A stretch of 64,000 nucleotides of DNA, taken from the NCBI GenBank assembly GCA_050949565.1, contig JBMNFY010000017.1:512001-576000 (forward strand), written 5' to 3'. This document shows positions 1 through 64,000 of this stretch, in pieces. Under the pieces are notes generated by a model. The model had not been told where the DNA came from. It was given only the letters and a program-made list of their open reading frames with translations, and searched no databases. Numbering within the stretch: position 1 is the stretch's first letter; each line of letters opens with the position of its first letter. This DNA comes from Kiritimatiellia bacterium. Its GTDB lineage: Bacteria; Verrucomicrobiota; Kiritimatiellia; RFP12; UBA1067. Both the position numbers and the translations under genes were made by a program.

Positions 1-65
1 TCACCAACAACAAGGCGGCCAACGCGTTGGTGAAGCCCTACATCCGCCCCGGTTGGGAATTCTAA
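1..65 (+). CDS. 3' end of a probable Gfo/Idh/MocA oxidoreductase (partial, enters from window edge)
   Basis: Frame from nt 3 reads TNNKAANALVKPYIRPGWEF*. This resembles the C-termini of the oxidoreductases at 15431 (ANALLKSNYRAGWEL) and 28980 (ANELLHYPYRAGYTL). Confidence 0.65.
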   Translation, partial: TNNKAANALVKPYIRPGWEF

Positions 66-79
66 GACCGGACGAACTG

Positions 80-217
80 CTAACTCCGCGCGTAGCGCGG
101 CTGTGCTGGGAGGGAGGGGCGGAAGTAAGAGGTAAGAAGCAATAGGTAATAGGTGACAGGTAATAGGTGATAGGCGGAAGCGGAAACTCCTAAATCCTAA
201 ATCCTAAATCCTAAATC
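80..217. repeat. Intergenic repeat mosaic: palindromic CCGCGCGTAGCGCGG unit, (AATAGGT)n-like and (TAAATCC)n heptamer tracts
   Basis: Directly visible. The 21-mer at 80-100 recurs as an exact reverse complement at 63822-63842, and the heptamer tracts recur inverted at 3676-3860. Confidence 0.85.
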
Positions 218-270
218 TTAACTGCGGGGCAAGCGTCGCTTGCCCCGCCCGCCCTCTTCCAGCTTGCGAA

Positions 271-1584
271 ATGAACCTCTGGAAAGACACCTACCCCCTG
301 ATCGTCTCCTGTGCGCGCGGCCTTGCGCCGCTCACGGCACAAGAGCTGACGCGCCTTGGCTACAAGATCATCGATTCAACCGAAAACACGGTCGTGGTGC
401 GCGGCGGCATGCGCGACATGATGACCCTCAATCTCCAGTTACGCACCGCCCACCGCGTGCTGGTGCCGCTGCTGCGAACCACCTGCGGCAACCTGCGCTA
501 CCTCTACAACGATGTCTATTCGATCGACTGGGAAAACCTAATTGACGTCGACGGCTACTTCACGGTCAACAGCGTGGTGCGCAATGAAACCGTGCGCGAC
601 ACCCGCATGCCATCGCTCACCACCAAAGACGCGATCGTCGATCGCATCCGCGACAAGCGTGGCGGCCGCCCCGATTCCGGTCGCGAAACATACGGTGCCG
701 CCGTCTTCGTCTACTGGATAAACAGCGAGCTGATCATCTACATCGACACCACCGGCGAACCGCTCTCCAAGCGCGGCTACCGTAAAAATCCGGGCGTCGC
801 GCCGATGCAGGAAACCCTCGCCGCCGGCTGTGTGCTGGCCTCCGGATGGGACGGCAACTCGCCGTTTGTCGTGCCGATGTGCGGCAGCGGGACGCCCGCC
901 ATCGAGGCGGCGCTCTACGCGATCAACCGCGCCCCGGGCAGCTTTAAAAGCCATTTCGGTTTCATGGCGATCAAAGGTTACCGCCGCATGATCCCCGGTG
1001 AGAAAGCCGGCGTCAGCGTGCGCCAGCGTTTCGGTGCCACGCCCGAGCAGATCTGGAAAGACATGGTTGCCGTCGCGCGCCAACAAGAACGCCGCGAGAA
1101 CCTGCCGCCGATTATCGCCACCGACGTCTCCGAGGACGTCGTCGAAACCGCCCATCTCAACGCCATCGCCGCCGGTGTCGCGGAATACATGACCTTCGGC
1201 ACCTGCGATTTCGCGGACACCCGTCTGCCGCCGCCGCCCGGCGTGATCTTCATGAATCCACCCTACGGCGAGCGCCTGACCGCAGGTGCCGCTGTCGACG
1301 CCGCCGATCTAACGGCGGACGCCGCAGTGGATGCCCCCGATGCCCCGGCCGAAGAACCAGTTCCCGGCGAACCGCTGGACGAGCTTTACGGCCGTATCGG
1401 CGATTTCCTCAAGCAGAAAGGTGCCGGCTACACAGGCTGCGTCTTTACCGGCAACATGGAGCTGTCGCGCCGCATCGGCCTGCGCTCCTCGCGCCGCATC
1501 ACATTTTACAACGGCCCCATCGAATGCCGCCTGATCGTTTTTGACCTCTACGAAGGAGATAAGACATGCGCGCCATCACCGTAA
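271..1584 (+). CDS. THUMP-domain RNA (guanine-N2) methyltransferase, RlmL/YpsC-like
   Basis: N-terminal NLQLRTAHRVL; DTTGEPLSKRGYR; APMQETLAA; PMCGSGT SAM motif; NPPYGERL. Confidence 0.9.
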   Translation: MNLWKDTYPLIVSCARGLAPLTAQELTRLGYKIIDSTENTVVVRGGMRDMMTLNLQLRTAHRVLVPLLRTTCGNLRYLYNDVYSIDWENLIDVDGYFTVNSVVRNETVRDTRMPSLTTKDAIVDRIRDKRGGRPDSGRETYGAAVFVYWINSELIIYIDTTGEPLSKRGYRKNPGVAPMQETLAAGCVLASGWDGNSPFVVPMCGSGTPAIEAALYAINRAPGSFKSHFGFMAIKGYRRMIPGEKAGVSVRQRFGATPEQIWKDMVAVARQQERRENLPPIIATDVSEDVVETAHLNAIAAGVAEYMTFGTCDFADTRLPPPPGVIFMNPPYGERLTAGAAVDAADLTADAAVDAPDAPAEEPVPGEPLDELYGRIGDFLKQKGAGYTGCVFTGNMELSRRIGLRSSRRITFYNGPIECRLIVFDLYEGDKTCAPSP

Positions 1585-3230
1585 CCGTCAAAGGCTCACC
1601 GCCCGTCGTCGTCTCGACGGGTACACGCATCGGCGATCTGTTGCCCACAGTCAACAGCGATGGCCATCCCGTCCTCGGCGCGATTGCCAACAATATGGTG
1701 GTGCCGCTCTTCATGCCCCTCATGACCGATGCGACGCTCACACCGCTGACCATCCAAGACCCTCACGGCTGGAACATCTATCGCACCTCTCTCTGCTTCC
1801 TCTTGGCCAAGACCGCCCACAAACTTTACCCCGACCTTGAATGCCGCGTGCGTAACTCGGTCGGTGCCGGTCTTTACTGCACAGTGCAATGGTCCGACCG
1901 CTCGCCCGCCGCGATCGAAGCCCATATCAAACGCCTCAAAGCGGCGATGCAGGAGACCATCCGTCGCGACCTCCCCATCACGCCGACCACCGTCTCTTAT
2001 GAAGCCGCGACCCACCTCTTCCGCGAATCCGGGCAAACCGACAAGCTGCACCTGCTCGCGCACCGCAATCCGCCGGTCGTTTGCCTAGCGCAGTGCGGAT
2101 CGTTCTTCGAACTGAGCCAGGAGCCGCTGGTGCCGCGTACCGGCCTGTTGGAACTGTTCGACCTGATCCCCCATAACAGCGGCTTCGTCCTCAACGTGCC
2201 GACATCCGCACGCCCGCGTGAATTGCCGCCGTTGCCGCCCCACGAATACCTCTTCACGGTCTACCACGAACACATCGAATGGGGCAAGATCGTCGGCATC
2301 ACTACTGTCGGTGAACTCAATCAGGCGGTGGTCGAAAAACGCGTCGACGACTTTGTACATACGATCGAAGCCCTGCACGACAAGAAGCTCGCCCGCATCG
2401 CCGACGCCATTGTGCAACGCACGCCGCCCGTGCGTCTGGTGCTGGTCGCCGGCCCCTCCTCGGCTGGCAAGACCACCTTCTCGAAGCGACTCATCACCCA
2501 CCTGCGCGTCAACGGCTACCACCCCACCCTGATCTCCACCGACAACTACTTCGTGGGGGACGCGCGCAATCCGCGCGACGCGGCCGGCAACCTCGATTAC
2601 GAGCACATCGAATCCATGGATCTGCCGCGCCTCAACAGCGACCTGTTGCGCCTGATGGCCGGCGAAGAGGTCTATCTGCGCGCCTTCGACTTCAGAACAA
2701 AAGAGGGCTACGACCAGCCCACCGCCACGCGCCTGCCCGAAAACAGCATCATCGTGATGGAGGGCATCCACAGCCTCAACCCGCAGTTGACCGCCGATGT
2801 GCCGCAGGAGCAGAAATTCCTGATCTACATCAACACCCTCACGCAACTCGGCGTCGACAGCAGCACGCGCATCTCCACCACCGACACCCGCATCATCCGG
2901 CGCATGGTGCGTGACCACCACTTCCGCAACCGCTCTGCGATCGAGACCCTGCGCATGTGGCCCTCTATCGCGCGTGGCGAAAAGCGCTGGATCTATCCCT
3001 ATCAGCACCTCGCCGATGCCGTATTCAACTCCGCCCTCGACTATGAACTGGCCGTGCTGAAACCGCTGGCCGCACCGCTGCTCAACCAGATCAAGCCATG
3101 GGACGAGGCCTACATTGAGGCGCGCCGCCTCTCTGGCTTCCTGCACAACTTCTCACCCCTCGCGCCGGACATTGTCCCCGGCGACTCCATCCTGCGCGAA
3201 TACATCGGCGGCAGCCAACTAACCTACTAA
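1566..3230 (+). CDS. Uridine/nucleoside kinase with N-terminal TGS/ThrRS-like domains
   Basis: P-loop AGPSSAGKTT, EGIHSLN, DTRIIRRMVRD, FNSALDYEL and C-terminal SILREYIGGS. N-terminus YRTSLCFLL resembles the ThrRS N-domain. Confidence 0.88.
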   Translation: MRAITVTVKGSPPVVVSTGTRIGDLLPTVNSDGHPVLGAIANNMVVPLFMPLMTDATLTPLTIQDPHGWNIYRTSLCFLLAKTAHKLYPDLECRVRNSVGAGLYCTVQWSDRSPAAIEAHIKRLKAAMQETIRRDLPITPTTVSYEAATHLFRESGQTDKLHLLAHRNPPVVCLAQCGSFFELSQEPLVPRTGLLELFDLIPHNSGFVLNVPTSARPRELPPLPPHEYLFTVYHEHIEWGKIVGITTVGELNQAVVEKRVDDFVHTIEALHDKKLARIADAIVQRTPPVRLVLVAGPSSAGKTTFSKRLITHLRVNGYHPTLISTDNYFVGDARNPRDAAGNLDYEHIESMDLPRLNSDLLRLMAGEEVYLRAFDFRTKEGYDQPTATRLPENSIIVMEGIHSLNPQLTADVPQEQKFLIYINTLTQLGVDSSTRISTTDTRIIRRMVRDHHFRNRSAIETLRMWPSIARGEKRWIYPYQHLADAVFNSALDYELAVLKPLAAPLLNQIKPWDEAYIEARRLSGFLHNFSPLAPDIVPGDSILREYIGGSQLTY

Positions 3231-3250
3231 TGCACATCATAGGAAACGCC

Positions 3251-3664
3251 ATGAGCAAAGAACTTGAAGAAGGCAACACCCTGACGCTGGATTTCGCCAA
3301 GATCGCCAAGATCGCCGAGACCTGCAAGGACGCAATTCCGGTGGCCGTGCAAAACGCCGACACCCGCGAGGTGATTCTGGTCGCTTACACTAACGAGTTG
3401 GCCATGAGGAAGGCGTTCGCAGAGCGCACGCTGATTCTCTGGAGCACCTCGCGCAACGTCCTATGGGAAAAAGGCAAGACCTCCGGCGAGACCTTCGACC
3501 TGCTGGAGGCACGCGTCAACTGCGAGCAAAACTCACTGCTCTACATCGTGCGCCCGCGTCGTGGCGGCATCTGCCACACAAAAAATCAAAAAGACGAACC
3601 GCGCAATTGCTACTACCGCCGTATCGACATGGACACGCTCGCCCTCACCAATCTGGACCCATGA
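3251..3664 (+). CDS. hisI: Phosphoribosyl-AMP cyclohydrolase
   Basis: IPVAVQNADT, WSTSRNVLWEKGKTSG, CHT..NCYYR Zn ligands. Start placed at ATG 3251 after AGGA. Confidence 0.85.
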   Translation: MSKELEEGNTLTLDFAKIAKIAETCKDAIPVAVQNADTREVILVAYTNELAMRKAFAERTLILWSTSRNVLWEKGKTSGETFDLLEARVNCEQNSLLYIVRPRRGGICHTKNQKDEPRNCYYRRIDMDTLALTNLDP

Positions 3665-3675
3665 GGGGAAGGAAA

Positions 3676-3860
3676 ATTTAGGATTTAGGATTTAGGAGTT
3701 TTCGACTTCAGCGTTCAGAGTTCGACGTTCAGCGTTCAGAGTTAAAAACGTTTAACGCTCAAGTTATAGGCAAGGAGTTTTCAGCGTTCATTCCCAATTC
3801 CTAAATCCTACCTCCTAAATCCTAAATGGTACTATTACCTATTACCTATTACTTTCGCCC
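3676..3860. repeat. Intergenic heptamer mosaic: (TTTAGGA)n ... (AGCGTTC)n ... (TAAATCC)n, (TATTACC)n
   Basis: Short tandem tracts visible. The TTTAGGA and TCCTAAA tracts face each other as an inverted pair. Confidence 0.85.
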
Positions 3861-3862
3861 CT

Positions 3863-4552
3863 ATGCGCTACCGTTGTCCATACTGCAAACACCTCTTTGA
3901 CGAAGCCCCGCCGCCGGCCTGTCCGGCCTGCGGTAAGATCATGATCGTGCCGGCGATGAAGGAACTCAGCGAGCGCCAGACGCGCCGACGCGCGGTCGAA
4001 CGCATCCGACGCGATAGCGAACGACAAAAGGCGTCGCTACAAGGGCACGTTGCGCCCGGCCTGTGGCGTACTCCCAAGGTTTACTTTGCCGTAATCGCGG
4101 TGTTGGCCATACTGGGTGGCGCGATTTTCCGCGCCTCCGACCGCGCGTCGCAGCGCAAAGAAGCCGAACCGCCGCACTTTCGCGCCATGCGGCACGTGGA
4201 TGTACTGGCCGAGGCGCTGGGTCGCTATCGCTTCCATGTCGGGACCTTCCCCAGCGTCGAACAGGGACTCGCCGCGCTCGTGCGTGATCCGCAAGTGTCA
4301 GGCTGGAACGGCCCCTACATCAACCAGCTCCGACGCGACCCGTGGGGCACGCCATACGTGTACGCGCCAGCATCAAACGGGCTGCCTGTGCTGCTCTCCT
4401 GCGGCGCCGACAAAATCCGCGGCACGCCGGACGACATCCGTCCCGATCCCGCACGCTTCGATCCCGGCACTGAATGGACCAATGGATGGGTCTCCGCCGC
4501 CGAGCGTCTGCCCGGTGTGACCATCCTGCCCTCCCCGCCTATTGAAAATTGA
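3863..4552 (+). CDS. GspG/T2SS-G domain protein with N-terminal zinc ribbon and single TM helix
   Basis: CPYC..CPAC, TM segment, then ALGRYRFHVGTFPS..GLAALV..WNGPYI..DPWGTPYVY..SCGAD..GTPDDI typical of the T2SSG domain. Confidence 0.75.
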   Translation: MRYRCPYCKHLFDEAPPPACPACGKIMIVPAMKELSERQTRRRAVERIRRDSERQKASLQGHVAPGLWRTPKVYFAVIAVLAILGGAIFRASDRASQRKEAEPPHFRAMRHVDVLAEALGRYRFHVGTFPSVEQGLAALVRDPQVSGWNGPYINQLRRDPWGTPYVYAPASNGLPVLLSCGADKIRGTPDDIRPDPARFDPGTEWTNGWVSAAERLPGVTILPSPPIEN

Positions 4553-4725
4553 GCGTTGAGCGTTCAACGTTCGACGTTCTGAGTTGGCGCTCCGCGAGCC
4601 GGGTGAATGGCTTGCGCAGAGCAGCACACTTAGTCGCTTACACTTCGTCCAAAACACTTAGTCACTGGCGCAATCAGCTAAGACGTATACGACTAAGCGT
4701 ACACGACTAAGTGTGGGGATTAAGT
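4549..4725. repeat. Intergenic short tandem tracts (GAGCGTT)n and inverted CACTTAGTC / GACTAAG units
   Basis: Visible between the convergent GspG-like gene and asd. Confidence 0.7.
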
Positions 4726-4776
4726 GTCTCCGCGCCGTGCGCGGAGGAAAAGCGTGGCCGTCCTACCGTCCGCGCC

Positions 4777-5793
4777 CTAAATCAGGCCGCGGCGGATCAT
4801 CGTCTCGGCGATCTGCACGGCATTCTGCGCGGCGCCCTTGCGGATGTTGTCGCCGCAGCACCAGAGCGCCAGACCGTTCTCGACACTCGGATCGACCCGG
4901 ATGCGCCCCACGCCCACGTCATCGCCGCCGCCGATAAAGAGCGGCATCGGATACTGGGCGGTCGCCACATCGTCGATGACCTTAACGCCTTCGGTGCGAG
5001 AAAGGATGTCACGCGCCTGCTCCGCCGAGATCGGTGCGCTGAATTCCGCATGAATAGCAATGGAGTGGGCATAGAAAACCGGCACACGCACACAGGTACA
5101 CGCGATGCGCAGATCAGGGCACCCCAGAATCTTGCGCGATTCAAAGGTTAGCTTGGCCTCCTCCGAGGTAAAGCCCGGCATTTCCTTCTTAAGGCCGCCG
5201 ATCTGCGGCAGAACATTGAAGGCAATCTGGTGGGGATAGGTGTTGACGGCCATCTCGGCGCCGGTCGCGTAGGCGCGCGCCTGCTGCTCCAACTCCTCGA
5301 CCGCCGCGCGTCCGGTGCCACTCACCGACTGGAAAGTCACGGCGGTCATGTGGCGCAAGGGCACCTGCTTGTGCAGCGGCGCGATGCCCATCAGCGTGAT
5401 GATCGTGCTGCAGTTCGGGTTCGCGATGAAGCCCTGATGACGATCAAGCGCTTCGGCATTGATCTCCGGGATCACCAACGGTACGCGCTCGTCCATACGG
5501 TAGTCATCACCGTTGTCGATCACCACCACGCCGCGCTCGACCGCCTCCCAGCCGAACTGCTTGGACGCGCCCTTGGAGCCTTCGGTGCCAGCGAAAAACG
5601 CGATGTCTAATCCATCAAACGCCTCGGGGGTGGTCTCCAGTACATGGAAGGTCTCACCGGCAATCTCTTCATCGCGCTCACGCGTAGCCAAAACGCGGAT
5701 TTCGCTGGCGGGGAACTTGCGCTGGCGCAAAACCTTGATCATCTCCGTGCCCACCGCACCGATACCCACCAAACCGACCTTATACTGCTTCAT
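4777..5793 (-). CDS. asd: Aspartate-semialdehyde dehydrogenase
   Basis: GAVG Rossmann motif, IANPNCST catalytic Cys, QSVSGTG, TCVRVPV, DNIRKGAAQNAVQIAE. Confidence 0.96.
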   Translation of the reverse strand: MKQYKVGLVGIGAVGTEMIKVLRQRKFPASEIRVLATRERDEEIAGETFHVLETTPEAFDGLDIAFFAGTEGSKGASKQFGWEAVERGVVVIDNGDDYRMDERVPLVIPEINAEALDRHQGFIANPNCSTIITLMGIAPLHKQVPLRHMTAVTFQSVSGTGRAAVEELEQQARAYATGAEMAVNTYPHQIAFNVLPQIGGLKKEMPGFTSEEAKLTFESRKILGCPDLRIACTCVRVPVFYAHSIAIHAEFSAPISAEQARDILSRTEGVKVIDDVATAQYPMPLFIGGGDDVGVGRIRVDPSVENGLALWCCGDNIRKGAAQNAVQIAETMIRRGLI

Positions 5794-5997
5794 CTGACAC
5801 CCCTATCGTTTGCTCTGTGAAACGGCGCGAAATCTTACCAAAACGCGCAAAATCCGCAATCCCCTTTCTGGGCAACAAAGGGACAGGTATTTAGAGCGCC
5901 ATAGACGAAAAACAGCGCCGCGCCTTTTCGTGTGTTTCGCGGTTTCAATTTCACACTTCAGCGTTGGACGTTCTGAGTTCAGCGTTCTGCGTTCATA

Positions 5998-6210
5998 TCA
6001 TGGCGCCCATGTGAGGGCTAACTTCTTCCCGGAGTGAGCACATTCCCGCAGATAGAGATTGATCAGGTTCTGGTATGGCACCCCAGTCTCGAGTGCCATA
6101 GCCTTGAAATAATCTATGACGTCCGTCCCTAAGCGTATGGTCACCTGCTTTCGCAAGTGCTTCGCGTAAGGGTTGCGAACCGAGTCGGTGAAGTCATATT
6201 CTTTTCTCAT
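5998..6210 (-). CDS. brnA: BrnA-family antitoxin
   Basis: MRKEYDF..RNPY..KQVTIRL..VIDYFK..GVPYQNLINLYL. Start overlaps the toxin stop (ATGA). Confidence 0.88.
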   Translation of the reverse strand: MRKEYDFTDSVRNPYAKHLRKQVTIRLGTDVIDYFKAMALETGVPYQNLINLYLRECAHSGKKLALTWAP

Positions 6211-6497
6211 AGATAGCTCCCGTATTGCTTGCGTTCGTTCGGCGTCGCTTTGCGTGCCGAGATGATACGGATTACCTCGTCGTTCTCGCGATAAGCATGG
6301 CACACGAGCAGCATCCGTAGCTTAGCACTGAACCCGAGCAGGATGAATCGATCCTCCCTCAAGGAATGATCAGGATCGTGCATCAAACGAGCGTTCTCGT
6401 CCCCAAACACAGTCACAGCCTCCTCGAAAGTAACGCCGTGCTTGCGTCTGTTCTCTATGGCTTTCGCTTCGTTCCATGCAAACCTTACCCCGTTCAT
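6207..6497 (-). CDS. brnT: BrnT-family ribonuclease toxin
   Basis: FAWNEAKAIENRRKHGVTFEEA..DPDHS..EDRF..IRIISARKAT..ERKQY. Confidence 0.92.
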   Translation of the reverse strand: MNGVRFAWNEAKAIENRRKHGVTFEEAVTVFGDENARLMHDPDHSLREDRFILLGFSAKLRMLLVCHAYRENDEVIRIISARKATPNERKQYGSYL

Positions 6498-6589
6498 AAT
6501 GCTACTATATTTCTTATAGCGTTATGTTGCAAGGATATTTCTTCAAACGAAGGTTTTTTGTCGGCATCACGAATCTGGTTGTAAGCGAG

Positions 6590-7070
6590 GTGTCTTATGG
6601 TATCGACGACGAGACGCTTGAATACTTTACTCCGGCTTTTGTGAATGAGCTGCGAGAGCAAGGGCAGTTAAAAATCTCAGCCGTACACCAAAGGTTTCGC
6701 GAAGGCGAAACCGATGGCTTGATCATGTTCGACTTCAACGCAACTGAATCTGCTGGCACTCAAGAAGTTCCTGTATATGGCAGCCCCGCTTCTCGACTGC
6801 CTCGACAACAGTTATGTGGTAGCAATTGACGAGTTGGACGCCAAACTTGGTGTCGCCGACATGAAAACTCCGACGCTCGACGCACCGGAACCATGGCCGA
6901 GCGAGAGCGTATCTTGATCGTCTGTGAGGGCGCAAAGACCGAGCCCAACTACTTCCGCGCCATTCAAGAAAAGTTGCCCCCGCGTGTCGTGGAAGTAGAA
7001 ATCGCTGGTGAGGGGCACAATACCTTGCGACTGGTCGAGACCGCTCAACAGATTCAAACTCACAACACCG
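6590..7070 (+). pseudogene. Collapsed relic of an RloA-like AAA ATPase / RloB pair
   Basis: Fragments FDFNATESAGTQ and (other frame) VVAIDELDAKL (ABC signature, Walker B). Then from 6893 ERILIVCEGAKTEPNYF (RloB/TOPRIM-like start), with similarity ending after about 55 aa. Confidence 0.7.
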
Positions 7071-7098
7071 GCCCCCTGACACCGCCGCGGTTGCCAAC

Positions 7099-8541
7099 TC
7101 ACGTTTCGAGTTGGGCGGTGTCTTTCTTTGCGGAGGATGGATCGAAGCCCATTTTTTTGAGGTCGACATCACCGATGACCTGCGGCTTCGCGGTCCGCCA
7201 AGCTCCACGCGTGAAATCCGGAATCTCCACGGGAACGCCGCCGCGTTTGTCGCTTTCCGCCGAGCACGGCACGATCGCGCTCCAGCTCGCAAGGTCGTAC
7301 ACGTCCATGTCGAGCGGCAGCCCGTTTTGCAGACAATACGCCCAGCGCAGGTCCATGATGAAATCCATGCCGCCGTGCCCGCCTACCTTCTTGGCGATTT
7401 CACCCACGCTCTTCCAGAGCGGATGCTTGTGCTCCTCACGCGCCTTGGCAAAGTCCGCGTCACTCAACCACCCCGCGTGTGCGCCCGGCGTCTTCGCAAG
7501 TGCCAGCCGAGGGGGATAGTCATAGAAGCACCCCTTCGAGCCCTGAATCAGATTGATGCGACTGTAGGGACGCGGCGTCACCGTGTCGTACTGCATCATA
7601 ATCGTGCGGCCCTTCGCCGTGCGGATGATCGACGTATTGATGTCGCCCTCTTCCCACTTGAGTTTATTCTGCCATGCGTCCGGACCATACTTCGCGGCCA
7701 CGAACTCCTTTTTCGCGACAGCCGAGGACGAGAACGACACAATCTTCTCCATACGGTCGCCGCGGTTCATGTCCATGTAGAGGCAGATCGGCCCGAGCGC
7801 GTGCGTCGGATAGGGATTGCCCCAGTGACGCACTTCCGAACCAGGCGCACGCAAAGCTTGCTCCTTCCGACTTCGGTTGCGGAAATGATCCGCCGTCTGC
7901 CGGTCTGTGAGGTTGTGGATGTAACCGCCCTCCGCGTGTGTGAGCGTTCCCAAAAGCCCCTTGTGGCAGAGATTCCATGCGAACATCTCCATCTCGCCGT
8001 AACAGCAATTCTCAAGCATCATGCAGTGGCGACGCGCCTTTTCGCAGGCTTCGACAATCTTCCATGCCTCATCAAGCATCTGCGCACCGGGCACCTCTGT
8101 GAGCACGTGCTTGCCTGCGAGGAGCGAATAAATCTCCATCTCGGCATGGAGCGGAGCTGGCGTAGCGATGTACACCAGATCCACGTCGTCGCAATCGGAC
8201 AGCCCTTTCCATTTATCCGCCGTCCCGCTGAAACAGTGCGCGGGGGTTGGCTTCCCTTTTTCCTTAAGCCATTTGAGCGCCTGATCGACTGCTTCGGGCC
8301 GCAGGTCGCAGAGCGCGGTGAACTCGCAACCCGGGATCAACGCGACGCGTCGTACCGCCGCTGTGCCGCGCTCGCCGATCCCCACGATGCCCACACGTAT
8401 CTTCTTCAACGGTGCGACTGCAAAATTACTCATCGGCTGCGCAGCGCCGACGCTCATGTTACCGCGGCACTCAGCGGCTGCGGCAGCAACCGCCACCATC
8501 CAAGCCGCCCCCTTCACAAACTCACGCCTGCTCTGTCGCAT
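7099..8541 (-). CDS. Tat-exported NAD+-dependent glycoside hydrolase family 109 (Gfo/Idh/MocA)
   Basis: SRREFVK twin-Arg signal, GIGERG, TEVP, MMLENCCY, NPYPTHALGP, PRPYSR, GGHGGMD. Confidence 0.92.
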   Translation of the reverse strand: MRQSRREFVKGAAWMVAVAAAAAECRGNMSVGAAQPMSNFAVAPLKKIRVGIVGIGERGTAAVRRVALIPGCEFTALCDLRPEAVDQALKWLKEKGKPTPAHCFSGTADKWKGLSDCDDVDLVYIATPAPLHAEMEIYSLLAGKHVLTEVPGAQMLDEAWKIVEACEKARRHCMMLENCCYGEMEMFAWNLCHKGLLGTLTHAEGGYIHNLTDRQTADHFRNRSRKEQALRAPGSEVRHWGNPYPTHALGPICLYMDMNRGDRMEKIVSFSSSAVAKKEFVAAKYGPDAWQNKLKWEEGDINTSIIRTAKGRTIMMQYDTVTPRPYSRINLIQGSKGCFYDYPPRLALAKTPGAHAGWLSDADFAKAREEHKHPLWKSVGEIAKKVGGHGGMDFIMDLRWAYCLQNGLPLDMDVYDLASWSAIVPCSAESDKRGGVPVEIPDFTRGAWRTAKPQVIGDVDLKKMGFDPSSAKKDTAQLET

Positions 8542-8709
8542 ATGCGTCTCCCTTCTTTACAAGCTTAAGCTCGACTTAAATGTTCCGAATTTTACCGATC
8601 ACGTCAACCCCCAATTTTGGTAAAATGTAACGCATGACCTCTTCTCGGCGGTAACGGTGCCGCCTGGAACTGAGCCAATGACGTACCGCCTAACTCCTTG
8701 TCTATAAAT

Positions 8710-8850
8710 TGACAGGATTACATGATTTACATGATTTTCAGGATTGAATAACATCGTGTTAATCATGTAATCATGTCCTAAACTTATTCCAAGGTTTTTT
8801 CGCGGCGAAGCCGCGCGGCGGGCTAAGTCCTAAATCCTAACTGTTACCTT
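8710..8850. repeat. Empty inverted repeat pair (GACAGGATTACATGATTTACATGATT ... AATCATGTAATCATGTC) plus palindrome CGCGGCGAAGCCGCG and a TAAATCC tract
   Basis: Directly visible upstream of the DAHP synthase gene. Confidence 0.75.
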
Positions 8851-8852
8851 CC

Positions 8853-9911
8853 ATGAGCCATCACCGCTTAGCAAACATCAATATCGAATCGGTCGAGTTG
8901 CTCGCGACACCGCGCGAGATGCGGGCCGCCGTGCCGCAGACCGACGCCTCCTTTGCTGCCGTGCTTCACGGACGCGAAACGATCAAGCGTATCCTTGATG
9001 GTGAGGACCATCGCCTGCTTGCGGTGGTCGGCCCCTGCTCAATCCACAACATCGACGCCGCCGAAGAGTATGCTCAGCGCTTGAAGCGGCTGAGTGATGA
9101 GATCAGCGATCGCATTTACGTGATCATGCGTGTTTATTTCGAGAAGCCGCGTTCAGTGCTCGGCTGGAAGGGCCTGATCAATGACCCCTACATGAACGAC
9201 ACCTTCCAAATCGAGGACGGCATCCGTATGGCACGCCGCTTTCTGGTGCGTGTTGCTGAGATCGGCCTACCGGCTGCGACCGAGGTGCTCGACACGCTCA
9301 TGCCGCAGTATATCGGCGATCTCATCTCGTGGTCCGTGATCGGTGCCCGCACCGCAGAGGCCCAGACACACCGCGAAATCGCCAGTGGTATCTCCACGCC
9401 GGTGGGTTTCAAAAACGCCACCGACGGCTCGTTCGACGCGGCCATCAACGGCATGCGTGCCGCGAAGGGACCGCACCATTTTCTCGGCGTGACTGAAGAC
9501 GGTCTGCCCGCCGTCTACAGCACCACCGGCAACGCCTACTCGCAGATCGTGCTACGCGGCGGTAAACAGCCGAACTACGACGCCGCCAACATCGCCCGCT
9601 GCGAGCAGGCACTGCGCGCCGCCCGCCTGCCCATCAATATCATCGTCGATTGCAGCCATAGCAACTCTCACAAAAAACCGGAGTTACAGGGCGAGGTGCT
9701 GAACGACATTCTCACCCAGATCGAACAGGGCAACCGTTCGATCCGCGGTTTCATGCTTGAAAGTCACCTTGAATGGGGTGCGCAACCCATGCCAAAAGAC
9801 CTGTCGGTCCTGCGCCCTGGACTCTCTGTGACCGACGCCTGCATCGACTGGCCCACCACCGAAAAGCTTTTGCGCGAAGCGCGCCGTCGGAGTGCGATTC
9901 GACTAAATTGA
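8853..9911 (+). CDS. 3-deoxy-7-phosphoheptulonate synthase, class I-alpha (AroF/G/H type)
   Basis: VVGPCSIH, MRVYFEKPR..GWKGLINDP, IGART, PVGFKNATDG, VDCSHSNS, SVTDACIDW. Confidence 0.95.
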   Translation: MSHHRLANINIESVELLATPREMRAAVPQTDASFAAVLHGRETIKRILDGEDHRLLAVVGPCSIHNIDAAEEYAQRLKRLSDEISDRIYVIMRVYFEKPRSVLGWKGLINDPYMNDTFQIEDGIRMARRFLVRVAEIGLPAATEVLDTLMPQYIGDLISWSVIGARTAEAQTHREIASGISTPVGFKNATDGSFDAAINGMRAAKGPHHFLGVTEDGLPAVYSTTGNAYSQIVLRGGKQPNYDAANIARCEQALRAARLPINIIVDCSHSNSHKKPELQGEVLNDILTQIEQGNRSIRGFMLESHLEWGAQPMPKDLSVLRPGLSVTDACIDWPTTEKLLREARRRSAIRLN

Positions 9912-10045
9912 ATTCGCACCCTCAACTAAGCTGATTCGCACAGGCTGATTCGCGCATTGATTCTCGTTCCATTGTCCTTTACACTGGGTCTTATGTTGTG
10001 GCGATCTATTAGAGCCGCTCGTATAAAACCAGAGAGGATGTTCGC

Positions 10046-11449
10046 GTGAATCGTTTTGTAGGAATCATTGTGTCCATCGGGCTTGCCGCTGGTTTCGCGG
10101 TTGCGGAGCGCACCGCACCGGCCGTTTTCCATGTCGACAGCGAGGCCGGGAACGACAACGCGGCGGGCACGCGGCCCGACACCGCATGGCGTACGCTCGA
10201 TAAGGTCAATACGGCCACGCTTATCCCCGGCGACCGGGTGCTCTTCAAGCGCGGTGGCCTCTGGCGCGGACGGCTCACACCGCAAAGCGGTGCGCCCGAT
10301 GCGCGCATCCTCTACGGTGCTTACGGCGACGGTGCCAAACCGATCCTGCAAGGCTCCGTGGCCCGCGATCAAGCCGATGAGTGGAACGAAGTGCGTCCCG
10401 GCCTGTGGGCCACCCGGAAACTCGAACCGATCCCTTTGGACGTCGGCATCGTGATCCTCAACCACGGCGAGAAGTGGGGCGTCAAAAAGTGGGCGCTGGA
10501 GGAGGTCAAGGCGCCGCTGGACTATTGGTACGATCCTGACGGAAAACGAATTTTCCTAGCGTGGCCCGCCAACCCCGCCGAGGCCTTCCACAGCGTGGAA
10601 TTAGCGCTCACGCGTCACATCATCAATCAAGGCAACAAACACGACATCACGTATGACGGACTCGCCATCCGCTACGGCGCGTCGCACGGATTCGGCGGCG
10701 GCAACACCCAGCGCATCACTATCCGCAACTGCGATCTCTCGTGGATCGGCGGCGGTCTGCAATACTGGAAAACGCGCAAGGACGGCACCCGCTACCCGGT
10801 GCGCTTCGGCAACGCCATCGAATTTTGGAGCGGTGCCAGAGACCATCTGGTCGAACGCAACCGCATCTGGGAGGTGTATGACGCGGCTCTTACCAATCAG
10901 GGCAACGGCGATGATTCCCACCAGATCAATATCATCTATCGCGACAACGTGATCTGGAATTCCGAATACTCCTTCGAGTTCTGGAACCGGCCAGCGTCAG
11001 TGGTCACAAGCAACATCGTGTTTGAATTCAACACCTGCGTGGATGCAGGTATCTGCTGGTCTCACGCACAACGGCCCAACCCCAACGGCGCACATCTGAT
11101 GTTCTACCACAACCCGTCGAAGACCTCAGATTTTATCGTGCGCAACAACATCTTCTGCCGTAGCAGCGACCGTTGCACGCGCATGTGGAATGTTTGGGAC
11201 GGTGCGCCGACTTTGTCCAACAATCTCTACTGGTCGCCGGACAAACCGATCATGCGTTGGACCGAGAAGACCGACTATGCGCAATCAGAGTTCGTCCGCT
11301 ACCAATCGGAACTGAGACTGGACCAAGGCTCGCTCGTCGGCGAACCGCAGTTCGTGAATCCCGCCGCCCGCGACTATCGCCTCAAGCCGGGCTCGCCCGG
11401 CAGCACGCTCGCAACCGACGGCGGGCCGGTCGGCGCGCGTATACAGTGA
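10046..11449 (+). CDS. Secreted right-handed parallel beta-helix protein (putative polysaccharide lyase/hydrolase)
   Basis: Signal peptide, HVDSEAGND..G..PDTAWRTL, PGDRVLFKRGG, Asn-ladder repeats, C-terminal DYRLKPGSP. Confidence 0.8.
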   Translation: MNRFVGIIVSIGLAAGFAVAERTAPAVFHVDSEAGNDNAAGTRPDTAWRTLDKVNTATLIPGDRVLFKRGGLWRGRLTPQSGAPDARILYGAYGDGAKPILQGSVARDQADEWNEVRPGLWATRKLEPIPLDVGIVILNHGEKWGVKKWALEEVKAPLDYWYDPDGKRIFLAWPANPAEAFHSVELALTRHIINQGNKHDITYDGLAIRYGASHGFGGGNTQRITIRNCDLSWIGGGLQYWKTRKDGTRYPVRFGNAIEFWSGARDHLVERNRIWEVYDAALTNQGNGDDSHQINIIYRDNVIWNSEYSFEFWNRPASVVTSNIVFEFNTCVDAGICWSHAQRPNPNGAHLMFYHNPSKTSDFIVRNNIFCRSSDRCTRMWNVWDGAPTLSNNLYWSPDKPIMRWTEKTDYAQSEFVRYQSELRLDQGSLVGEPQFVNPAARDYRLKPGSPGSTLATDGGPVGARIQ

Positions 11450-11475
11450 ATGCTCAACAAGGGAGGAGTATCCAA

Positions 11476-14124
11476 ATGAAAACAAAGTTCTTTTGCATGC
11501 TGTCACTGCTCGCGGCTTGCTGCTGGACGGCGCACGGCGCGGTGATTGATTTGAACGGAGTCGATCTGACGGTGACTGAACCGAATGCGGATGGCTACGT
11601 GAACACGTCGCAAACGGCTGCCACGCTGACACTCGATCTTGCTGGACCCGTCGCGTACGCGGGAACGATCTCGGGGAACCTCTCACTTATCAAGGCGGGG
11701 GCGGGCACGCTCACGCTGTCGAATGCCTGCCCCTACACAGGCACGACGCATGTGAATGGCGGTGTCCTTGAAGCGCCCACAGATGCCTATTTCGGCTCAG
11801 GAGACGGCGGAGCCGCTGTCACCCTTTCCAACGATGCCCGTGTTCGATTGACAACAACCTGCACGTTGCGCAAACGGCCGTTCGGCGTGACGGAGGGTGC
11901 CACCGGTCATTTGGAAATGCCTGCCGATGTCGTGGTGACAACGCCCGTCTCAAACCTGTTCTTTAAGGGGGCTGTGCTTGCAAAATCGGGCAGCGGTACA
12001 CTTACGATCTATGCCGCAGGCGAGATCAAGTTCAATGCGAACGGTTCAGCGGCCGTCGCAGGCGGCACCTTGCGGGTAGTCGAAGGTTCGCTTGCCGTAA
12101 CTTCCCCCCCCGATGTGTTCGGCAATGCGTCCGGTCCGGCGAATATGACGCTGGAGCTTTGTTCAGGCATCACGCTCGATCTAGACCGTCAACGCACTCC
12201 GCTCCCCCAGCGCAGCCTGTTGCGCGGAGCAAAGATCACAACCAAGCAACGTGCGCCCGAGTACAAACGGTTTGAGCGATTCGCCTACATGAAGGATTAC
12301 GACCTCAACAGCGTCTTCACGGTTTATCCCGGCGAAGGGAATGCGATCACTTCCGTTATTTCCGCCGTTGACGGTTGCCATTTGGCCCAACAAACGGGCG
12401 ACACCGTCTTCGACGTTAAAGAAGGTGCCGTTCTGCGCATTGAAGCAAAACTCTACAACGCTTTTACGAAGACCAGTGCGATCCAAGGCTTCGTCAAGCG
12501 CGGAGCGGGGACGCTCGTAATGGCGCAACCTTGCAGTGCAAACGGCACGCTGGTCGTGGAGGCCGGAACAGTTGTTTTCACGCGCTCGGCCTACCTCGCG
12601 AGCGCGATGACGCTGGCCGTGTGGCCGGGCGCGACGGTCGTGCTCGACGACGATACGATCCTCGCTTCGCCGCTGGAGATCCCCGCCGGTGACGGCGTCG
12701 TGACGTTCACCGTGCCCGACGGCGCGGCGGCGGTCTATGCGAATCCCGGCACGTCTGCCGCGCCTGAAGGCTCGCGGACGCTGGTCAAGGCAGGCGACGG
12801 CACGCTCTCGTGGACAGGCGGCGATGCGGGATTGACAGCGTTGACCGCATCCGGCGGCACACTCGCCCTGCGCGCCTCGAACCTGCTCTCGCGGGCGGCG
12901 ATCTGGGTAGATCCCTCCGACGCAACAACGGTGACAACGGATGATTCCGATGGCACGCTGCGCGTCACTGAGCTGCGCAACAAGGGGCGCACGGGGGGTG
13001 CGTTCGTGCGGGGTGCCGCTTACGGGGCGGAGGGCAGCATGTGCGCCGCCCCCGCTTATTTGGCCACCGGCATCAACGGTCTTGCCACGTTGAGCTTCGA
13101 CGGCAACACCGCGCTTGCCACGCGCGCCTTTACGAACCGGCCGGACACGGTGCGATCGCTCTTTGTTTTTTGCGTGTTCTCGCGAGACAGGGCATATGAA
13201 AAAACAACGCCCTACGGCCCGTGGAATGGCCCTTTCTCATTTTCAAGTGCAGTGAACTCAGGCATAGACACCGACTACACAACAGGATTTTGCGTGTATG
13301 AGCATCATACTGACAGCACCATCAGATTCCTCATCCGAGGGTGCGGAAGCGGCAATGTGGATATGAACTCGGCCAACCTCGTACAGAACGAGCCCTACCT
13401 GTTCGTAGCCCTGCAACGAGCCGGCGGAGGCTATTACGGGTTGGAATGCGCGGCGGACAACAGCACCTCGTTGCCTGGCAACCGTTTCCAGCACGGCGGA
13501 TCGTTTTCCGTTCCGCCGCTTGCCGTTGACATCGTCCTGTTGGGCGGGCGGCTGGGCTCCTACGGACGCGCCCTTTGGACTGCCAAGGACAACACGGCAA
13601 ACCGCATGTGGTTCGGGCGGATGGGCGAATTCATCATGTTCGACAGTGACCTTGCACAACAGGATCAGGATCTTCTGCTCTCCTACCTACGGAAGAAGTG
13701 GCTGAATAAGGGTGACGGCAGCACAACACCGCCTGCTTGTCTGGCCGGCGTAACACCGTCGGCCCCCGCCTTGGCCGCAGCCGCACTTTCAGTGAAGGGC
13801 GGCGCAATGCTGGAGCACGCCGCCCCGACGCAAACACTCGGCGCGCTTGATCTGGAGGATGGCGCGACGCTCGCACAGAAACCGGGGGCGGCGTCCCCAC
13901 TGTTCACTGTGCTTGGTGCAGCGACGTTATCCGGCGCATTAACGCTGGACGTCGATCCTGAACCGACCGAATCGATGCGGCTCTTCACCTACGAGACGTT
14001 GCTAGATTCGTCATCCTGGACAATTACCGGCGGGAACTCAGGGGTTCTGTCAGTCGGTAGCCGCCCTGAAACAAGCGCCTACTGGCTCAAGGTCACTTCT
14101 GGTACCATGGTCATCGTCCGTTAA
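11476..14124 (+). CDS. Large secreted protein with autotransporter-associated beta-strand repeats and a LamG-like domain; ends GTMVIVR
   Basis: True start at ATG 11476 after GGAGG, with signal peptide. Repeated LxKxGxGTLTL. WVDPSD..G(R)MGEFIMFD LamG-like block. No C-terminal barrel. Confidence 0.8.
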   Translation: MKTKFFCMLSLLAACCWTAHGAVIDLNGVDLTVTEPNADGYVNTSQTAATLTLDLAGPVAYAGTISGNLSLIKAGAGTLTLSNACPYTGTTHVNGGVLEAPTDAYFGSGDGGAAVTLSNDARVRLTTTCTLRKRPFGVTEGATGHLEMPADVVVTTPVSNLFFKGAVLAKSGSGTLTIYAAGEIKFNANGSAAVAGGTLRVVEGSLAVTSPPDVFGNASGPANMTLELCSGITLDLDRQRTPLPQRSLLRGAKITTKQRAPEYKRFERFAYMKDYDLNSVFTVYPGEGNAITSVISAVDGCHLAQQTGDTVFDVKEGAVLRIEAKLYNAFTKTSAIQGFVKRGAGTLVMAQPCSANGTLVVEAGTVVFTRSAYLASAMTLAVWPGATVVLDDDTILASPLEIPAGDGVVTFTVPDGAAAVYANPGTSAAPEGSRTLVKAGDGTLSWTGGDAGLTALTASGGTLALRASNLLSRAAIWVDPSDATTVTTDDSDGTLRVTELRNKGRTGGAFVRGAAYGAEGSMCAAPAYLATGINGLATLSFDGNTALATRAFTNRPDTVRSLFVFCVFSRDRAYEKTTPYGPWNGPFSFSSAVNSGIDTDYTTGFCVYEHHTDSTIRFLIRGCGSGNVDMNSANLVQNEPYLFVALQRAGGGYYGLECAADNSTSLPGNRFQHGGSFSVPPLAVDIVLLGGRLGSYGRALWTAKDNTANRMWFGRMGEFIMFDSDLAQQDQDLLLSYLRKKWLNKGDGSTTPPACLAGVTPSAPALAAAALSVKGGAMLEHAAPTQTLGALDLEDGATLAQKPGAASPLFTVLGAATLSGALTLDVDPEPTESMRLFTYETLLDSSSWTITGGNSGVLSVGSRPETSAYWLKVTSGTMVIVR

Positions 14125-14141
14125 ACAAGAGGAAGTTTTTT

Positions 14142-15308
14142 GTGAACACCTGTATTTCTGAAAGAACCGTCGCACTGCTGCTCGCAACCTGTTGTATGTC
14201 GAGTTTCGTATCCGCATCTCCGAGTGGCGATCGCCCCGACGAACGGCACGCTTGGGCCGTGCATGATGCACATCGCCCGAACCCCCCGAAGATCACCGCT
14301 GAGGAGGGCCGTCCGCCCTCTGATGCGATCGTCCTTTTTGACGGCACGGCCGAATCGGTGGCCAAACATTGGCGCGATGCGTCGGGCGGCCCCTCGAAGT
14401 GGACAGTCAAGGACGGACTCTTCATCTGTACCCCTCGTTCCGGTGGCGCTTTCACACGGGAGGAGTTTGGGGCCTGTCAGTTGCATCTCGAATGGCTGTC
14501 GCCTGTGGGAGATCCCGGGCTCGGGAACTCCGGCGCGATCCTCATGAGTTGTTACGAAGTTCAGATACTGAATTCCGACTTCACCGACCTCACGTACAAA
14601 GACCGCCGCCGTGCGAACTACGCGGATGGTCAAGCGGGCGCGATTTACGGTCAAAGTCCCCCGCTCGTCAATCCCGCCCGCCCTACCGGTGTGTGGCAGA
14701 CATACGACATCATTTTCCATCCGCCGCTGTGGGACGGCGACCAATTAATCGATCCGGGCAGCATAACCGTATTTTTTAACGGCGTGCTCGTACAGGACGC
14801 CTGGCCGCTTGAAGGACGTTGCCACTGGCAACTTCGCACGAAGCATGAAAAAGCACCGCCGACAGGACCGCTCCGCTTGCAGGATCACGGCAACCCCGTG
14901 CCGTTCCGCAACATCTGGATCCGGCGCATCCCCTCGCGGTTCGCAAATACGGTCCATGGCGGTCCGGGCGTAAAACTGGATGACGTGGCCGCTAAACGGG
15001 CCGAACTCGCAGCGCACACGCTCGCATTGGCAGAGGAAGCGACCGAACTGACCGAAAAGGTAATCTGCCTCTACGAGTCGCTAGGCTATCGTTCCGATCC
15101 CGCTGTAAAAGCGAAAGCAGAGGATGCCGCCGCACGTTACGCCGCCTCGCTGGACGCTCGCGACAGCGCTGCCTGCCGAAAAATCCAGGCTGAGTTAAGA
15201 GGCATGAAGCTTTTTGTAGACATGTTAATCCGCAACGGTCTGACCGAACGGGAGTCCCCACTTGCGAAGGCGGTTGCCCGGGCATTGAACGAAGCAAAAA
15301 AACAGTGA
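14142..15308 (+). CDS. DUF1080 (3-keto-disaccharide hydrolase-like) protein with helical C-terminal extension
   Basis: PPSDAIVLFDG, QLHLEW, GNSG, YEVQIL, GAIYGQ, WQTYDI, LQDHGNPVPFRNIWIR. Confidence 0.9.
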   Translation: MNTCISERTVALLLATCCMSSFVSASPSGDRPDERHAWAVHDAHRPNPPKITAEEGRPPSDAIVLFDGTAESVAKHWRDASGGPSKWTVKDGLFICTPRSGGAFTREEFGACQLHLEWLSPVGDPGLGNSGAILMSCYEVQILNSDFTDLTYKDRRRANYADGQAGAIYGQSPPLVNPARPTGVWQTYDIIFHPPLWDGDQLIDPGSITVFFNGVLVQDAWPLEGRCHWQLRTKHEKAPPTGPLRLQDHGNPVPFRNIWIRRIPSRFANTVHGGPGVKLDDVAAKRAELAAHTLALAEEATELTEKVICLYESLGYRSDPAVKAKAEDAAARYAASLDARDSAACRKIQAELRGMKLFVDMLIRNGLTERESPLAKAVARALNEAKKQ

Positions 15309-15327
15309 GGTCCTTGCAAGGCCCCTC

Positions 15328-15374
15328 GTGGCATGGGCGTCCCGCCCATGGAACACGGGCAAGATGCCCGTGCC
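15328..15374. repeat. REP-like double hairpin GTGGCATGGGCGTCCCGCCCATG / CACGGGCAAGATGCCCGTGCCAC
   Basis: Two short palindromes enclosed by GTGGCA..TGCCAC. Confidence 0.75.
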
Positions 15375-15430
15375 ACACTCCGCAAGCAAGGGGTTTTGCA
15401 AGAGCCTCCAATAAGAGGGAGAACCATCAC

Positions 15431-16813
15431 ATGAAACTGAAGAGACGTAACTTTATCGGACTCGCCCTGTCTTCGGGTGCTGCCATCGGCTTCCCGGCCA
15501 TTGTTTCAGCCCGATCCCCCAACAGCCGCCTCGTCCATGCGTGTATCGGTACAAACGGCATGGCTGGCGCGGACATGCGGACGTTCAACTCATTCAAGGA
15601 CATTTTAGAGGTCGGCGCGATCTGCGACGTAGACTCGCGCTCCCTTGAAGCGGCCAAGCAAGTCGTCCCGAATGCGCGCGTCTACCGCGACTGGCGCGAG
15701 CTACTGGAAAAGGAGGGCGACCGGATCGACAGCGTGAATGTCTCAACGCCCGACCACACACACACGATCATAGCGGCCAACGCGTTGGCGCGCGGCAAGC
15801 ACGTCTACGTCCAAAAGCCGCTCTGCAAGAAACTGGACGAGTGCCGCCTGCTGCGGCGTCTCGCCGCCGAAAAAGGTGTCGTGACTCAGTTGGGCACGCA
15901 GTTTGCCGCCCACCTCGGTGACCGACAGACCGTGGAGTTTTTGAAGACAGGTGCCATCGGCCCTGTCAAACGTGTGTGTCTGTATTCCACGCGCAACGGT
16001 GTCTCGCGCCGCGAACGTGTCTTGAAACCTGCGGCGGCGGTTCCCGACACACTCGATTGGGAGGGATGGATCGGCCCCGCGCCGATGCGCGACTATGCCC
16101 CCGGTTACCATCCCACGCTCTGGCGTATGTGGCGTGACTTCGGCTCGGGCTGGATCGGCGACCTTTGCATCCACGTGATCAGCGCGCCGTGGATCGGCAT
16201 GGAACTCGGCCAGACAGCGCCGCTCGCCGTGCAGGCCAAGGTGAATCCTGAGTTCCATTCGGATCCCGTTTACCGGCAAGCTTGGCCGCGTTACTCGCAC
16301 ATCACATGGGAGTTCCCCGGCGTTGCGGCCTCGGGTGGTAAACCATTCGTCATGGAATGGTGTTCCGGCATCGCGGAGGATAAGACCGTGACGCCCGAGT
16401 TTTTGCCGCCGGCCGCTTATGATGAACTTTTCGCAAAGACGCCTCTCAAGACGCGTTCCCCCGAAGGCCGTGTCATCGAGGGCGAAAAAGGTTGGATCCT
16501 CGCACCCCACAGCGACTCGGCAACGATGGTGCTGTTACGTGACGGCACAGTGATCCGGCCGCCGAAGCTCGACAGAGTCCCCTCTCACCACCACGAATTT
16601 GTCAATAAATGCCGTGAAGGCGGCAAGACACGCAGCGACTTCTCGTGGACAACCTGGATGATGGAGACCGTTGTCATGGGCGGCGTCTGTGAACAACTGC
16701 CCGATCGCCGCTTCACTTGGAATGTGGCCAAAGCCTGCTTTGATAATGCGCCGGACGCCAACGCGCTTCTGAAAAGCAATTACCGCGCAGGCTGGGAACT
16801 TAAAGGGCTCTGA
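15431..16813 (+). CDS. Tat-exported Gfo/Idh/MocA oxidoreductase
   Basis: KRRNFIG signal, YRDWRELL, STPDHTH, HVYVQKPL, WRMWRDFGSGWIGD. Confidence 0.92.
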   Translation: MKLKRRNFIGLALSSGAAIGFPAIVSARSPNSRLVHACIGTNGMAGADMRTFNSFKDILEVGAICDVDSRSLEAAKQVVPNARVYRDWRELLEKEGDRIDSVNVSTPDHTHTIIAANALARGKHVYVQKPLCKKLDECRLLRRLAAEKGVVTQLGTQFAAHLGDRQTVEFLKTGAIGPVKRVCLYSTRNGVSRRERVLKPAAAVPDTLDWEGWIGPAPMRDYAPGYHPTLWRMWRDFGSGWIGDLCIHVISAPWIGMELGQTAPLAVQAKVNPEFHSDPVYRQAWPRYSHITWEFPGVAASGGKPFVMEWCSGIAEDKTVTPEFLPPAAYDELFAKTPLKTRSPEGRVIEGEKGWILAPHSDSATMVLLRDGTVIRPPKLDRVPSHHHEFVNKCREGGKTRSDFSWTTWMMETVVMGGVCEQLPDRRFTWNVAKACFDNAPDANALLKSNYRAGWELKGL

Positions 16814-17958
16814 GAGTTATTCGCTTTCTCTTGCAGCCACTTCACGGCTGGCGGAAAGCCTTGCCGTGCTGATTTTTCGATCCATGTTGCGGCGACTGCG
16901 ACATCTGCGGCCGTGCCCTGACCGGACGCCAGCATCAGTCCCAGCCTGAACTGCGCCCCCGCATGCCCTTGATCGGCGGCCTTGCGGAACCAAGCCTGCG
17001 CCTCGGCGAAACTTTGCTCGACGCCAATGCCCTTGTAGTAGGCCGCACCGAGATTGCTCTGGCCGTCATCGCAGCCGCGCTCCGCCGACTTGCGGAACCA
17101 AGCGACGGCCTGCGCGTCATCACGCGGCATGGCCTCGCCGCGACTCGCCATCACGCCGAGATTGGACATCGCCAGTGCGTTGTCCTGCGCTGCGGCGCGC
17201 TCGAACCAGATGCGCGCCTCGTCGAATGACTGCGCGACGCCCCGGCCACGGTAGCGCGCAATCCCGAGTTGCGTCTGCGCGGTCGCATGGCCCTGCTCGG
17301 CCGCCTTGCTGTACCAACGCACACTCTCCGTATCATTCTGCGCCACCACGTAGCCCTTTTGATACATGAGGCCCAATGCCACCTGTGCCGTTTCGTCGCC
17401 CTGATCCGCTGCACGTTTCAGCCACACCACGCCCGCCTCCGGATCGCGCACGCTGCTGCTTTGCGAGAGTAGCAACGCGCCTAGACTCGCCTGCGATGAC
17501 GCATGCCCCTGCCGGGCGGCCTTGGCCAACCACTGCTCAGCTTGGCGCTCATCGATCGACACGTCACCGGGCATGCCCTTCATGTACAGGAGCCCAAGCG
17601 CTGCCTGCGCTTTTAGATACCCGTTCTCACCAGACTTCCGCAACCACGCCAAGCCTTCGCCCACGTTGCGCGGCAAACCTTCGCCATACAGCAACGAGAA
17701 CCCCAGCGTATACTGCGCCGCCGCATCGCCAGCCTCCGCGCCCGCTTTCAGCGCATCATCCGCTGTCACCTCGGCGCGCCGCGACCAAGGCGGCCAACCC
17801 CACGACCACCTCCCCGTCTCCGATGTCCGCAGATGCGTACAGCCGCACAGGCTTACCAGCAAAGTGATCCACAGCGCCCGATGTACATGACGGAGCGTAC
17901 ACGTAGACAGGGCGACAACACCCACGAAAGTGGAATTTATTCTCGGGACAAAGCACAT
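16780..17958 (-). CDS. Sel1-like repeat protein (possible lipoprotein); start uncertain
   Basis: About eight WxxKAAxQG..AQ..LG repeats and an LCGC lipobox-like motif. Confidence 0.88.
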   Translation of the reverse strand: MCFVPRINSTFVGVVALSTCTLRHVHRALWITLLVSLCGCTHLRTSETGRWSWGWPPWSRRAEVTADDALKAGAEAGDAAAQYTLGFSLLYGEGLPRNVGEGLAWLRKSGENGYLKAQAALGLLYMKGMPGDVSIDERQAEQWLAKAARQGHASSQASLGALLLSQSSSVRDPEAGVVWLKRAADQGDETAQVALGLMYQKGYVVAQNDTESVRWYSKAAEQGHATAQTQLGIARYRGRGVAQSFDEARIWFERAAAQDNALAMSNLGVMASRGEAMPRDDAQAVAWFRKSAERGCDDGQSNLGAAYYKGIGVEQSFAEAQAWFRKAADQGHAGAQFRLGLMLASGQGTAADVAVAATWIEKSARQGFPPAVKWLQEKANNSQSPLSSQPAR

Positions 17959-18224
17959 GAATGCCTGTCACTTTACACCAAAACGGGCATTGCCGCAATA
18001 GCCATGCAATTCGGTTTCGCAACCGCGACTGAATCGCACCAAGGAAAATTTAGGAGTTTGGATAAAGCCTGACCCCAAAAAACCTTCGTGTGGAAAAAAC
18101 CGAGCAACGCCACCCTGTCAACTTACCGGTTGTTCCGGCGTTGGGCTTTCCCTTAGTCATAAACCCTGTTATGATCGTTCTGTTTTGTGATCCGTAACCG
18201 ATCCTGTGCAAAGGAGCTTAACCC

Positions 18225-20555
18225 ATGAATACACGTCTCGTTTTTTCTTTCGTTGCATGCATGCTTCTCACGGCAGTGATAGAAGCGCGTCCCGTTTGGA
18301 AGGCCCCGGCGCCCGATGCCCAAAGCGTGGTGACGAAGCTTGGCGACGGTACGGAACTGCGCGTCGATGTGCTGGCCGACAACCTCTTCCGTGTGCGTAA
18401 GAGCTGGACCCACCTCAACGGCGCGGTGGTCTGGACCGAGAGCGGACTGAATCGCTACGGGTTCCTGAAGGCCGATTGGCCAAAGACCGCGTTCACGCGT
18501 GAAGGCTCCGCCGTGTCCACAAAGTCGGCCACGCTGACGGTCGATCCGGCGGCGGGGACGCTGCGCTTCAAGTCGAACATTTCTGCGGCAGACTTGACAG
18601 TCACGCCGAAGAATGTCGGCAAGGGGTTCGCGGTCGCGTTCAGCCTCGCGAAGGACGAGCGGATCTATGGCTTCGGCGACTCGGGGCGCGACAACGTGAT
18701 GCGGCGCGGTCACCGTTTCGATCTGTGGGTTCGCAACAACCTCTGCAACATCCCGATCCCGATGGCGGTGAGCCGCAACGGATGGGGCATGCTCCTTAAC
18801 AGCACATGGCGGCACGCGTTTGATTGCGGTGCGAAAGACCCCGATGCATTGATCTGTGAAGGGAATGAAGGCGATGTCGACTTCTACATCTTCGCGGGCG
18901 GGGACTACCGCGCGCTGCTCGATATCTACACGCAGCTCTCGGGGCGCCCGGCGCTGTTGCCGGTCTGGGGATACGGGTTCACCTTCGTGTGCAACCAGAA
19001 TGTGGATCAGTTCGCGCTCTTGAGCGACGCCATGAACTTCCGCGACCGCGACCTGCCGTGCGATGTCATCGGGCTCGAACCGGGCTGGATGCAGACCTTT
19101 TACGATTTTTCCGTGCGGAAGGAGTGGCATCAGGAGCGGTTCTATTTTCCGTACTGGGCGCCGAAGGGTGACCACACGTTCATCGGTGCGCTGAAGCGGA
19201 TCGGCTTCAAACTCTCGTTGTGGCTGTGCTGCGATTATGACCTCACGCGATACGAGGAGCAGTGCGTGGCGGGTCTTGCCAAAAAAAGCGGGCGGAAGGT
19301 TGATGTGCCGGAGGGTATCACGGAGACGTGGGAGGATGACCGAATTGTCGGCGACGCGGAAAAGAAGGATGAGAAGACGAAGCGGAAGTCTGTCCACAAG
19401 AACAGGATGTATGACCGTCTCTACTGCCCCGAGAACGACTATGAGGAGGGCATGTTGCCGTGGTTCGAGCACCTCAAGAAGTTCGTAGACCAAGGGGCGC
19501 AATGCTTCAAGCTGGATGGATCCCAACAGCTCATGGAGCACCCGAACCGCGCGTGGGCGAACGGTATGAGCGACGAGGAGATGCACAACCTTTACGGCGA
19601 CGTGTACGCCAAGCAGATGGCGCGCGGTTACGAGGACTACACAGGACAGCGGGCGATGGTCTACTCCTCCGGCGGCTACGCAGGTGTGCAGCAGTTCGTT
19701 GCCACATGGGCCGGTGACACAGGCGGCGGGGCGAAGCCGCTCGCGTCGTTGCTGAATCTCGGCATCTCGGGCCATTCCAACCAAAGCTGCGACATGACGA
19801 TCGGAAATATCGAGTCCCTGCACTTTGGATTCCTTCAGACATGGAGCCAGCAGAACAACTGGGATTACTGGCAACAGCCGTGGCTCTATCCGCCGGAGAA
19901 GGTAGCTGTGTTCAGGGCCTACAACCATTTGCGTTACCGTCTCATGCCCTACCTCTACACAACGGCGGCCGAAGCCGCGCGCACCGGGTGGCCCGTGATG
20001 CGCGCACTGCCGTTCGCCTATCCCGATGTCCCGGCATACGATGCGTGCGTAACCACCTACCTGCTGGGGCCAGACCTGCTTGTTTCCGCTTTCACGAAGG
20101 AGATCCAGATCCCCGAAGGGTTGTGGCACGACTGGAAAACGGGCGAGTTGGTGACCGGCCCTTGCAAACGTGCGGTCAAGGTGACGCCGGAGTGGGGCGG
20201 CAGCCTGTTTGTGCGCGCGGGCGCGGTGATCCCGATGTGGGAGAAGAAAGCGCATGTGGACAAAGGCTGGGACGAGATGGTCGAACTGCATGTGTGGATG
20301 GGTGCCGACGGCAAGGGCGACCTCTACGAAGATGACGGCATCTCCCTCGACTACCGTTCGGGCAAGGGCGCGCAGACGACATGCACCTTCAAAGACGGCG
20401 CGTTATCAGTCGGCCCGCGCGTCGGAAGCTTCAAGGGCATGCCGGCCACACGCAAAATGAAGGCCGTCTTTCACAAGACGAACACGCTGGAGACCGTGAC
20501 GGTCGACCTCGGTGATGTCGGCGCTAAGGGAGCTGCTCCCGTCCGGTGTCCGTGA
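18225..20555 (+). CDS. Glycoside hydrolase family 31
   Basis: Signal peptide, ERIYGFG, GRPALLPVWGYG, FKLD nucleophile, WAGD acid/base, LRYRLMPYLY, GWPVMRAL, LYEDDG. Confidence 0.92.
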   Translation: MNTRLVFSFVACMLLTAVIEARPVWKAPAPDAQSVVTKLGDGTELRVDVLADNLFRVRKSWTHLNGAVVWTESGLNRYGFLKADWPKTAFTREGSAVSTKSATLTVDPAAGTLRFKSNISAADLTVTPKNVGKGFAVAFSLAKDERIYGFGDSGRDNVMRRGHRFDLWVRNNLCNIPIPMAVSRNGWGMLLNSTWRHAFDCGAKDPDALICEGNEGDVDFYIFAGGDYRALLDIYTQLSGRPALLPVWGYGFTFVCNQNVDQFALLSDAMNFRDRDLPCDVIGLEPGWMQTFYDFSVRKEWHQERFYFPYWAPKGDHTFIGALKRIGFKLSLWLCCDYDLTRYEEQCVAGLAKKSGRKVDVPEGITETWEDDRIVGDAEKKDEKTKRKSVHKNRMYDRLYCPENDYEEGMLPWFEHLKKFVDQGAQCFKLDGSQQLMEHPNRAWANGMSDEEMHNLYGDVYAKQMARGYEDYTGQRAMVYSSGGYAGVQQFVATWAGDTGGGAKPLASLLNLGISGHSNQSCDMTIGNIESLHFGFLQTWSQQNNWDYWQQPWLYPPEKVAVFRAYNHLRYRLMPYLYTTAAEAARTGWPVMRALPFAYPDVPAYDACVTTYLLGPDLLVSAFTKEIQIPEGLWHDWKTGELVTGPCKRAVKVTPEWGGSLFVRAGAVIPMWEKKAHVDKGWDEMVELHVWMGADGKGDLYEDDGISLDYRSGKGAQTTCTFKDGALSVGPRVGSFKGMPATRKMKAVFHKTNTLETVTVDLGDVGAKGAAPVRCP

Positions 20556-21408
20556 GATAAAGCTGCGCATCAAGCGCGGCGCGCATAGCGGCGGTGTCTG
20601 CGTCGCGGCCGGTCCACTCGCGGAATGCCGCCGCGCCTTGATACACCAGCATGCCCGCGCCGTTGACCGCATCCGCGCCGGCGGCAAGGGCTGAGCGCAT
20701 CGTGGGCGTGACGCGCTGCGTATAGACGATGTCGTAGAGGAACTGGCCACGCCGGAAGGCTTCGGGCGGCAACAGCGGCGCGTCATCGGCATGCAGCCCG
20801 GTGGTCGTACACTGCACCACCAGATCGGCCTCCCGGCAGGCCGCGCTCCACGCCGCAGGCTCTGACGCGAGTACGCGGATCTCGGCCGGTGCATCGGGCA
20901 GGTGTTCGGCGATCTCTACCGCCACTTGCTCAGCCTTGGCCAGTGTCCGGTTGGCCAGCGCGATCTCGGCGGCCCCGCAGTGTGCACAGGCAATCGCCAA
21001 TGTGCGGCCAGCGCCGCCACATCCAAGAATCATCACACGCGCCGCCTCGGGCGAGCGGCGGTAGTTCACAGCAAGATCCTCAAGAAAACCCTCTGCGTCG
21101 GTGTTGACGCCGGTAAGTCCGGCGGCATCGATGCGCACCGTGTTCACGGCACCGTAGAGACGTGCTGAGGCATCGAGATGATCCATCCCGTCCAACACGG
21201 CCGTCTTGTGAGGAACCGTCACATTCAAGCCGGCATAGCCCTCCCGTCGGCACGTCGCCAGGCATGCGCCCAGTGCCTCGGGCGCGACATCCATGCAGTC
21301 ATACGACGCATCGATGCCGAGCGCCCGAAACGAGGCCTCGTGCATGACCGGCGAAAGCGAGTGCTTCACCGGATGACCGAGCAGCGCAAACCGGAGCGAC
21401 GGGGACAT
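20524..21408 (-). CDS. aroE: Shikimate dehydrogenase
   Basis: GHPVKHSLSP, NVTVPHK, GAVNT, NTDAEGF, GCGGAG, GAGMLVYQG. Confidence 0.95.
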   Translation of the reverse strand: MSPSLRFALLGHPVKHSLSPVMHEASFRALGIDASYDCMDVAPEALGACLATCRREGYAGLNVTVPHKTAVLDGMDHLDASARLYGAVNTVRIDAAGLTGVNTDAEGFLEDLAVNYRRSPEAARVMILGCGGAGRTLAIACAHCGAAEIALANRTLAKAEQVAVEIAEHLPDAPAEIRVLASEPAAWSAACREADLVVQCTTTGLHADDAPLLPPEAFRRGQFLYDIVYTQRVTPTMRSALAAGADAVNGAGMLVYQGAAAFREWTGRDADTAAMRAALDAQLYLTDTGREQLP

Positions 21409-21415
21409 GGCGGCA

Positions 21416-21919
21416 TCACCCTTTCGCGGCGGACGCCCCCGGCGCCTCGCGTCCTACTGCGATCACGCCAGTGCGCGAGATATCCACAATGGAATAGGGC
21501 TTCATCAAGCACAAGAAGTCGGCCACAGTCTCCTGATTGCCGACCATCTGGATCGTCACCGAGTCCTCTTGCACGGACACCACATGTCCCCTGAAGAGCG
21601 CTGCCAGATCCACGATCTCGGCGCGCGCGTTGTGGCTCTCGGTCGCGACGCGCACCAGAATCAATTCACGATCCAAGTGGCGGCGATTGGTCATGTTCAC
21701 CACTTCGATCACATCAATCTGCTTGGACAACTGATGAGTCACCTGCTCAATGACGTGGCTGTCTCCCGGCACCACGATCGTCATCTTGGAGACGGTCGGG
21801 TCCTCGGTGGGCCCCACATTGAGCGTTTCGATATTGTAGCCGCGCCCCGAGATCAACCCCACAATACGCGCCAGCACGCCGGGTTGGTTCTCCACAAGAC
21901 AATTGATGATATGCTTCAT
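21416..21919 (-). CDS. ilvN: Acetolactate synthase small (regulatory) subunit
   Basis: ACT domain VENQPGVLARIVGL..RGYNIETL; directly downstream of the large subunit. Confidence 0.93.
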   Translation of the reverse strand: MKHIINCLVENQPGVLARIVGLISGRGYNIETLNVGPTEDPTVSKMTIVVPGDSHVIEQVTHQLSKQIDVIEVVNMTNRRHLDRELILVRVATESHNARAEIVDLAALFRGHVVSVQEDSVTIQMVGNQETVADFLCLMKPYSIVDISRTGVIAVGREAPGASAAKG

Positions 21920-21968
21920 ACTTTTCATCCGGATGTTCGAACGTTAAAGACCTCAATCCCTTCGCCGC

Positions 21969-23732
21969 CTACACCGTGCGGTTGATGATCTCCGCCACAT
22001 GCGCACCGGGCGGGATCATAGGGAACACGTTGGCCTCGGGTGCTACGATGCACTCGATCACCCACGTTTTGCCGCTGGCCAACGCTTCGCGCAAGGCCGG
22101 GCCAACCTCTTCTTCCTTAAAGACCCGCCGGGCACACGCGCCGTGCGCCTCGGCCATCTTGATGAAGTCCGGCAGATAGCCCGACGTCTCCGCAACCTGT
22201 TCGTTGGGTGCGCGGCCCTTCTGGCTAAGCACCACGCCCGAGTAGCGGCGATCGTAAAACAATTCCTGCCACTGGCGCACCATGCCGAGGAACCCGTTGT
22301 TAAGGATGACCACCACGACCGGTATCTGATGCTCCACCGCCACCACGAGTTCCTGAAAGTTCATCTGCACGCCGCCGTCGCCGGTCACACAGACCACAGG
22401 CGCGCCGCGCCGCCCGAACTGCGCACCAATCGCGGCCGGCAACCCGAAGCCCATCGTGCCGAGGCCACCTGATGTAATGAAGTTGCGCGGACGCGTGTAG
22501 CGGAAAAACTGCGCAGCCCACATCTGGTTCTGGCCCACGTCGGTCACCACCACTGCCTTGCCCTCACTGACCGCATCGATTTGCTCGATCACGAACTGCG
22601 GCATCAGCGCATCATCATTCTTCGGGTAGGTGAACGGGAAGCGCTCCTTCCAGCGGTTCACCTTCTCAAGCCATTCGGTGTGCTCGGCCGGCTTCACGAG
22701 CGGCAACACCGCCTCCAGCACCGGCTTGACATAACCATGCACGCCGAGGTCGGAGCGCACGCTCTTGCTGATTGAAGAGCGGTCGATATCGATGTGCACG
22801 ATGGTCGCTTTGTTCGCAAATGCCGAGATCTTGCCGGTCACCCGGTCGTCGAAACGTGCACCGGCCGCGATCAGCAGATCGCAATGATCCACCGCATAGT
22901 TGGCGGCCACGCTGCCGTGCATGCCTAACATGTGGAGCGAGAGCGGATCGGTCTCCGGGAAAACACCGAGCGCCATGAGCGTCGTGGTCACGGGAATGTT
23001 GGCCTTGTGCGCTAACTGCGCGAGCGCCTCAGCCGCATTGCCGCTGATCGCGCCACCGCCCACGTAAAGCAGCGGCCGCGATGCGTTGTTAATCAACTCG
23101 GCAAACTGCGCGATCTCCGCCTCGTTGATTGGCACATCAGGACGGTAGGAGCGCATGGTCACTGTCTCGGGCGTCAGTGCCGCCGTCATCTGCTTCTGGA
23201 CGTTCTTGGGGATGTCGATCACCACGGGACCGGGCTTGCCTGTCGTGGCGATATAGAAGGCTTTGGCGATGATACCGGGCAGATCGTCCGCACTGCGCAC
23301 AAGGAAGTTATGCTTGGTGACCGGACGCGTGATGCCAATCACGTCGGCTTCCTGAAAGGCGTCATTGCCGATCATGTCGAGCGCCACCTGTCCGGTGATA
23401 CACACCAACGGAACGCCATCCATATAGGCGGTGGCCAGACCGGTCACGGTATTGGTGGCACCGGGCCCCGAGGTCACCAGACAGCACCCCGGCTTGCCGG
23501 TGGCGCGAGCGTAACCGTCCGCCATATGCACAGCGCCCTGCTCGTGGCGCGAGAGAACGAAGTTGAACGGTGCCTCGTAGAGACAGTTGAAGATATCGAG
23601 GACCGCGCCTCCAGGATACCCGAAGAGCACCTCGCACCCCGCCTTAATGAGCCCATCGACCACGCATTGCGCGCCCGACCTGAGTGGCTGCTTCTCTGCG
23701 GATGACATGTCTGTATCTGTCTTGTTCTTCAT
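21969..23732 (-). CDS. ilvB: Acetolactate synthase large subunit
   Basis: FGYPGGA, RHEQGA, TSGPGATN, RFDDRVTG, SGGLGTMGFG, GDGG..NN TPP motif. Confidence 0.96.
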   Translation of the reverse strand: MKNKTDTDMSSAEKQPLRSGAQCVVDGLIKAGCEVLFGYPGGAVLDIFNCLYEAPFNFVLSRHEQGAVHMADGYARATGKPGCCLVTSGPGATNTVTGLATAYMDGVPLVCITGQVALDMIGNDAFQEADVIGITRPVTKHNFLVRSADDLPGIIAKAFYIATTGKPGPVVIDIPKNVQKQMTAALTPETVTMRSYRPDVPINEAEIAQFAELINNASRPLLYVGGGAISGNAAEALAQLAHKANIPVTTTLMALGVFPETDPLSLHMLGMHGSVAANYAVDHCDLLIAAGARFDDRVTGKISAFANKATIVHIDIDRSSISKSVRSDLGVHGYVKPVLEAVLPLVKPAEHTEWLEKVNRWKERFPFTYPKNDDALMPQFVIEQIDAVSEGKAVVVTDVGQNQMWAAQFFRYTRPRNFITSGGLGTMGFGLPAAIGAQFGRRGAPVVCVTGDGGVQMNFQELVVAVEHQIPVVVVILNNGFLGMVRQWQELFYDRRYSGVVLSQKGRAPNEQVAETSGYLPDFIKMAEAHGACARRVFKEEEVGPALREALASGKTWVIECIVAPEANVFPMIPPGAHVAEIINRTV

Positions 23733-23763
23733 ACTTCCCTCACTTGCTTGCAGTCCCGAATAC

Positions 23764-23799
23764 GCAAAAACCCGCCGCGGTTTCCGCCGGCGGGTTTCT
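23764..23799 (-). terminator. Attenuator terminator hairpin of the ilvBN leader
   Basis: Minus strand AAACCCGCCG-loop-CGGCGGG followed by TTTTT, lying between the leader ORF and ilvB. Confidence 0.85.
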
Positions 23800-23829
23800 G
23801 TTCACAAAAGCACTTATCCAGTTGCTCAG

Positions 23830-23928
23830 TTATGAACCCGCACGGCACGCCAACAATACAGCGCCCGTAACCAACCCGATAACGGGCAGGCCGTTCACAA
23901 CCACAATAATGGAACCTTGTGCTTTCAT
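23830..23928 (-). CDS. ilv operon leader peptide (32 aa)
   Basis: MKAQGSIIVVVNGLPVIGLVTGAVLLACRAGS*, with 13 of 32 residues Ile/Val/Leu. Its 3' end GCGGGTTC can pair with the 5' arm of the terminator. Confidence 0.8.
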   Translation of the reverse strand: MKAQGSIIVVVNGLPVIGLVTGAVLLACRAGS

Positions 23929-23939
23929 CAGTGTTGGGA

Positions 23940-23968
23940 ATGTTAGCGGATCATAGCCGGGGCGTCAA
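23940..23968 (-). promoter_or_regulatory. Sigma70-type promoter for the ilv leader
   Basis: TTGACG-17 nt-TAACAT on the minus strand, 11 nt upstream of the leader ATG. Confidence 0.65.
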
Positions 23969-23985
23969 GCGGACGAGAACAATTT

Positions 23986-24180
23986 TCGGGTTTCAGGGTT
24001 TCAGGGCTTCAGGGCTGATGCCGGGGGTTGTCTTCTGGCCCAAAAATTTGGAGTGCGGCGGCAAGCGGTATTCCGCGCGACGCCGCTTTCCGAGCACGAG
24101 TGTTTCCGCGCGTAGCCCGGTGCCCATCCTCCCGCCCGTTTTTACACCCATCATTGCGACCACTGGGTGGTCGCAATAAG
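23986..24180. repeat. Intergenic repeat mosaic: (TCAGGGT/C)n, GGAGTGCGGCGGCAAGC..GCGACGCCGCT REP-like unit, ATTGCGACCAC..GTGGTCGCAAT palindrome
   Basis: Palindrome module 24139-24179 recurs, inverted, inside the 427-bp elements at about 46754 and 48390. Confidence 0.8.
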
Positions 24181-24204
24181 CCAACTCCGCCGCCGGGCGG
24201 CGGC

Positions 24205-25362
24205 TCAACGCTTTCTCTTCTTGCTCTTCTTACGAGACAGATCCAGAAAAGGCGCGCGCGACAATGCATGCTCCGGCAGCGCGTCAGCCTCAGGATCGAC
24301 TGGCTCGTCGTCGGTATGATCCGGCGGCACGTCAGCCGTCTCCCAGGCTCCTTTAGGGACTGGTTTGAGCAACTCCCACAGGCGCTGCTTGAAGGTGGCC
24401 ACGCCCGCATCACCGGGATCAAGCGCGGAGATCGGTAGCGGAGAGACGCCGGTTTCCTTGATGAAACGCGGCAGGTTGGTGACTGCCGCATCCTCGTCCA
24501 TCTTGTTGGCGAGCACCAAGGCGGGGCGTTCGAGCAACTCTGCGTCGTGCTGCTTAACCTCGTGACGTAGCGCGAAGTAATCATCCCAAGGCTTGCGGTT
24601 ATCCGTACCGGCCATGTCGATGACATAGACCAGCACACGCGAGCGGGCGATGTGTTTGAGGAAATCGGTGCCGAGCCCGACACCCGATGCCGCGCCCTCG
24701 ATGATACCGGGCACATCGGCCACGCGAAGCTGCGAAAAGTCCGGGTAGCAGATCGTGCCGACGATCGGGTTGAGTGTCGTGAACGGGTAACTGGCAATTT
24801 TCGGGCGGGCCGCGCTGACACACGCGAGCAACGAGGATTTGCCGGCGTTGGGGAAGCCGAGCAGGCCGGCATCCGCGACGGTCTTCAACTCTAGCCGCAG
24901 CCGGAACTCCTCGCCCGGCTCACCGGGCGTATATTCGGTCGGCGCCTGATGGGTCGAGGTTTTGAAATGAACGTTACCGAGGCCCCCCTCGCCGCCGCGC
25001 GCGATGATAACCTCTTGCCCGTCTTCCACGACATCCGCGACCAGTTCGTTCGTCTCGGCGTCAAAGACCGAGGTGCCGCACGGCACCGGCACGAGCAGGT
25101 CATCACCGGCACGCCCATACATTTTCTGGCCGCGCCCAGGCACACCGTCCTCGGCGAACAGCAGCGGGGAAAAGTAGAGCGCGACCAGAGAGTTGACGTC
25201 GTGACTACCGCGAAAAATCACATGGCCGCCGCGACCGCCGTCGCCGCCATCCGGACCACCCTCCGGCACGTACGCCTCACGCCGGAAGCTGTTGCTGCCG
25301 TCGCCGCCTTTGCCGGCCCGCACCTGGACTGTTACTTGGTCTATAAACGTACGTGTTTTCAC
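24205..25362 (-). CDS. obgE: GTPase ObgE/CgtA
   Basis: Gly-rich Obg domain GGPDGGDGGRGG, GFPNAGKSS, YPFTTL, DVPG, NKMD; downstream of rplU-rpmA. Confidence 0.97.
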   Translation of the reverse strand: MKTRTFIDQVTVQVRAGKGGDGSNSFRREAYVPEGGPDGGDGGRGGHVIFRGSHDVNSLVALYFSPLLFAEDGVPGRGQKMYGRAGDDLLVPVPCGTSVFDAETNELVADVVEDGQEVIIARGGEGGLGNVHFKTSTHQAPTEYTPGEPGEEFRLRLELKTVADAGLLGFPNAGKSSLLACVSAARPKIASYPFTTLNPIVGTICYPDFSQLRVADVPGIIEGAASGVGLGTDFLKHIARSRVLVYVIDMAGTDNRKPWDDYFALRHEVKQHDAELLERPALVLANKMDEDAAVTNLPRFIKETGVSPLPISALDPGDAGVATFKQRLWELLKPVPKGAWETADVPPDHTDDEPVDPEADALPEHALSRAPFLDLSRKKSKKRKR

Positions 25363-25469
25363 GGTTTCACTTCACGCGTCCGCCCTAGACGCAAAACGGC
25401 ACCGCCAAGGGTGCCGTCGGCCTTCGCACGCCAGAGCGGCGGCAAAGGAATCACAAGGAACCGTCGCGC

Positions 25470-25718
25470 TTACTCCGCCGCTTCAGCGACGGGGAACACG
25501 CTGACGATCTTGCCTTCTTTCTGGAATTTCACGACGCCGTCGATCAGCGCGAACAGGGTGAAATCACGTCCACAGCCGACATTCTCGCCGGGATGGATCT
25601 TGGTTCCACGCTGGCGGGTAATGATCGACCCCGCCCGAATAACCTGTCCATCATAGCGCTTGACGCCCAAACGTTTGGCGTTACTGTCACGCCCGTTTCT
25701 TGATGCTGCACCTGCCAT
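25470..25718 (-). CDS. rpmA: 50S ribosomal protein L27
   Basis: [41 protein letters not shown]; GAGGAG RBS. Confidence 0.96.
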
Positions 25719-25735
25719 AACTCACACTCCTCTGT

Positions 25736-26050
25736 TTAGGCGATCGCCTTGACCGTCGCGACCGTCAACTCCTGACGGTGCCCGATCCTGCGGGCGTAAC
25801 CCTTACGGCGCTTCTTTTTGAAATTAATCAGTTTCTTGCCGCGCTTGTGGCCGACGATGGTCAAGGTCACCTTCGCGTCCTTCACGTACGGCATGCCGAT
25901 CTTCAGCTCGGTGCCGTCGGAACAAGCCAGAACTGTGTCCAGTTCCACGTCCTGCCCGGCCTCGACATCCAAACGCTCGATCTCAATCGTGTCACCCGCG
26001 GCCACGCGATACTGCTTGCCACCGGTTTCTAAAACCGCATACGCATCCAT
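25736..26050 (-). CDS. rplU: 50S ribosomal protein L21
   Basis: YAVLETGGKQYRV..KKKRRKGY..GHRQ; start at ATG 26050. Confidence 0.96.
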   Translation of the reverse strand: MDAYAVLETGGKQYRVAAGDTIEIERLDVEAGQDVELDTVLACSDGTELKIGMPYVKDAKVTLTIVGHKRGKKLINFKKKRRKGYARRIGHRQELTVATVKAIA

Positions 26051-26174
26051 GTTATGATCCTTCATCGATGAGGAATTCGTCAACTCCGGAAACCTTCCCA
26101 CCGGAACGAATAGAACGTATAAGTTATCCGATTCGCGCACAGACTGTCAAGCGGCCTTCCAGTATTTTTTCGGC

Positions 26175-28976
26175 TCACTTTCTTTCAATGAGGTACCACA
26201 CCGTCGGGGCCGATGCCGTCTCAACCGTTGAAACCTGAATCGGCGCGGAGAGCGCGCTCATATCCGGCGCAAGCGGCGTGACAACAAGCATGCCGCCGGT
26301 CTTAAAGCGGGCCGTGGCGTCCGTCGGCTCAACGCGCACGGTGCCGAGGCCCGGCTGCGGATGCGCCACGGTGAGATATTCACCGCGTATCATACCGTTG
26401 GGCGCTTTCACGAATGAGGCATACTGCATGTTGTCCTTGTCATTCTCCGCACGCGCGATCACTGTGAGGAGCATCTTTTTCGCCGTGTCGAGTCCCGCGC
26501 CATCAAGCGAACTCACCAGTATCGTCGTAAACATCGTGCGCGAGGTGACGCTGATATCCCTGAATGTCAATTCCCCCTTTGGAAAACCGGTAAAGCCCTG
26601 CGTACGCGGCGTATTGACAATGAGAAGCCCTTTGCCGAAATCGCGTATCACTTCGCCGGTGTCGCTCACGAGGCTGTCGCCCTGAATGCCGCGGTCGGGT
26701 GCGAGAAGCCCCTGCTTTTTGAGAGACTCATCGAGTTCTTGGGCCAGTTCGATGCCGGATTTTTTATTCGTTGCGCGTGAAAAAACGAACGACGCTTTTT
26801 CTGATGCGCCGATGACCGCCTGAGCACGGCCGTCCGGTTTGCCGAACGCGACCTCATACCGAGACACATACGGCACGTAGTTGAGCGGAAACGCCCCGTT
26901 GCGCAGACTACCGTTCGCAAGATAGATGTCGTCCTGAGCCGGAACAACCTGTACGAGATTCTTCCCCGGTGCAACATCGCGGCGATGATACATGATCGCC
27001 GCATTGGGCATGGTGGCGAGGAGCGCGGGATCGTTAAACTCAACCGTGGGCTGGAGCACAGCGGTGGCCGCATCGGCTTTGTCCCAGTCGTAGCCGTATC
27101 CGCCGAAATAACAGTAGAAACACATTGCATCCCAGTCCTGCAACGCGGCTGCCGACGCAGTGGACAGAAAATAACTTGAACGCCACTCATGCGGCCACAT
27201 CATGTTGCTCTCGGTAGACGTCACCGGCTTCGTGTTTAGCTTCACCATCGCGATGGCGTTCTCAATGAGTCCGGCACCGAACAGCGGGTTACGCTCCACC
27301 GACGGAACGTTCGCCATGTTGAGCGACCGCTTGTCCTTGCGCCGCCGAACATGATCGTAGTACACGTTCTGCGACGTGTAGTCCATCATCGTCTGCGTCT
27401 CAAGGTCGGATATGTCGTAGTAGATGTTCGAATCGGCCACCGGCAGCACGCAGCCGAGTGAACGGATGAAACCGACCATCTCCTTTTGCCAAGCGGTCTG
27501 CACCGCGCGGAAAAACGCGATTGTCGCGCGTATGCGCGGGGGCGATCTGTCTGTCTTCCAATCCCCCTCGTTGCGTATCTCATGCACCGTTACGGGATTC
27601 ACCGTGCCTGCGCCGGGGTCCTCGTCTGCCTTGAGCGCGCACAGTCCGTCGGGCGACGTCCACGCCTTTGCAAGCGCCTCGCGCGTACCGTATGTCTCAA
27701 CGAGCCACGCATTGAACTTTTTCCTCAACAGTTCCTGATAATGCGCGGGCCACGGTTTTGAGTTCCAATCGAAAAACATCGTCTGTTCGTTGATGAGCAT
27801 GAGCATGGCGACAGCAGGCTCATCCTTGAGCGCTTTGCCGGTATACCTGTTCACATGCGTGAGCAGCCCTTTGATGTATTGCTTGCCGAGTTCGATGAAC
27901 GCCGGCTCGAAATAAGCCCAGGGGTGATGCGCGCCGTACTCGGAGCCGTGCGGCACATCGACATCGGAAAAACCGCGCGCCGAAAGGCCCGTCACGGAAT
28001 CGAGCAGGATGTAGATGCCTTTGTCCTTTAAGCACTTCACGAAATAATCGAAGCGCTCCCATCTCTCGTCCGTATCGGGAAGAAATGTTGTACGGTCGGG
28101 CCTGTCGCGATCGATGAGCACATATTCGGTGAGATGAAAACGCACGAGATTGATGCCGCTGCGCGCAAGCGTTTCCGCCACGCGCTCGGCTTGATCGTGC
28201 GACGGGAACAGCGCATTCGACGCATGAATGTTCACCGCCCAGAACCGCGCCTGGGTGCCGTCGGCAAAATAAAAGTGACCGTTTTTCGACTGCACAAAAC
28301 CGTGCTTCCCCGCAGGCGCATGCAGAAGCGATGCACCGACATCCACGAGCGGTTTCGGCTGGCGCTTGGGATTCATCGGGAACGTGAACCATTTCGTGTA
28401 GTCCCTGGTGTCGAACTGCACGGGGTCCTGCTCGTAGAACTCAATGTCATCCACATAGACGACACCGGTGGACGATGACGGCGCGTAGAACGATGGCCTC
28501 ACGGCAAGGTAAAGACACTTCGTACCTGCCGGAAGTCCGCTGAGCACCAGCCAAAACTCCTGCCATTCGGCTGAAAGTTTGAATTTCGGCGTTGTCAGCC
28601 AGCGTATGAACTCATCCCCTTCTCCAAGCGCCGAGACACCCACCCATTGATTCGGCGCAGCGTCGCCGTCGGAACGGATAAAACCCTTGAACACATAGCT
28701 CTTCGTCTCATCGACTTCGACGCGTACGACCGCATACGGCGATGCGTCATCGAACTCGTCACGTACCATGAGGCACTGTTTGCCGCCGTGCGGTTTTTCT
28801 CCGGACCGCATAACGGCGCGCGCCAACTTCGCGGCATCCATTCCCGGCTTCGTCCCCCACGTAACCCACTTTCCTTTGTCGGTCTCGAAATCCCAGGTCT
28901 GGCGACCGGCCGCACTGAACGTCATGCCGGTCGCAACAAGCAACGCACTAATTAACACGCACTTCATTGAGGGCAT
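26175..28976 (-). CDS. Secreted clan GH-A (GH5-like) glycoside hydrolase with N-terminal CBM4/9-like module
   Basis: Signal peptide, WDFE..YVDDIEF CBM, PAGKHGFV..RFWAVN, GINLVRFH, LLTHVNRYTG, INE acid/base, TE nucleophile, ALQDWD. Confidence 0.8.
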   Translation of the reverse strand: MPSMKCVLISALLVATGMTFSAAGRQTWDFETDKGKWVTWGTKPGMDAAKLARAVMRSGEKPHGGKQCLMVRDEFDDASPYAVVRVEVDETKSYVFKGFIRSDGDAAPNQWVGVSALGEGDEFIRWLTTPKFKLSAEWQEFWLVLSGLPAGTKCLYLAVRPSFYAPSSSTGVVYVDDIEFYEQDPVQFDTRDYTKWFTFPMNPKRQPKPLVDVGASLLHAPAGKHGFVQSKNGHFYFADGTQARFWAVNIHASNALFPSHDQAERVAETLARSGINLVRFHLTEYVLIDRDRPDRTTFLPDTDERWERFDYFVKCLKDKGIYILLDSVTGLSARGFSDVDVPHGSEYGAHHPWAYFEPAFIELGKQYIKGLLTHVNRYTGKALKDEPAVAMLMLINEQTMFFDWNSKPWPAHYQELLRKKFNAWLVETYGTREALAKAWTSPDGLCALKADEDPGAGTVNPVTVHEIRNEGDWKTDRSPPRIRATIAFFRAVQTAWQKEMVGFIRSLGCVLPVADSNIYYDISDLETQTMMDYTSQNVYYDHVRRRKDKRSLNMANVPSVERNPLFGAGLIENAIAMVKLNTKPVTSTESNMMWPHEWRSSYFLSTASAAALQDWDAMCFYCYFGGYGYDWDKADAATAVLQPTVEFNDPALLATMPNAAIMYHRRDVAPGKNLVQVVPAQDDIYLANGSLRNGAFPLNYVPYVSRYEVAFGKPDGRAQAVIGASEKASFVFSRATNKKSGIELAQELDESLKKQGLLAPDRGIQGDSLVSDTGEVIRDFGKGLLIVNTPRTQGFTGFPKGELTFRDISVTSRTMFTTILVSSLDGAGLDTAKKMLLTVIARAENDKDNMQYASFVKAPNGMIRGEYLTVAHPQPGLGTVRVEPTDATARFKTGGMLVVTPLAPDMSALSAPIQVSTVETASAPTVWYLIERK

Positions 28977-28979
28977 CCT

Positions 28980-30416
28980 TCACCCCAGCGTATAGCCGGC
29001 GCGGTACGGGTAGTGTAGCAGCTCGTTCGCCTCGGGACAGTTCGTGAACACTTCTCGCCCGGGGTCCCACTCAAGACGGCGTCCAAGCTTATAGGCGATG
29101 TTCGCGAGATGCGCGAACGTGGTTGAACGGTGGCCTTCCTCCAGAGAGCAGAGGCAAGTTCCGCGATCTTTGATGCGGTCCAGAAAGTCACGGATCACGT
29201 TGTTCGTACTGCTCGCCGCCGAACCATCGTCGAGAAGCGCCTCCTTGTACTGGTAGAATACCGGCTCGAACTTGTCGCCGGGGTCGTTTATAAACTCGCG
29301 GCGATTCACGGGCGTGATTTCGTAGCCGCTCTGCGAGGAGACGATCCGCGCATCACCGGAGGTGAGTTCCAGTTCACCGCTCATCTTTTTGCCGGGCGCA
29401 ATCGGACGCGCCGGCCCGCCCTCATACACGTTGAACTCGAGCATCTTGCCGCTCGCGAACTCGAATAAGCACGTCATGGTGTCGGGAATCGTTGCGTCGG
29501 AATCCGGCGTAAAGTACTTCCCGCCCACGGCCGTCACCGCACAGGGCGCCGTCTCGCCGAGCATCCAGCGCATCGCATCGATGTAGTGAACGCCCCAGTT
29601 GCCCACCTGGCTTGAGAAGTCGATCTGCCAGCGGAAAAAGTACGGCGCGATCGTATACTTGTAGTCACGCCAGGCACGCGGCCCCAGCCAGGCGTCCCAG
29701 TCCATCCCTTTCGGCGGTTGCGAGGGCGGGCACTTGCCGATGCCGTTGGGGAAGATGTTCGAACAGCGCGCGGCGCGGCCATGGCGGAACGTGCCGTACT
29801 TGCCCGAGAGAATCTCCTGACGCAACTTCTGGTAAGGCACGCAACCACGACGGTTGAGCCCCGTGCAACACACCTGCTTGGACGCCCTCTCGGCATTCAC
29901 CATCGCGCGGCCCTCGGCGACCGTCACCGTGAGCGGCTTCTCGCAGTAGACATCCTTCCCGGCCTTGATGGCGTCAATCGTCATGATCGCGTGCCAGTGG
30001 TCCGGCGTGCCGATGAAGACCGCGTCCACGTTCTTGTCTGCCAGCAGTTCGCGATAGTCCTTATACAGCTTACAGCGGCCAGCCCGGATGCTGTCCAACA
30101 GCTTCACCTCGTGCGGAAGGCGCGTACCATCCTTCTTAAGGAAGATCGGCAGACGTCCTTTCAGGCCCCACTCCAAGAATTTGGGGTCGAACGCTGTTTC
30201 GTCACGCTTCAGGTACGGCTCGTATACGTCGCACAGCGCCGTCACCTCCACGTCCGGGTAGTTCATGAACAGATGCATCACCTGCGTGCCGCGGTTGCCC
30301 ACGCCGATGAAGCCCATGCGAATCTTCTGCTCCGCGTTCTCGGCCTTCACGATGGCCGGCATCGCCAACGTTCCCGCTGTCGCCATACCACTCTTGATAA
30401 ATGCCCTTCTTTTCAT
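28980..30416 (-). CDS. Tat-exported Gfo/Idh/MocA oxidoreductase
   Basis: MKRRAFIK, GVGNRG, GTPDHWHA, DVYCEKPL, NWGVHYID. Confidence 0.92.
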   Translation of the reverse strand: MKRRAFIKSGMATAGTLAMPAIVKAENAEQKIRMGFIGVGNRGTQVMHLFMNYPDVEVTALCDVYEPYLKRDETAFDPKFLEWGLKGRLPIFLKKDGTRLPHEVKLLDSIRAGRCKLYKDYRELLADKNVDAVFIGTPDHWHAIMTIDAIKAGKDVYCEKPLTVTVAEGRAMVNAERASKQVCCTGLNRRGCVPYQKLRQEILSGKYGTFRHGRAARCSNIFPNGIGKCPPSQPPKGMDWDAWLGPRAWRDYKYTIAPYFFRWQIDFSSQVGNWGVHYIDAMRWMLGETAPCAVTAVGGKYFTPDSDATIPDTMTCLFEFASGKMLEFNVYEGGPARPIAPGKKMSGELELTSGDARIVSSQSGYEITPVNRREFINDPGDKFEPVFYQYKEALLDDGSAASSTNNVIRDFLDRIKDRGTCLCSLEEGHRSTTFAHLANIAYKLGRRLEWDPGREVFTNCPEANELLHYPYRAGYTLG

Positions 30417-30432
30417 TTCCTCTCCTCTCAAA

Positions 30433-31815
30433 CTACCGGTGCAAACCATAGTTCTGCTTTTCGTAAAGTTCGGGACGGCTCTCATCCACGTAAAGACTCC
30501 GCGCGTCACCGAGGCCCGGCCCCACGGAAAGCCAAAATGTCTGCGGCTGCGCATCAAGATCGATGTCCGCCCAGGCGAACCCGCCGTCCTCGAATGTCTG
30601 CGCCACCCAGTTGCCCTTCGCGTCGATCACGCCGTTCGGCAGATGCCGCTGGCGCATGGACACGAGAAACGGGATACCCGTATCGATTGCGCGTGCCGGG
30701 AAGCTGATCTCCACATGGTCGTTCGCGCAGCCCGCAAGCGGGAAAAGAATGAGTTCCACCTCCTTGCGGCGCAGGAACTTGGCCGATTCGCTAAACCAGT
30801 TGTCCCAGCATGTGAGACAGCTCACGCGCCCGAAATCGAGATCGAACACCTTGAAATCATCGTCCGGCAAAAGCCCCGCCATGTATTCGCCGCTCGTGAG
30901 TGTCACCTTGCGGTAGCGCCCCACCAGTTGACCTGCACGATCCACGATGAACGTGGTGTTGTGATGCGTGCCCTCCTGCGTCTTCTCGCGCACGTTCATC
31001 GCGATGTACGTGCGGTGCTTCTTCGCATACTTCGACGCAAGCGCAAAGGACGGACCGCCGGGGACGAACTCGTCGGTCTTTTCAGGGCACGGCGAACCGC
31101 CCGTATTCACGAAACACTCCGAGAAGAGAATGATGTCCGGACGCTCCACATGTGCGAAGATGTTCGTGAGGCACGCCTCAATCTGCCAGAGCCGCGACGC
31201 GATGACGGCATCGGGATCATCCCAGCCCGGCTTCGTCTTCTCGAATCCCGGAGCGCGGAAACTGGCGCCTTTTTCATACGGATTGCCCGAAACGCAACGC
31301 ACCACGCGCGGCTTCGGCCGGTCGCATGACACGGCCGCGACCGTCTCAAACCGCACGTCCATCTCATGCCACTTGCAGATGAGATCAATGCGGATCATAT
31401 TGCACTTTTGGGGAACCGGCATTGTGCGGTCGAAGGCGCGCACGATCACACCGTCCGCACCGAGTGTGTCCTTGTATGAGATAAAGTCGCGCTGATAGAA
31501 CGACACCCCTTTGCGGTTCCCCTTCTCCGGATCATACCAGGTCACATACATCATCACGTCGTTATACGCCGACGACTCGCCCTTCCCCAGTTTGATCGTG
31601 GCGCGTCCAGTAAAGCGCACACCGCGGCCGGGCTCGACCGCTGCCGTGGTCTCCCACCACCCGCAACTACGTCGCGAAGGCAGACGGATCACGTGCGCCT
31701 CCCCTTCCGTCGTCCCCACGGCGGGATCAGGTGAAAGCGGTGCCGAGAAAAACTCCCAGTCAGCTCCCTGCGCCGTGAAGACAGCCGCAACCATAAGCAA
31801 AAACAAACACTTCAT
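30433..31815 (-). CDS. Exported carbon-nitrogen hydrolase (nitrilase superfamily) with N-terminal beta-sandwich-like domain
   Basis: Signal peptide from 31815; Glu-Lys-Cys triad in FSEC, YRKV, TCWD. Confidence 0.85.
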   Translation of the reverse strand: MKCLFLLMVAAVFTAQGADWEFFSAPLSPDPAVGTTEGEAHVIRLPSRRSCGWWETTAAVEPGRGVRFTGRATIKLGKGESSAYNDVMMYVTWYDPEKGNRKGVSFYQRDFISYKDTLGADGVIVRAFDRTMPVPQKCNMIRIDLICKWHEMDVRFETVAAVSCDRPKPRVVRCVSGNPYEKGASFRAPGFEKTKPGWDDPDAVIASRLWQIEACLTNIFAHVERPDIILFSECFVNTGGSPCPEKTDEFVPGGPSFALASKYAKKHRTYIAMNVREKTQEGTHHNTTFIVDRAGQLVGRYRKVTLTSGEYMAGLLPDDDFKVFDLDFGRVSCLTCWDNWFSESAKFLRRKEVELILFPLAGCANDHVEISFPARAIDTGIPFLVSMRQRHLPNGVIDAKGNWVAQTFEDGGFAWADIDLDAQPQTFWLSVGPGLGDARSLYVDESRPELYEKQNYGLHR

Positions 31816-31880
31816 CACGTACTCTCCACTTCTAGCCCCACCCGCCAATAGTTGGCATTGCGCTGGCTATTGGCGTATTA

Positions 31881-32622
31881 GCTTTCATTTCATGGTGATT
31901 TCGCAGCCGGGGCGTTGGTGCCTGTGATACGCCAGATATAGAAGGTTTTGTCAAACTTGAGTGTATATCCGAGATTCTCCAATCTGGTGCGGGAAAGAAG
32001 AAAACGGTCGGTCGGATGGAACCCTGAGAATTGCATGCGTTTTCTTCTTTCGGATTCTGTCCAGAAATAGGCTCCGAACGCGCGTTCTTGAAAGTTAATG
32101 CTCATAAGTTGCGCTCGGATTTCTTCGGGGACAGAAAACCCATTCAACGCTAACGGCATGCCATCGGTCCATTCGCTCCCCGTCCAAACAGGAAGGATTC
32201 CCTCTTCGTGATATTTCCTGCCGCTACCTTTTGTCGTTTTGATGGCATCCTTGACAGAGCCGGAAGAGGGCGGGATTGGAATCGCAACAAGCAACTGCGA
32301 CTTCCTGTAATCCACGGCCTTTTCTTTCGCAGCCGCCACGTTGTTCGTTCCGCGCAGGAATTTAACAACCTCCGTATCCCTGTCGCTATGGTACGCCGTG
32401 GTCCCCGCCCTGTCAGCCAACGCGAGTTGCGACAGGCGCGACACAGGCGACACCTCATTTGTCGAAGCACAAGCGAACAGCGCTTGCGCGACAAATATGA
32501 CGACGCCCGAATGAGCCAGACGAAACGTGCTGGTTCTAAAATATGAAAATGCTTTCATTTCACGGTGATTTCGCAGCCGGAGCGTTGGTGCCTGTGATAC
32601 GCCAGATACCGAAGGTTCTGTC
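31881..32622. repeat. Direct repeat (~58-72 bp) at 31881-31952 and 32551-32622 spanning gene 3' end, stop codon and next ATG
   Basis: The first 58 bp differ at only 2 positions. It encodes [15 protein letters not shown] followed by A-ATG-AAA-GC on the minus strand. Confidence 0.92.
31890..32558 (-). CDS. Hypothetical exported protein, paralog of 32560-33213 (immunity-like)
   Basis: Start at ATG 32558 just after the upstream stop. Shared blocks PVWxGSxWxDG..LAxNGF and [14 protein letters not shown]. Lower GC than flanks. Confidence 0.7.
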   Translation of the reverse strand: MKAFSYFRTSTFRLAHSGVVIFVAQALFACASTNEVSPVSRLSQLALADRAGTTAYHSDRDTEVVKFLRGTNNVAAAKEKAVDYRKSQLLVAIPIPPSSGSVKDAIKTTKGSGRKYHEEGILPVWTGSEWTDGMPLALNGFSVPEEIRAQLMSINFQERAFGAYFWTESERRKRMQFSGFHPTDRFLLSRTRLENLGYTLKFDKTFYIWRITGTNAPAAKSP

Positions 32623-33213
32623 GTATTTGGTTTCGAAGCCAGCATAATAAAGTTTCATACGGCAAATTGTTCTTTGATTGGCTTCATGGCCCAAGGCGTC
32701 ACCCTCCGCTGCATCAGCTATTCGCTTGCAGAAAGCAAAGTAATTCAGCATGCTTAGCGTCTGTAATTGGTTCGTGCAGTTAAACCCATTACAAGCCAGT
32801 CTTGTCCCATCGATCCACGCCGAACCTAACCATACGGGGACAACGTGCTCTTCTGCTAGTTTAGTCCAGATTTTTTCAATGTCTGACTTTGTGTTCAGTG
32901 TGCCATTGGATATGCTGCCCCATGCCGGCAAGGCCGCGAGAAGTGCCCTTTCTTTGGCAGATTTACCGACAACAATCTCCTCGGAAGAGCTTTCCGTATA
33001 CCCGATTTTCACCAGTTCGTCTTCTCTGTTGCTTCGATAGTCACTTGATCCGGAAAAGTCCTCCAAACTCAATCGACGATAAACATTGATATAGTTTTGA
33101 AACTCCACATCAACTGAAACAGTCCCGTTCGAAGCAACTTGCTGCCCGTTCGACAGACACCTTGTTGCTCCAAACGCGATCATACCAACGATAACCAATC
33201 TTGACGTAATCAT
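32560..33213 (-). CDS. Hypothetical exported protein (immunity-like)
   Basis: GGAGG RBS, N-terminal hydrophobic signal, low GC, paralog of the downstream gene. Confidence 0.7.
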
Positions 33214-33228
33214 CTGATAGCCTCCCTT

Positions 33229-34060
33229 TTACGGATGAGTGAAACTCATTGTGCCTGCGGCATTTGTCGTTGCTGTCGTCAGGTTGTCCCATGTCTTTGT
33301 CTCAAAGGGAATACCTAACTCGGGTTGAGTATGGGCTCCACTGTCGGGGATCCCTTTTATACAATAAAGTCCGACGGTAAAATAAAGTTCAGTCTTTTGT
33401 CCAGCGAGATAGGGTTCACGTATTGGAGTGTCGGAGATATAGTGAAATCCATTTCGGATATCAGGCGGATAAATCGGATTATCTGTTCGAGAATCTATTA
33501 CGTCATTCACAAAATTGATGTCAACAAGTCCTCTTCCATAAAGATTCACTTTTCGGAAGACCCCGTTTGAAACACTGCAATAGCCTCTAACTTTCTGGAC
33601 AAAACAAAAATGCGACAACGACGCATCTGAAAGCGGCGTTGATTGGAAACGATGGAACGCATTTCTTTCGCTTGTAGGTGGTTCATCGATGTAGGGAATA
33701 ATAAACTGTTCAACCGACCCCGGCACACAGACGGTGACGTGGGCGGTGTTGGAGCATGCGGGGATGGCGATGGACGTGGCGGTGATCGTATAGTTGGTGC
33801 CGATGTTGCCGGGCTGGAAGATGGCGGCTTCGCCACCTCCGTCCAGAGTCGCACCGTCCGGCACCTGGGGCGAGAGCGTCCAGATGACGCCGCCGGGAGC
33901 ATAGCTGTTGGTCAGGGAGAAGACGGTGTTTTCAAGGCAACGGGGACATCCGAGAAGTTCGGGCGGCGTGATCTCGATGCTGTGCAGAGTGAGGATCACA
34001 CTCTTGCCTTCGCCTGCAAAGGGAGTGTCCGCCGGATCGGTCGCGTGGGTGCCGAGCAGT
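33229..34060 (-). pseudogene. Orphan C-terminal fragment of a large surface protein with a low-GC variable tip
   Basis: GC-rich Ig-like segment (..NYTITATS..TAHVTVCVPG) switches abruptly at about 33720 to AT-richer codons. No credible start or signal peptide. Confidence 0.5.
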
Positions 34061-34537
34061 CCTGCGGTATCCTCAGCTACGAGGAACACGCCCGGCGCAA
34101 TACGGCAAAACTTTGTATTTAAGGACTTTCTTCGGGAGCGGAAGCGGATGGGTATCGTCATCGACCATGAGGTGCGCAAGTGCGTCATCATCGAAAAACC
34201 AATCAAACTCTTTGCAAGGTTATCGGGGTTATAGTTTGACACTAGGCATTTCGTGTTTCCAGCAACCTCAATACATGCGCAGCCGACCGATACAAGGCTT
34301 TGTCGGTTTTCAGCCGCGCCGCCATCTTTCCGTTGCTGCCTCGGTTGCCTCGCCACGGCAATACATTACCACACCGCGAAAACGCCTCGCAACCCTTGAT
34401 TGGCCCATGTCAAAATACCGCGTGGGGCCTTGGCGATCTTGACGCCCTGACGGTTCCAAAAAAATTTTGTGTTTGTGTTTGTGTGAGAGAAAACTGAACG
34501 TCTTGCACCGGTCCGGCGTTTAGATATACTAAGGAGG

Positions 34538-35680
34538 ATGAAAATGAAAAAAAGTTTACTGATCTCTGTGTTGCTGTTTGCTGTGGCCGTCTCACACGCT
34601 GCTTCGCCAGCGCTTCCCGAAGCGCTTCAGAAAGAGGCGCGCGCGGCAATCGACAAGGGATTGGCTTGGCTCATCGCCAACCAAAAGGAGGGCGGTTTCT
34701 GGTCTGACGAAAGGAATCCGGCCATGACAGCGCTGCCGGTCTGGGCGATCTCCGCTGCCGGTGTTACCGCCTACTCTTCACAGGTCGACAGGGCGGTCGC
34801 CTACATTCTCTCCAAAGCCCAGCCTGACGGCGGCATCTATGTGCCTGATCCGCGACGCGGCGGCGCGGGCCTCGGCAACTACAACACCTCGCTCTGTATG
34901 ATGGGGCTGCACGCCACCGGCCGCAAAGATGTGATCCGCGTGATCCAGAAAGCGCGCGATTATACCGCCTCGACCCAGCTTGTCGGCGATGACCATCACG
35001 CTGGCGGATTCGGCTACGACAAAGGCGGCAGACGCCACACTGACCTGAACAACACCGGCATGGCCATCGACGCCATGCGCCGCACGCAGGATGTCGAGGA
35101 TCTCCGGCCGTCCGGTGAAAGACGCGCCGATCTGAACTGGGACGCCGCGCTGAAATATGTTGAAAACATGCAGCGCAAAGAGGGCGAAGACAAGGGCGGT
35201 TTTCTCTACACCCAATCGTTCGAGCCGGGCGGCATACCCGCCCCCAAAAAAGGACAGGATGGCGCAGGTGCCGCAAGCACACGGCCGCAACTCCGCGCCT
35301 ACGGATCAATCACCTATGTCGGTCTGCTCGCCATGATCCACTCGAAGCTAACGCGCGACGATCCGCGTGTACGCTCAGCGGTCGATTACTGCACCAAGCA
35401 TTGGACCCTCGACGAAAATCCGGGGCAAGGCGAACAGGGCATCTTCTTCTACTACAACATTCTGACGCGCGCCCTGAGCGCTGCGGGCATCGATGAGATT
35501 CCACAGGTAGCAGGCGGCAACCTCGCCTGGCGCGAGGAACTGGTCCGCAAGATCATCAGCCTCCAAAGGCCCGACGGCTCCTGGATCAACGATAACAACC
35601 GCTGGTGGGAAAACGACCCGGTGCTGGTGACCTCCTACAGCCTGCTGGCGCTTGAATTCGCATGCGGGCTGACGCAGTAG
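34538..35680 (+). CDS. Secreted prenyltransferase/squalene-oxidase-repeat (alpha/alpha toroid) protein
   Basis: AAGGAGG RBS, signal peptide, repeats KGLAWLIANQKEGGFW, AQPDGG, LQRPDGSW. Confidence 0.82.
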   Translation: MKMKKSLLISVLLFAVAVSHAASPALPEALQKEARAAIDKGLAWLIANQKEGGFWSDERNPAMTALPVWAISAAGVTAYSSQVDRAVAYILSKAQPDGGIYVPDPRRGGAGLGNYNTSLCMMGLHATGRKDVIRVIQKARDYTASTQLVGDDHHAGGFGYDKGGRRHTDLNNTGMAIDAMRRTQDVEDLRPSGERRADLNWDAALKYVENMQRKEGEDKGGFLYTQSFEPGGIPAPKKGQDGAGAASTRPQLRAYGSITYVGLLAMIHSKLTRDDPRVRSAVDYCTKHWTLDENPGQGEQGIFFYYNILTRALSAAGIDEIPQVAGGNLAWREELVRKIISLQRPDGSWINDNNRWWENDPVLVTSYSLLALEFACGLTQ

Positions 35681-35694
35681 CCCTCAAAAAAGCA

Positions 35695-35761
35695 AACCGC
35701 CAAGGTGCCAAGAACACCAAGGAAATCATGATTTTCATGAAGTTTCATGTGCTTCATGGTT
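35695..35761. repeat. Hybrid repeat junction: triple CCAAG-type left end joined to a reverse triple-CATG end
   Basis: AACCGCCAAGGTGCCAAGAACACCAAG (35695-35721), then TTTCATGAAGTTTCATGTGCTTCATGGTT (35733-35761, one mismatch to consensus). Confidence 0.85.
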
Positions 35762-35801
35762 CCACTTAAGCGTTGCCGGTGGCTCCGACCACGACGCGCG
35801 G

Positions 35802-37825
35802 TCAGCGAAGCCACATCAGCGTGCCTGCATTGTCGTGAAGCACTTTCAGTACGCCTGTGCCTGAGAAGTGCGTGTTGTCCTTGTACGTGGCAGCGCTGCC
35901 GCTGGCCCCGTACGTACCGGCCCGCTTCATCTTGTCACCGTAGAAGAGCCAGCCGACCGACTCATTCACGCCAGCGGCCAGATTGATCTTCGCGGTCGAA
36001 ACCCCGGACTCGGGCATCGTCACAACCGCCGTGTCAGCGATCATTGACGGATTGGTGCTGGAGAGGTCCAGCGTGCCGCTGCCGCCGACCACGATGTTAG
36101 TGCTGTTCGGGCCGAGAGAGCCGAAGTTCGACACGCTCAAGGTCCCGTTGCTGACCGTGAAGCTGCCTGAAGTCGTGTGATAGGCGTTGGTCAGTGTCAG
36201 TTTGCCGGTGCCGAGTTTAACCACGCTCACCGCACCGGTGATCATGGCGTTGTAGATCGTGTTGTCGCTCTGGTCCACCGTGAGCGTCATCGGTGCCACG
36301 CTGTACGTGACCCGCACGCCCGAACCGGCATAATCTCCTATCAACGTGCCGACGCTCTGGTCATTGCCGTTAAAGTTCAGGATCGAGCCCGCCGAGCCTT
36401 GCGACCCCTGTCGTAAAAACAGGTTGGCAGGCCAGGCGTTGGGCACGTCGACCCGGAGTTCGTTGCCGCCCGCCTCCATGGAGGTGAACGTATTCCCCGC
36501 CACGGCGATGATCACGGTACCGCCGTGCGTGTGGCAGGTGAGGCCGCCGGCGGTAATCGGCTTCTCCGCGAAGCGGATATAGGTGCCGTACACAGCCGAG
36601 CAGATAAGTCTGCCCCCGTCGACCCCGCCGACCACCTCCCAGCAGCCGTTGTTGTTGGTGCGGATGCGCGCATAGGAGGACGTGAGCTTGGCGGCCAACG
36701 TATTGGTTCCCGCGTTACTGCGCAACGTCCCCGACCAGCGGATCACATCATCACCATTTATCGTGATCGGCTCGTTCAGCGTGAATCCGCCCTCGACCAC
36801 GAGATAAGCGCCGTCTTGGACAATCGTGTTGCCCGCCGCGCTGCCCAGTGCATTCGGATGCCGGACGACAGCGTAGTTCGTCGCGATCGTTGTGACACCG
36901 CCGTAGCTATTGTTGCCGGACAGGATCAGCACGCTGTCGCCGCGCTGGGTCAGGTTGAAGGCATTGCCGCCGTCCGAGATGGCTCCGCTCACATGCAGAT
37001 ATGTGGTGCCGGTGCCGTTTTTGGTGATGTTCCAGAACTGGTGGTCGTCCAGAATCAGATCCGACGCGATCGTATAGGTCCGATCCGATGGTGACGGGGT
37101 CGAGGCACCTGCCTTGATACCGCCCCCGCCGACCGTCAGCGTGCCGGCACCAGCCGCGACAGTGAAGTCGGAGGCGGCGTTGAATGTCATCTTGGTAAAG
37201 GTCGCGGGCGTGTCCACCGTCGCCGTCGAACCGCCAGTCGCGAAAATCGCGCGCGAGAAGCCGTCGAACGAGGGCAGGGCGTCGCCGTCCCAATTCGCGG
37301 CCACGCTGAACCCGTCACCTGCACCGGTGCCGCCGCCGTCCCACACCGCATCGGCATACACGACCTGAGTCCCGCTGATGACGTTCAGTGTGCCGAGCCC
37401 GCTGAAGAAGGTGTCGTTCACATGATCCGCGCCGCTGCCGACCGCGCCCCACGTGCCCGCAATCTGCTGCTCGCCGTCCAGAAACAGTTTGTCGACGGTG
37501 ACCGTGACACCCTCCTTGATCGCGACCTTGGCACCTTCCTGCACGCGCACGGCTGTTGTGTCGGGCAGCGCGGCCGAATTGCGCAGTTCCAGCGTACCGC
37601 CGCCGACCCTGACAAGCTGGCAAGCGCTAAATCCGGCGGTTTCAGCGATCACGATGGAGCCCCCGTTGAGGACCACGTCGCCGGTAGTGGTTGAGATCAC
37701 ATTGGTGATGGTGATGCGCCCGCCGTTGTTCTTGACCAGTGTCACCGCACCGTCAAACGCGCCCGCGTAGACACTATTACCGCCCTGATTGACGGTGAGC
37801 GTCGCCGGCAGGGTACGATGTTCAT
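35802..37825 (-). pseudogene. 5'-truncated autotransporter-associated beta-strand repeat protein; ends GTLMWLR
   Basis: Repeat-like coding (LPATLTVNQGGNSVYAGAFDGAVTLVK) continues upstream of GTG 37745. The GAGGAGG-preceded ATG at 37825 is out of frame with the body, and there is no signal peptide. Confidence 0.65.
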
Positions 37826-37928
37826 CCTCCTCTGACGCAGGTTCTGACGCAGGTGCAAAACGGGTTCACGCCCGCCGCATCCTTTGCTATCATGTAGGGC
37901 GTTTTGAAGCATACAAGGAGAATTCGTG

Positions 37929-38735
37929 ATGAATGGATTTCAGATCGTCGTGTGCGGCAGCTTGGTGCCTGATCCGCTACAGACACTCGAACCGGTGACA
38001 ACCCCGCAAGGCCCGGGACTCAAGAACGAGACCATGTTGCCGTCGGTGCTCGACCCGTGGTCGGCCCACGCGCTGTACGAAGCGGCCAACCTCGCCAAAC
38101 AGGTGGCAGACAGCAAGGTCTATCTCGTGAGCCTCGGCCCCAAGGCCAAACTGCAGCAACTCATGATGACCGTGGCGCAGAAGGTGCCCTTCGAACTGGT
38201 CGCGTTGGATGGCAGCGCCAGTGGCTTTACCGATGCGCATGGCGTGGCGGCGGCTTTGGCCGATGCCATCGCCGCGATCCCGGGTCTCGACAAGAGCCGC
38301 CTGTTGGTCTTCGGCGGTTGTGCCTCGGCTTCACGCGACGCCAGCGTAACCATGCAACTCGTCTGCGAACGCCTCGGCATCCGTAATTTCTTCGCGGGCG
38401 TGGATGAGTTCAAGGTGGCCGAAGACGGCTCCTTCACGGTGCTGGAGCGTATCGAGGGGGGCGAATATCTGGCCTCCTCTTGCAAAGGCGCGCCCGCTGT
38501 ACTCGCCTGGGCCACGGGTAACCTGCCCGAACCGCCCAACAACCCGCAGGTCGGCATGGCAAATATGCGCGGCGTGATGCCGTCGCTGATGAAGGCCAAA
38601 CCGACCCCGTCGGGCGTCGGTGGTATCGCCTACGAAACAACCGAAATCCCGCCGCAGAAACGCCAGACCCGCATCGTCAAGGATGCCTCGGCCGACGAGA
38701 TCGCCAAAGAGATCGTCGAGTGGATCAACAACTGA
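37929..38735 (+). CDS. etfB: Electron transfer flavoprotein beta subunit (divergent)
   Basis: IVVCGSLVPD, ALYEAA, VSLGP, ERIEGG; paired with the alpha subunit. Confidence 0.8.
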   Translation: MNGFQIVVCGSLVPDPLQTLEPVTTPQGPGLKNETMLPSVLDPWSAHALYEAANLAKQVADSKVYLVSLGPKAKLQQLMMTVAQKVPFELVALDGSASGFTDAHGVAAALADAIAAIPGLDKSRLLVFGGCASASRDASVTMQLVCERLGIRNFFAGVDEFKVAEDGSFTVLERIEGGEYLASSCKGAPAVLAWATGNLPEPPNNPQVGMANMRGVMPSLMKAKPTPSGVGGIAYETTEIPPQKRQTRIVKDASADEIAKEIVEWINN

Positions 38736-38755
38736 TTTGAATGAGGACGCTTTCC

Positions 38756-39766
38756 ATGTCTAAGACACTCGCACTTCTGCACACCCAGGCCGACGGCTCA
38801 CTGCCCAAGGCCGCCCTTGAAACCCTCACCGCCGCCGTTGCGCTGGGCCAACCCTTCGACGTGGCGATCCTCGGCACCGGCGCGTCAGCCGCAGCCGACG
38901 CCATTCAGGGCTGCGGCGCGGCCACGTTCTACACGGTCGACGATCCGGCAGTCGCGCAGCCGCGCTATGCCACAGACACCGCCGCCGCCGTCGCATTGAT
39001 CCAGGCCGCCGGGGCTGAACTCGTGCTGGCGCCTGGGACCTCGCGATTCTCGCGCTGTCTGCCCGGTGCCGCGCACCGCGTCGACGCGCAGATCGATACC
39101 CACATCGTGGCGTTGAAGGCTGAAGGCGACACCCTGCGTGCCCAGCGTTGGTTCTACCGCCAGCGCATCCTCGGCACCTTCAGCCGCGCGGCACGCCCCT
39201 GGCTGTTGCTGCTCGACTCCGGTGTGTTCGCTCCCTGGCAGGGGGCGGCCGGCAAGGCCGACGCGCAGGCCGTAGCCGTCACCTTTGCTGAAGACGACCA
39301 GCGCACCACCGTAACCGGCGTGCAGAAGCCGGTTGCCGACGCGCAGACGATCCGGCCGGATGCGAAGCTGCTCTTCGTGGCGGGCGCGGGCTGGACCAAG
39401 AAGCAAAAAGACGGCCAGTTCCACATTGGCGATGCCAGCACACTGATCCTCGACTTCCTCGGCAAGACGCAAGCCTCGCTCGGCAGCAGCAAATCACTGG
39501 TGGACATTCAGGGCGAGGGCCAGGAGACCTTGAGTTTCATGTCGCACATGAACCAAGTGGGACAGACTGGCTCGACGCCGCGCCACCCCAAAGGCCTCGC
39601 AACCTGCTGCCACGGCGAAGAGCCGCACGCGGTCGGCTGGCGCTTCATCAACGAGCGCCGCGCAGTCAACTTGGATCCGAACTGCGGTTGGGCGCAGGGC
39701 AAAGCCGACGTGCTCTACGTGGCCGACGCCTTCGAAGTGATGGCCAAAGTCAACGCGTTGCTCTAA
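38756..39766 (+). CDS. etfA: Electron transfer flavoprotein alpha subunit (divergent)
   Basis: QVGQTG, AVNLDP, ADVLYVADAFEV C-terminal ETF-alpha signature. Confidence 0.82.
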   Translation: MSKTLALLHTQADGSLPKAALETLTAAVALGQPFDVAILGTGASAAADAIQGCGAATFYTVDDPAVAQPRYATDTAAAVALIQAAGAELVLAPGTSRFSRCLPGAAHRVDAQIDTHIVALKAEGDTLRAQRWFYRQRILGTFSRAARPWLLLLDSGVFAPWQGAAGKADAQAVAVTFAEDDQRTTVTGVQKPVADAQTIRPDAKLLFVAGAGWTKKQKDGQFHIGDASTLILDFLGKTQASLGSSKSLVDIQGEGQETLSFMSHMNQVGQTGSTPRHPKGLATCCHGEEPHAVGWRFINERRAVNLDPNCGWAQGKADVLYVADAFEVMAKVNALL

Positions 39767-39786
39767 CGCGGACGGAGCCCGTAACC

Positions 39787-39820
39787 TTCACCCCGCCCTC
39801 TTCCGGAGGGCGGGGGTGAA
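39787..39820 (+). terminator. GC-rich hairpin after etfA (terminator or REP-like)
   Basis: TTCACCCC-GCCCTC..GAGGGC-GGGGGTGAA inverted repeat. Confidence 0.55.
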
Positions 39821-39846
39821 AACGGCTCTTCTTTCATTTTCACGTG

Positions 39847-39952
39847 TTTAAACTCCTTTCCCTGTTGACAGCCTTCAGCCGAGCGTGATATAAAAACCGG
39901 TATACAGCTTTTAATAACCTGTGTTTTACCAGTATGGCGAAAGGAGTCAGGC
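39847..39952 (+). promoter_or_regulatory. Promoter/operator/RBS block, paralog of 43508-43613
   Basis: TTGACA (39865), TGATATAAA extended -10-like element, AAAACCGGTATAC candidate operator, AAGGAG RBS. Confidence 0.7.
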
Positions 39953-40662
39953 ATGCATGCTCAAGGACGGAGTTCGCGGTTCGCTATTTCGATCAGGACG
40001 GGAGCGGTCATCGGGCCGCCCCTTCTCACGGGGAGTATGCGACCCTTGTATTCTGCTGCATGTTCGTTATCCACTCTCGTGCCGAAACCGTGGCCTTGTG
40101 GAAGCTAGATTATGAGGCCGGTGATAGTGTCTTGAACGCGCGTTGCCTACTGAACCCGGCGCACGATTTGTTACCTTCGGGTTCCTTATGCGCTCCAGAG
40201 GGAGCCTCACACGACTAAAAACCAGGGAGACACACAATGAAAACCTGCCAGACTAAGAAATGCGCTTGGATGCGTACTCCGCTCATGGTCGTTTCGGTTA
40301 CGTATACAAGTATGGCTCTCGCCCTAGCCTATAACGATGTCACCGCGTGGTGGCATTTCGATTGTGATGCCGATCAGAATGAGCGAGCGGATATGTCAGA
40401 AATCCGTGACCAACGCGATTGGGGCACATCAGCGTTAAAGGGGGCGTCAGGGTATCACGCCACCTCTGTTAACGGTGGTTTGGGGGTGCCCTCATGGACA
40501 AACGAAGTCGTGAGTCCGGCGGGAGGTGCTTTGTATGGAGGGTTTGATCGCTTGTCTCAGTTGGTTGGGCAAACCCATTTTAACCTAGTATCCGCGGTGA
40601 TCACGCCCGGTAAGTGGTATGAGGCAAAGGCAGCAAAGGGGGAAACATGGACAGAAGGGTGA
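39953..40662 (+). pseudogene. Relics of LamG-type surface protein genes
   Basis: 39953 starts MHAQGRSSRFAISIRTGAVIG (paralog of 43614), then frameshifts to AETVALWKLD. The 40237 ORF has a signal peptide and VTAWWHFD but is short and apparently truncated. Confidence 0.6.
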
Positions 40663-42875
40663 TACGGGTGTTGACGGCCGGTGCGCTGACGATGTTCGCG
40701 ATAACAGCCTGCTGTGCGCAGCAGGTGCTGTATGTGGATGCGCAACGCGGCAGTGATCTCCATGACGGAACGCAAGCGAAACCATTTGCATCGCTGGCGC
40801 GGGCGCGCGACGCCGTGCGCGCCCTGAAAAAGGCGAATGCTTTTCCAGAGCGGGGCGTGGTCATCGAGGTGTCCGGCAACTTTTCGCTGGCGACCCAAAA
40901 CTTGGTGCTGGAAGCGCAAGATGGCGGTACTGGACCTGATGCGCCGGTGGTGGTCCGGGCCGGCGCGAGCGGTGCCGTAATCACGGGTGGCCATGCGCTG
41001 CCGCCGGAGGGTTTCCGCAAGGTGACAGACGACGCGACGCGCACCCGCCTGCCCGAGGCCGCGCGCGAGCACGTTGTGGTGTTTGACCTCGCAAGTGTGG
41101 GGGTGGAAGCCTTGGAGCCCCTGCCGGACAAATTCAGCGGATGGCGCGAGATGGAAATCTTCTGCGACGGCAAGGCGATGCGACTGGCGCGCTGGCCGAA
41201 CACCGGCTGGACGGAGATCGTCAAGGTCATTGATCGCGGTGTCAAGCCGGTCGACAAAGCGACCGGCGAATGGGAGCACGGCTACAAAGGAGGCACCTTT
41301 GAATACACGGGCGACGCGCCATCGCGCTGGCGGGTCGACAAAGGGATCTGGATGAACGGTTTCTGGTGTCACGACTGGGCCAATGAAACGCTCAAGATCG
41401 GGACGATCGACACCGCCAAGCGCTGGATCACTTCGGCCGGCATCCACACGTACGGCATCGGCAACTCGTCCAAATGGCGCACGGCCAAACGCCGTTATTA
41501 TGTCTTCAACCTGCTCGAAGAACTTGACGCGCCGGGCGAATGGTATGTGGACCGGGAAAACCGCATGCTCTATTTTTATCCGCCGGACGGCGCGGTTGAT
41601 GCCGTGGTTTTGGCGGTGCAGAAAAAACCGTTGATCCAACTGGTCAAGACGGCTCATGTCAGGCTGGAGGGGCTTCAGTTTGCCTTCAGCATTGGACATG
41701 CGGTCTCCATTCAAGAGTGCGAGAACGTGCTGTTGAAGGAACTGCGCGTGGCGCACATCACGACCGACGGCGTGAACATCCATGGCGGGCGCAACTGCGG
41801 CTTGGACGGGTGTGAAGTCTACGGCACGGGCGGCACAGGCGTGAGGGTATACGGCGGCGACAGGAAATCACTGACCGGCTGCGGCCACTTCGTCACGAAC
41901 TGCCACCTGCATCATTGCGGACGCTTACAGCGCACTCAGGGGAAGTGCTTATCGTTTTTCGGAGTCGGCGTGCGCGTCGCGCACAATCTGATCCATGATT
42001 CGCCTTACGTCGCGGTCATGTACAACGGTAATGACCATGTGTTCGAATATAACGAGGTCCACTCGGCGATGATGGAGAGCGGTGACGGCGGCGGTCTCTA
42101 CACGGGGCGCGACTGGGGGTCGCAGGGGACGGTCATCCGCTACAATTATTTCCATCACTTCGGACAGCCAGGGGTGACGTGGCAGAAAGCGCAGGGATTG
42201 TCGCCGGACTATGAGCCGCTCAAAGAGAGCGTGATGGTCATGGGCGTTTACCTAGATGACTGTGACAGCGGGGAGACGGTCTGCGACAATCTGTTTTTCC
42301 GTACCGGCTGGGCGGCGTTCGTCGGCGGCGGGCGCTACAATACGATTCGCAACAATCTTTTCATCGAGTGTACCTCCGCGTTGCATCTTGACGACCGCGG
42401 TCTGAAACGGGCGCGCCCGGGCGAGGGAACCAAGGACGGCTGGGATCTATCGGCCAAGCTGGAGGCGGTCAACTGGCAGGAGTCGCCGTGGAAAGATCGC
42501 TATCCGCACTTGGTGAACATCATGGAGGACGAGCCGAAGTTGCCGTTGCACAATGTGTTTGAAAAGAACGTGGCCATCAACTGCCCGCGCTTCTTGCAAA
42601 TGCACGGGACGGTCAAAGAGACGGCGGTGCCGCGCTTGACATTCCGTGACAATCTCGTGTTCGGGACGATCCATGCGAAAGACGCCGAGGCCTTTCCCCA
42701 GAACGAAGAGGGGCGGCAGCGCGTTGCATTCATGACGGAGACTTTGCCGGACAGTAACGAACCCGATCAGACCGGATTCAAGGTGCAGGAGAGCGAGATG
42801 TTCCGGCGGCTGGCGCCTTGGTTCGAGCGTATTCCGCTTGAACGCATCGGGCGCAGTGCGCCGCGTGCGAAGTAG
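40647..42875 (+). CDS. Secreted right-handed parallel beta-helix protein (GH141-like architecture)
   Basis: YVDAQRGSD..GT..PFASLARARDAVR, LARWPN, LEELDAPGEWY, DGGGLYTG, GVYLDD. Confidence 0.82.
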   Translation: MDRRVIRVLTAGALTMFAITACCAQQVLYVDAQRGSDLHDGTQAKPFASLARARDAVRALKKANAFPERGVVIEVSGNFSLATQNLVLEAQDGGTGPDAPVVVRAGASGAVITGGHALPPEGFRKVTDDATRTRLPEAAREHVVVFDLASVGVEALEPLPDKFSGWREMEIFCDGKAMRLARWPNTGWTEIVKVIDRGVKPVDKATGEWEHGYKGGTFEYTGDAPSRWRVDKGIWMNGFWCHDWANETLKIGTIDTAKRWITSAGIHTYGIGNSSKWRTAKRRYYVFNLLEELDAPGEWYVDRENRMLYFYPPDGAVDAVVLAVQKKPLIQLVKTAHVRLEGLQFAFSIGHAVSIQECENVLLKELRVAHITTDGVNIHGGRNCGLDGCEVYGTGGTGVRVYGGDRKSLTGCGHFVTNCHLHHCGRLQRTQGKCLSFFGVGVRVAHNLIHDSPYVAVMYNGNDHVFEYNEVHSAMMESGDGGGLYTGRDWGSQGTVIRYNYFHHFGQPGVTWQKAQGLSPDYEPLKESVMVMGVYLDDCDSGETVCDNLFFRTGWAAFVGGGRYNTIRNNLFIECTSALHLDDRGLKRARPGEGTKDGWDLSAKLEAVNWQESPWKDRYPHLVNIMEDEPKLPLHNVFEKNVAINCPRFLQMHGTVKETAVPRLTFRDNLVFGTIHAKDAEAFPQNEEGRQRVAFMTETLPDSNEPDQTGFKVQESEMFRRLAPWFERIPLERIGRSAPRAK

Positions 42876-42880
42876 GACTT

Positions 42881-43048
42881 GATGAATTGCGTAAGGCGTA
42901 CGATACGATGCACGCGCACATTTCTTGGAGTATGGCGGACGCGCTGACGGCGTTTGATGCCGCGACCGCCGCTGCGACTCGGAAAGGTCGTGCGCCCAGC
43001 GATCCGGTGCATGACGCGTTCGCGCAGATCACGGCCCGCTTCACGTGA
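42881..43048 (+). pseudogene. Internally deleted 3' relic of a GntR gene paralogous to 56646-57404
   Basis: Reads DELRKAYDTMH|AHISWSMADALTAFDAATAAATRKGRAPSDPVHDAFAQITARFT*, matching two separated parts of the intact gene. Confidence 0.9.
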
Positions 43049-43055
43049 TGGCTCA

Positions 43056-43509
43056 AACCATGAAACACATGAAACTTCATGAAAGGTTGAGGGCATGAAA
43101 GAAAAGATCACGGCGGTCTATGAAGAGGAGTGCTATCAGATACGCGGGGCCTTGTATGACGTGTACACGGTGCTCGGAACTGGTTTCTCGGAAGAGGTCT
43201 ACCAAGAGGCGCTGGAGAAAGAATTTGCCATGCGCCATATCCCTTTTGTGTCACAGCAAGTCCTGCGATTTCATACAAAGGGGAATGGCTTGCAAAGACC
43301 TACAAAGCAGATCTGGTCTGTTACGACAAAATCATTCTCGAATTGAAAGCTGTCAAAGCCCTGCTTTCCGAGCACGAGGCGCAACTCATCAATTACCTTA
43401 AAGCAACCGGAATGCGTCTGGGCTTTCTCGTCAACTTTTGTCATTTTCCCAAGGCAGAGATACGCACATATGTAAACTAATTTCATGAAGTTTCATGTGT
43501 TTCATGGTT
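43056..43509 (+). mobile_element. GxxExxY element copy 1 bounded by 29-bp terminal inverted repeats
   Basis: AACCATGAAACACATGAAACTTCATGAAA at 43056-43084 and its exact reverse complement at 43481-43509. Confidence 0.75.
43095..43480 (+). pseudogene. GxxExxY PD-(D/E)XK protein, frameshifted
   Basis: GTGFSEEVY motif. One G is missing at about 43268 (CTGCGATTT vs CTGCGGATTT in the intact copy). Confidence 0.9.
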
Positions 43510-43613
43510 TAAACTCCTTTCCCTGTTGACAGCCGCCAGCCGAACGTGATATAAAACCGGTATACAGCTTTTATTAACCTGTGTTTTAACCGGTGTGGCA
43601 AGAGGAGTTAGGT
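43508..43613 (+). promoter_or_regulatory. Promoter/operator/RBS of the LamG gene
   Basis: TTGACA at 43526, TGATATAAA, AAAACCGGTATAC at 43553-43565, GAGGAG RBS. Confidence 0.7.
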
Positions 43614-46600
43614 ATGCATGCTCAAGGACGGAGTTCACGGTTTGCTGTTTCAATCAAGACGGGGGCGGTCATTGGGCTGTTCCTCCTTATGGGCGCACAT
43701 GGTGCACGTGCCGCCGACGCAGTGCTCAGTTTCAGTGCCAGTGGCCAGCGGGTTGTCACCACCGGCCAGATCACGGCCAATGACTTCACAGCGGAGGCGT
43801 GGTTCAAGCTATCCAGCTACATCTCTGAAAACCAGATCTTTTCGCAATACCGCGACGATGCCGGTCGCTTTATTGTCGGTATCAAGGACAAGGTCGCGGG
43901 CATGTTCATCGGCGGCACCTGGATGACGGGCAGCGGTACGATCCCGCTCAATACTTGGACTCACATTGCTGTCTCGCGTAGCAACACGACCTGGACCATC
44001 TACATCAACGGCCAGTTCTATACGAACGGCGTCCATAACGCGAATCCTCTCGCCAACACAACGTTTGCAATCGGCGCGATCGGCACCACGGCACCGGGCT
44101 TCCGGGGAGAGATCAGCGATGTGCGTGCCTGGAATACGGTCCGCTCTCAAGCGCAGATCGCTGGCGGGTTGGACACGCGCCTTACCGGCACTGAGGCAGG
44201 ACTTGCGCACTACTGGCCGCTGAATGAGGGCTTAGGTAGTACGGTCGCGGATCTTGCTGCTGGAGCCTCAGGAACGCTCGGTGCCGGTGTTGCTTGGGCC
44301 GTTAGTACCGATCTGCCGTTCTCGACGGCGCGACAGGACGGCACCGTTGCCTACTGGCGGCTGGACGCAGATGCGTCCGGTACGTTGGACACGCGCGACT
44401 TTATCGGCAACGCCCGCTTGTCGAGCGGTCTCGATATAACCGCGCACACAACAACCATGCAGGCCAGCCGCAATCAGGCGTTCAGCGGCCAACCGCCGAA
44501 CAGCACGCTGCCCCTGCCGAACGGTAACTCCGGTTCGGCGTACGCGCAGGCCAACGGTGCCTGTCTGCGCGTCACCGATCTGGGACGCCACTTGGAAATC
44601 ACCAACAGCTTTACGGTCGAGGGTTGGATCGCTCCGCACCGGCAAGATTATGATACAGACATCCAGTACATCGCTAATACGCGTGTTTTCACCAAGGGAT
44701 GGGCCTTCGCGCTCAAACGCATGTCGGACGGCACGCGCAGGCTCGTCATCTACGCTGGGGATGACAGTGGCGTTCAAGTTGGCGACGCATCGCTCTCCGG
44801 CGACCTGGCGGCGTGGGCGGACACCTGGCGGCATGTGGCGCTGGTCTATGATGCAAATGCGGGCGAACAGGCGCAGGGTGCCTGGCGGTGCTATCTGGAT
44901 GGCGAGCTGCAGGGCGCGGCCACCAATCAACAGGCGCGTGTCGGCACCACTGCCTCCGAGTATTTCCATTTGGCCGGCCGCATTGGCGGCCACCCCGCTA
45001 CTTTCTGCGGTTATCTGGATTGTTGGCGTGTGAGCCAGGCCGCGCTCGTACCCGAGCAGTTTCTCAACGCGACCGACGGCGCGGTCGCCGCGACCGACGT
45101 GCTGGCGCTATGGCCGCTGAATTCAACGGACGGGGTCTACTTCGATGGTTCGGACGTGACCGGCAACTGGTCGTTCGGCACACCGTTGACAGCCTTGCAC
45201 AAGGCCACAGGCAGCACATCGCAGGCGGTAACCCCGCTTCCCAATCCGGATGCGTCGGCCGCATTTCGCGGTGATCCCGCCGTCAATACTGGCAGTCTGG
45301 TGTTCAACACACCGGCGGCAGCAGCCAAGCGCGCGTATCTCGCCTCCGACAATTATACCGTGCGCGACACGCTCTGTTACACCAACAGCTTTACACTGGA
45401 GGGGTGGTTCTATCGGACACTGAATCCGGGCGGCTGGCAACTTCTCTTTGCGACGGGCGGGGCACCGGTGTTCAGCAATCCGATCGTCGGCCTGTCACTC
45501 AATTTCACCTACCGGACCAACGGTTACGTGCTCTTCGCGGGTGGTGGGTGGCCGGGGACGCTCGTGAGCGATGTGTCGTTCGGCACTGGGTCGATTGATA
45601 ACGAACTGAACGTCTGGCGGCATGTTGCGTTGGTCTACGACGTGACCGTCGGCAAGGGGACCTGGTCGCTCTATGTGGACGGCACGCTCAAAGGCAGCAT
45701 CGAAAACAACACAGTGCCGACCCGTTCCGTACCGGCTTACTTCTATATCGGCGGGCGCCCGTGGTCGGACAACGCGTTCAACGGCGCGATCGATACCGTG
45801 CGCCTGACGCGCGGCGTGCTCGCGCCGTCGCAGTTCCTCAATGCTGCAGGCGCACCGCCGCCCGCTCCGCCCGCGCCCGCGACGGTCGCCTATTGGAAGC
45901 TGGATGACGACGGCGCCGCGCTCGATGCCTCCAGCCAGGTGGAGCCGCGCTACGGCTTCGCGCTGGATGCGTACGCGCCTCGCCGCTTCGGCGGCGCAGT
46001 TCAAGCGCTTCGTCCCGGTGCCGGACACGACGCCCGGCTTCATCGGCGAACCCGCGCGCCAACGCCGGTTCGGCGGCTTTTGACAGTGCCAATTATTTGC
46101 GTGTGCAGAGTCTTGGCATCCGAGTCGAAATGGATTGCGCTTTTACGGTCGAGGGCTGGATGTTCTGGAGCAACCGGGCCGCCCGTGCGGTGCAAACGAT
46201 CGCGGGAACGCGCTTCGACGCGACGTACGGCTGGAGGCTGTCGCTTGAAAAGAACGGCGACGCGGCGGCGTTCCGGCTCTTCTGTCGTACGCCGAATCAG
46301 ACGCCGCTGATTGATGCCACTTTCGCTTTTGATGCCGCTGGACTAGCCGACGCGTGGCACCATCTGGCGCTGACCTTTACGCCCCGCCGCAATGATACCG
46401 GCACATGGGAACTCTTCGTTGACGGGGTCTCGGTCGGTACGCTTGAAAACATCTTCTATCCCGCCGTGCCTCACCGGAGCCACTGGTTTGCGCTGGGTGG
46501 GCAGGCCGATGGCACCGATTCGTCGTTCGACGGACTGCTCGACTGCTGGCGCGTCTCGGAGGGTGCGCGGACGCCCGACACCTTCCTGTATTTGGGGTAT

Positions 46601-46630
46601 GACAAAGGGACACTGCTGAAGATCCGCTGA
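43614..46630 (+). pseudogene. Multi-LamG (concanavalin-like) secreted protein with two frameshifts (~45980 and ~46050); ends GTLLKIR
   Basis: Four LamG-like repeats (FTxEGW, WRHVALVYD, LYVDG, FxGxLDxxR). The fourth repeat passes through three successive frames. May be a sequencing error in an intact gene. Confidence 0.75.
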
Positions 46631-46636
46631 TGAGGG

Positions 46637-47063
46637 AACCATGAAACACATGAAACTTCATGAAAGTTTTTTTGAGGGCATTGCTCGGGTTTGTTTAACC
46701 ACAGAGAACACAGAGAGCACAGAGTTTTTTGAGGGGGCGGGGCTGGCCGCAAATTTATTGCGACCACCTAGTGGTCGCAATGATGAGTGTAAAAGCACTG
46801 CTCGGTTGTTTCACGCGAAGGCGCGAAGACGCGAAGGTTGGAGGGCGAGTGTCCCCACGAGCCGCCTTCCGCTGAGCGGAAGGATGGGAGGGACGAGCGT
46901 CGCTCGTCCGCGGGCAAGCAGACGCTTGCCCCTCCCTGCGCTTCGCAAGCCAGATGACACGAGATGGAGGGCGGCATCTGGGTGGCGCACAAAATTGAAT
47001 TGGGGTGCGGGCTCCGCTAAAAAGGAGTTCTTGATTTCATGAAGTTTCATGTGTTTCATGGTT
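46637..47063. mobile_element. Non-coding 427-bp element with the GxxExxY-type terminal inverted repeats (copy A)
   Basis: Forward motif 46637-46665 and reverse motif 47035-47063; interior is a mosaic of other repeats. Confidence 0.8.
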
Positions 47064-47120
47064 AAAAAAGTCCTCCCTCTAATCGGGATTGGAACGAAAA
47101 ATGTGACGAAAGGATATGTG

Positions 47121-48272
47121 ATGAAAAAAACACTTGTTGTTTCGACTGTTAGCCTCTTGTTTGCTGCGGCTGCTTTCTGCCAGCCGCCTAAGGCCCCGCC
47201 ACCGGAGCATGCCGGTCCGCCGCTGCCGCGTCATGCAGTCACCAACCGCGCTTTCACTGGCATCTCCAGCCTGGCGGTCGCACCCAACGGTCGGCTCTGG
47301 GTAACCTGGTATGCCGGCCACACGCCGGGCGAGGACCGCAATAACTATGTGGTGCTCGCTACCAGCGGTGATGGTGGCGCGACTTGGAAGGAACTGCTCA
47401 CTGTGGACCCCGACGGCGGGGGGCAACGTCGCACCTTCGATCCCGAAGTGTGGATTGCGCCGGATGGTCGGCTACGCTGGATATGGAGCGACCGTACCAT
47501 GCCGCACAGCGGTGTGTCGTCCGACGCGATCTGGATGATCGTGCTCGACGATCCCGCGTCGGAAAGCACTGCATGGCACCCGCCGGTATATGTCACGCAG
47601 GGCGTGATGATGTGCAAGCCCATCGTGCTCTCTTCAGGCGAGTGGGCGCTGCCGGTCTGTACGTGGTATTCGGAGAACAGTTCGAAAATGGTGGTCTCCA
47701 CTGACAACGGCAAGACGTGGTCGGTGCGCGGCGGCGCGAACATGCCTAGGGAAGACCGCTGTTTTGACGAGCACATGTTTGTGGAACGCAAGGACGGCTC
47801 GATCTGGTGTCTGTCGCGCGCCAAATCCGGCATCCGCGAGGCGGTCTCGACCGACCGTGGCGCAACATGGTCGCCGCTGGAGCCGTCGCCGATCCAGCAC
47901 CCGTCGGCACGCTTCTTCATCACGCGGCTGCTCTCCGGCAACCTGCTGCTTGTGAAGCACGGTCCGATTGAAAGGAAGACCGGTCGTTCGCATCTCATGG
48001 CCTTTGTGTCGAAGGACGATGGCCGGAGATGGGAGGGCGGCCTGATGCTCGATGAGCGGAACGGTGTCTCCTATCCCGACGGCCAGCAGGCGGCGGACGG
48101 CACGATCTACATCACATACGATTTTGACCGTATCGGCAAACGCCATATCCTCTTCTCCACCTTCCGCGAGGAGGACGTGCTGGCCGGCAAGCCGGTTTCC
48201 GGCGCGGTACGTCTGCGCCAGATCGTGAGCGAGGGATCGGGTGGTGTCAAACGGTCTGAGGCCGCTAAATGA
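47121..48272 (+). CDS. BNR/Asp-box sialidase-family (GH33-like) protein
   Basis: Signal peptide; Asp boxes SGDGGATW, STDNGKTW, STDRGATW, SKDDGRRW; VSYPD. Confidence 0.87.
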   Translation: MKKTLVVSTVSLLFAAAAFCQPPKAPPPEHAGPPLPRHAVTNRAFTGISSLAVAPNGRLWVTWYAGHTPGEDRNNYVVLATSGDGGATWKELLTVDPDGGGQRRTFDPEVWIAPDGRLRWIWSDRTMPHSGVSSDAIWMIVLDDPASESTAWHPPVYVTQGVMMCKPIVLSSGEWALPVCTWYSENSSKMVVSTDNGKTWSVRGGANMPREDRCFDEHMFVERKDGSIWCLSRAKSGIREAVSTDRGATWSPLEPSPIQHPSARFFITRLLSGNLLLVKHGPIERKTGRSHLMAFVSKDDGRRWEGGLMLDERNGVSYPDGQQAADGTIYITYDFDRIGKRHILFSTFREEDVLAGKPVSGAVRLRQIVSEGSGGVKRSEAAK

Positions 48273-48699
48273 AACCATGAAACACATGAAACTTCATGAA
48301 AGTTTTTTTGAGGGCATTGCTCGGGTTTGTTTAACCACAGAGAACACAGAGAGCACAGAGTTTTTTGAGGGGGCGGGGCTGGCCGCAAATTTATTGCGAC
48401 CACCCAGTGGTCGCAATGATGAGTGTAAAAGCACTGCTCGGTTGTTTCACGCGAAGGCGCGAAGGCGCGAAGGTTGGAGGGCGAGTGTCCCCACGAGCCG
48501 CCTTCCGCTGCGCGGAAGGATGGGAGGGACGAGCGTCGCTCGTCCGCAGGCAAGCAGACGCTTGCCCCTCCCAGCGCTTCGCAAGCCAGATGACACGAGA
48601 TGGAGGGCGGCATCTGGGTGGCGCACAAAATTGAATTGGGGTGCGGGCTCCGCTAAAAAGGAGTTCTTGATTTCATGAAGTTTCATGTGTTTCATGGTT
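48273..48699. mobile_element. Non-coding 427-bp element (copy B)
   Basis: Direct repeat of copy A with about 5 substitutions seen by eye. Confidence 0.8.
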
Positions 48700-48710
48700 T
48701 AAGGAGAGGA

Positions 48711-50504
48711 ATGATGAGAGAGTTGATGATAGTCGCGACCGTAACGATCACACTGTGCGGGCTGGTACCGCTTCACGCGCGCGCTAACGCGCCGCTTGTC
48801 TCCTGCGCGTTGTTGAGCGGGCCGGGCGCGGCGCTTGAGAAGATCACCGGTGTGCATCCCGGCGTTATCGAAGAGGGGGCCACCGTGTTCACCGACCGCG
48901 CCTTCGTCTACCATCGGCCGCCCGCTGGCCTCAAGGGTATGCCTGCGTTGGTGGGATCGATCGATTGCGACGTGCCGGTCACCGTGTCCAAAGACGGCCT
49001 GCTCACCGTGCTCACGCCAGCACCGGACATCAAGGGCGCGTTCTGCTCAAATGCCCCCGAATTGGAAGCGCGCGGCTTCACATGGGTTCAGTCTCCGGCG
49101 CAGTTCCAATTGTTCGGAGAGAATCCTGTCGACACCGTGCGCATTTATCAGAAAGCCGTCACGCGCGGCGAGTCGTTCACCTTTAAGAAATGGGTCGTGC
49201 TGGCGGGTGTCGATTTCGCAGGCCAAGATTTCTTCACGCCGAACGCACGGGTGGCGCGTGTGGTCGAGGCGCTGAAGGCCGACACGACCCGTCTGGACGC
49301 AAAGCTAAACGCGCAGGACATTCTGGTCAACCGTCCCGACTATGTGGTGTTCATTCCCCGGCAGCCGCGCGACAAGACAAAGCGCGATCCCGCTCGGCCT
49401 GGCGACACCTACAACGACCACTTTCAGGTGATCGAGCACGAGGGCATGCTGTACGCCTTCTGGACGCAAGCCTCGCGCGAGGCGGATATTGACCAGCACA
49501 TCGCTTTCTCAAAAAGCGCGGACAAAGGCGAGAGCTGGAGCGAGCCCGTGGTTCTGGCCGGTTCGCCCAACAAGAAAAACCCGGCGCTGTTGGCGAGTTG
49601 GCAACAACCAATGATCAGCGCGTCGGGCCGTATCTACTGCCTGTGGAATCAACAAACCACCAGCCGCGGGCCGCACTGTGGCCAGATGTTCGGCGCGTAT
49701 TCTGATGACAAGGGAGACACATGGTCGGCACCGAAAATGATACCGCTGAAGCGCAGCATTCTGGATGATCCCGATCCATTGATACCACCGAGCTGGTGCA
49801 ACTGGCAGCGCCCGTTGCGTCTGGGCAAAGGGGGGCGTTACCTGGTGGGCGTCTCGCGGCACGGTAAACTGCCGGACGCCAAACGGGGCGGATGCTATAT
49901 TGAGTTCTTGCAGTTTGACAACATCGACGACAATCCCAAGGTCGAGGACATCCGGCTGAGCTGGTTTTCGAGCGACGAGAAGGTACTGCGCGTCAGCCAC
50001 GAAAAATTCGGCGATGCTGCAGAGGAGGTCGGTCTCGTTAAGCTGCCGGACGGTCGTCTTTTCGGCATCATGCGCACCGGCGCGGGGTACCCCTACTGGA
50101 CGCAGAGCCGTGATAACGGCGTGACCTGGACGCAGCCCCGGCCGCTCCTGGATCGCGACGGCGGCAAGCCCTATCTGCACCCGCGCTCGCCCTGTCCGAT
50201 CTACGACTGGAAGGGGTGCGAGGCCGCCAGCGGCTACTACTTTGCCCTTGTCCACAACACCTTCGACTTTGACGGCAAAAGCGAGTATCAGCATCGCGGC
50301 CCGCTCTATCTGATCGCGGGCCGGTTTAACCCAAACGCCGAGCAGCCGGTCGAGTTTGCGCCGCCGAAACTTTTCGCCGAGCGCAAGGGCGGCAACTCGT
50401 TCTACACGAGCTATACGATCATGGACGGCAAAGGCATCCTCTGGTTCCCCGACCACAAGTTTTATCTGCTCGGACGTGAGATCGGGGAGGAGTGGTTTAA
50501 GTAG
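48711..50504 (+). CDS. BNR/Asp-box sialidase-family protein with an extra N-terminal module
   Basis: Signal peptide; SADKGESWS, SDDKGDTWS, SRDNGVTWT. Confidence 0.82.
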   Translation: MMRELMIVATVTITLCGLVPLHARANAPLVSCALLSGPGAALEKITGVHPGVIEEGATVFTDRAFVYHRPPAGLKGMPALVGSIDCDVPVTVSKDGLLTVLTPAPDIKGAFCSNAPELEARGFTWVQSPAQFQLFGENPVDTVRIYQKAVTRGESFTFKKWVVLAGVDFAGQDFFTPNARVARVVEALKADTTRLDAKLNAQDILVNRPDYVVFIPRQPRDKTKRDPARPGDTYNDHFQVIEHEGMLYAFWTQASREADIDQHIAFSKSADKGESWSEPVVLAGSPNKKNPALLASWQQPMISASGRIYCLWNQQTTSRGPHCGQMFGAYSDDKGDTWSAPKMIPLKRSILDDPDPLIPPSWCNWQRPLRLGKGGRYLVGVSRHGKLPDAKRGGCYIEFLQFDNIDDNPKVEDIRLSWFSSDEKVLRVSHEKFGDAAEEVGLVKLPDGRLFGIMRTGAGYPYWTQSRDNGVTWTQPRPLLDRDGGKPYLHPRSPCPIYDWKGCEAASGYYFALVHNTFDFDGKSEYQHRGPLYLIAGRFNPNAEQPVEFAPPKLFAERKGGNSFYTSYTIMDGKGILWFPDHKFYLLGREIGEEWFK

Positions 50505-50537
50505 AGCTTAGAAAGGTGGACAGCGCGGTTGGAATGA

Positions 50538-50738
50538 GACCATGAAACACATGAAACTTCATGAAAGGTGGGGCATGGTTAGTGTATTGGTGCGTTAGTT
50601 CATCAGTGCATTAATTTGGTTCCATCGGAATCGGGATCGGGACCGAAATCGATAGAGAGTGAATAGTGGGGGGCTGTGCGGACACAAACCGCTAAAAAGG
50701 AGTTCTTGATTTCATGAAGTTTCATGTGTTTCATGGTT
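50538..50738. mobile_element. Non-coding 201-bp element with the same terminal inverted repeats
   Basis: Forward motif 50538-50566 and reverse motif 50710-50738. The right sub-terminus CCGCTAAAAAGGAGTTCTTGA is shared with the 427-bp copies. Confidence 0.8.
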
Positions 50739-50766
50739 TAGAACGGTATGAAAAAGGAGAGGAAAG

Positions 50767-52899
50767 ATGAGAGGGATGATGATAATCGCGGCCATAACGA
50801 TCATGCTGTGCGGGTTGGCACCGCTTCATGCACAGCCGCGCGATACGCCCTTGCCGGGACGCGGTGCCGCACTCTTCGTGCAAGGGATTTTTGAGCAGGA
50901 TACGTTTACCGAAGGTGCGCGACTCTTCCCGGACCGCACTTACACAGTGGCTGAAGCGCCCGCTTGGTTGCGCGGGTCGACCTTCCTGCGCGCAAGCATT
51001 GATGGCAACCTTACCGTGACGGTCAAGCAAGCCGGTGTGTTGACGGTGATTACGGCCGATCCCGCCGATCCGCTCGCCACGCATTCGCAATGCACGCGTC
51101 TGGAGGAACTGGGGTTTGTCTGGGTCAAGGCACCGGCGACCTTTCAGCTTTTCGGCAAAGCGGCTCACGACATCAGCCGCACTTATCAGAAACTGGTCGC
51201 GCAGGACGAAACGTTCAACTTTCCCAAGTGGACGGTGTTCGCCGGTTTCTCCGAGGTGACCGGGCCGCCGCTGCCGTTCGACCTTCTGCCAGAGCGCGGC
51301 GAGCGACTTTACAACGGCATCGAACTTTCAACCAACTGGCCGCCGCGCACCGTGAACACGACGAACTGGGCGCCGATGGCCGTGCCGTATCTGACCGCGC
51401 CGCCGGAGTTGATCCATATTGATGTGGGGCGGCAACTCTTTGTGGACGACTTCCTGATTGCGACCAGCACGTTGCAGCGCGTCTTCGGTATGCCTGAGAA
51501 GTACACCGGCAACCCGGTGCTGCGTCCAGAGACCGAACTGGAGTTGAACGGCATCCGGAACGCCGCAGCCGTGCCGAAGGGTGGCGGGCTCTGGTGGGAT
51601 CCCTACGAACGGCTGTTCAAGCTCTGGTATGAGGCGGGCTGGATCCACACCATTTGTTACGCCACCAGCACAAACGGTCTGCACTGGGAGCGGCCGAAGT
51701 TGGACGTGGTGCCGGACACCAATCAGGTGCTGCCGCCGGACTTGACACCAGACTCCTGGACCGTGGTGCCCGATTGGGAGGCGACCGATCCGCTGCAGCG
51801 CTATAAAATGTTTATGCGCGGGCCCGGCGGGACAATGCCCGGGGTGAGTATGACTTCGGCGGATGGCATTCACTGGGTGAATCGTGTAGTTACTGGCCAC
51901 ACCGGCGATCGTAGCACCATGTTCTATAATCCATTCCGGCGCAAATGGATCTACAGCCTGCGGAGCGGCTGGCGCGGACGGTCACGCGATTATAGGGAGA
52001 GCGACAACTTCCTGCGCGGTGCTTCTTGGAGCGCGGCGGATACCGTGCGTTGGTTGGCCGTGGATGAGAAGGACCCCAAGGATCCGAAAATCCAGCGGGT
52101 GCCGCAACTCTACAACTTTGACGCGGTAGCCTACGAGAGCATCATGCTGGGTGCATTTGAGATTCACCACGGACCGGAGAACGACGTCTGCATGAAAGTC
52201 GGTTTGCCGAAAATCACGGAGTTGAATTTCGCCTACAGCCGCGACGGGTTCCACTGGTCGCGGCCTGACCGCAGAGCGCACATCCGCGCGGAACGTTGGG
52301 GCAGCGGCAAATGGGATACCGGCTATGTGCAGTCGCTCGGCAATCTTTGCACGATTCAGGGCGACAAGCTCTGGTTCTATTACTCCGGATTTCAAGGCGA
52401 CACCAATCGCCTCAGCGGCGACTGGTTGCAGAACGGCATGTACGACAACGGTGCCATGGGCATCGCCTTCTTGCGGCGCGATGGCTTCGCGGCTATGCGG
52501 GCGGGAGACGGTGGTGGAGAACTCGTCACGCGGCCATTGCTCTTCAGCGGTGCGTGTGTGTTTGTGAATGTGGCGTGTCCACAAGGCGAGTTGCGCGTGG
52601 AGGTGCAGGATGTCGAAAGCGAGACGGCCATTCCGGGTTTTGCGCTGGCCGAGTGCCGCCCCGTCTCCGTCGACAGCACCCTGCACCGCATCACCTGGCA
52701 AGACGCCGACACCGTCAGGGCTTTGCGTGGCCGACCGGTCCGTTTCCGTTTCGCATTGTCCAACGGCGCGCTGTACGCTTTCTGGGTCAGTCGTGATGAA
52801 AGCGGTCGCAGCGACGGCTATGTAGCGGGCGGCGGACCGGGATACACCGGGCCGACTGACACGGTGGGGGCTGCCGCGTTGTTGCAAGATGAACCATGA
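50767..52899 (+). CDS. Secreted five-bladed beta-propeller glycoside hydrolase (GH32/43-like) with N-terminal module
   Basis: RQLFVDDFLI, GNPVL, FKLWY, YATSTNGLHW, SADGIHW, YSRDGFHW, LRRDGF. Stop codon lies inside the first repeat unit. Confidence 0.78.
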   Translation: MRGMMIIAAITIMLCGLAPLHAQPRDTPLPGRGAALFVQGIFEQDTFTEGARLFPDRTYTVAEAPAWLRGSTFLRASIDGNLTVTVKQAGVLTVITADPADPLATHSQCTRLEELGFVWVKAPATFQLFGKAAHDISRTYQKLVAQDETFNFPKWTVFAGFSEVTGPPLPFDLLPERGERLYNGIELSTNWPPRTVNTTNWAPMAVPYLTAPPELIHIDVGRQLFVDDFLIATSTLQRVFGMPEKYTGNPVLRPETELELNGIRNAAAVPKGGGLWWDPYERLFKLWYEAGWIHTICYATSTNGLHWERPKLDVVPDTNQVLPPDLTPDSWTVVPDWEATDPLQRYKMFMRGPGGTMPGVSMTSADGIHWVNRVVTGHTGDRSTMFYNPFRRKWIYSLRSGWRGRSRDYRESDNFLRGASWSAADTVRWLAVDEKDPKDPKIQRVPQLYNFDAVAYESIMLGAFEIHHGPENDVCMKVGLPKITELNFAYSRDGFHWSRPDRRAHIRAERWGSGKWDTGYVQSLGNLCTIQGDKLWFYYSGFQGDTNRLSGDWLQNGMYDNGAMGIAFLRRDGFAAMRAGDGGGELVTRPLLFSGACVFVNVACPQGELRVEVQDVESETAIPGFALAECRPVSVDSTLHRITWQDADTVRALRGRPVRFRFALSNGALYAFWVSRDESGRSDGYVAGGGPGYTGPTDTVGAAALLQDEP

Positions 52900-53112
52900 A
52901 ACACATGAAACTTCATGAAAAGGCGGGGTGTGGTTAGGGAACCATGAAACACATGAAACTTCATGAAAAGGCGGGGTGTGGTTAGGGAACCATGAAACAC
53001 ATGAAACTTCATGAAAAGGCGGGGTGTGGTTAGGGAACCATGAAACACATGAAACTTCATGAAAAGGCGGGGTGTGGTTAGGGAACCATGAAACACATGA
53101 AACTTCATGAAA
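52892..53112 (+). repeat. Tandem array: five 29-bp motifs separated by four identical 19-bp linkers (48-bp period)
   Basis: Motif starts at 52892, 52940, 52988, 53036 and 53084; linker AGGCGGGGTGTGGTTAGGG. Confidence 0.95.
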
Positions 53113-53122
53113 GGTGAGGGGT

Positions 53123-53509
53123 ATGAAAGAAAAGAGCGTGATGGTTTATGAAGAGGAGTGTTATCAAATACGCGGGGCCTTGTATGAGGTATATACGGTG
53201 CTCGGGACTGGTTTCTCGGAAGAGGTTTACCAAGAGGCACTGGAGAGAGAGTTTGCTGTGCGCCATATCCCGTTTGTATCACAGCAAGTCCTGCGGATTT
53301 CATACAAAGGAGAATGGCTCTCAAAGACCTACAAAGCAGATCTGGTCTGTTACGACAAAATCATTCTCGAATTGAAGGCTGTCAAAACCCTGCTTCCTGA
53401 GCACGAGGCGCAACTCCTCAATTACCTTAAAGCAACCGGAATGCGTCTAGGTTTTCTCGTCAACTTTTGTTGTTTTCCCAAGGCGGACATACGCACGTAT
53501 GTAAACTAA
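53123..53509 (+). CDS. GxxExxY family protein (PD-(D/E)XK nuclease-like), intact
   Basis: GTGFSEEVYQEAL, ADLV..KIILELKA, HEAQLLNYLKATG..GFLVNF. Reverse motif directly after the stop (53510-53538). Confidence 0.92.
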   Translation: MKEKSVMVYEEECYQIRGALYEVYTVLGTGFSEEVYQEALEREFAVRHIPFVSQQVLRISYKGEWLSKTYKADLVCYDKIILELKAVKTLLPEHEAQLLNYLKATGMRLGFLVNFCCFPKADIRTYVN

Positions 53510-53545
53510 TTTCATGAAGTTTCATGTGTTTCATGGTTGAAAAGT

Positions 53546-54796
53546 ATGAAAAAAATTAAACAACTCCTTTCGGTTCTTGGTCCCGGCATCTTTGCGATCG
53601 GTTACACGATCGGCACCGGCAGCGTCACCTCGATGGCGAAGGCCGGCAGTCAGTACGGACTGCAACTGCTCTGGGTGCTCTTCCTGATCTGTCTGTTTTC
53701 AGGTGTGCTGATGGAGGCGTACGGACGCATGGCGGCGGTGACCGGTGGCACCTCGTTGCACGCCGTGAAGCGTCATCTGCCGTTCGGCCGCACGCTGGCC
53801 ATCCTGATTCTGATCGGCGTGGCGACGGCGCAGTACACCTGTCTGGGCGGAATCTTGACGCTATCGTCCGGCGCGATCTACGAGACGCTCGCCCTTTACG
53901 TTCCCTCCTTGCCAAAGGAGAACTACGCTGCGACACTGGGCATCGCCGTGGTGCTGATCGCGTTGATGTACAGCCTGCTCATGATCGGACGCTACAGCTT
54001 CTTTGAGAAAGTGCTGGCTTTCTTTGTGATGATCATGGGAATCACCTTCTTGATCTCAATGTTCGTGGTCTGGCCGTCGCCGGAAATCCTCAAACAGGCG
54101 CTGATCCCATCAATCCCCGATGAGCCGGGCGCACTGCTGATGATTGCGGCCTTTGTGGGTACCACGATGGCGGCGCCCACATTCGTCACCCGACCGTTAC
54201 TGCTGAAAGAGAAGGGGGTGGGCGTAGCTGACCTCAAGGAACAAACGCTCGATTCCGTAGTCTCCGCGTCGCTGATGTTTTTGATCAGCGGCTCGATCAT
54301 GGTTGTCGCGGCCGGCGCGCTCTACGCGCACGGCAAGGAGATCGTCAAGATCCTCGACATGGTTCACACGCTCGAGCCGCTAGCTGGCCGATTCGCGGTC
54401 GCGCTGTTCATGACGGGGACGCTGAGCGCCGGTCTCTCTTCGATCTTCCCGATCTTGATGGTCGCCCCGCTGCTGATCTCCGACTATCGCGTGGGGCACA
54501 TGGAGCCGCGCAGCAAGACCTTCCGGGTGCTCTGTCTGGTGGCGGCGTGTGCAGGCTTGATCGTGCCGGCGCTGGGTGGCCGCAATCCGGTGGCGGTTAC
54601 GATCATGGCACAGATCTCCAATGTTTTTGTGTTGCCGCTGACTGTCGCCGTGATCTTGGTGCTGGTGAACCGGCGCGATCTGATGGGAGAGCACCGCGCC
54701 GGTCCGTTGCTGAACATCGGCTTGGCGCTGGCCGGTCTTTTCGCGTGCATCATCGCCGTGACCGGCCTGCGCGCGCTACTTGATGCATGGTTTTGA
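53546..54796 (+). CDS. NRAMP-superfamily membrane transporter (atypical)
   Basis: LGPGI..IGTGSVT..AGSQYGLQLLW, AFVGTT, about 11 hydrophobic segments, LMGEH. Confidence 0.82.
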   Translation: MKKIKQLLSVLGPGIFAIGYTIGTGSVTSMAKAGSQYGLQLLWVLFLICLFSGVLMEAYGRMAAVTGGTSLHAVKRHLPFGRTLAILILIGVATAQYTCLGGILTLSSGAIYETLALYVPSLPKENYAATLGIAVVLIALMYSLLMIGRYSFFEKVLAFFVMIMGITFLISMFVVWPSPEILKQALIPSIPDEPGALLMIAAFVGTTMAAPTFVTRPLLLKEKGVGVADLKEQTLDSVVSASLMFLISGSIMVVAAGALYAHGKEIVKILDMVHTLEPLAGRFAVALFMTGTLSAGLSSIFPILMVAPLLISDYRVGHMEPRSKTFRVLCLVAACAGLIVPALGGRNPVAVTIMAQISNVFVLPLTVAVILVLVNRRDLMGEHRAGPLLNIGLALAGLFACIIAVTGLRALLDAWF

Positions 54797-54811
54797 CCGG
54801 AAAGGTGTCGT

Positions 54812-55462
54812 ATGAAAGAGGACATTGAGAAGTTGGTACGCGAGTCGCGCATCATTGCGATCATCCGTGGTTTTAAGCCAGACATCTGCCTGAAGCTTGC
54901 TGATGCCTATGCGAGGGGTGGTATCCGGATGGTTGAAGTCACGTTCAACCAAGCGTCCCCCGAGACGTGGGCGGATACTGTCGCAGCGATTCGGGTGATC
55001 CGCGAACATTTTTTCGGAGATATCCGGGTCGGCGCGGGCACGGTTCTCACTGAAGAGCAACTGACGATGATGGAGGATGCGGGCGGCGAGTATATGGTCA
55101 CGCCGAATGTCAATCCGTCTCTCATCCGCGAGTGCGTCCGTCGCGGGTGCGCCGCGATGCCCGGGGCGCTCACGCCGAGTGAGGCTGTCGACGCTTGGGA
55201 GGCGGGCGCGAGTTTCGTGAAAATCTTCCCGGCGGGTTCACTCGGTGCAGGCTACGTCGAGGCATTAAGCACGCCGTTGTCGCATATTCCGTTTCTCGCG
55301 GTTGGCGGGGTGGGGCCTGACAATGTCAGAGACTTTATGGCGGCTGGCTGCGCTGGCGCGGGTGTCGGCGGGAACCTCACGAACAAAGAGTGGATTGCCG
55401 CAGGCGAGTGGGACAAGATTGCCGCCGTTGCTAAAACTCTGATCGACAATTCCCGTATCTAA
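54812..55462 (+). CDS. eda: KDPG/KHG aldolase
   Basis: IIAIIRG, VEVT, VGAGTVL, PGALTPSE, VKIFPA, AVGGV. Confidence 0.93.
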   Translation: MKEDIEKLVRESRIIAIIRGFKPDICLKLADAYARGGIRMVEVTFNQASPETWADTVAAIRVIREHFFGDIRVGAGTVLTEEQLTMMEDAGGEYMVTPNVNPSLIRECVRRGCAAMPGALTPSEAVDAWEAGASFVKIFPAGSLGAGYVEALSTPLSHIPFLAVGGVGPDNVRDFMAAGCAGAGVGGNLTNKEWIAAGEWDKIAAVAKTLIDNSRI

Positions 55463-55492
55463 ATCAATCCTTCAACAAAGGAGAACCAGACA

Positions 55493-56518
55493 ATGAAAAT
55501 CGTTACTTTTGGCGAAATCATGATGCGCCTTAATCCAGAGGGTTACCGTCGGTTCACGCAAGCGGACAAGTTTGAGGTGAGTTATGCGGGCGGCGAGGTG
55601 AACGTTGCCGTGTCGCTTGCGAACTACGGCATGGAGGTGTCCTTCGTGACGAAACTCCCTGAGAATCCGCTGGGCGAGGCGGCACGGAATGCCGTGCGCC
55701 ATTTCGGCGTTGAAACGAAGGATATCGTCTGGGGCGGCCCTCGGCTCGGCACCTATTTTGTGGAAAAGGGGGCTTCGCAGCGTGCGTCGAAGGTCGTTTA
55801 TGATCGCGCCGGATCATCGATTGCGCTCGCGAAACGCACGGACTTCGATTGGGCGAAAATCCTGCGGGGCGTAAAATGGTTTCACTTTACCGGCATCACG
55901 CCCGCGCTTGGTGGCGAGTTACCTGCGATCTGTCTGGATGCGCTTGAGTATTGCAAGGCGCACAAGATTACGGTTTCCTGCGACCTCAATTATCGCGGCA
56001 AGCTTTGGACCAGGGCTGAGGCTAAAGCATGCATGGCGAAGCTCGTTCCGTATGTCGATGTCCTCATTGCAAACGAGGCGGACGCGGCGGATGTTTTTGG
56101 GATCGTCGGCAAGGGCACCGATGTCGAGGGCGGAAAACTCGACAAGGCGGGGTATGTCTCTGTCGCCGAGCAGTTGGTGGAGCGTTTTGGCGTGAAGAAA
56201 GTGGCGATCACGCTCCGCACTTCGCTTTCCGCCTCTGACAACCTATGGGCGGGTGTGCTTTACGACGCAAAGACGAGAGAGCCCGTGTTTTCGACAGAAT
56301 ACAAACTCCACATCGTCGACCGCGTCGGCGGCGGGGACAGCTTTGGCGGGGGACTCATCTATGCGCTTGTTACGGGCAAGAACCCGCAGGCGGCGATTGA
56401 TTTCGCAGTTGCGGCAAGCGCCCTTAAACACTCAATCGAGCACGACTTCAATCTTGTTTCCGTCAAAGAAGTGGAGGCACTGGCCGCAGGCGGCGGAACA
56501 GGACGCATTCAGCGGTAA
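55493..56518 (+). CDS. kdgK: 2-keto-3-deoxygluconate kinase (PfkB family)
   Basis: FGEIMMRL, GGEVNVA, VVYDRAGS, DLNYRGKLW, DRVGGGDSF, TGRIQR. Confidence 0.92.
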   Translation: MKIVTFGEIMMRLNPEGYRRFTQADKFEVSYAGGEVNVAVSLANYGMEVSFVTKLPENPLGEAARNAVRHFGVETKDIVWGGPRLGTYFVEKGASQRASKVVYDRAGSSIALAKRTDFDWAKILRGVKWFHFTGITPALGGELPAICLDALEYCKAHKITVSCDLNYRGKLWTRAEAKACMAKLVPYVDVLIANEADAADVFGIVGKGTDVEGGKLDKAGYVSVAEQLVERFGVKKVAITLRTSLSASDNLWAGVLYDAKTREPVFSTEYKLHIVDRVGGGDSFGGGLIYALVTGKNPQAAIDFAVAASALKHSIEHDFNLVSVKEVEALAAGGGTGRIQR

Positions 56519-56550
56519 GAGGGCGTGATACGCGGCACCTTTTTTAGACG

Positions 56551-56645
56551 TGAAGCTTCATGTATGCCGTGACCAGCCTGCGCGCTCTGCTTGTCGCATG
56601 GTTGGGTTAGGTCTCTCCTAACCATGAAACACATGGTATGAGCTA
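56551..56645. repeat. Scar cluster: degenerate motif, 38-bp copy of the NRAMP gene 3' end, and a collapsed element footprint
   Basis: 56566-56603 matches 54755-54792 at 33/38 nt; 56620-56635 is a partial motif AACCATGAAACACATG. Confidence 0.8.
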
Positions 56646-57404
56646 TCACGTGAAGCGGGCCGTGATCTGCGCGAGCGCGTCATGTACCGGATCGCTGGGT
56701 GCGCGGCCGCTCCGAGTCGCGGCGGCGGTCGCGGCATCAAACGCCGTCAGCGCGTCCGCCATACTCCAAGAAATGTGCGCGTGCATCCAGCGAGCCGCAG
56801 CGCTCGGGTCGCCGCGCCGTATCGCACGCTCGACCTCGGCATGCTGACGCCACGCCCAGGCAACGTGGCGCAAGTCGCGCTTGTGGCTGTACTGGCCGAA
56901 GAAGAGATTACGCTGGTAGACGTTGGTTACGATCTTGATGGCCAAGTGGTTGCCGGCCGCTTTGAGCAACAGCAAATGGAACGAGAGGTCTGCCGTGAGA
57001 AATGTAACCAGCGGTCGGCCCTCCAGCAGCGGACGACGCCGCGTACGCAGACTGACAGCCATCGCATGCATCGTCTCGCACGCCTTGCGCAATTCATCGC
57101 GGTTGGCTTTGGTGAGGTTCCGCACCGCACGTTCCATGGCGAAGGTCTCAAGTGCCATCCGCACTTCAAAGGCATCGATGAGCTGACGCCGGTCCGGCCG
57201 CGCGACATACGTGCCGCTGGACGGGATCTGATAGAGCAGCCCCTCCTCCGTCAGCCGACGCACCGCCTCGCGCACCGGCGTACGGCTAATCCCGCACTCG
57301 GCAGCAATCGTCTGCTCGGAGAGCTTTTGCCCTGCCACCAGTTCGCCACTCACCAATTTCTTGCTGATGTGCCGATAGGCGACATCACTCAACGTTTCAC
57401 CCAC
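56646..57404 (-). CDS. GntR family transcriptional regulator (FadR/FCD subfamily)
   Basis: GQKLSEQTIA..GISRTPVREA HTH; VRMALE, DLSFH, HAEV..AI, MHAHI FCD motifs. Confidence 0.92.
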   Translation of the reverse strand: MGETLSDVAYRHISKKLVSGELVAGQKLSEQTIAAECGISRTPVREAVRRLTEEGLLYQIPSSGTYVARPDRRQLIDAFEVRMALETFAMERAVRNLTKANRDELRKACETMHAMAVSLRTRRRPLLEGRPLVTFLTADLSFHLLLLKAAGNHLAIKIVTNVYQRNLFFGQYSHKRDLRHVAWAWRQHAEVERAIRRGDPSAAARWMHAHISWSMADALTAFDAATAAATRSGRAPSDPVHDALAQITARFT

Positions 57405-57450
57405 AGTTGCTCCAGCTCCCTCACGATCTTCGCACGTCCTTGCCGCTAAT

Positions 57451-57498
57451 TACATACCGGATGCGTCAAAACGAATACCGGTTTTGCAATACGGTATC
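57451..57498 (-). promoter_or_regulatory. Candidate GntR autoregulatory operator cluster
   Basis: Minus strand carries GATACCGTAT, AAAACCGGTATTC and CCGGTATG, resembling AAAACCGGTATAC at 39893 and 43553. Confidence 0.55.
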
Positions 57499-57542
57499 AA
57501 GTTAGGGCGGACTTGTCAGCAACCGATCACAGACACAACCGA

Positions 57543-59990
57543 TCACTGCACCGGCCAGAGCGAGCGCCAATAGGCTTGGTCGGTGGCGAAAGGATCAAGC
57601 GTGTCTTTTTCTGGGTCGAAGTCTGACGGCAGGATGCCGAAACGCTTCATCTCGCGCACGTATTGCGGATTGGGCCGCCAGCCAGGCGCACCCCAAGGCG
57701 GACGTGCATCGTAAAGCTTCTTGCCGCTCTCGATCGAGGCCAGTATTTTTTTGTAGTCTGGATCGTCAGTGTCTTTGAAGACTTCGCGGGAGCAACGCCC
57801 CACCCCACCCGCCGATTTCGCCAGCGGTGCGAGCAACAGGCTGGAACACGTAGGCCGCGTGTAGTCGACCAGCACGCCGGAGTCGTAAAAACGCGCGGGG
57901 TCGTTCGGCAGGACGATGCGCTCGTGGTTGCCGGTGGGACGCCCCAGTTTTTTCTTCTCTTTGTCGCGCCGCAACCCCCAGTTGAGGGGGAAGCCCGAGA
58001 TATTTTGCTCTTCGGTGTTTTTGTGGCACTCCACACAGCGGCGTTTGAAGACGTCGCGACACTCGCCGAAGATTTTGTTGCCCGCGTGGCCGTAGTAGCG
58101 TTGCTCTTCGGTGTTGCGCACGGCAGCGTAACTGCCGGCGTAAGGGGCGGCGGCCTCGATCCACAGCCAGACCATACGCCACTCACGCGGCGAGACCTTG
58201 ACGTTGTGGTGGTCGCCGGAGAGCCGCGCCAACAGCGGGCTGGCGGAGCTTCCGATTGTGCGTGGCGGACGGTTGCCAAGACCGTTGGCGCCATCCGCGA
58301 CCTGTTGACGGGCCAAAAGCGCAACATATGCATTTGAGAAGCGCGGTGCCAGAGCAGCCGCCAGATTGAGCGTACCGGCGCGCTTTTGCGGATTGTGGCA
58401 GGTCACGCAATGGCGGTCCAGAATCGGCTGGATGTCACGCTGGAAGTCCGGCACGTCCGGGAAGCCTTCGAACGGCTGGATGACGGACGGTGGCCGTTTC
58501 AGAGCAAGTGGCGTAGGCTGGTCGCGGCGGGCATCGGCAGCGCTGGAGCGCGTCTCATGGCAGCCGATGCAGGTGAAGGTCTCGCCGGGCATAAGGTCGG
58601 CAAAGCTGTGCATGCGCTTGACCGAGAGGTCGTTGGCATCGAGTGCAACGAAGAAGAGCGGACGTCCAGCAGGCGCAAGAAACGAGGCGCTGCCGTCCTC
58701 TTCGACCGGCACGATCCCCAGCACCCGCTCAAGGTTGAAGGTGCCGAGCCACGAGGTCAGATCCATGCCGCCGCTGAAGTTGACAGGCTTGGGTAGCGGC
58801 TCGATCACGAGCAGTTTCTTGATGTCGCCACGCTTGACGCCTTCCATATTGCGGCCTTGGTAGACGTCGATCAGTATAAATTGCCCGGTGGGCTTACCAG
58901 AGACCACGCGCGAAGGGATGACCGGTTCACGCGGGCGTGGACGCAGCACACGCGGCTCGTGAACCGGCGTGGCGGGATCGGTCAGGATGGTCTCCTCTTT
59001 GCCGTCGCGCGTCAGGAAGGCGATCGACTTCCCCTTGGCTACCAGAAACAAGTCACGCGTGACGGGGAAGGGGTCGCGGATGCGTCCGGTGTGCTTGATG
59101 CGTACGGCGGCCTCCTTCTCGTCCGGCCCCTGCTTCTGTGAGACAAGCGTGGCAAACCCTTCGTGCTCGTTGACACCGTGGCCGGGCGAGAAACTGGCGA
59201 TCACCTCTTGGGTGCCAGGGATCGGCAGGGCGTCGATCATCACGATCCATGAGTGCATGTTGCCGAAGTAGACATTAACGCCGGTACCATCCGGGTTCAT
59301 TGTCCAGAGGTGGTGGTACTCCACCTGCGAGCGATCGATATACTCCCATCGCGTGTATAGGATGCGGCCGTCCGGCAGCACCGCCGGCGTGTTGTCGTGT
59401 TCGATGTTGGCGGAAACACACTGCATGTCAGAGCCGTCGGGCCGACAACGGTACATCGTGCCGACTTGGGTATACCAACAGCCCACCCAACGCTTGCAGC
59501 GCGTCGTGATAAACAGGATGTCGCCGTCCGGCAGGCGGCATGCCTCGTAGTCGTCCCACGGGCCGTCGGTGATTTGCCTGAGGCCTGAGCCATCGGATTG
59601 GATCTCGTATAGATGATAGTGGTCGGTACCGGCGGGCCGGTAAGAGAAGAGGATCGTGCGACCATCGTAGTCGACATGCGGATCACGGATGCTGCCGCCG
59701 CATGCGTCGAAAATCACGCTGTTCTGACGGGTTTTCAGATTATACCGGTACAACACACCAGCATCCGGTTGGCCATTACCCGCGTAGGCTTTCTTGGCCA
59801 CGTCATCACAATAGTGACCGATATTGGCATACCAGTGACCGTCGTCATACCGTGCGCGCGTACAGTAGACGAACTCAGGCGTGTCGCGCATCGGCCCTTC
59901 CAGCGCCTTCTCCACAAGCGCGGCGCGGACACTCGACATACAGCAGGCACAACCCAGCCCTGCAAAAAACACTCCCCATCGTTTCCGCAT
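57543..59990 (-). CDS. Secreted HzsA-like protein: TolB-type propeller, hydrazine-synthase-alpha middle domain, three CxxCH motifs
   Basis: YHLYEI..DGSGLRQIT, DGRILYTRWEY, WTMNPDG, VPVEEDGSA.F..P, CIGCHE, CVTCH, CVECH. Confidence 0.82.
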   Translation of the reverse strand: MRKRWGVFFAGLGCACCMSSVRAALVEKALEGPMRDTPEFVYCTRARYDDGHWYANIGHYCDDVAKKAYAGNGQPDAGVLYRYNLKTRQNSVIFDACGGSIRDPHVDYDGRTILFSYRPAGTDHYHLYEIQSDGSGLRQITDGPWDDYEACRLPDGDILFITTRCKRWVGCWYTQVGTMYRCRPDGSDMQCVSANIEHDNTPAVLPDGRILYTRWEYIDRSQVEYHHLWTMNPDGTGVNVYFGNMHSWIVMIDALPIPGTQEVIASFSPGHGVNEHEGFATLVSQKQGPDEKEAAVRIKHTGRIRDPFPVTRDLFLVAKGKSIAFLTRDGKEETILTDPATPVHEPRVLRPRPREPVIPSRVVSGKPTGQFILIDVYQGRNMEGVKRGDIKKLLVIEPLPKPVNFSGGMDLTSWLGTFNLERVLGIVPVEEDGSASFLAPAGRPLFFVALDANDLSVKRMHSFADLMPGETFTCIGCHETRSSAADARRDQPTPLALKRPPSVIQPFEGFPDVPDFQRDIQPILDRHCVTCHNPQKRAGTLNLAAALAPRFSNAYVALLARQQVADGANGLGNRPPRTIGSSASPLLARLSGDHHNVKVSPREWRMVWLWIEAAAPYAGSYAAVRNTEEQRYYGHAGNKIFGECRDVFKRRCVECHKNTEEQNISGFPLNWGLRRDKEKKKLGRPTGNHERIVLPNDPARFYDSGVLVDYTRPTCSSLLLAPLAKSAGGVGRCSREVFKDTDDPDYKKILASIESGKKLYDARPPWGAPGWRPNPQYVREMKRFGILPSDFDPEKDTLDPFATDQAYWRSLWPVQ

Positions 59991-60038
59991 CGCTACCCCC
60001 TTTCAGGCCCCCCGGCTCGACGCAGCCGAAGCGCCCCG

Positions 60039-60881
60039 TTATTCCTTGTGCACATCCACACGCGTCGCCCCGCCGCGCTCATAGGGCGGCGGACTCACCA
60101 CCGCTTTGCCGTCATCCGGCGGCGGCTCACTGGGCCTTGCCCTGCCGAAAAAAGAGAACCCCGCGAACGGCGGACGCTGTTGCGCCGCCGCCTCTTCCAT
60201 CAGCACCATCCGGTACTCGCGATCGGCTGCGGTGTAGATGAAGTAGGCGATCAACAGGCGGGTCAGCATATAGCCCTCGAATCGATGCGTCAGGAAGGAG
60301 AACAGCACCGAGAGCCCCATCAGTATGGCGATGAACCGCCCGATGCGCGAGGCGACCCATGTGGCCCGCAGGCGTGTCATGAAAAACTGCTGCAAGAAGG
60401 CGCGCAGGATGCGTCCGCCGTCCATCGGGAACGCCGGCAGCAGGTTGAAAAAGCAGAGCGAGAGGTTGATCACCCCGAGATAGAAAAAGAGGCCAGGACT
60501 ATAGCCCGCCGACGTCGACACAGACATCGGATCGATATGCAACAACGACACCGCAGCCAGGCAGAGCGCACCGATCAACGCGCTCACCAGCGGCCCGGCC
60601 AGTGCCATCAGAAACTCCTGCCACGCCTTGCGCGGCATGTCAATGATGGTCGCGCAGCCCCCGATCAGCATCAGCGTGATGTCACGCACGCGACAGCCGA
60701 ACGCCTGTGCCACCAAGCTGTGGCCGAGTTCGTGCAGGACGATGGACGCCGCCACACCAACGCCGACCGCGATGCCGAATAGCGGGTTGCCGAAGTCGCT
60801 GACCACGAAGAGCAACAACAGGATCAACGACCAGTCAACATAGATCGGAATGTTAGAAACGGTAGCAATTTTGTAAGCCAT
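60039..60881 (-). CDS. Site-2 protease (peptidase M50)
   Basis: HELGH, AGP, FNLLPAFPMDGGR. Confidence 0.92.
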   Translation of the reverse strand: MAYKIATVSNIPIYVDWSLILLLLFVVSDFGNPLFGIAVGVGVAASIVLHELGHSLVAQAFGCRVRDITLMLIGGCATIIDMPRKAWQEFLMALAGPLVSALIGALCLAAVSLLHIDPMSVSTSAGYSPGLFFYLGVINLSLCFFNLLPAFPMDGGRILRAFLQQFFMTRLRATWVASRIGRFIAILMGLSVLFSFLTHRFEGYMLTRLLIAYFIYTAADREYRMVLMEEAAAQQRPPFAGFSFFGRARPSEPPPDDGKAVVSPPPYERGGATRVDVHKE

Positions 60882-60914
60882 AGCAGAAAAATCCAATCAC
60901 AAAAGGGTATACGC

Positions 60915-61889
60915 TCACAACGTGGTGACCAGCAGACACGCGGCGGCATCAGGCTCCATATGATACACATCGGCAGCCGCCGGCACCAGTGCGCTTTGTC
61001 CGGCTCGCAATAAAACACGCTCGCCGCCGGCCGACACAGCAACCGCGCCGACAGTGACAAACAGGACATGGAACGAAAGGCCGTCCATAGTCACATCGAG
61101 CGGCTCCGCGAGATTCAGCCGACGCACGTTGAAGTAGTCGCAGGCCACCACTTCCGACCAGCCTGCCCCCGCTTGGTCTCCCCCGGCGGGATCGATCATC
61201 TGCGGCGCGGGCAGCGACCAGTCGAGCGTCTTAAACGCTTCCTCGATATGCAGCGTCCGGGGTCGGCCGTCCGCGCCGACGCGATTCCAGTCAAACAGAC
61301 GATAGGTGGTGTTGGAGTTTTGCTGCACCTCATAGATCAAGCACCCCGCGCCGATCGCATGCGCCAGTCCACCGGGAATGAAAAGGGCCTGGCCGGGCTC
61401 GACCGGATGCTCCACAAGCTGCGTTGCGGCCGTACCATCGGCGAGCGACCGCCGCAGCGATTCCGGCGTCATACCTTCCGCCAATCCCGCATAAAGCGTG
61501 GCACCGGGCAAGCGATCCAACACCACCCACATCTCCGTTTTGGGTTCTCCGCCGGTGCGCTCCGCATTCTCGGCGTTCGGATGCACCTGCACACTCAGCC
61601 GGTCGCGCGCGTCGATCACTTTGAAAAGCAGCGGGAAGCGATGCGGGTCAGAAGCACGCGTACCGACCAACGCCGGACCATATTCGGCGCTCAGTTCCGT
61701 GAGCCCGCGTCCCGCGAACGGTCCGGTTGCCACGATACTCTCGCCGTCCGGCCGCGCCGCGATCTCCCACGACTCAGCGCACACCTCCGGCGTATCCGTT
61801 CTGCCATACACGGCAGCCAGACGCTCTCCGCCCCATATATAGTCTCTGTACACCGGCTTGAAAACAAGTGGAACACACAACGCGCTCAT
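60915..61889 (-). CDS. manA: Mannose-6-phosphate isomerase, class I
   Basis: IWGGERL, ESWE, FPLLFK, LSVQVHP, KTEMW, HAIG, EVQQNSNTTYR. Confidence 0.92.
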   Translation of the reverse strand: MSALCVPLVFKPVYRDYIWGGERLAAVYGRTDTPEVCAESWEIAARPDGESIVATGPFAGRGLTELSAEYGPALVGTRASDPHRFPLLFKVIDARDRLSVQVHPNAENAERTGGEPKTEMWVVLDRLPGATLYAGLAEGMTPESLRRSLADGTAATQLVEHPVEPGQALFIPGGLAHAIGAGCLIYEVQQNSNTTYRLFDWNRVGADGRPRTLHIEEAFKTLDWSLPAPQMIDPAGGDQAGAGWSEVVACDYFNVRRLNLAEPLDVTMDGLSFHVLFVTVGAVAVSAGGERVLLRAGQSALVPAAADVYHMEPDAAACLLVTTL

Positions 61890-62002
61890 GACGGTTCAGT
61901 TTATCAGCCCTGAAAGAGCGTTGAAAGTTGAAAGTGTAATCGGTTAGTGACAAGGAGGGTGCGAAGGTCATGAGTTTCTGGTGAAAAGGGGAGCAGAGAG
62001 TC

Positions 62003-62427
62003 GGGCGCGGGCGTCCTCGCCCGCAACAACGTGTCTTGCAAAAGATTGATGCGCAGATTCCCTCGTTGCGGGTTTATTTTTTGACCTGATTGACATAACT
62101 GACCTGATTGACATGATTTGGAGGGCGAGTGTCCCCACGAGCCGCCTTCCGCTATGCGGAAGGATGGTTTCGGGTTTCATTGCGGAGCGCCGAGATGGGC
62201 AAGCGTCTGCTTGCCCGGCGGCGCATGTGCCACCCACTTGAGCGTTGAAAGTTGAGCGTTGAGCGTTGGGCGTTTAATTTTTTGTGCGCGGACGGCGGCT
62301 CGTGAGGACACTCGCCCTCCAGTGCTACGGTCTGGGCTAGCGAAGCACCGTAAAAAATTCCTGCGTCTCTGCGTCTCTGCGTTAAAAAAACTCTCAACGT
62401 TCTGCGGGCGAGGACGCCCGCGCTCCC
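62003..62427. repeat. Nested inverted REP-like mosaic between manA and dnaX
   Basis: Outer pair 62003-62025 / 62403-62427 and inner pair 62119-62146 / 62294-62321, plus GAGCGTT, TTGACCTGA and CGCAGAGA tracts. Confidence 0.85.
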
Positions 62428-62545
62428 GACTGCGCACACCCAAAACACGCGCTCGACTCGCACACCCCTATCACCAACCGATAGCGATCTCGATGCTGAT
62501 TTACCTTTGCTTCATGCGGGGCAAAGGGTAAACTTACGCTCCGTT

Positions 62546-63820
62546 ATGGGATATGAAGTATTAGCTCGTAAGTGGCGCCCCAAGGGGTTTGATGATGTGG
62601 TCGGTCAAGAGCATGTCACGCGCACGCTCAAGAACGCGATTGAAACCGGACGCGTCGCGCACGCCTACCTGTTTGTCGGGCCGCGCGGTATCGGCAAGAC
62701 CTCGCTGGCGCGTATCTTTGCCAAGGCGCTGAATTGCACGAAAGGCCCTACGATCACGCCGTGTAATGAGTGCGACATGTGCCGCGAGATCACAGCCGGC
62801 AACGCGCTGGATGTACTGGAGATCGATGGCGCGTCGAACAACGGCGTGGATCAAGTGCGCGACCTGCGCGACCAAGTCCAGTTCGCCCCGGCCCACGGCA
62901 CCTTCAAGATCATCATCATCGACGAAGTCCACATGCTCACCACCGCTGCTTTCAATGCATTGCTCAAGACGCTGGAAGAGCCGCCGCCGCATGTGAAGTT
63001 CATCTTCGCCACGACCGAGGGCGACAAGATCCTGCCGACCATCATCTCGCGTTGCCAGCGCTTCGACCTGCGCCGCATCCAGACGCCCTTGATCGTCGAG
63101 CGCTTGCGCCACATCTGCACAGCCGAAGGCATCACGATTGATGACGACGCACTGCTGGCAATCGCGCGCGGCGCCGAAGGCGGCATGCGCGACGCGCTCT
63201 CTGCACTGGATCAGCTTATCTCCTTCAGGGGCGACGCCCTCACCGAAGACGACGTGCTGGCGGTTTTCGGACTCGTGTCGCGCCGCTCGCTCGAAGGGCT
63301 CGCCACGGCCGTACTCAAGGGCGACATGCCCGAAATCTTGCGGTTGGTCGGGCTGTTCGACAGCGCCGGCAAAGACATGCGCCGTCTGACCGTGGAACTG
63401 ATGGAGCACTTCCGTCATCTGCTGGTCTACCTGTATGTCGGCGAGGCGATGTCGACGCTCGACGCCACACCCGAACAGATCCGTGCGCTATCCGAACAAG
63501 CGGCATTGGCCGACGCCGTGCGTGTGCATCAGATCGCCGACCAACTCGCTGAAATGGAGGGGCGGTTGCGCTTCGCCCTCTCGGTGCGCACGCTGATCGA
63601 GATGACGCTCATTCGTTGCGCACGTATCGCGACAGCGGTATCGCTCGAAGAGGTTCTGAGCCGCCTGAATGCGTTGCGCTCCGATGAGCCGCCGACCGTC
63701 ACAAGCAAACCCGCCGCGTCTGCGACACGTCCGAACAACATCTACGACGACCCGCTGCTCAAGCAGGTGCTGGAAGAGTTTGACGGCAAGATCGTCAGTA
63801 TTGAAGACGGCGACGACTAA
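62546..63820 (+). CDS. dnaX: DNA polymerase III subunit gamma/tau
   Basis: YEVLARKWRP, GPRGIGKT, Zn cluster, EIDGASN, IIDEVHML, NALLKTLEEPP, SRC. Confidence 0.96.
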   Translation: MGYEVLARKWRPKGFDDVVGQEHVTRTLKNAIETGRVAHAYLFVGPRGIGKTSLARIFAKALNCTKGPTITPCNECDMCREITAGNALDVLEIDGASNNGVDQVRDLRDQVQFAPAHGTFKIIIIDEVHMLTTAAFNALLKTLEEPPPHVKFIFATTEGDKILPTIISRCQRFDLRRIQTPLIVERLRHICTAEGITIDDDALLAIARGAEGGMRDALSALDQLISFRGDALTEDDVLAVFGLVSRRSLEGLATAVLKGDMPEILRLVGLFDSAGKDMRRLTVELMEHFRHLLVYLYVGEAMSTLDATPEQIRALSEQAALADAVRVHQIADQLAEMEGRLRFALSVRTLIEMTLIRCARIATAVSLEEVLSRLNALRSDEPPTVTSKPAASATRPNNIYDDPLLKQVLEEFDGKIVSIEDGDD

Positions 63821-63821
63821 C

Positions 63822-63874
63822 CCGCGCTACGCGCGGAGTTAGAAGGTAGGATTTAGAATTTAGGATTTAGGAGT
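63822..63874. repeat. Palindromic 21-mer plus (TTTAGGA)n tract
   Basis: Same modules as at 80-217, in inverted orientation. Confidence 0.8.
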
Positions 63875-64000
63875 TCGAGTCTCTCGACCAGCGCGTGGCA
63901 CAGGTTGGCTGACACCGCGGATGCGCGCTTCAAAAAGGTTTGGAAGTCCAAGGCACTGTCGCCACTCCCCGGAGCGTCACTCAACGCGCGCAGAATCAGG

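What the first reader, a model, noticed from the sequence alone, without database searches (positions are those of the whole stretch)
43056..53538. GxxExxY gene inside 29-bp terminal inverted repeats, with the same repeats punctuating every gene boundary of a CAZyme cluster
Seen: the motif AACCATGAAACACATGAAACTTCATGAAA (three CATGAAA units) forms inverted pairs at 43056/43481, 46637/47035, 48273/48671, 50538/50710 and 52892-53084/53510. Two pairs enclose a GxxExxY gene and three enclose non-coding DNA. Each intervening gene (LamG, two sialidases, beta-propeller GH) sits alone between a reverse and a forward motif. The stop codon lies inside the motif (52897), abuts it (48272), or is 6 nt (46630) or 33 nt (50504) away. 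I see no target-site duplications and no transposase or integrase. Known: GxxExxY is a PD-(D/E)XK-like family of unclear function. Inference: a minimal mobile or recombination system with autonomous and non-autonomous forms that may assemble or shuffle single-gene cassettes in an integron-like way.
Basis: partly seen in the sequence, partly recalled or inferred. Interest (0 to 1): 0.9.

Follow-up and report, generated by a model that had tools for sequence, protein, structure and literature searches.

The report
Nuclease gene with dispersed triple-heptamer repeats
A small nuclease gene of unknown function sits between two mirror-image repeats, and gene-less copies of those repeats fill the gaps between neighbouring sugar-degrading genes and come and go between related strains, which points to an apparently undescribed kind of mobile repeat system rather than an integron.

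Summary
The 29-bp triple-CATGAAA motif occurs 15 times in the window (0 expected) and 154 times in the genome. It forms the five inverted pairs described. One enclosed GxxExxY gene (53123-53509) is intact; the other (43095-43486) is frameshifted.

It is the local dialect of a pan-bacterial pairing. In 69 of 80 GxxExxY loci from many phyla, a triple heptamer (consensus CACGAAA) lies within 250 bp of the gene, and in 50 of 80 on both sides. Each of the five paralogues in this genome has its own heptamer. Gene-less copies are almost all intergenic.

Congeners show turnover with exact ends:
- E1 is absent from three relatives.
- E3 is specific to this genome.
- A 4.1-kb two-sialidase block bounded by a left and a right arm fills a 14-nt spacer of two relatives.

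Between the two arms, heptamer cores are conserved and the spacers between them are not. That favours protein recognition of DNA over an RNA hairpin.

My best reading is a REP/RAYT-like nuclease-plus-cognate-repeat system. Integron membership fails, and cassette shuffling remains possible but unshown. I found no paper describing this. This scan has reported the same pairing before, on other DNA of this genome (e1-736960) and in about 30 other genomes.

The parts
35733..35761 (-). Solo CATGAAA array (1 mismatch). It lies head-to-head with a different, CGCCAAG-type array, between two convergent ORFs.
43056..43509 (+). E1: a 454-bp element made of a left arm (43056-43084), a frameshifted GxxExxY pseudogene (43095-43486, one base missing after 43266) and a right arm (43481-43509).
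   Evidence: Absent from the same spacer in G001, G002 and G004.
46637..47063 (+). E2: a 427-bp gene-less element with perfect 29-bp arms. Its interior is a mosaic of a conserved linker, a triple-CACAGAG module, a triple-CGCGAAG module and GC-rich hairpins.
   Evidence: no Pfam family in its ORFs
48273..48699 (+). E3: a second copy of E2 (98.8% identical). It is specific to this genome. Its left arm joins directly to a truncated sialidase ORF.
50538..50738 (+). E4: a 201-bp gene-less element. It shares only the arms and the right 49 bp with E2 and E3.
   Evidence: folds with a 30-bp terminal stem as RNA
52892..53083 (+). Four extra tandem 48-bp units, each a left arm plus a 19-nt spacer. The stop codon of the upstream gene lies in the first unit.
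53084..53538 (+). E5: a 455-bp element made of a left arm (53084-53112), an intact GxxExxY gene (53123-53509, 128 aa) and a right arm (53510-53538).
56620..56638 (+). A 19-bp remnant: the first 16 nt of a left arm joined to the last 3 nt of a right arm. It lies after the intact GntR gene, whose 3' end is duplicated just before E1. It reads as a deletion between CATG repeats.
   Evidence: unique in the genome
46624..50750 (+). A 4.1-kb block: E2, sialidase 1, E3, sialidase 2, E4. It is bounded by a left arm and a right arm. In G001 and G003 a 14-nt spacer joins the LamG gene to the next gene at this place.

Best explanation
The region holds one lineage, the 'CATGAAA dialect', of a widespread gene-plus-repeat system. 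Its complete form is a stand-alone 128-aa GxxExxY nuclease gene of the PD-(D/E)XK superfamily (Cas4/RecB-like fold) between two inverted arrays. Each array is AAC followed by three heptamers at 9-10-bp spacing. Its derivatives are gene-less pairs (E2-E4), solo arrays, head-to-head doublets of different dialects and tandem arrays. Almost all of them lie in intergenic spacers.

Shown:
- The gene and the arrays travel together across phyla.
- Each paralogue has its own heptamer.
- Units appear, disappear and are replaced between close relatives, with breakpoints exactly at the outer AAC edge.
- Heptamer cores are conserved while the 2-3-nt spacers between them drift.

Inferred mechanism: the nuclease recognises the heptamer arrays as duplex DNA and nicks or cuts at or near their outer edge. 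Host repair (copying from another array-bearing locus, end joining, unequal exchange) then inserts, deletes, amplifies or swaps whatever lies between or beside the arrays. In logic this is REP/BIME with RAYT, with an unrelated enzyme and an unrelated repeat design. The run of occupied spacers in this CAZyme locus reflects local spread and repeat-mediated rearrangement, not an integron.
For: Reality and copy number:
- 15 copies in the window against 0 in shuffles.
- 154 copies in the genome, 135 of them exact by my count of the listing.
- 603 exact triple-heptamer modules of about 70 core types, against 0 in a shuffled genome.

Intergenic placement:
- 5 of 145 CATGAAA modules lie inside roughly called genes, although 78% of the genome is coding.
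- 62 of about 2646 spacers are occupied, and 5 consecutive spacers are occupied here.

Link to the gene:
- Both GxxExxY copies of the window are bracketed by the arms.
- Three of the four other paralogues have their own heptamer array on both sides in inverted orientation. At C7 the CGCAAAG arrays on the two sides run in the same direction.
- In 80 loci from many phyla, a flanking inverted-repeat score of 14 or more occurs in 55 of 80, against 3 of 80 for a reversed control.
- A triple heptamer lies within 250 bp in 69 of 80 loci and on both sides in 50 of 80. Density is 3.70 per kb near the gene against 0.23 per kb beyond 600 bp.
- GxxExxY is the only gene family recurring in those loci: 80 of 80, with the next unrelated family in 5.
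- Heptamer type follows the protein tree: 21 changes against a shuffled mean of 29.3 (minimum 25). Phyla are mixed on that tree.
- The nearest relative (70% identity, Lentisphaerota) has the same arm with CACG in place of CATG.

Mobility:
- E1 is absent, with exact boundaries, in G001, G002 and G004.
- E3 is absent from G002, and its left junction is exactly at the arm edge inside a sialidase ORF.
- The same element sits at an unrelated site in another genus, G018.
- Of 32 motif sites fetched from G002 and G004, I read about 18 as conserved in G000 and 7 rows (6 sites) as replaced by other modules. The rest are undetermined.

Selection on the arms:
- There are 0 differences in 58 arm positions against 40 in 397 interior positions between E1 and E5 (P = 0.002).

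DNA rather than RNA:
- Between the two arms of an element, cores differ in 80 of 1008 columns (7.9%) and inter-core spacers in 73 of 207 (35.3%).
- Arm mismatches show no excess of G:U compatibility in the sense strand: 67 sense, 91 antisense, 170 other.
- Many solo arrays pair head-to-head with a non-complementary dialect.

Enzyme:
- PF13366 scores 133 bits and TIGR04256 scores 132.7 bits.
- E33, E83 and K85 are invariant and D73 is at least 90% conserved.
- The model has pLDDT 92.8. The best structural matches are Cas4 SSO0001, lambda exonuclease and RecE.
Against: - Nothing here shows that the protein binds or cuts the arrays.
- A PD-(D/E)XK nuclease cannot join DNA by itself, and there is no target-site duplication. 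The joining step is therefore entirely inferred.
- G002 and G004 carry about 30 CATGAAA arrays each, but no E5-like gene was found with this query. They are 56% and 78% complete. In G004 the gene at the E5 site is replaced by an aldolase gene fused to its last 24 nt.
- G018 has the cognate gene but only its own two arms.
- Copy numbers in G000 are inflated by tandem arrays. These arrays may simply be unassembled in the fragmented relatives.
- The 19-bp remnant can be explained by ordinary slippage between CATG repeats of a palindrome.
- Several abundant dialects (CACAGAG, GAAACCC, TGAAACC) have no cognate gene in this genome.
- The core-versus-spacer test defines cores by a pattern on either arm, which biases core columns somewhat towards agreement.
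- Metagenome contigs gave no empty or excised form.
Confidence: 0.55

Rival explanations
1. Integron-like cassette system. The arrays are recombination sites that delimit single-gene cassettes, and the GxxExxY protein assembles and reshuffles them.
For: - Every gene boundary in the 10-kb stretch carries arrays.
- Gene order differs between congeners, with breakpoints at array ends.
- A 4.1-kb two-gene block is bounded by a left and a right arm.
- In G004 an aldolase gene sits between a left arm and a right arm, and sialidase 2 directly follows a solo left arm with its ribosome-binding site.
Against: - There is no tyrosine recombinase in the window. The nearest is about 175 kb away.
- Arrays occur as inverted pairs around separate small insertions, not as one site per cassette.
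- In G001 and G003 the same genes are adjacent without any array.
- The LamG breakpoint at 44340 lies inside a coding region, and 5.8 kb present in G004 is missing. Both fit ordinary homologous recombination between paralogues.
- Arrays occupy 62 spacers genome-wide, beside unrelated housekeeping genes such as a DEAD-box helicase.
Confidence: 0.08
2. RNA-level element. The inverted arms form long hairpins in operon transcripts that serve as processing, stabilising or insulating signals. The GxxExxY protein is a passenger, or an RNA endonuclease acting on them.
For: - The elements lie between co-directional genes, between a stop codon and the next ribosome-binding site.
- E4 folds as RNA with a 30-bp terminal stem, at -93.3 kcal/mol and z = -9.55.
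- Weak structural matches include tRNA-splicing endonucleases.
Against: - Across 54 elements the inter-core spacers of the two arms disagree in 35% of columns while the cores agree. Pairing as such is therefore not what is kept.
- There is no sense-strand G:U bias among 328 arm mismatches.
- Most solo arrays face a non-complementary dialect.
- There is no Rfam match.
- None of the 80 loci lies in a 23S rRNA gene.
- Insertions truncate or replace coding sequence.
Confidence: 0.1
3. Ordinary miniature inverted-repeat elements moved in trans by an unrelated transposase encoded elsewhere. GxxExxY is merely cargo, for example an addiction or defence gene.
For: - The elements have terminal inverted repeats with exact ends, gene-less copies and insertion polymorphism.
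- Nucleases of this fold do not catalyse strand transfer (established knowledge).
- G002 and G004 keep arrays without a detectable cognate gene.
- Small toxin-antitoxin genes insert in the same spacers. A HicA gene sits at the E1 spacer in G003.
Against: - No other gene family recurs next to GxxExxY in 80 loci from many phyla.
- There is no target-site duplication.
- Heptamer dialect tracks the GxxExxY tree, and each paralogue has its own dialect.
- The only other CATGAAA pair within 3 kb in the genome encloses a DEAD-box helicase gene, not a transposase.
- PADLOC gives only a marginal hit, E = 0.007.
Confidence: 0.15

Closest known systems
REP/BIME sequences with their RAYT (TnpA-REP) genes, called 'REPtrons' (PMC3333891 and PMC8266576, seen as search listing and abstract; PMC3733652, passages read)
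   Same: A single small nuclease-type gene is flanked by inverted copies of a short repeat. Gene-less copies of that repeat populate intergenic spacers in tens to hundreds. They form mosaics of alternating orientation and repeat type with conserved linkers, and tandem arrays. Each paralogue has its own repeat type.
   Different: The enzyme is a PD-(D/E)XK nuclease (PF13366), not a Y1 HUH transposase. The repeat unit is three direct heptamers after AAC, not a self-complementary hairpin with a GTAG or CGTC tag. The pattern of conservation points to duplex recognition, not single-strand hairpins.
TIRtrons: RAYT-like tyrosine transposase genes flanked by terminal inverted repeats that also occur as dispersed families (PMC3733652, passages read)
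   Same: A gene lies between terminal inverted repeats, and those repeats also exist as a dispersed repeat family in the same genome.
   Different: The enzyme family is different. Here the inverted repeat has a conserved internal triple-repeat design that is shared across phyla.
Miniature inverted-repeat elements between operon genes, such as the Correia/NEMIS elements of Neisseria (recalled, not looked up)
   Same: They are 100-450-bp gene-less units with perfect terminal inverted repeats, wedged between co-directional genes. They can form long RNA stems and vary between strains.
   Different: There is no target-site duplication. A gene-carrying form exists, and its gene is not a known transposase. 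Solo arms and mixed-dialect doublets are common.
Integrons
   Same: Short repeated sites lie at gene boundaries in a run of co-directional genes, and gene order varies between strains.
   Different: There is no IntI and no attC-type site. The sites occur in inverted pairs that bound separate insertions. Relatives have the same genes adjacent without any site.
Cas4, RecB, lambda exonuclease and RecE nuclease domains (structural neighbours)
   Same: The PD-(D/E)XK core has a helix glutamate, D and ExK. Q97 and Y101 are invariant at the position of the family's QxxxY motif; the name of that motif is recalled.
   Different: The protein is only 128 aa and lacks both the Fe-S cluster cysteines and partner domains. 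It has no CRISPR or recombination-operon context. No solved structure matches by sequence (best E = 0.05).
Rpn/YhgA-like recombination-promoting PD-(D/E)XK nucleases (recalled, not looked up)
   Same: They are small stand-alone PD-(D/E)XK nucleases once annotated as transposases, and are proposed to promote recombination rather than to transpose.
   Different: It is a different Pfam family, and no cognate flanking repeat family is described for it, as far as I recall.

Membership tests
GxxExxY protein (TIGR04256 / PF13366 PDDEXK_3) | Profile score above the curated cut-off | tested here: met
   PF13366 scores 133 bits against a cut-off of 22. TIGR04256 scores 132.7 bits against a cut-off of 35.
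GxxExxY protein (TIGR04256 / PF13366 PDDEXK_3) | GxxExxY motif and PD-(D/E)XK active-site residues present | tested here: met
   G30, E33, Y36, E83 and K85 are invariant and D73 is at least 90% conserved in 37 sequences. Their catalytic role is assigned from recalled knowledge of the fold.
GxxExxY protein (TIGR04256 / PF13366 PDDEXK_3) | PD-(D/E)XK fold | tested here: met
   The model has pLDDT 92.8. The top Foldseek match is Cas4 SSO0001 at E = 6e-4 and TM 0.58, followed by lambda exonuclease and RecE.
REP/RAYT (REPtron) | Gene encodes a Y1 HUH (IS200/IS605-like) transposase | tested here: not met
   PF13366 is the only family found.
REP/RAYT (REPtron) | Each repeat unit is itself an imperfect palindrome with a GTAG or CGTC tag | tested here: not met
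   The unit is AAC plus three direct heptamers and has no self-complementarity.
REP/RAYT (REPtron) | Gene flanked by inverted copies of a repeat that is dispersed, gene-less and intergenic | tested here: met
REP/RAYT (REPtron) | BIME-like mosaics and tandem clusters of alternating repeat types | tested here: met
   Tandem units consist of a forward CATGAAA array, a linker and a reverse CGCAGAG array. Mixed head-to-head doublets are common.
Integron | IntI tyrosine recombinase with attI next to the array | tested here: not met
   PF00589 has 7 matches in the genome and none in the window. The nearest is at C17:750768. No such domain occurs in the region's ORFs.
Integron | One attC-type imperfect palindrome at the 3' end of each cassette, all in one orientation | tested here: not met
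   The sites occur in inverted pairs that bound separate insertions. Relatives have the genes adjacent without any site.
Integron | Cassette content and order vary between strains at the sites | tested here: inconclusive
   Order and occupancy do vary, with endpoints at arm edges. One breakpoint is inside a gene, however, and the comparators are fragmented assemblies.
Transposon or miniature element with terminal inverted repeats | Terminal inverted repeats and insertion polymorphism with exact ends | tested here: met
Transposon or miniature element with terminal inverted repeats | Target-site duplication | tested here: not met
   The flanks of five elements show none. The filled and empty forms of the E1 site show none.
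Transposon or miniature element with terminal inverted repeats | Autonomous copy encodes a transposase of a known family | tested here: not met
CRISPR array (considered for the regularly spaced copies) | Identical repeats separated by unique spacers | tested here: not met
   The 'spacers' are identical from unit to unit.

The most novel reading that the evidence does not exclude
The heptamer arrays and their nuclease form a DNA break-and-rejoin system that captures host genes between a left and a right array and relocates them as array-bounded cassettes. The candidate examples are the 4.1-kb two-sialidase block inserted into a 14-nt spacer, the aldolase gene between arrays in G004, and sialidase 2 placed directly behind a solo left array with its ribosome-binding site. 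On this reading it would be a previously unknown way of reshuffling polysaccharide-utilisation loci, driven by a nuclease family present in many bacterial phyla.
Probability: 0.15. Interest if true: 0.95.

Novelty: new variant of a known kind. Interest (0 to 1): 0.8.

Why it matters
GxxExxY (PF13366) is a very large family. One search returned 6507 clusters at 90% identity, capped by the candidate limit, and 35 of 41 relatives searched carry it. Its function is listed as unknown in the 2012 survey of the superfamily (PMC3424549, passage read).

If the pairing with conserved triple-heptamer arrays holds, three things follow:
- The family gets a concrete, testable substrate.
- Hundreds of unexplained intergenic repeats per genome in several phyla are accounted for, including 603 modules in this genome.
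- A second, unrelated enzyme-plus-repeat partnership joins REP/RAYT.

This window is unusually informative. It holds an intact copy, a decayed copy, three gene-less copies, a tandem amplification and a remnant. Close relatives give filled and empty states and a rearranged gene block.

Tried and rejected
Metagenome runs. Only Logan contigs were available, two DNA and two RNA runs. The contigs break at the 29-bp arms, as expected for short-read assembly. The joints listed lie in the highly repeated interior modules. I saw no empty site, circle junction or inversion that could be trusted. Nothing can be said about expression or excision.

Homodimer prediction. The job returned no verdict. I do not use it as evidence either way.

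Residue-to-heptamer covariation. The best column, at the E5 arginine of the IRGA stretch, has R in 14 of 18 elements of the CACGGAA type and in 2 of 41 of the A type. Only 2 independent contrasts lie on supported branches, so the test has no power. I dropped three long-branch paralogues of G000 from that tree.

23S rRNA intervening-sequence context. None of the 80 loci matched a 23S gene.

Known RNA families. There were none at E up to 0.1. Promoter and terminator scans were at chance level.

CRISPR reading of the regularly spaced copies. Rejected, because the units are identical.

Solved structures by sequence. There was nothing better than E = 0.05.

Fused forms. Only 6 longer proteins were found, each fused to a different housekeeping domain. 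I read these as gene-calling run-through.

A coding role for the long ORF through E2. There is no Pfam family and the translation is arginine-rich and of low complexity.

Clean empty sites for solo arrays. In the 32 sites fetched from G002 and G004, differing sites were filled by other modules rather than empty. No target preference could be derived.

Literature. These searches found no description of the gene-plus-repeat pairing:
- 'GxxExxY' (3 papers hold the term, 2 listed, 1 read as a passage)
- 'PF13366', 'PDDEXK_3', 'TIGR04256'
- 'intergenic repeats', 'heptamer', 'inverted repeats', 'nuclease', 'Verrucomicrobia' (0 papers)
- 'CACGAAA' with 'inverted repeat' and 'intergenic' (15 papers, the 12 listed all irrelevant by title)
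Supplementary files were not consulted.

Full report
1. THE OBSERVATION

The 29-mer AAC-CATGAAA-CA-CATGAAA-CTT-CATGAAA has 15 matches in the window and none in 100 shuffles. Its positions give five inverted pairs:
- E1, 43056-43509
- E2, 46637-47063
- E3, 48273-48699
- E4, 50538-50738
- E5, 53084-53538, preceded by four extra 48-bp tandem units from 52892

There is also a solo copy at 35733. Reading the sequence confirms the stated relations to stop codons and shows no target-site duplication.

E5 holds an intact 128-aa ORF. It scores 133 bits on PF13366 and 132.7 bits on TIGR04256. E1 holds a copy with one base missing after 43266, which makes it a pseudogene.

E2 and E3 are 427-bp near-identical units with 5 differences. 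E4 shares only the arms and the right 49 bp with them.

The genes between the elements are a LamG-domain gene, two BNR/sialidase genes and a gene without a Pfam family. An Nramp gene follows E5. No ORF of the stretch has a transposase or integrase domain.

2. GENOME-WIDE PICTURE

The window is C17:512001-576000 of a 4.66-Mb, 21-contig genome. The motif occurs 154 times there, and 135 copies are exact by my count of the listing. Many copies lie in tandem arrays with periods of 48 to 729 bp. The units of those arrays are identical, so they are not CRISPR arrays.

Each unit holds a forward CATGAAA array, a conserved linker and a reverse array of another heptamer, CGCAGAG. A de novo scan finds 603 exact 'heptamer x 3' modules of about 70 core types, against 0 in a shuffled genome. 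Most cores are variants of C-R-Y-N-R-A-R.

With a rough gene call (2646 genes, 78% coding), only 59 of 603 modules and 5 of 145 CATGAAA modules lie inside genes. CATGAAA modules occupy 62 spacers, and five consecutive spacers are occupied in this locus.

Solo CATGAAA arrays mostly face a different, non-complementary dialect (CGCCAAG, CACGGAA, CGCAAAG) after about 10 nt. This is a mosaic grammar like that of BIMEs.

3. THE LINK TO THE GENE

The genome has six GxxExxY loci. Besides E5 and E1, three of the four other paralogues have their own heptamer array on both sides in inverted orientation:
- CGCAGAG at C15
- CACAGAA/CACGGAA at C17:1382795
- CACGAAT at C17:1746684

At C7 the CGCAAAG arrays on the two sides run in the same direction.

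I then fetched 80 GxxExxY loci from one genome per species across many phyla.
- A flanking inverted repeat scoring 14 or more was present in 55 of 80, against 3 of 80 when the downstream flank was reversed without complementing. It was 12 of 80 when flanks of different loci were paired, because the motif itself is shared.
- A triple heptamer lay within 250 bp in 69 of 80 loci, and on both sides in 50 of 80. Density was 3.70 per kb near the gene and 0.23 per kb beyond 600 bp.
- The consensus is AAC-CACGAAA-nn-CACGAAA-nn-CACGAAA upstream, with its complement downstream.
- The closest relative of E5 (70% identity, a Lentisphaerota genome) has the very arm of this window with CACG for CATG in all units.
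- On a protein tree of 85 rows, heptamer type needs 21 changes against 29.3 on average for shuffled labels (minimum 25). This used 62 labelled rows; 23 rows without a clear type were left out. Phyla are intermixed, with 38 changes against 51.3.
- GxxExxY is the only gene family that recurs in these loci. It is in 80 of 80. The clusters in 40, 9 and 7 loci overlap the gene itself in other frames, judged by their coordinates. The next unrelated family is in 5 loci.

4. MOBILITY AND REARRANGEMENT

The motif is patchy among 41 relatives. It occurs in numbers in G000 (154), G002 (31) and G004 (30), and 0-3 times elsewhere. One exception is an inverted pair around an 84%-identical GxxExxY gene at an unrelated site in another genus, G018.

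E1. In G002, G004 and G001 the GntR-remnant/LamG spacer is intact and lacks E1. G003 has a HicA-containing insert at the same spacer.

E3. G002 is 96% identical to G000. It has an E4-like element at the E3 position and a sialidase 1 that is about 170 aa longer. In G000 the left arm of E3 abuts the truncated ORF exactly, while the right 49 bp and the downstream sequence are shared. I read this as a one-ended replacement with an end-specific left junction.

The sialidase block. In G001 and G003 the LamG stop codon is followed after 14 nt by the start of the next gene. In G000 and G002, 4.1 kb (E2, sialidase 1, E, sialidase 2, E4) lies there, with a left arm at the left end and a right arm at the right end.

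In G001, G003 and G004 the two sialidase genes lie upstream instead. They follow a 1746-aa LamG/PATR gene and a 396-aa gene that are missing from G000. The G000 LamG gene is a hybrid with a breakpoint near 44340. The old arrangement in G004 already carries arrays at these boundaries.

The E5 site. G004 has a left arm, then an HpcH/HpaI aldolase gene fused to the last 24 nt of the GxxExxY gene, then the right arm. G005 has the aldolase gene and a degenerate solo right arm.

The remnant. A 19-bp remnant at 56620-56638 follows the intact GntR gene, whose 3' end is duplicated before E1.

Sites in relatives. Of 32 motif sites fetched from G002 and G004, I read about 18 as conserved in G000 and 7 rows (6 sites) as replaced by other modules. 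The rest were undetermined.

5. WHAT IS SELECTED

E1 and E5 differ at 40 of 397 interior positions and at 0 of 58 arm positions (P = 0.002).

Across 54 elements from many phyla, the two arms disagree in 7.9% of heptamer-core columns and in 35.3% of the short inter-core spacers (Fisher P about 8e-22). The caveat is that cores were defined by a pattern on either arm.

Among 328 arm mismatches, 67 would be G:U in the sense RNA, 91 in the antisense RNA and 170 in neither.

Together with the non-complementary doublets, this says the heptamers themselves are kept, not pairing of the arms. Three sites at a 9-10-bp period fit a protein reading one face of duplex DNA; this last step is inference.

CACG to CATG or CACA is a CpG transition. 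The dialects may therefore partly reflect mutation pressure rather than changed specificity. This too is inference and was not tested.

6. THE PROTEIN

- The family has 6507 clusters at 90% identity in one search.
- Fusions are essentially absent.
- G30, E33, Y36, E83, K85, Q97 and Y101 are invariant.
- The model is confident, with pLDDT 92.8.
- Its nearest solved folds are Cas4 SSO0001, lambda exonuclease and RecE.
- No solved structure matches by sequence.
- The 2012 survey of the superfamily lists PF13366 as of unknown function with multiple transfers (PMC3424549, passage read).

7. INTERPRETATION

The best-supported reading is a nuclease-plus-cognate-repeat system that works like REP/BIME with RAYT but is not a member of that family. 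The enzyme is a PD-(D/E)XK nuclease, not a Y1 HUH transposase. The repeat is a triple direct heptamer, not a hairpin. Di Nocera et al. (PMC3733652, passages read) describe the nearest design, RAYT-like genes between terminal inverted repeats that also form dispersed families.

Which enzyme joins DNA is unknown. I infer nuclease-induced breaks at array edges, repaired by the host.

Membership of the integron family fails on IntI and attC. The narrower idea that array-bounded blocks of host genes are moved is not excluded, and I keep it as the novel case.

The RNA rival is weakened. The trans-transposase rival is weakened. Neither is excluded.

8. RELATION TO EARLIER NOTES OF THIS SCAN

The same pairing was reported before, for another stretch of this genome (e1-736960) and for about 30 other genomes. 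I re-derived the association independently here.

I add the locus-specific evidence: the filled and empty states of E1, the one-ended replacement at E3, the arm-bounded sialidase block, the aldolase fusion, the core-versus-spacer test and the G:U test.

The remnant at 56620 was a lead from note e1-6376731, which I checked.

Noticed in passing
window 43593-46630: The LamG-domain gene reads as two overlapping ORFs (43593-46310 and 46097-46630), so it has a frameshift or a sequencing error. It is also a hybrid of two paralogues of relatives, with a breakpoint near 44340.
   Followed up: partly
window 42907-43049 and 56639-57000: The 143 bp before E1 duplicate the 3' end of the intact GntR/FCD regulator gene, which lies on the minus strand at about 56.6-57.4 kb. 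Both copies are followed by GCTCA and a left-arm start. Either the duplication postdates an element insertion, or the element was copied along with it.
   Followed up: partly
L015 (G003:C397) 841-1253: At the spacer where G000 has E1, G003 has a roughly 590-bp insert with two small ORFs. The second is a HicA toxin (27 bits, at the cut-off). The same spacer is thus a landing place for unrelated small cassettes.
   Followed up: partly
window 47049-48272: Sialidase 1 of G000 lacks the C-terminal extension of about 170 aa that is present in G001-G004. It ends with a TGA abutting the left arm of E3.
   Followed up: partly
G000 C17:47-1739, C17:453410-455358, C17:778610-781498, C17:1433625-1434501 and others: There are long tandem arrays, up to 21 units of 106-729 bp, of identical units built from a CATGAAA array, a linker and a second array. 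One array runs into a contig end.
   Followed up: partly
G000 C17:1382795-1383163 and C17:1746684-1747016; L072: Two other GxxExxY paralogues lie beside what look like type I restriction-modification genes. In 4 of 80 loci elsewhere the neighbour is an HsdM-type methylase, confirmed by Pfam for L072 only.
   Followed up: partly
window 46666-46696 and many genome sites: A conserved linker (T-run, GAGGGCAT, GCTCGG) follows many arrays. Its GAGGGCAT matches the ribosome-binding site and start of the GxxExxY gene in E1. The linkers may therefore be remnants of 5' ends of deleted genes.
   Followed up: no
L017 (G001:C253), between sialidase 2 and the LamG gene: A pair of small antisense ORFs, possibly a toxin-antitoxin pair by eye, occupies a spacer that is differently filled in the other genomes.
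   Followed up: no
G000 genome-wide: Abundant triple modules such as GAAACCC (53), TGAAACC (40) and CACAGAG (53) have no cognate GxxExxY gene in this genome.
   Followed up: no

Follow-up and report, generated by a model that had tools for sequence, protein, structure and literature searches.

A Repeat Footprint Behind a GntR Gene at One End of an Inversion in a Kiritimatiellia Genome: Probable Remnant of a Collapsed GxxExxY Cassette

The GntR Sites and Their Flanks

The window analyzed here, a stretch of 64,000 nucleotides from a Kiritimatiellia bacterium (contig JBMNFY010000017.1, positions 512,001 to 576,000), carries two related sites behind GntR regulator sequences. At one of them, a GntR relic is followed by a GxxExxY gene between inverted copies of a 29-bp module, termed M; at the other, an intact GntR gene is followed by part of the same module. 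The features of the filled site and of the short site are listed below by their positions in the window.

42881..43048, plus strand: GntR relic, composed of an internal 36-bp piece (42881-42916, 89% match) and a 3' piece (42907-43048) ending in TGA (43046-43048)
43049..43055, plus strand: junction letters TGGCTCA, from stop codon to left arm, missing from the empty sites of relatives
43056..43084, plus strand: left arm, module M (AACCATGAAACACATGAAACTTCATGAAA), 29 bp, three CATGAAAC-type units, 29/29 against the genome consensus
43095..43480, plus strand: GxxExxY gene (TIGR04256 / PF13366), frameshifted, in two pieces of 44.1 and 78.1 bits
43481..43509, minus strand: right arm, M in exact reverse complement, 29/29 complementary to the left arm
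43510..43514, plus strand: TAAAC filler, which together with 43051-43509 stands in place of the empty-site (G/A)AAAATT; promoter P1 follows from 43515
56646..57404, minus strand: intact GntR/FCD regulator gene (PF00392 and PF07729), stop codon TGA at 56648-56646
56636..56645, minus strand: post-stop junction TAGCTCATAC, also seen in filled cassettes that follow a GntR copy (L039 and others, TGGCTCATAC)
56620..56635, plus strand: footprint (junction J2), positions 1-16 of M; on the minus strand, CATG (56635-56632) and TGTTTCATGGTT (56631-56620)
56566..56619, plus strand: original Nramp 3' end including its stop codon, plus 9 nt; the same flank abuts a near-full M beside gene X in G004

The genome holding the window (G000, 4.66 Mb) was searched on both strands and compared with same-genus genomes (G001, G003, and G006) and further relatives, which are fragmented metagenome-assembled genomes. 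Sequences compared with the locus are given L-numbers (L036 is Ga0255344_1007859, L003 is G003:C397, and L004 is G006:C90); the Ga02553xx contigs are not mutually independent, their samples probably being related. The metagenome runs X2, X13, X16, and X18 were represented by assembled Logan contigs only, most of which break inside modules. Where gap extension was free, alignments contained small spurious blocks, and long anchors alone were relied on.

The two pieces of the GntR relic abut with an overlap of about 10 nt. Its 3' end and that of the intact copy are 94% identical over 156 bp (554907-555062 of the contig), and the internal piece (554881-554916) is 89% identical. Behind the relic TGA stands TGGCTCAAAC (43049-43058), and the minus strand after the intact gene reads TGA-TAGCTCATAC-CATG-TGTTTCATGGTT. 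A preliminary description had read the short site as the filled site 43049-43509 without its interior, and both strings are indeed present as it gave them. The two sites have a common left junction (stop, T[A/G]GCTCA[T/A]AC, CATG), the missing part extending from the first CATG of the left arm to the second-last CATG of the right arm. Beyond CATG, homology resumes for 12 nt and then ends. To the right of this 12-mer the two sites are not homologous, and the right flank of the footprint is instead the old downstream flank of Nramp, moved there by inversion, so the simple filled/empty pair that had been proposed does not hold. Together with 56636-56638, the footprint forms a 19-bp mini-hairpin, ACCATG-N5-CATGGT (-5.5 kcal/mol, z -2.9).

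The GxxExxY gene of the filled site is a pseudogene with a 1-nt deletion near 43267. The frameshift letters recur in a contig of the independent run X18 (43117-43642), and contigs of X16 and X18 bridge both junctions of the site. The promoter region (ttgaca ... ccggtatacagctttta ...) is itself duplicated, with P0 (39854-40032) and P1 (43515-43700) being 85-88% identical and standing before two sugar-related gene sets; its GGTATAC-type motif may be the GntR operator.

Module M and the GxxExxY Cassettes of the Genome

Module M occurs in 154 copies with at most four substitutions, 135 of them exact, and the majority sit next to other triple-unit modules in arrays that are mosaic or tandem. Small slippage variants are frequent, with 2-3 nt lost at ACACATG or one unit lost. 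M and an inverted M stand closer together than 500 bp at five places in the genome, all of them within the window (43056-43509, 46637-47063, 48273-48699, 50538-50738, and 52892-53538); two hold GxxExxY genes and three hold mosaics of other repeats. The pairs at 46637-47063 and 48273-48699 enclose near-identical 369-bp cargos with no Pfam match. Other repeat modules make up these cargos in a mosaic fashion (429 BLAST pieces across the genome), and the summed contig depth of the cargos in run X2 is 35-70x that of neighboring stretches.

At G000:C10:272687-272702, a second M is cut off right after position 16, i.e. after its second CATG, and is followed by unrelated DNA; the G004 orthologue has a full M minus CA and a different downstream sequence, which has only a 55-bp match elsewhere in G000. 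Another repeat, palindromic and about 50 bp long (gtggcatgggcgtcccgc CCATGAAACAC gggcaagatgcccgtgccac; e.g., G000:C1:8067 and C17:832420), has 11 letters in common with M, is present in well over 100 copies, and looks REP-like.

The reference intact cassette of the genome has the following layout.

52892..53538, plus strand: five tandem M (52892-53112, period 48), GxxExxY gene (53123-53509, 132.1 bits), inverted M (53510-53538)

Its left arm is thus amplified to five tandem M, compared with two in L039. The two M-armed GxxExxY cassettes are 94% identical, and their homology is bounded exactly by the outer M ends. As a unit, the cassette combines a TIGR04256 gene above the profile cut-off of 35 bits, inverted arms of repeated short units, and a site that is empty in relatives. 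Six GxxExxY loci are present in the genome, each with arms of its own, different module family, and the palindromic core found in M is missing from the other five arm families. The five intact proteins share 32-54% pairwise identity.

The cassette cargo matches TIGR04256/PF13366 alone. GxxExxY is a nuclease-fold (PD-(D/E)XK-type) protein with a D...ELK motif visible in its sequence; no solved structure matching it by sequence was found, and the literature searched offered no explanation of the element. PF13366 is entered as ‘Unknown’ (PMC3424549). Thirteen reading frames between 40.6 and 60 kb were scanned, with small ORFs partly covered, and none matched a transposase or recombinase family.

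States of the Locus in Relatives

The ancestral layout, with GntR, promoter, and LamG operon on one strand, is preserved in G001, G003, and G006, and an 815-aa gene, GntR, promoter, and LamG are contiguous in L040 and L036. Because GntR lies directly upstream of the same promoter and LamG gene in relatives, the relic site represents the original position of GntR. The following states were found in the interval from the GntR stop codon to the promoter.

Empty: TGATG(G/A)AAAATT-TCC, or TGATAAAGATGACCGATTT-TCC in G001, with no module and no CATG; G004:C170, the relic in G002:C313, L036, L039-L043, and G001
Other insert: roughly 590 bp, encoding a HicA toxin; G003 and G006
Filled: TGATGGCTCAAAC, M, gene, inverted M, TAAAC; the G000 relic and L038
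Filled, after an open GntR copy: TGATGGCTCATAC, M twice in tandem, gene interrupted by a TAA nonsense codon, inverted M, TAAAC; L036, L039, L042, and L043
First collapsed state: left-arm letters 1-11 joined at AAAC to the gene end (AAAC-TAA), full right arm retained; G002:C313:1-120
Second collapsed state: the footprint; G000 and L037

Contig G002:C313 begins within the GntR 3' end, and the gene upstream of its collapsed cassette lies outside the contig. The near-identical contig L037 carries the same footprint state as G000. Comparison of the filled site (TGATGG-CTCA[M..M']TAAAC-TCC) with the empty site (TGATGG-AAAATT-TCC) revealed no target duplication. Since G002 and L039 lack the relic-site cassette at the orthologous position, and the outer junction letters of this cassette equal those of the one behind GntR, it was probably copied between paralogous flanks by homologous recombination.

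The left junction of the footprint, including its diagnostic T, also occurs in the filled cassettes after the GntR copy in L036, L039, L042, and L043. The precursor predicted for the footprint (GntR copy, TGA, TGGCTCATAC, M, GxxExxY gene, and inverted M) is therefore present in metagenome contigs, which makes cassette loss the best reading of the footprint. The intact GntR gene of G000 resembles the cassette-less copy #2 in L036 until ~65 nt before its end and then continues with the junction of copy #1; this combination of a copy #2 body with the post-stop junction of the cassette-bearing copy #1 points to a join between the two copies before the footprint arose.

The preliminary description had regarded the element as dynamic. 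On an evolutionary time scale this is borne out by the empty, filled, and two collapsed states among close relatives, whereas ongoing switching is not visible in the contigs. No alternative joint state occurs in the four metagenome runs, where none of the 15 joints listed skips 43051-43514 or differs at 56.6 kb, although contigs cannot show rare variants. Given this single junction state, the events are old and fixed in these populations.

The spot between GntR stop and promoter appears to be an insertion hot spot. The ~590-bp insert (L003 2270-2870, and L004) has no repeat modules and encodes the HicA toxin (PF07927, 27 bits) and an upstream 63-aa ORF with no Pfam match. The GntR region is also duplicated repeatedly in some strains, which have three GntR copies or relics in a row (L036 1-3350 and L039 1-5270) in the order copy #2, promoter, LamG fragment, copy #1, cassette, P0, 742-aa gene, relic, and P1. 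The cassette genes at the locus decay independently: the one after GntR copy #1 has a CAA-to-TAA nonsense mutation (L039, ~1950), and the copy at the G000 relic site has the frameshift.

The 16.8-kb Inversion

The footprint lies at one end of an inverted segment, and the other end, J1, is a second altered copy of M.

39854..56619: 16,766-bp segment in inverted orientation when compared with G001, G004, and metagenome contigs
39832..39853, minus strand: J1, a decayed inverted M (TTTCATTTTCACGTGTTTAAAC) between the gene X terminator and promoter copy P0; the other inversion end

Gene X (38741-39766) and Nramp are convergent in G004:C38 and G001:C549, and G004 has a near-full inverted M between the X terminator and the flank aggagagacctaaccc..., the same flank that borders the footprint in G000. 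The order in G000 is X, J1, P0, operons, and Nramp on the plus strand, followed by the J2 footprint and GntR on the minus strand. At J1, a single inverted M has lost 4 nt and 8 nt and carries one substitution, with no trace of cargo. The segment is thus inverted relative to the outgroups with both ends in inverted M copies, as in a repeat-mediated inversion. Contigs from other samples bridge both junctions (53511-56751 in X2 and 55424-56787 in X13; 39300 to ~40800 in both), so the inversion is not an assembly error, and the footprint itself is bridged by contigs from three studies (X2, X13, and L037). Since the right half of the footprint comes at least partly from the module that followed Nramp, the two GntR sites are not plain alleles of one another.

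Within the old Nramp 3' end lies a 1.8-kb block with KDPG-aldolase (PF01081) and PfkB-kinase (PF00294) genes (54812-56518), and about 40 nt of the Nramp end are duplicated on both sides of the block (54755-54796 and 56566-56606). The block is lacking in G004 and G001. Gene X and the PfkB gene (55493-56518) were considered as a duplicated flank, both encoding 341 aa, yet they are unrelated.

Origin of the Footprint

The footprint is probably a collapsed GxxExxY cassette (M, gene, and inverted M) located at the inversion junction, a reading to which we assign a probability of about 0.65. A cassette would formerly have stood between GntR and the promoter of the sugar-utilization operon that came after it. 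Recombination between its right arm and the inverted solitary M downstream of Nramp would have produced the 16.8-kb inversion and brought the Nramp flank to the cassette. The interior would then have been deleted from the first CATG of the left arm to the second-last CATG of the right arm. This deletion was most likely driven by the host and stimulated by the hairpin, either through replication slippage or through palindrome processing with rejoining at the 4-nt microhomology.

The left breakpoints of the two remnants are 7 and 11 nt from the start of the left arm, and both remnants keep the base of the stem, with an 11-bp stem in G002 (-12.5 kcal/mol, z -3.9) and 5-6 pairs in G000. Breakpoints at the stem base fit polymerase stalling at the foot of a hairpin, and polymerases are reported to slip in vitro on templates that combine a hairpin with short direct repeats (PMC4134008). 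The number of steps counts against the proposed origin, as the history comprises the join of GntR copies #2 and #1, the inversion, the collapse at J2, and the decay of J1. Among the relatives examined, no genome with an inverted but uncollapsed intermediate was found.

The main rival, an unlikely if quite conceivable one, is that the footprint is a direct product of the inversion, generated in one step when the left arm after GntR and the solitary M beyond Nramp were joined at CATG microhomology by illegitimate rejoining or by a template switch during replication, with the cassette interior passing to J1 and being lost there. The footprint does lie exactly at the inversion end point, M[1-16] is contiguous with the Nramp-side flank as in G004, and modules are truncated at both junctions; the number of events is equal to that of the preferred explanation. 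However, the losses at J1 are small, derive from a single inverted M, and leave no cargo behind, and an ordinary homologous route to the inversion was available in the form of two inverted identical 29-bp repeats.

CATG as a Junction Point

In the preliminary description, the palindromic CATG was regarded as the point at which the element is cut or exchanged. Direct repeats of at least 4 nt that are common to M and its reverse complement amount to nine maximal ones, and all nine contain CATG. Because the direct repeats shared by a sequence and its own reverse complement are limited to palindromic sequence, any arm-to-arm microhomology deletion in this cassette must land at CATG, and a junction at this tetranucleotide alone cannot tell slippage apart from a programmed cut. 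The arms also offer a common repeat of 8 nt (TTCATGAA), yet the junction uses 4 nt, a point in favor of a programmed cut.

The independent collapse of the same cassette in G002:C313:1-120 was joined at AAAC, which is the kind of outcome that had been named beforehand as speaking against a programmed event, namely other collapsed copies breaking elsewhere. A common core, as used in site-specific recombination of the attC, dif, or invertase type, is accordingly lacking, as one of the two large collapses is at CATG and the other at AAAC, and the insertion sites have no such core. The proposal that the gene is lost or gained by exchange between repeats is retained for loss, as seen in the collapsed cassettes, and fails for gain at CATG since empty sites have neither module nor CATG. 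Partial motifs collected throughout the genome included no other footprint of this kind, and among the nine possible CATG x CATG products searched for in G000 the footprint was the sole site. A search of 31 family genomes for M[1-16] with any base but A behind it gave three hits, comprising the two G000 sites and one substituted full module in G049, and no second footprint.

A programmed cut at CATG by an enzyme of the element is thus not supported. This explanation, in which cleavage and ligation would presumably be performed by the PD-(D/E)XK-type GxxExxY protein, is improbable in our estimation. It would account for the CATG junction and for the terminal truncations of M in the genome, both of which (the footprint and C10:272687) end exactly after the second CATG, and it is in keeping with a nuclease-fold cargo bearing a D...ELK motif and with the private module family that arms each of the six loci. 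On the other hand, arm symmetry forces the junction to CATG, the G002 collapse used AAAC, and empty sites lack CATG; neither the nine possible products nor the 31 family genomes supplied a second footprint, the other five arm families have no palindromic core, the cassette genes at the relic site and in L039 are pseudogenes, small slippage variants of M are common, and alternative joints are absent from the contigs of four metagenome runs.

The idea of a site that was never filled, its 19-bp hairpin being either a separate short piece of module or a palindrome resembling cassette ends by chance, deserves hardly any credence: eight ACCATG-N(0-14)-CATGGT hairpins exist in the genome, comparable to control hexamers (1-10), but only this one of the eight derives from M and has its loop letters, and a filled precursor with the same junction exists, which effectively refutes this reading. 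An exact 16-mer would be expected by chance about 0.002 times in 2 x 4.66 Mb (arithmetic), and the footprint adds to it the shared GCTCA(T/A)AC junction. A chance origin is further made unlikely by the position of M[1-16], which is the exact homologue of the left arm of the filled copy, and by the occurrence of M[1-16] without the remaining M at two sites genome-wide (the footprint and C10:272687).

Comparison With Known Systems

A collapsed cassette as the source of the footprint invites comparison with several known elements. Precise and nearly precise excision of Tn10 and Tn5 is replication slippage between short direct repeats, stimulated by a hairpin. As in nearly precise excision, long inverted repeats bound the deleted cassette, the junction falls in a short direct repeat, and the remnant keeps part of the inverted repeat; by analogy, no function of the element would be needed. 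In the present case, the arms are complementary at 29/29 positions (also in L039), the junction repeats are 4 nt long (CATG in G000 and AAAC in G002), and the base of the stem is kept. Unlike Tn10 and Tn5, the cassette is not a transposon, has no target duplication, and has arms that share only direct repeats with the palindromic CATG core. Cut-and-paste transposon excision differs further, as the locus has no target-site duplication, no transposase match among the reading frames scanned, and no recurrent footprint.

Module M resembles REP/BIME and REPIN-RAYT sequences and the dispersed repeats behind inversions and deletions (PMC2817692) in that all are short, high-copy intergenic modules that occur in mosaic arrays and serve as end points of rearrangements. 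The M modules differ from REP/BIME and REPIN-RAYT in being triple tandem units rather than single hairpins and in bracketing a PD-(D/E)XK-type gene, and no RAYT-type tyrosine transposase was present among the 13 reading frames scanned. The intervening sequence (IVS) of the Coxiella 23S rRNA gene is likewise a small selfish insert with a decaying ORF, complementary ends, horizontal acquisition, and precise insertion spots (PMC4990558). In contrast to the IVS, the cassette lies between protein genes, its cargo is GxxExxY rather than S23p, and its changes are loss and inversion at the DNA level.

Significance of the Allelic Series

GxxExxY genes between inverted repeat arms are widespread, and the locus described here offers a rare allelic series at one insertion site, consisting of an empty state, a filled state, a paralogous filled state, two collapses with mapped junctions, and an operon-scale inversion. 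The series documents that a cassette can enter without target duplication, that it decays quickly through frameshift, nonsense mutation, and collapse, and that its arms are hot spots of rearrangement. A bolder and rather speculative idea, to which we give little weight, is that the GxxExxY nuclease acts on the triple-unit modules and, by cutting and rejoining at CATG, would remove cassettes, truncate modules, and invert operons; the two of two truncations after the second CATG would then be the signature of the nuclease. If this were true, the modules and the GxxExxY gene would represent a small nuclease-plus-repeat system that remodels gene order.
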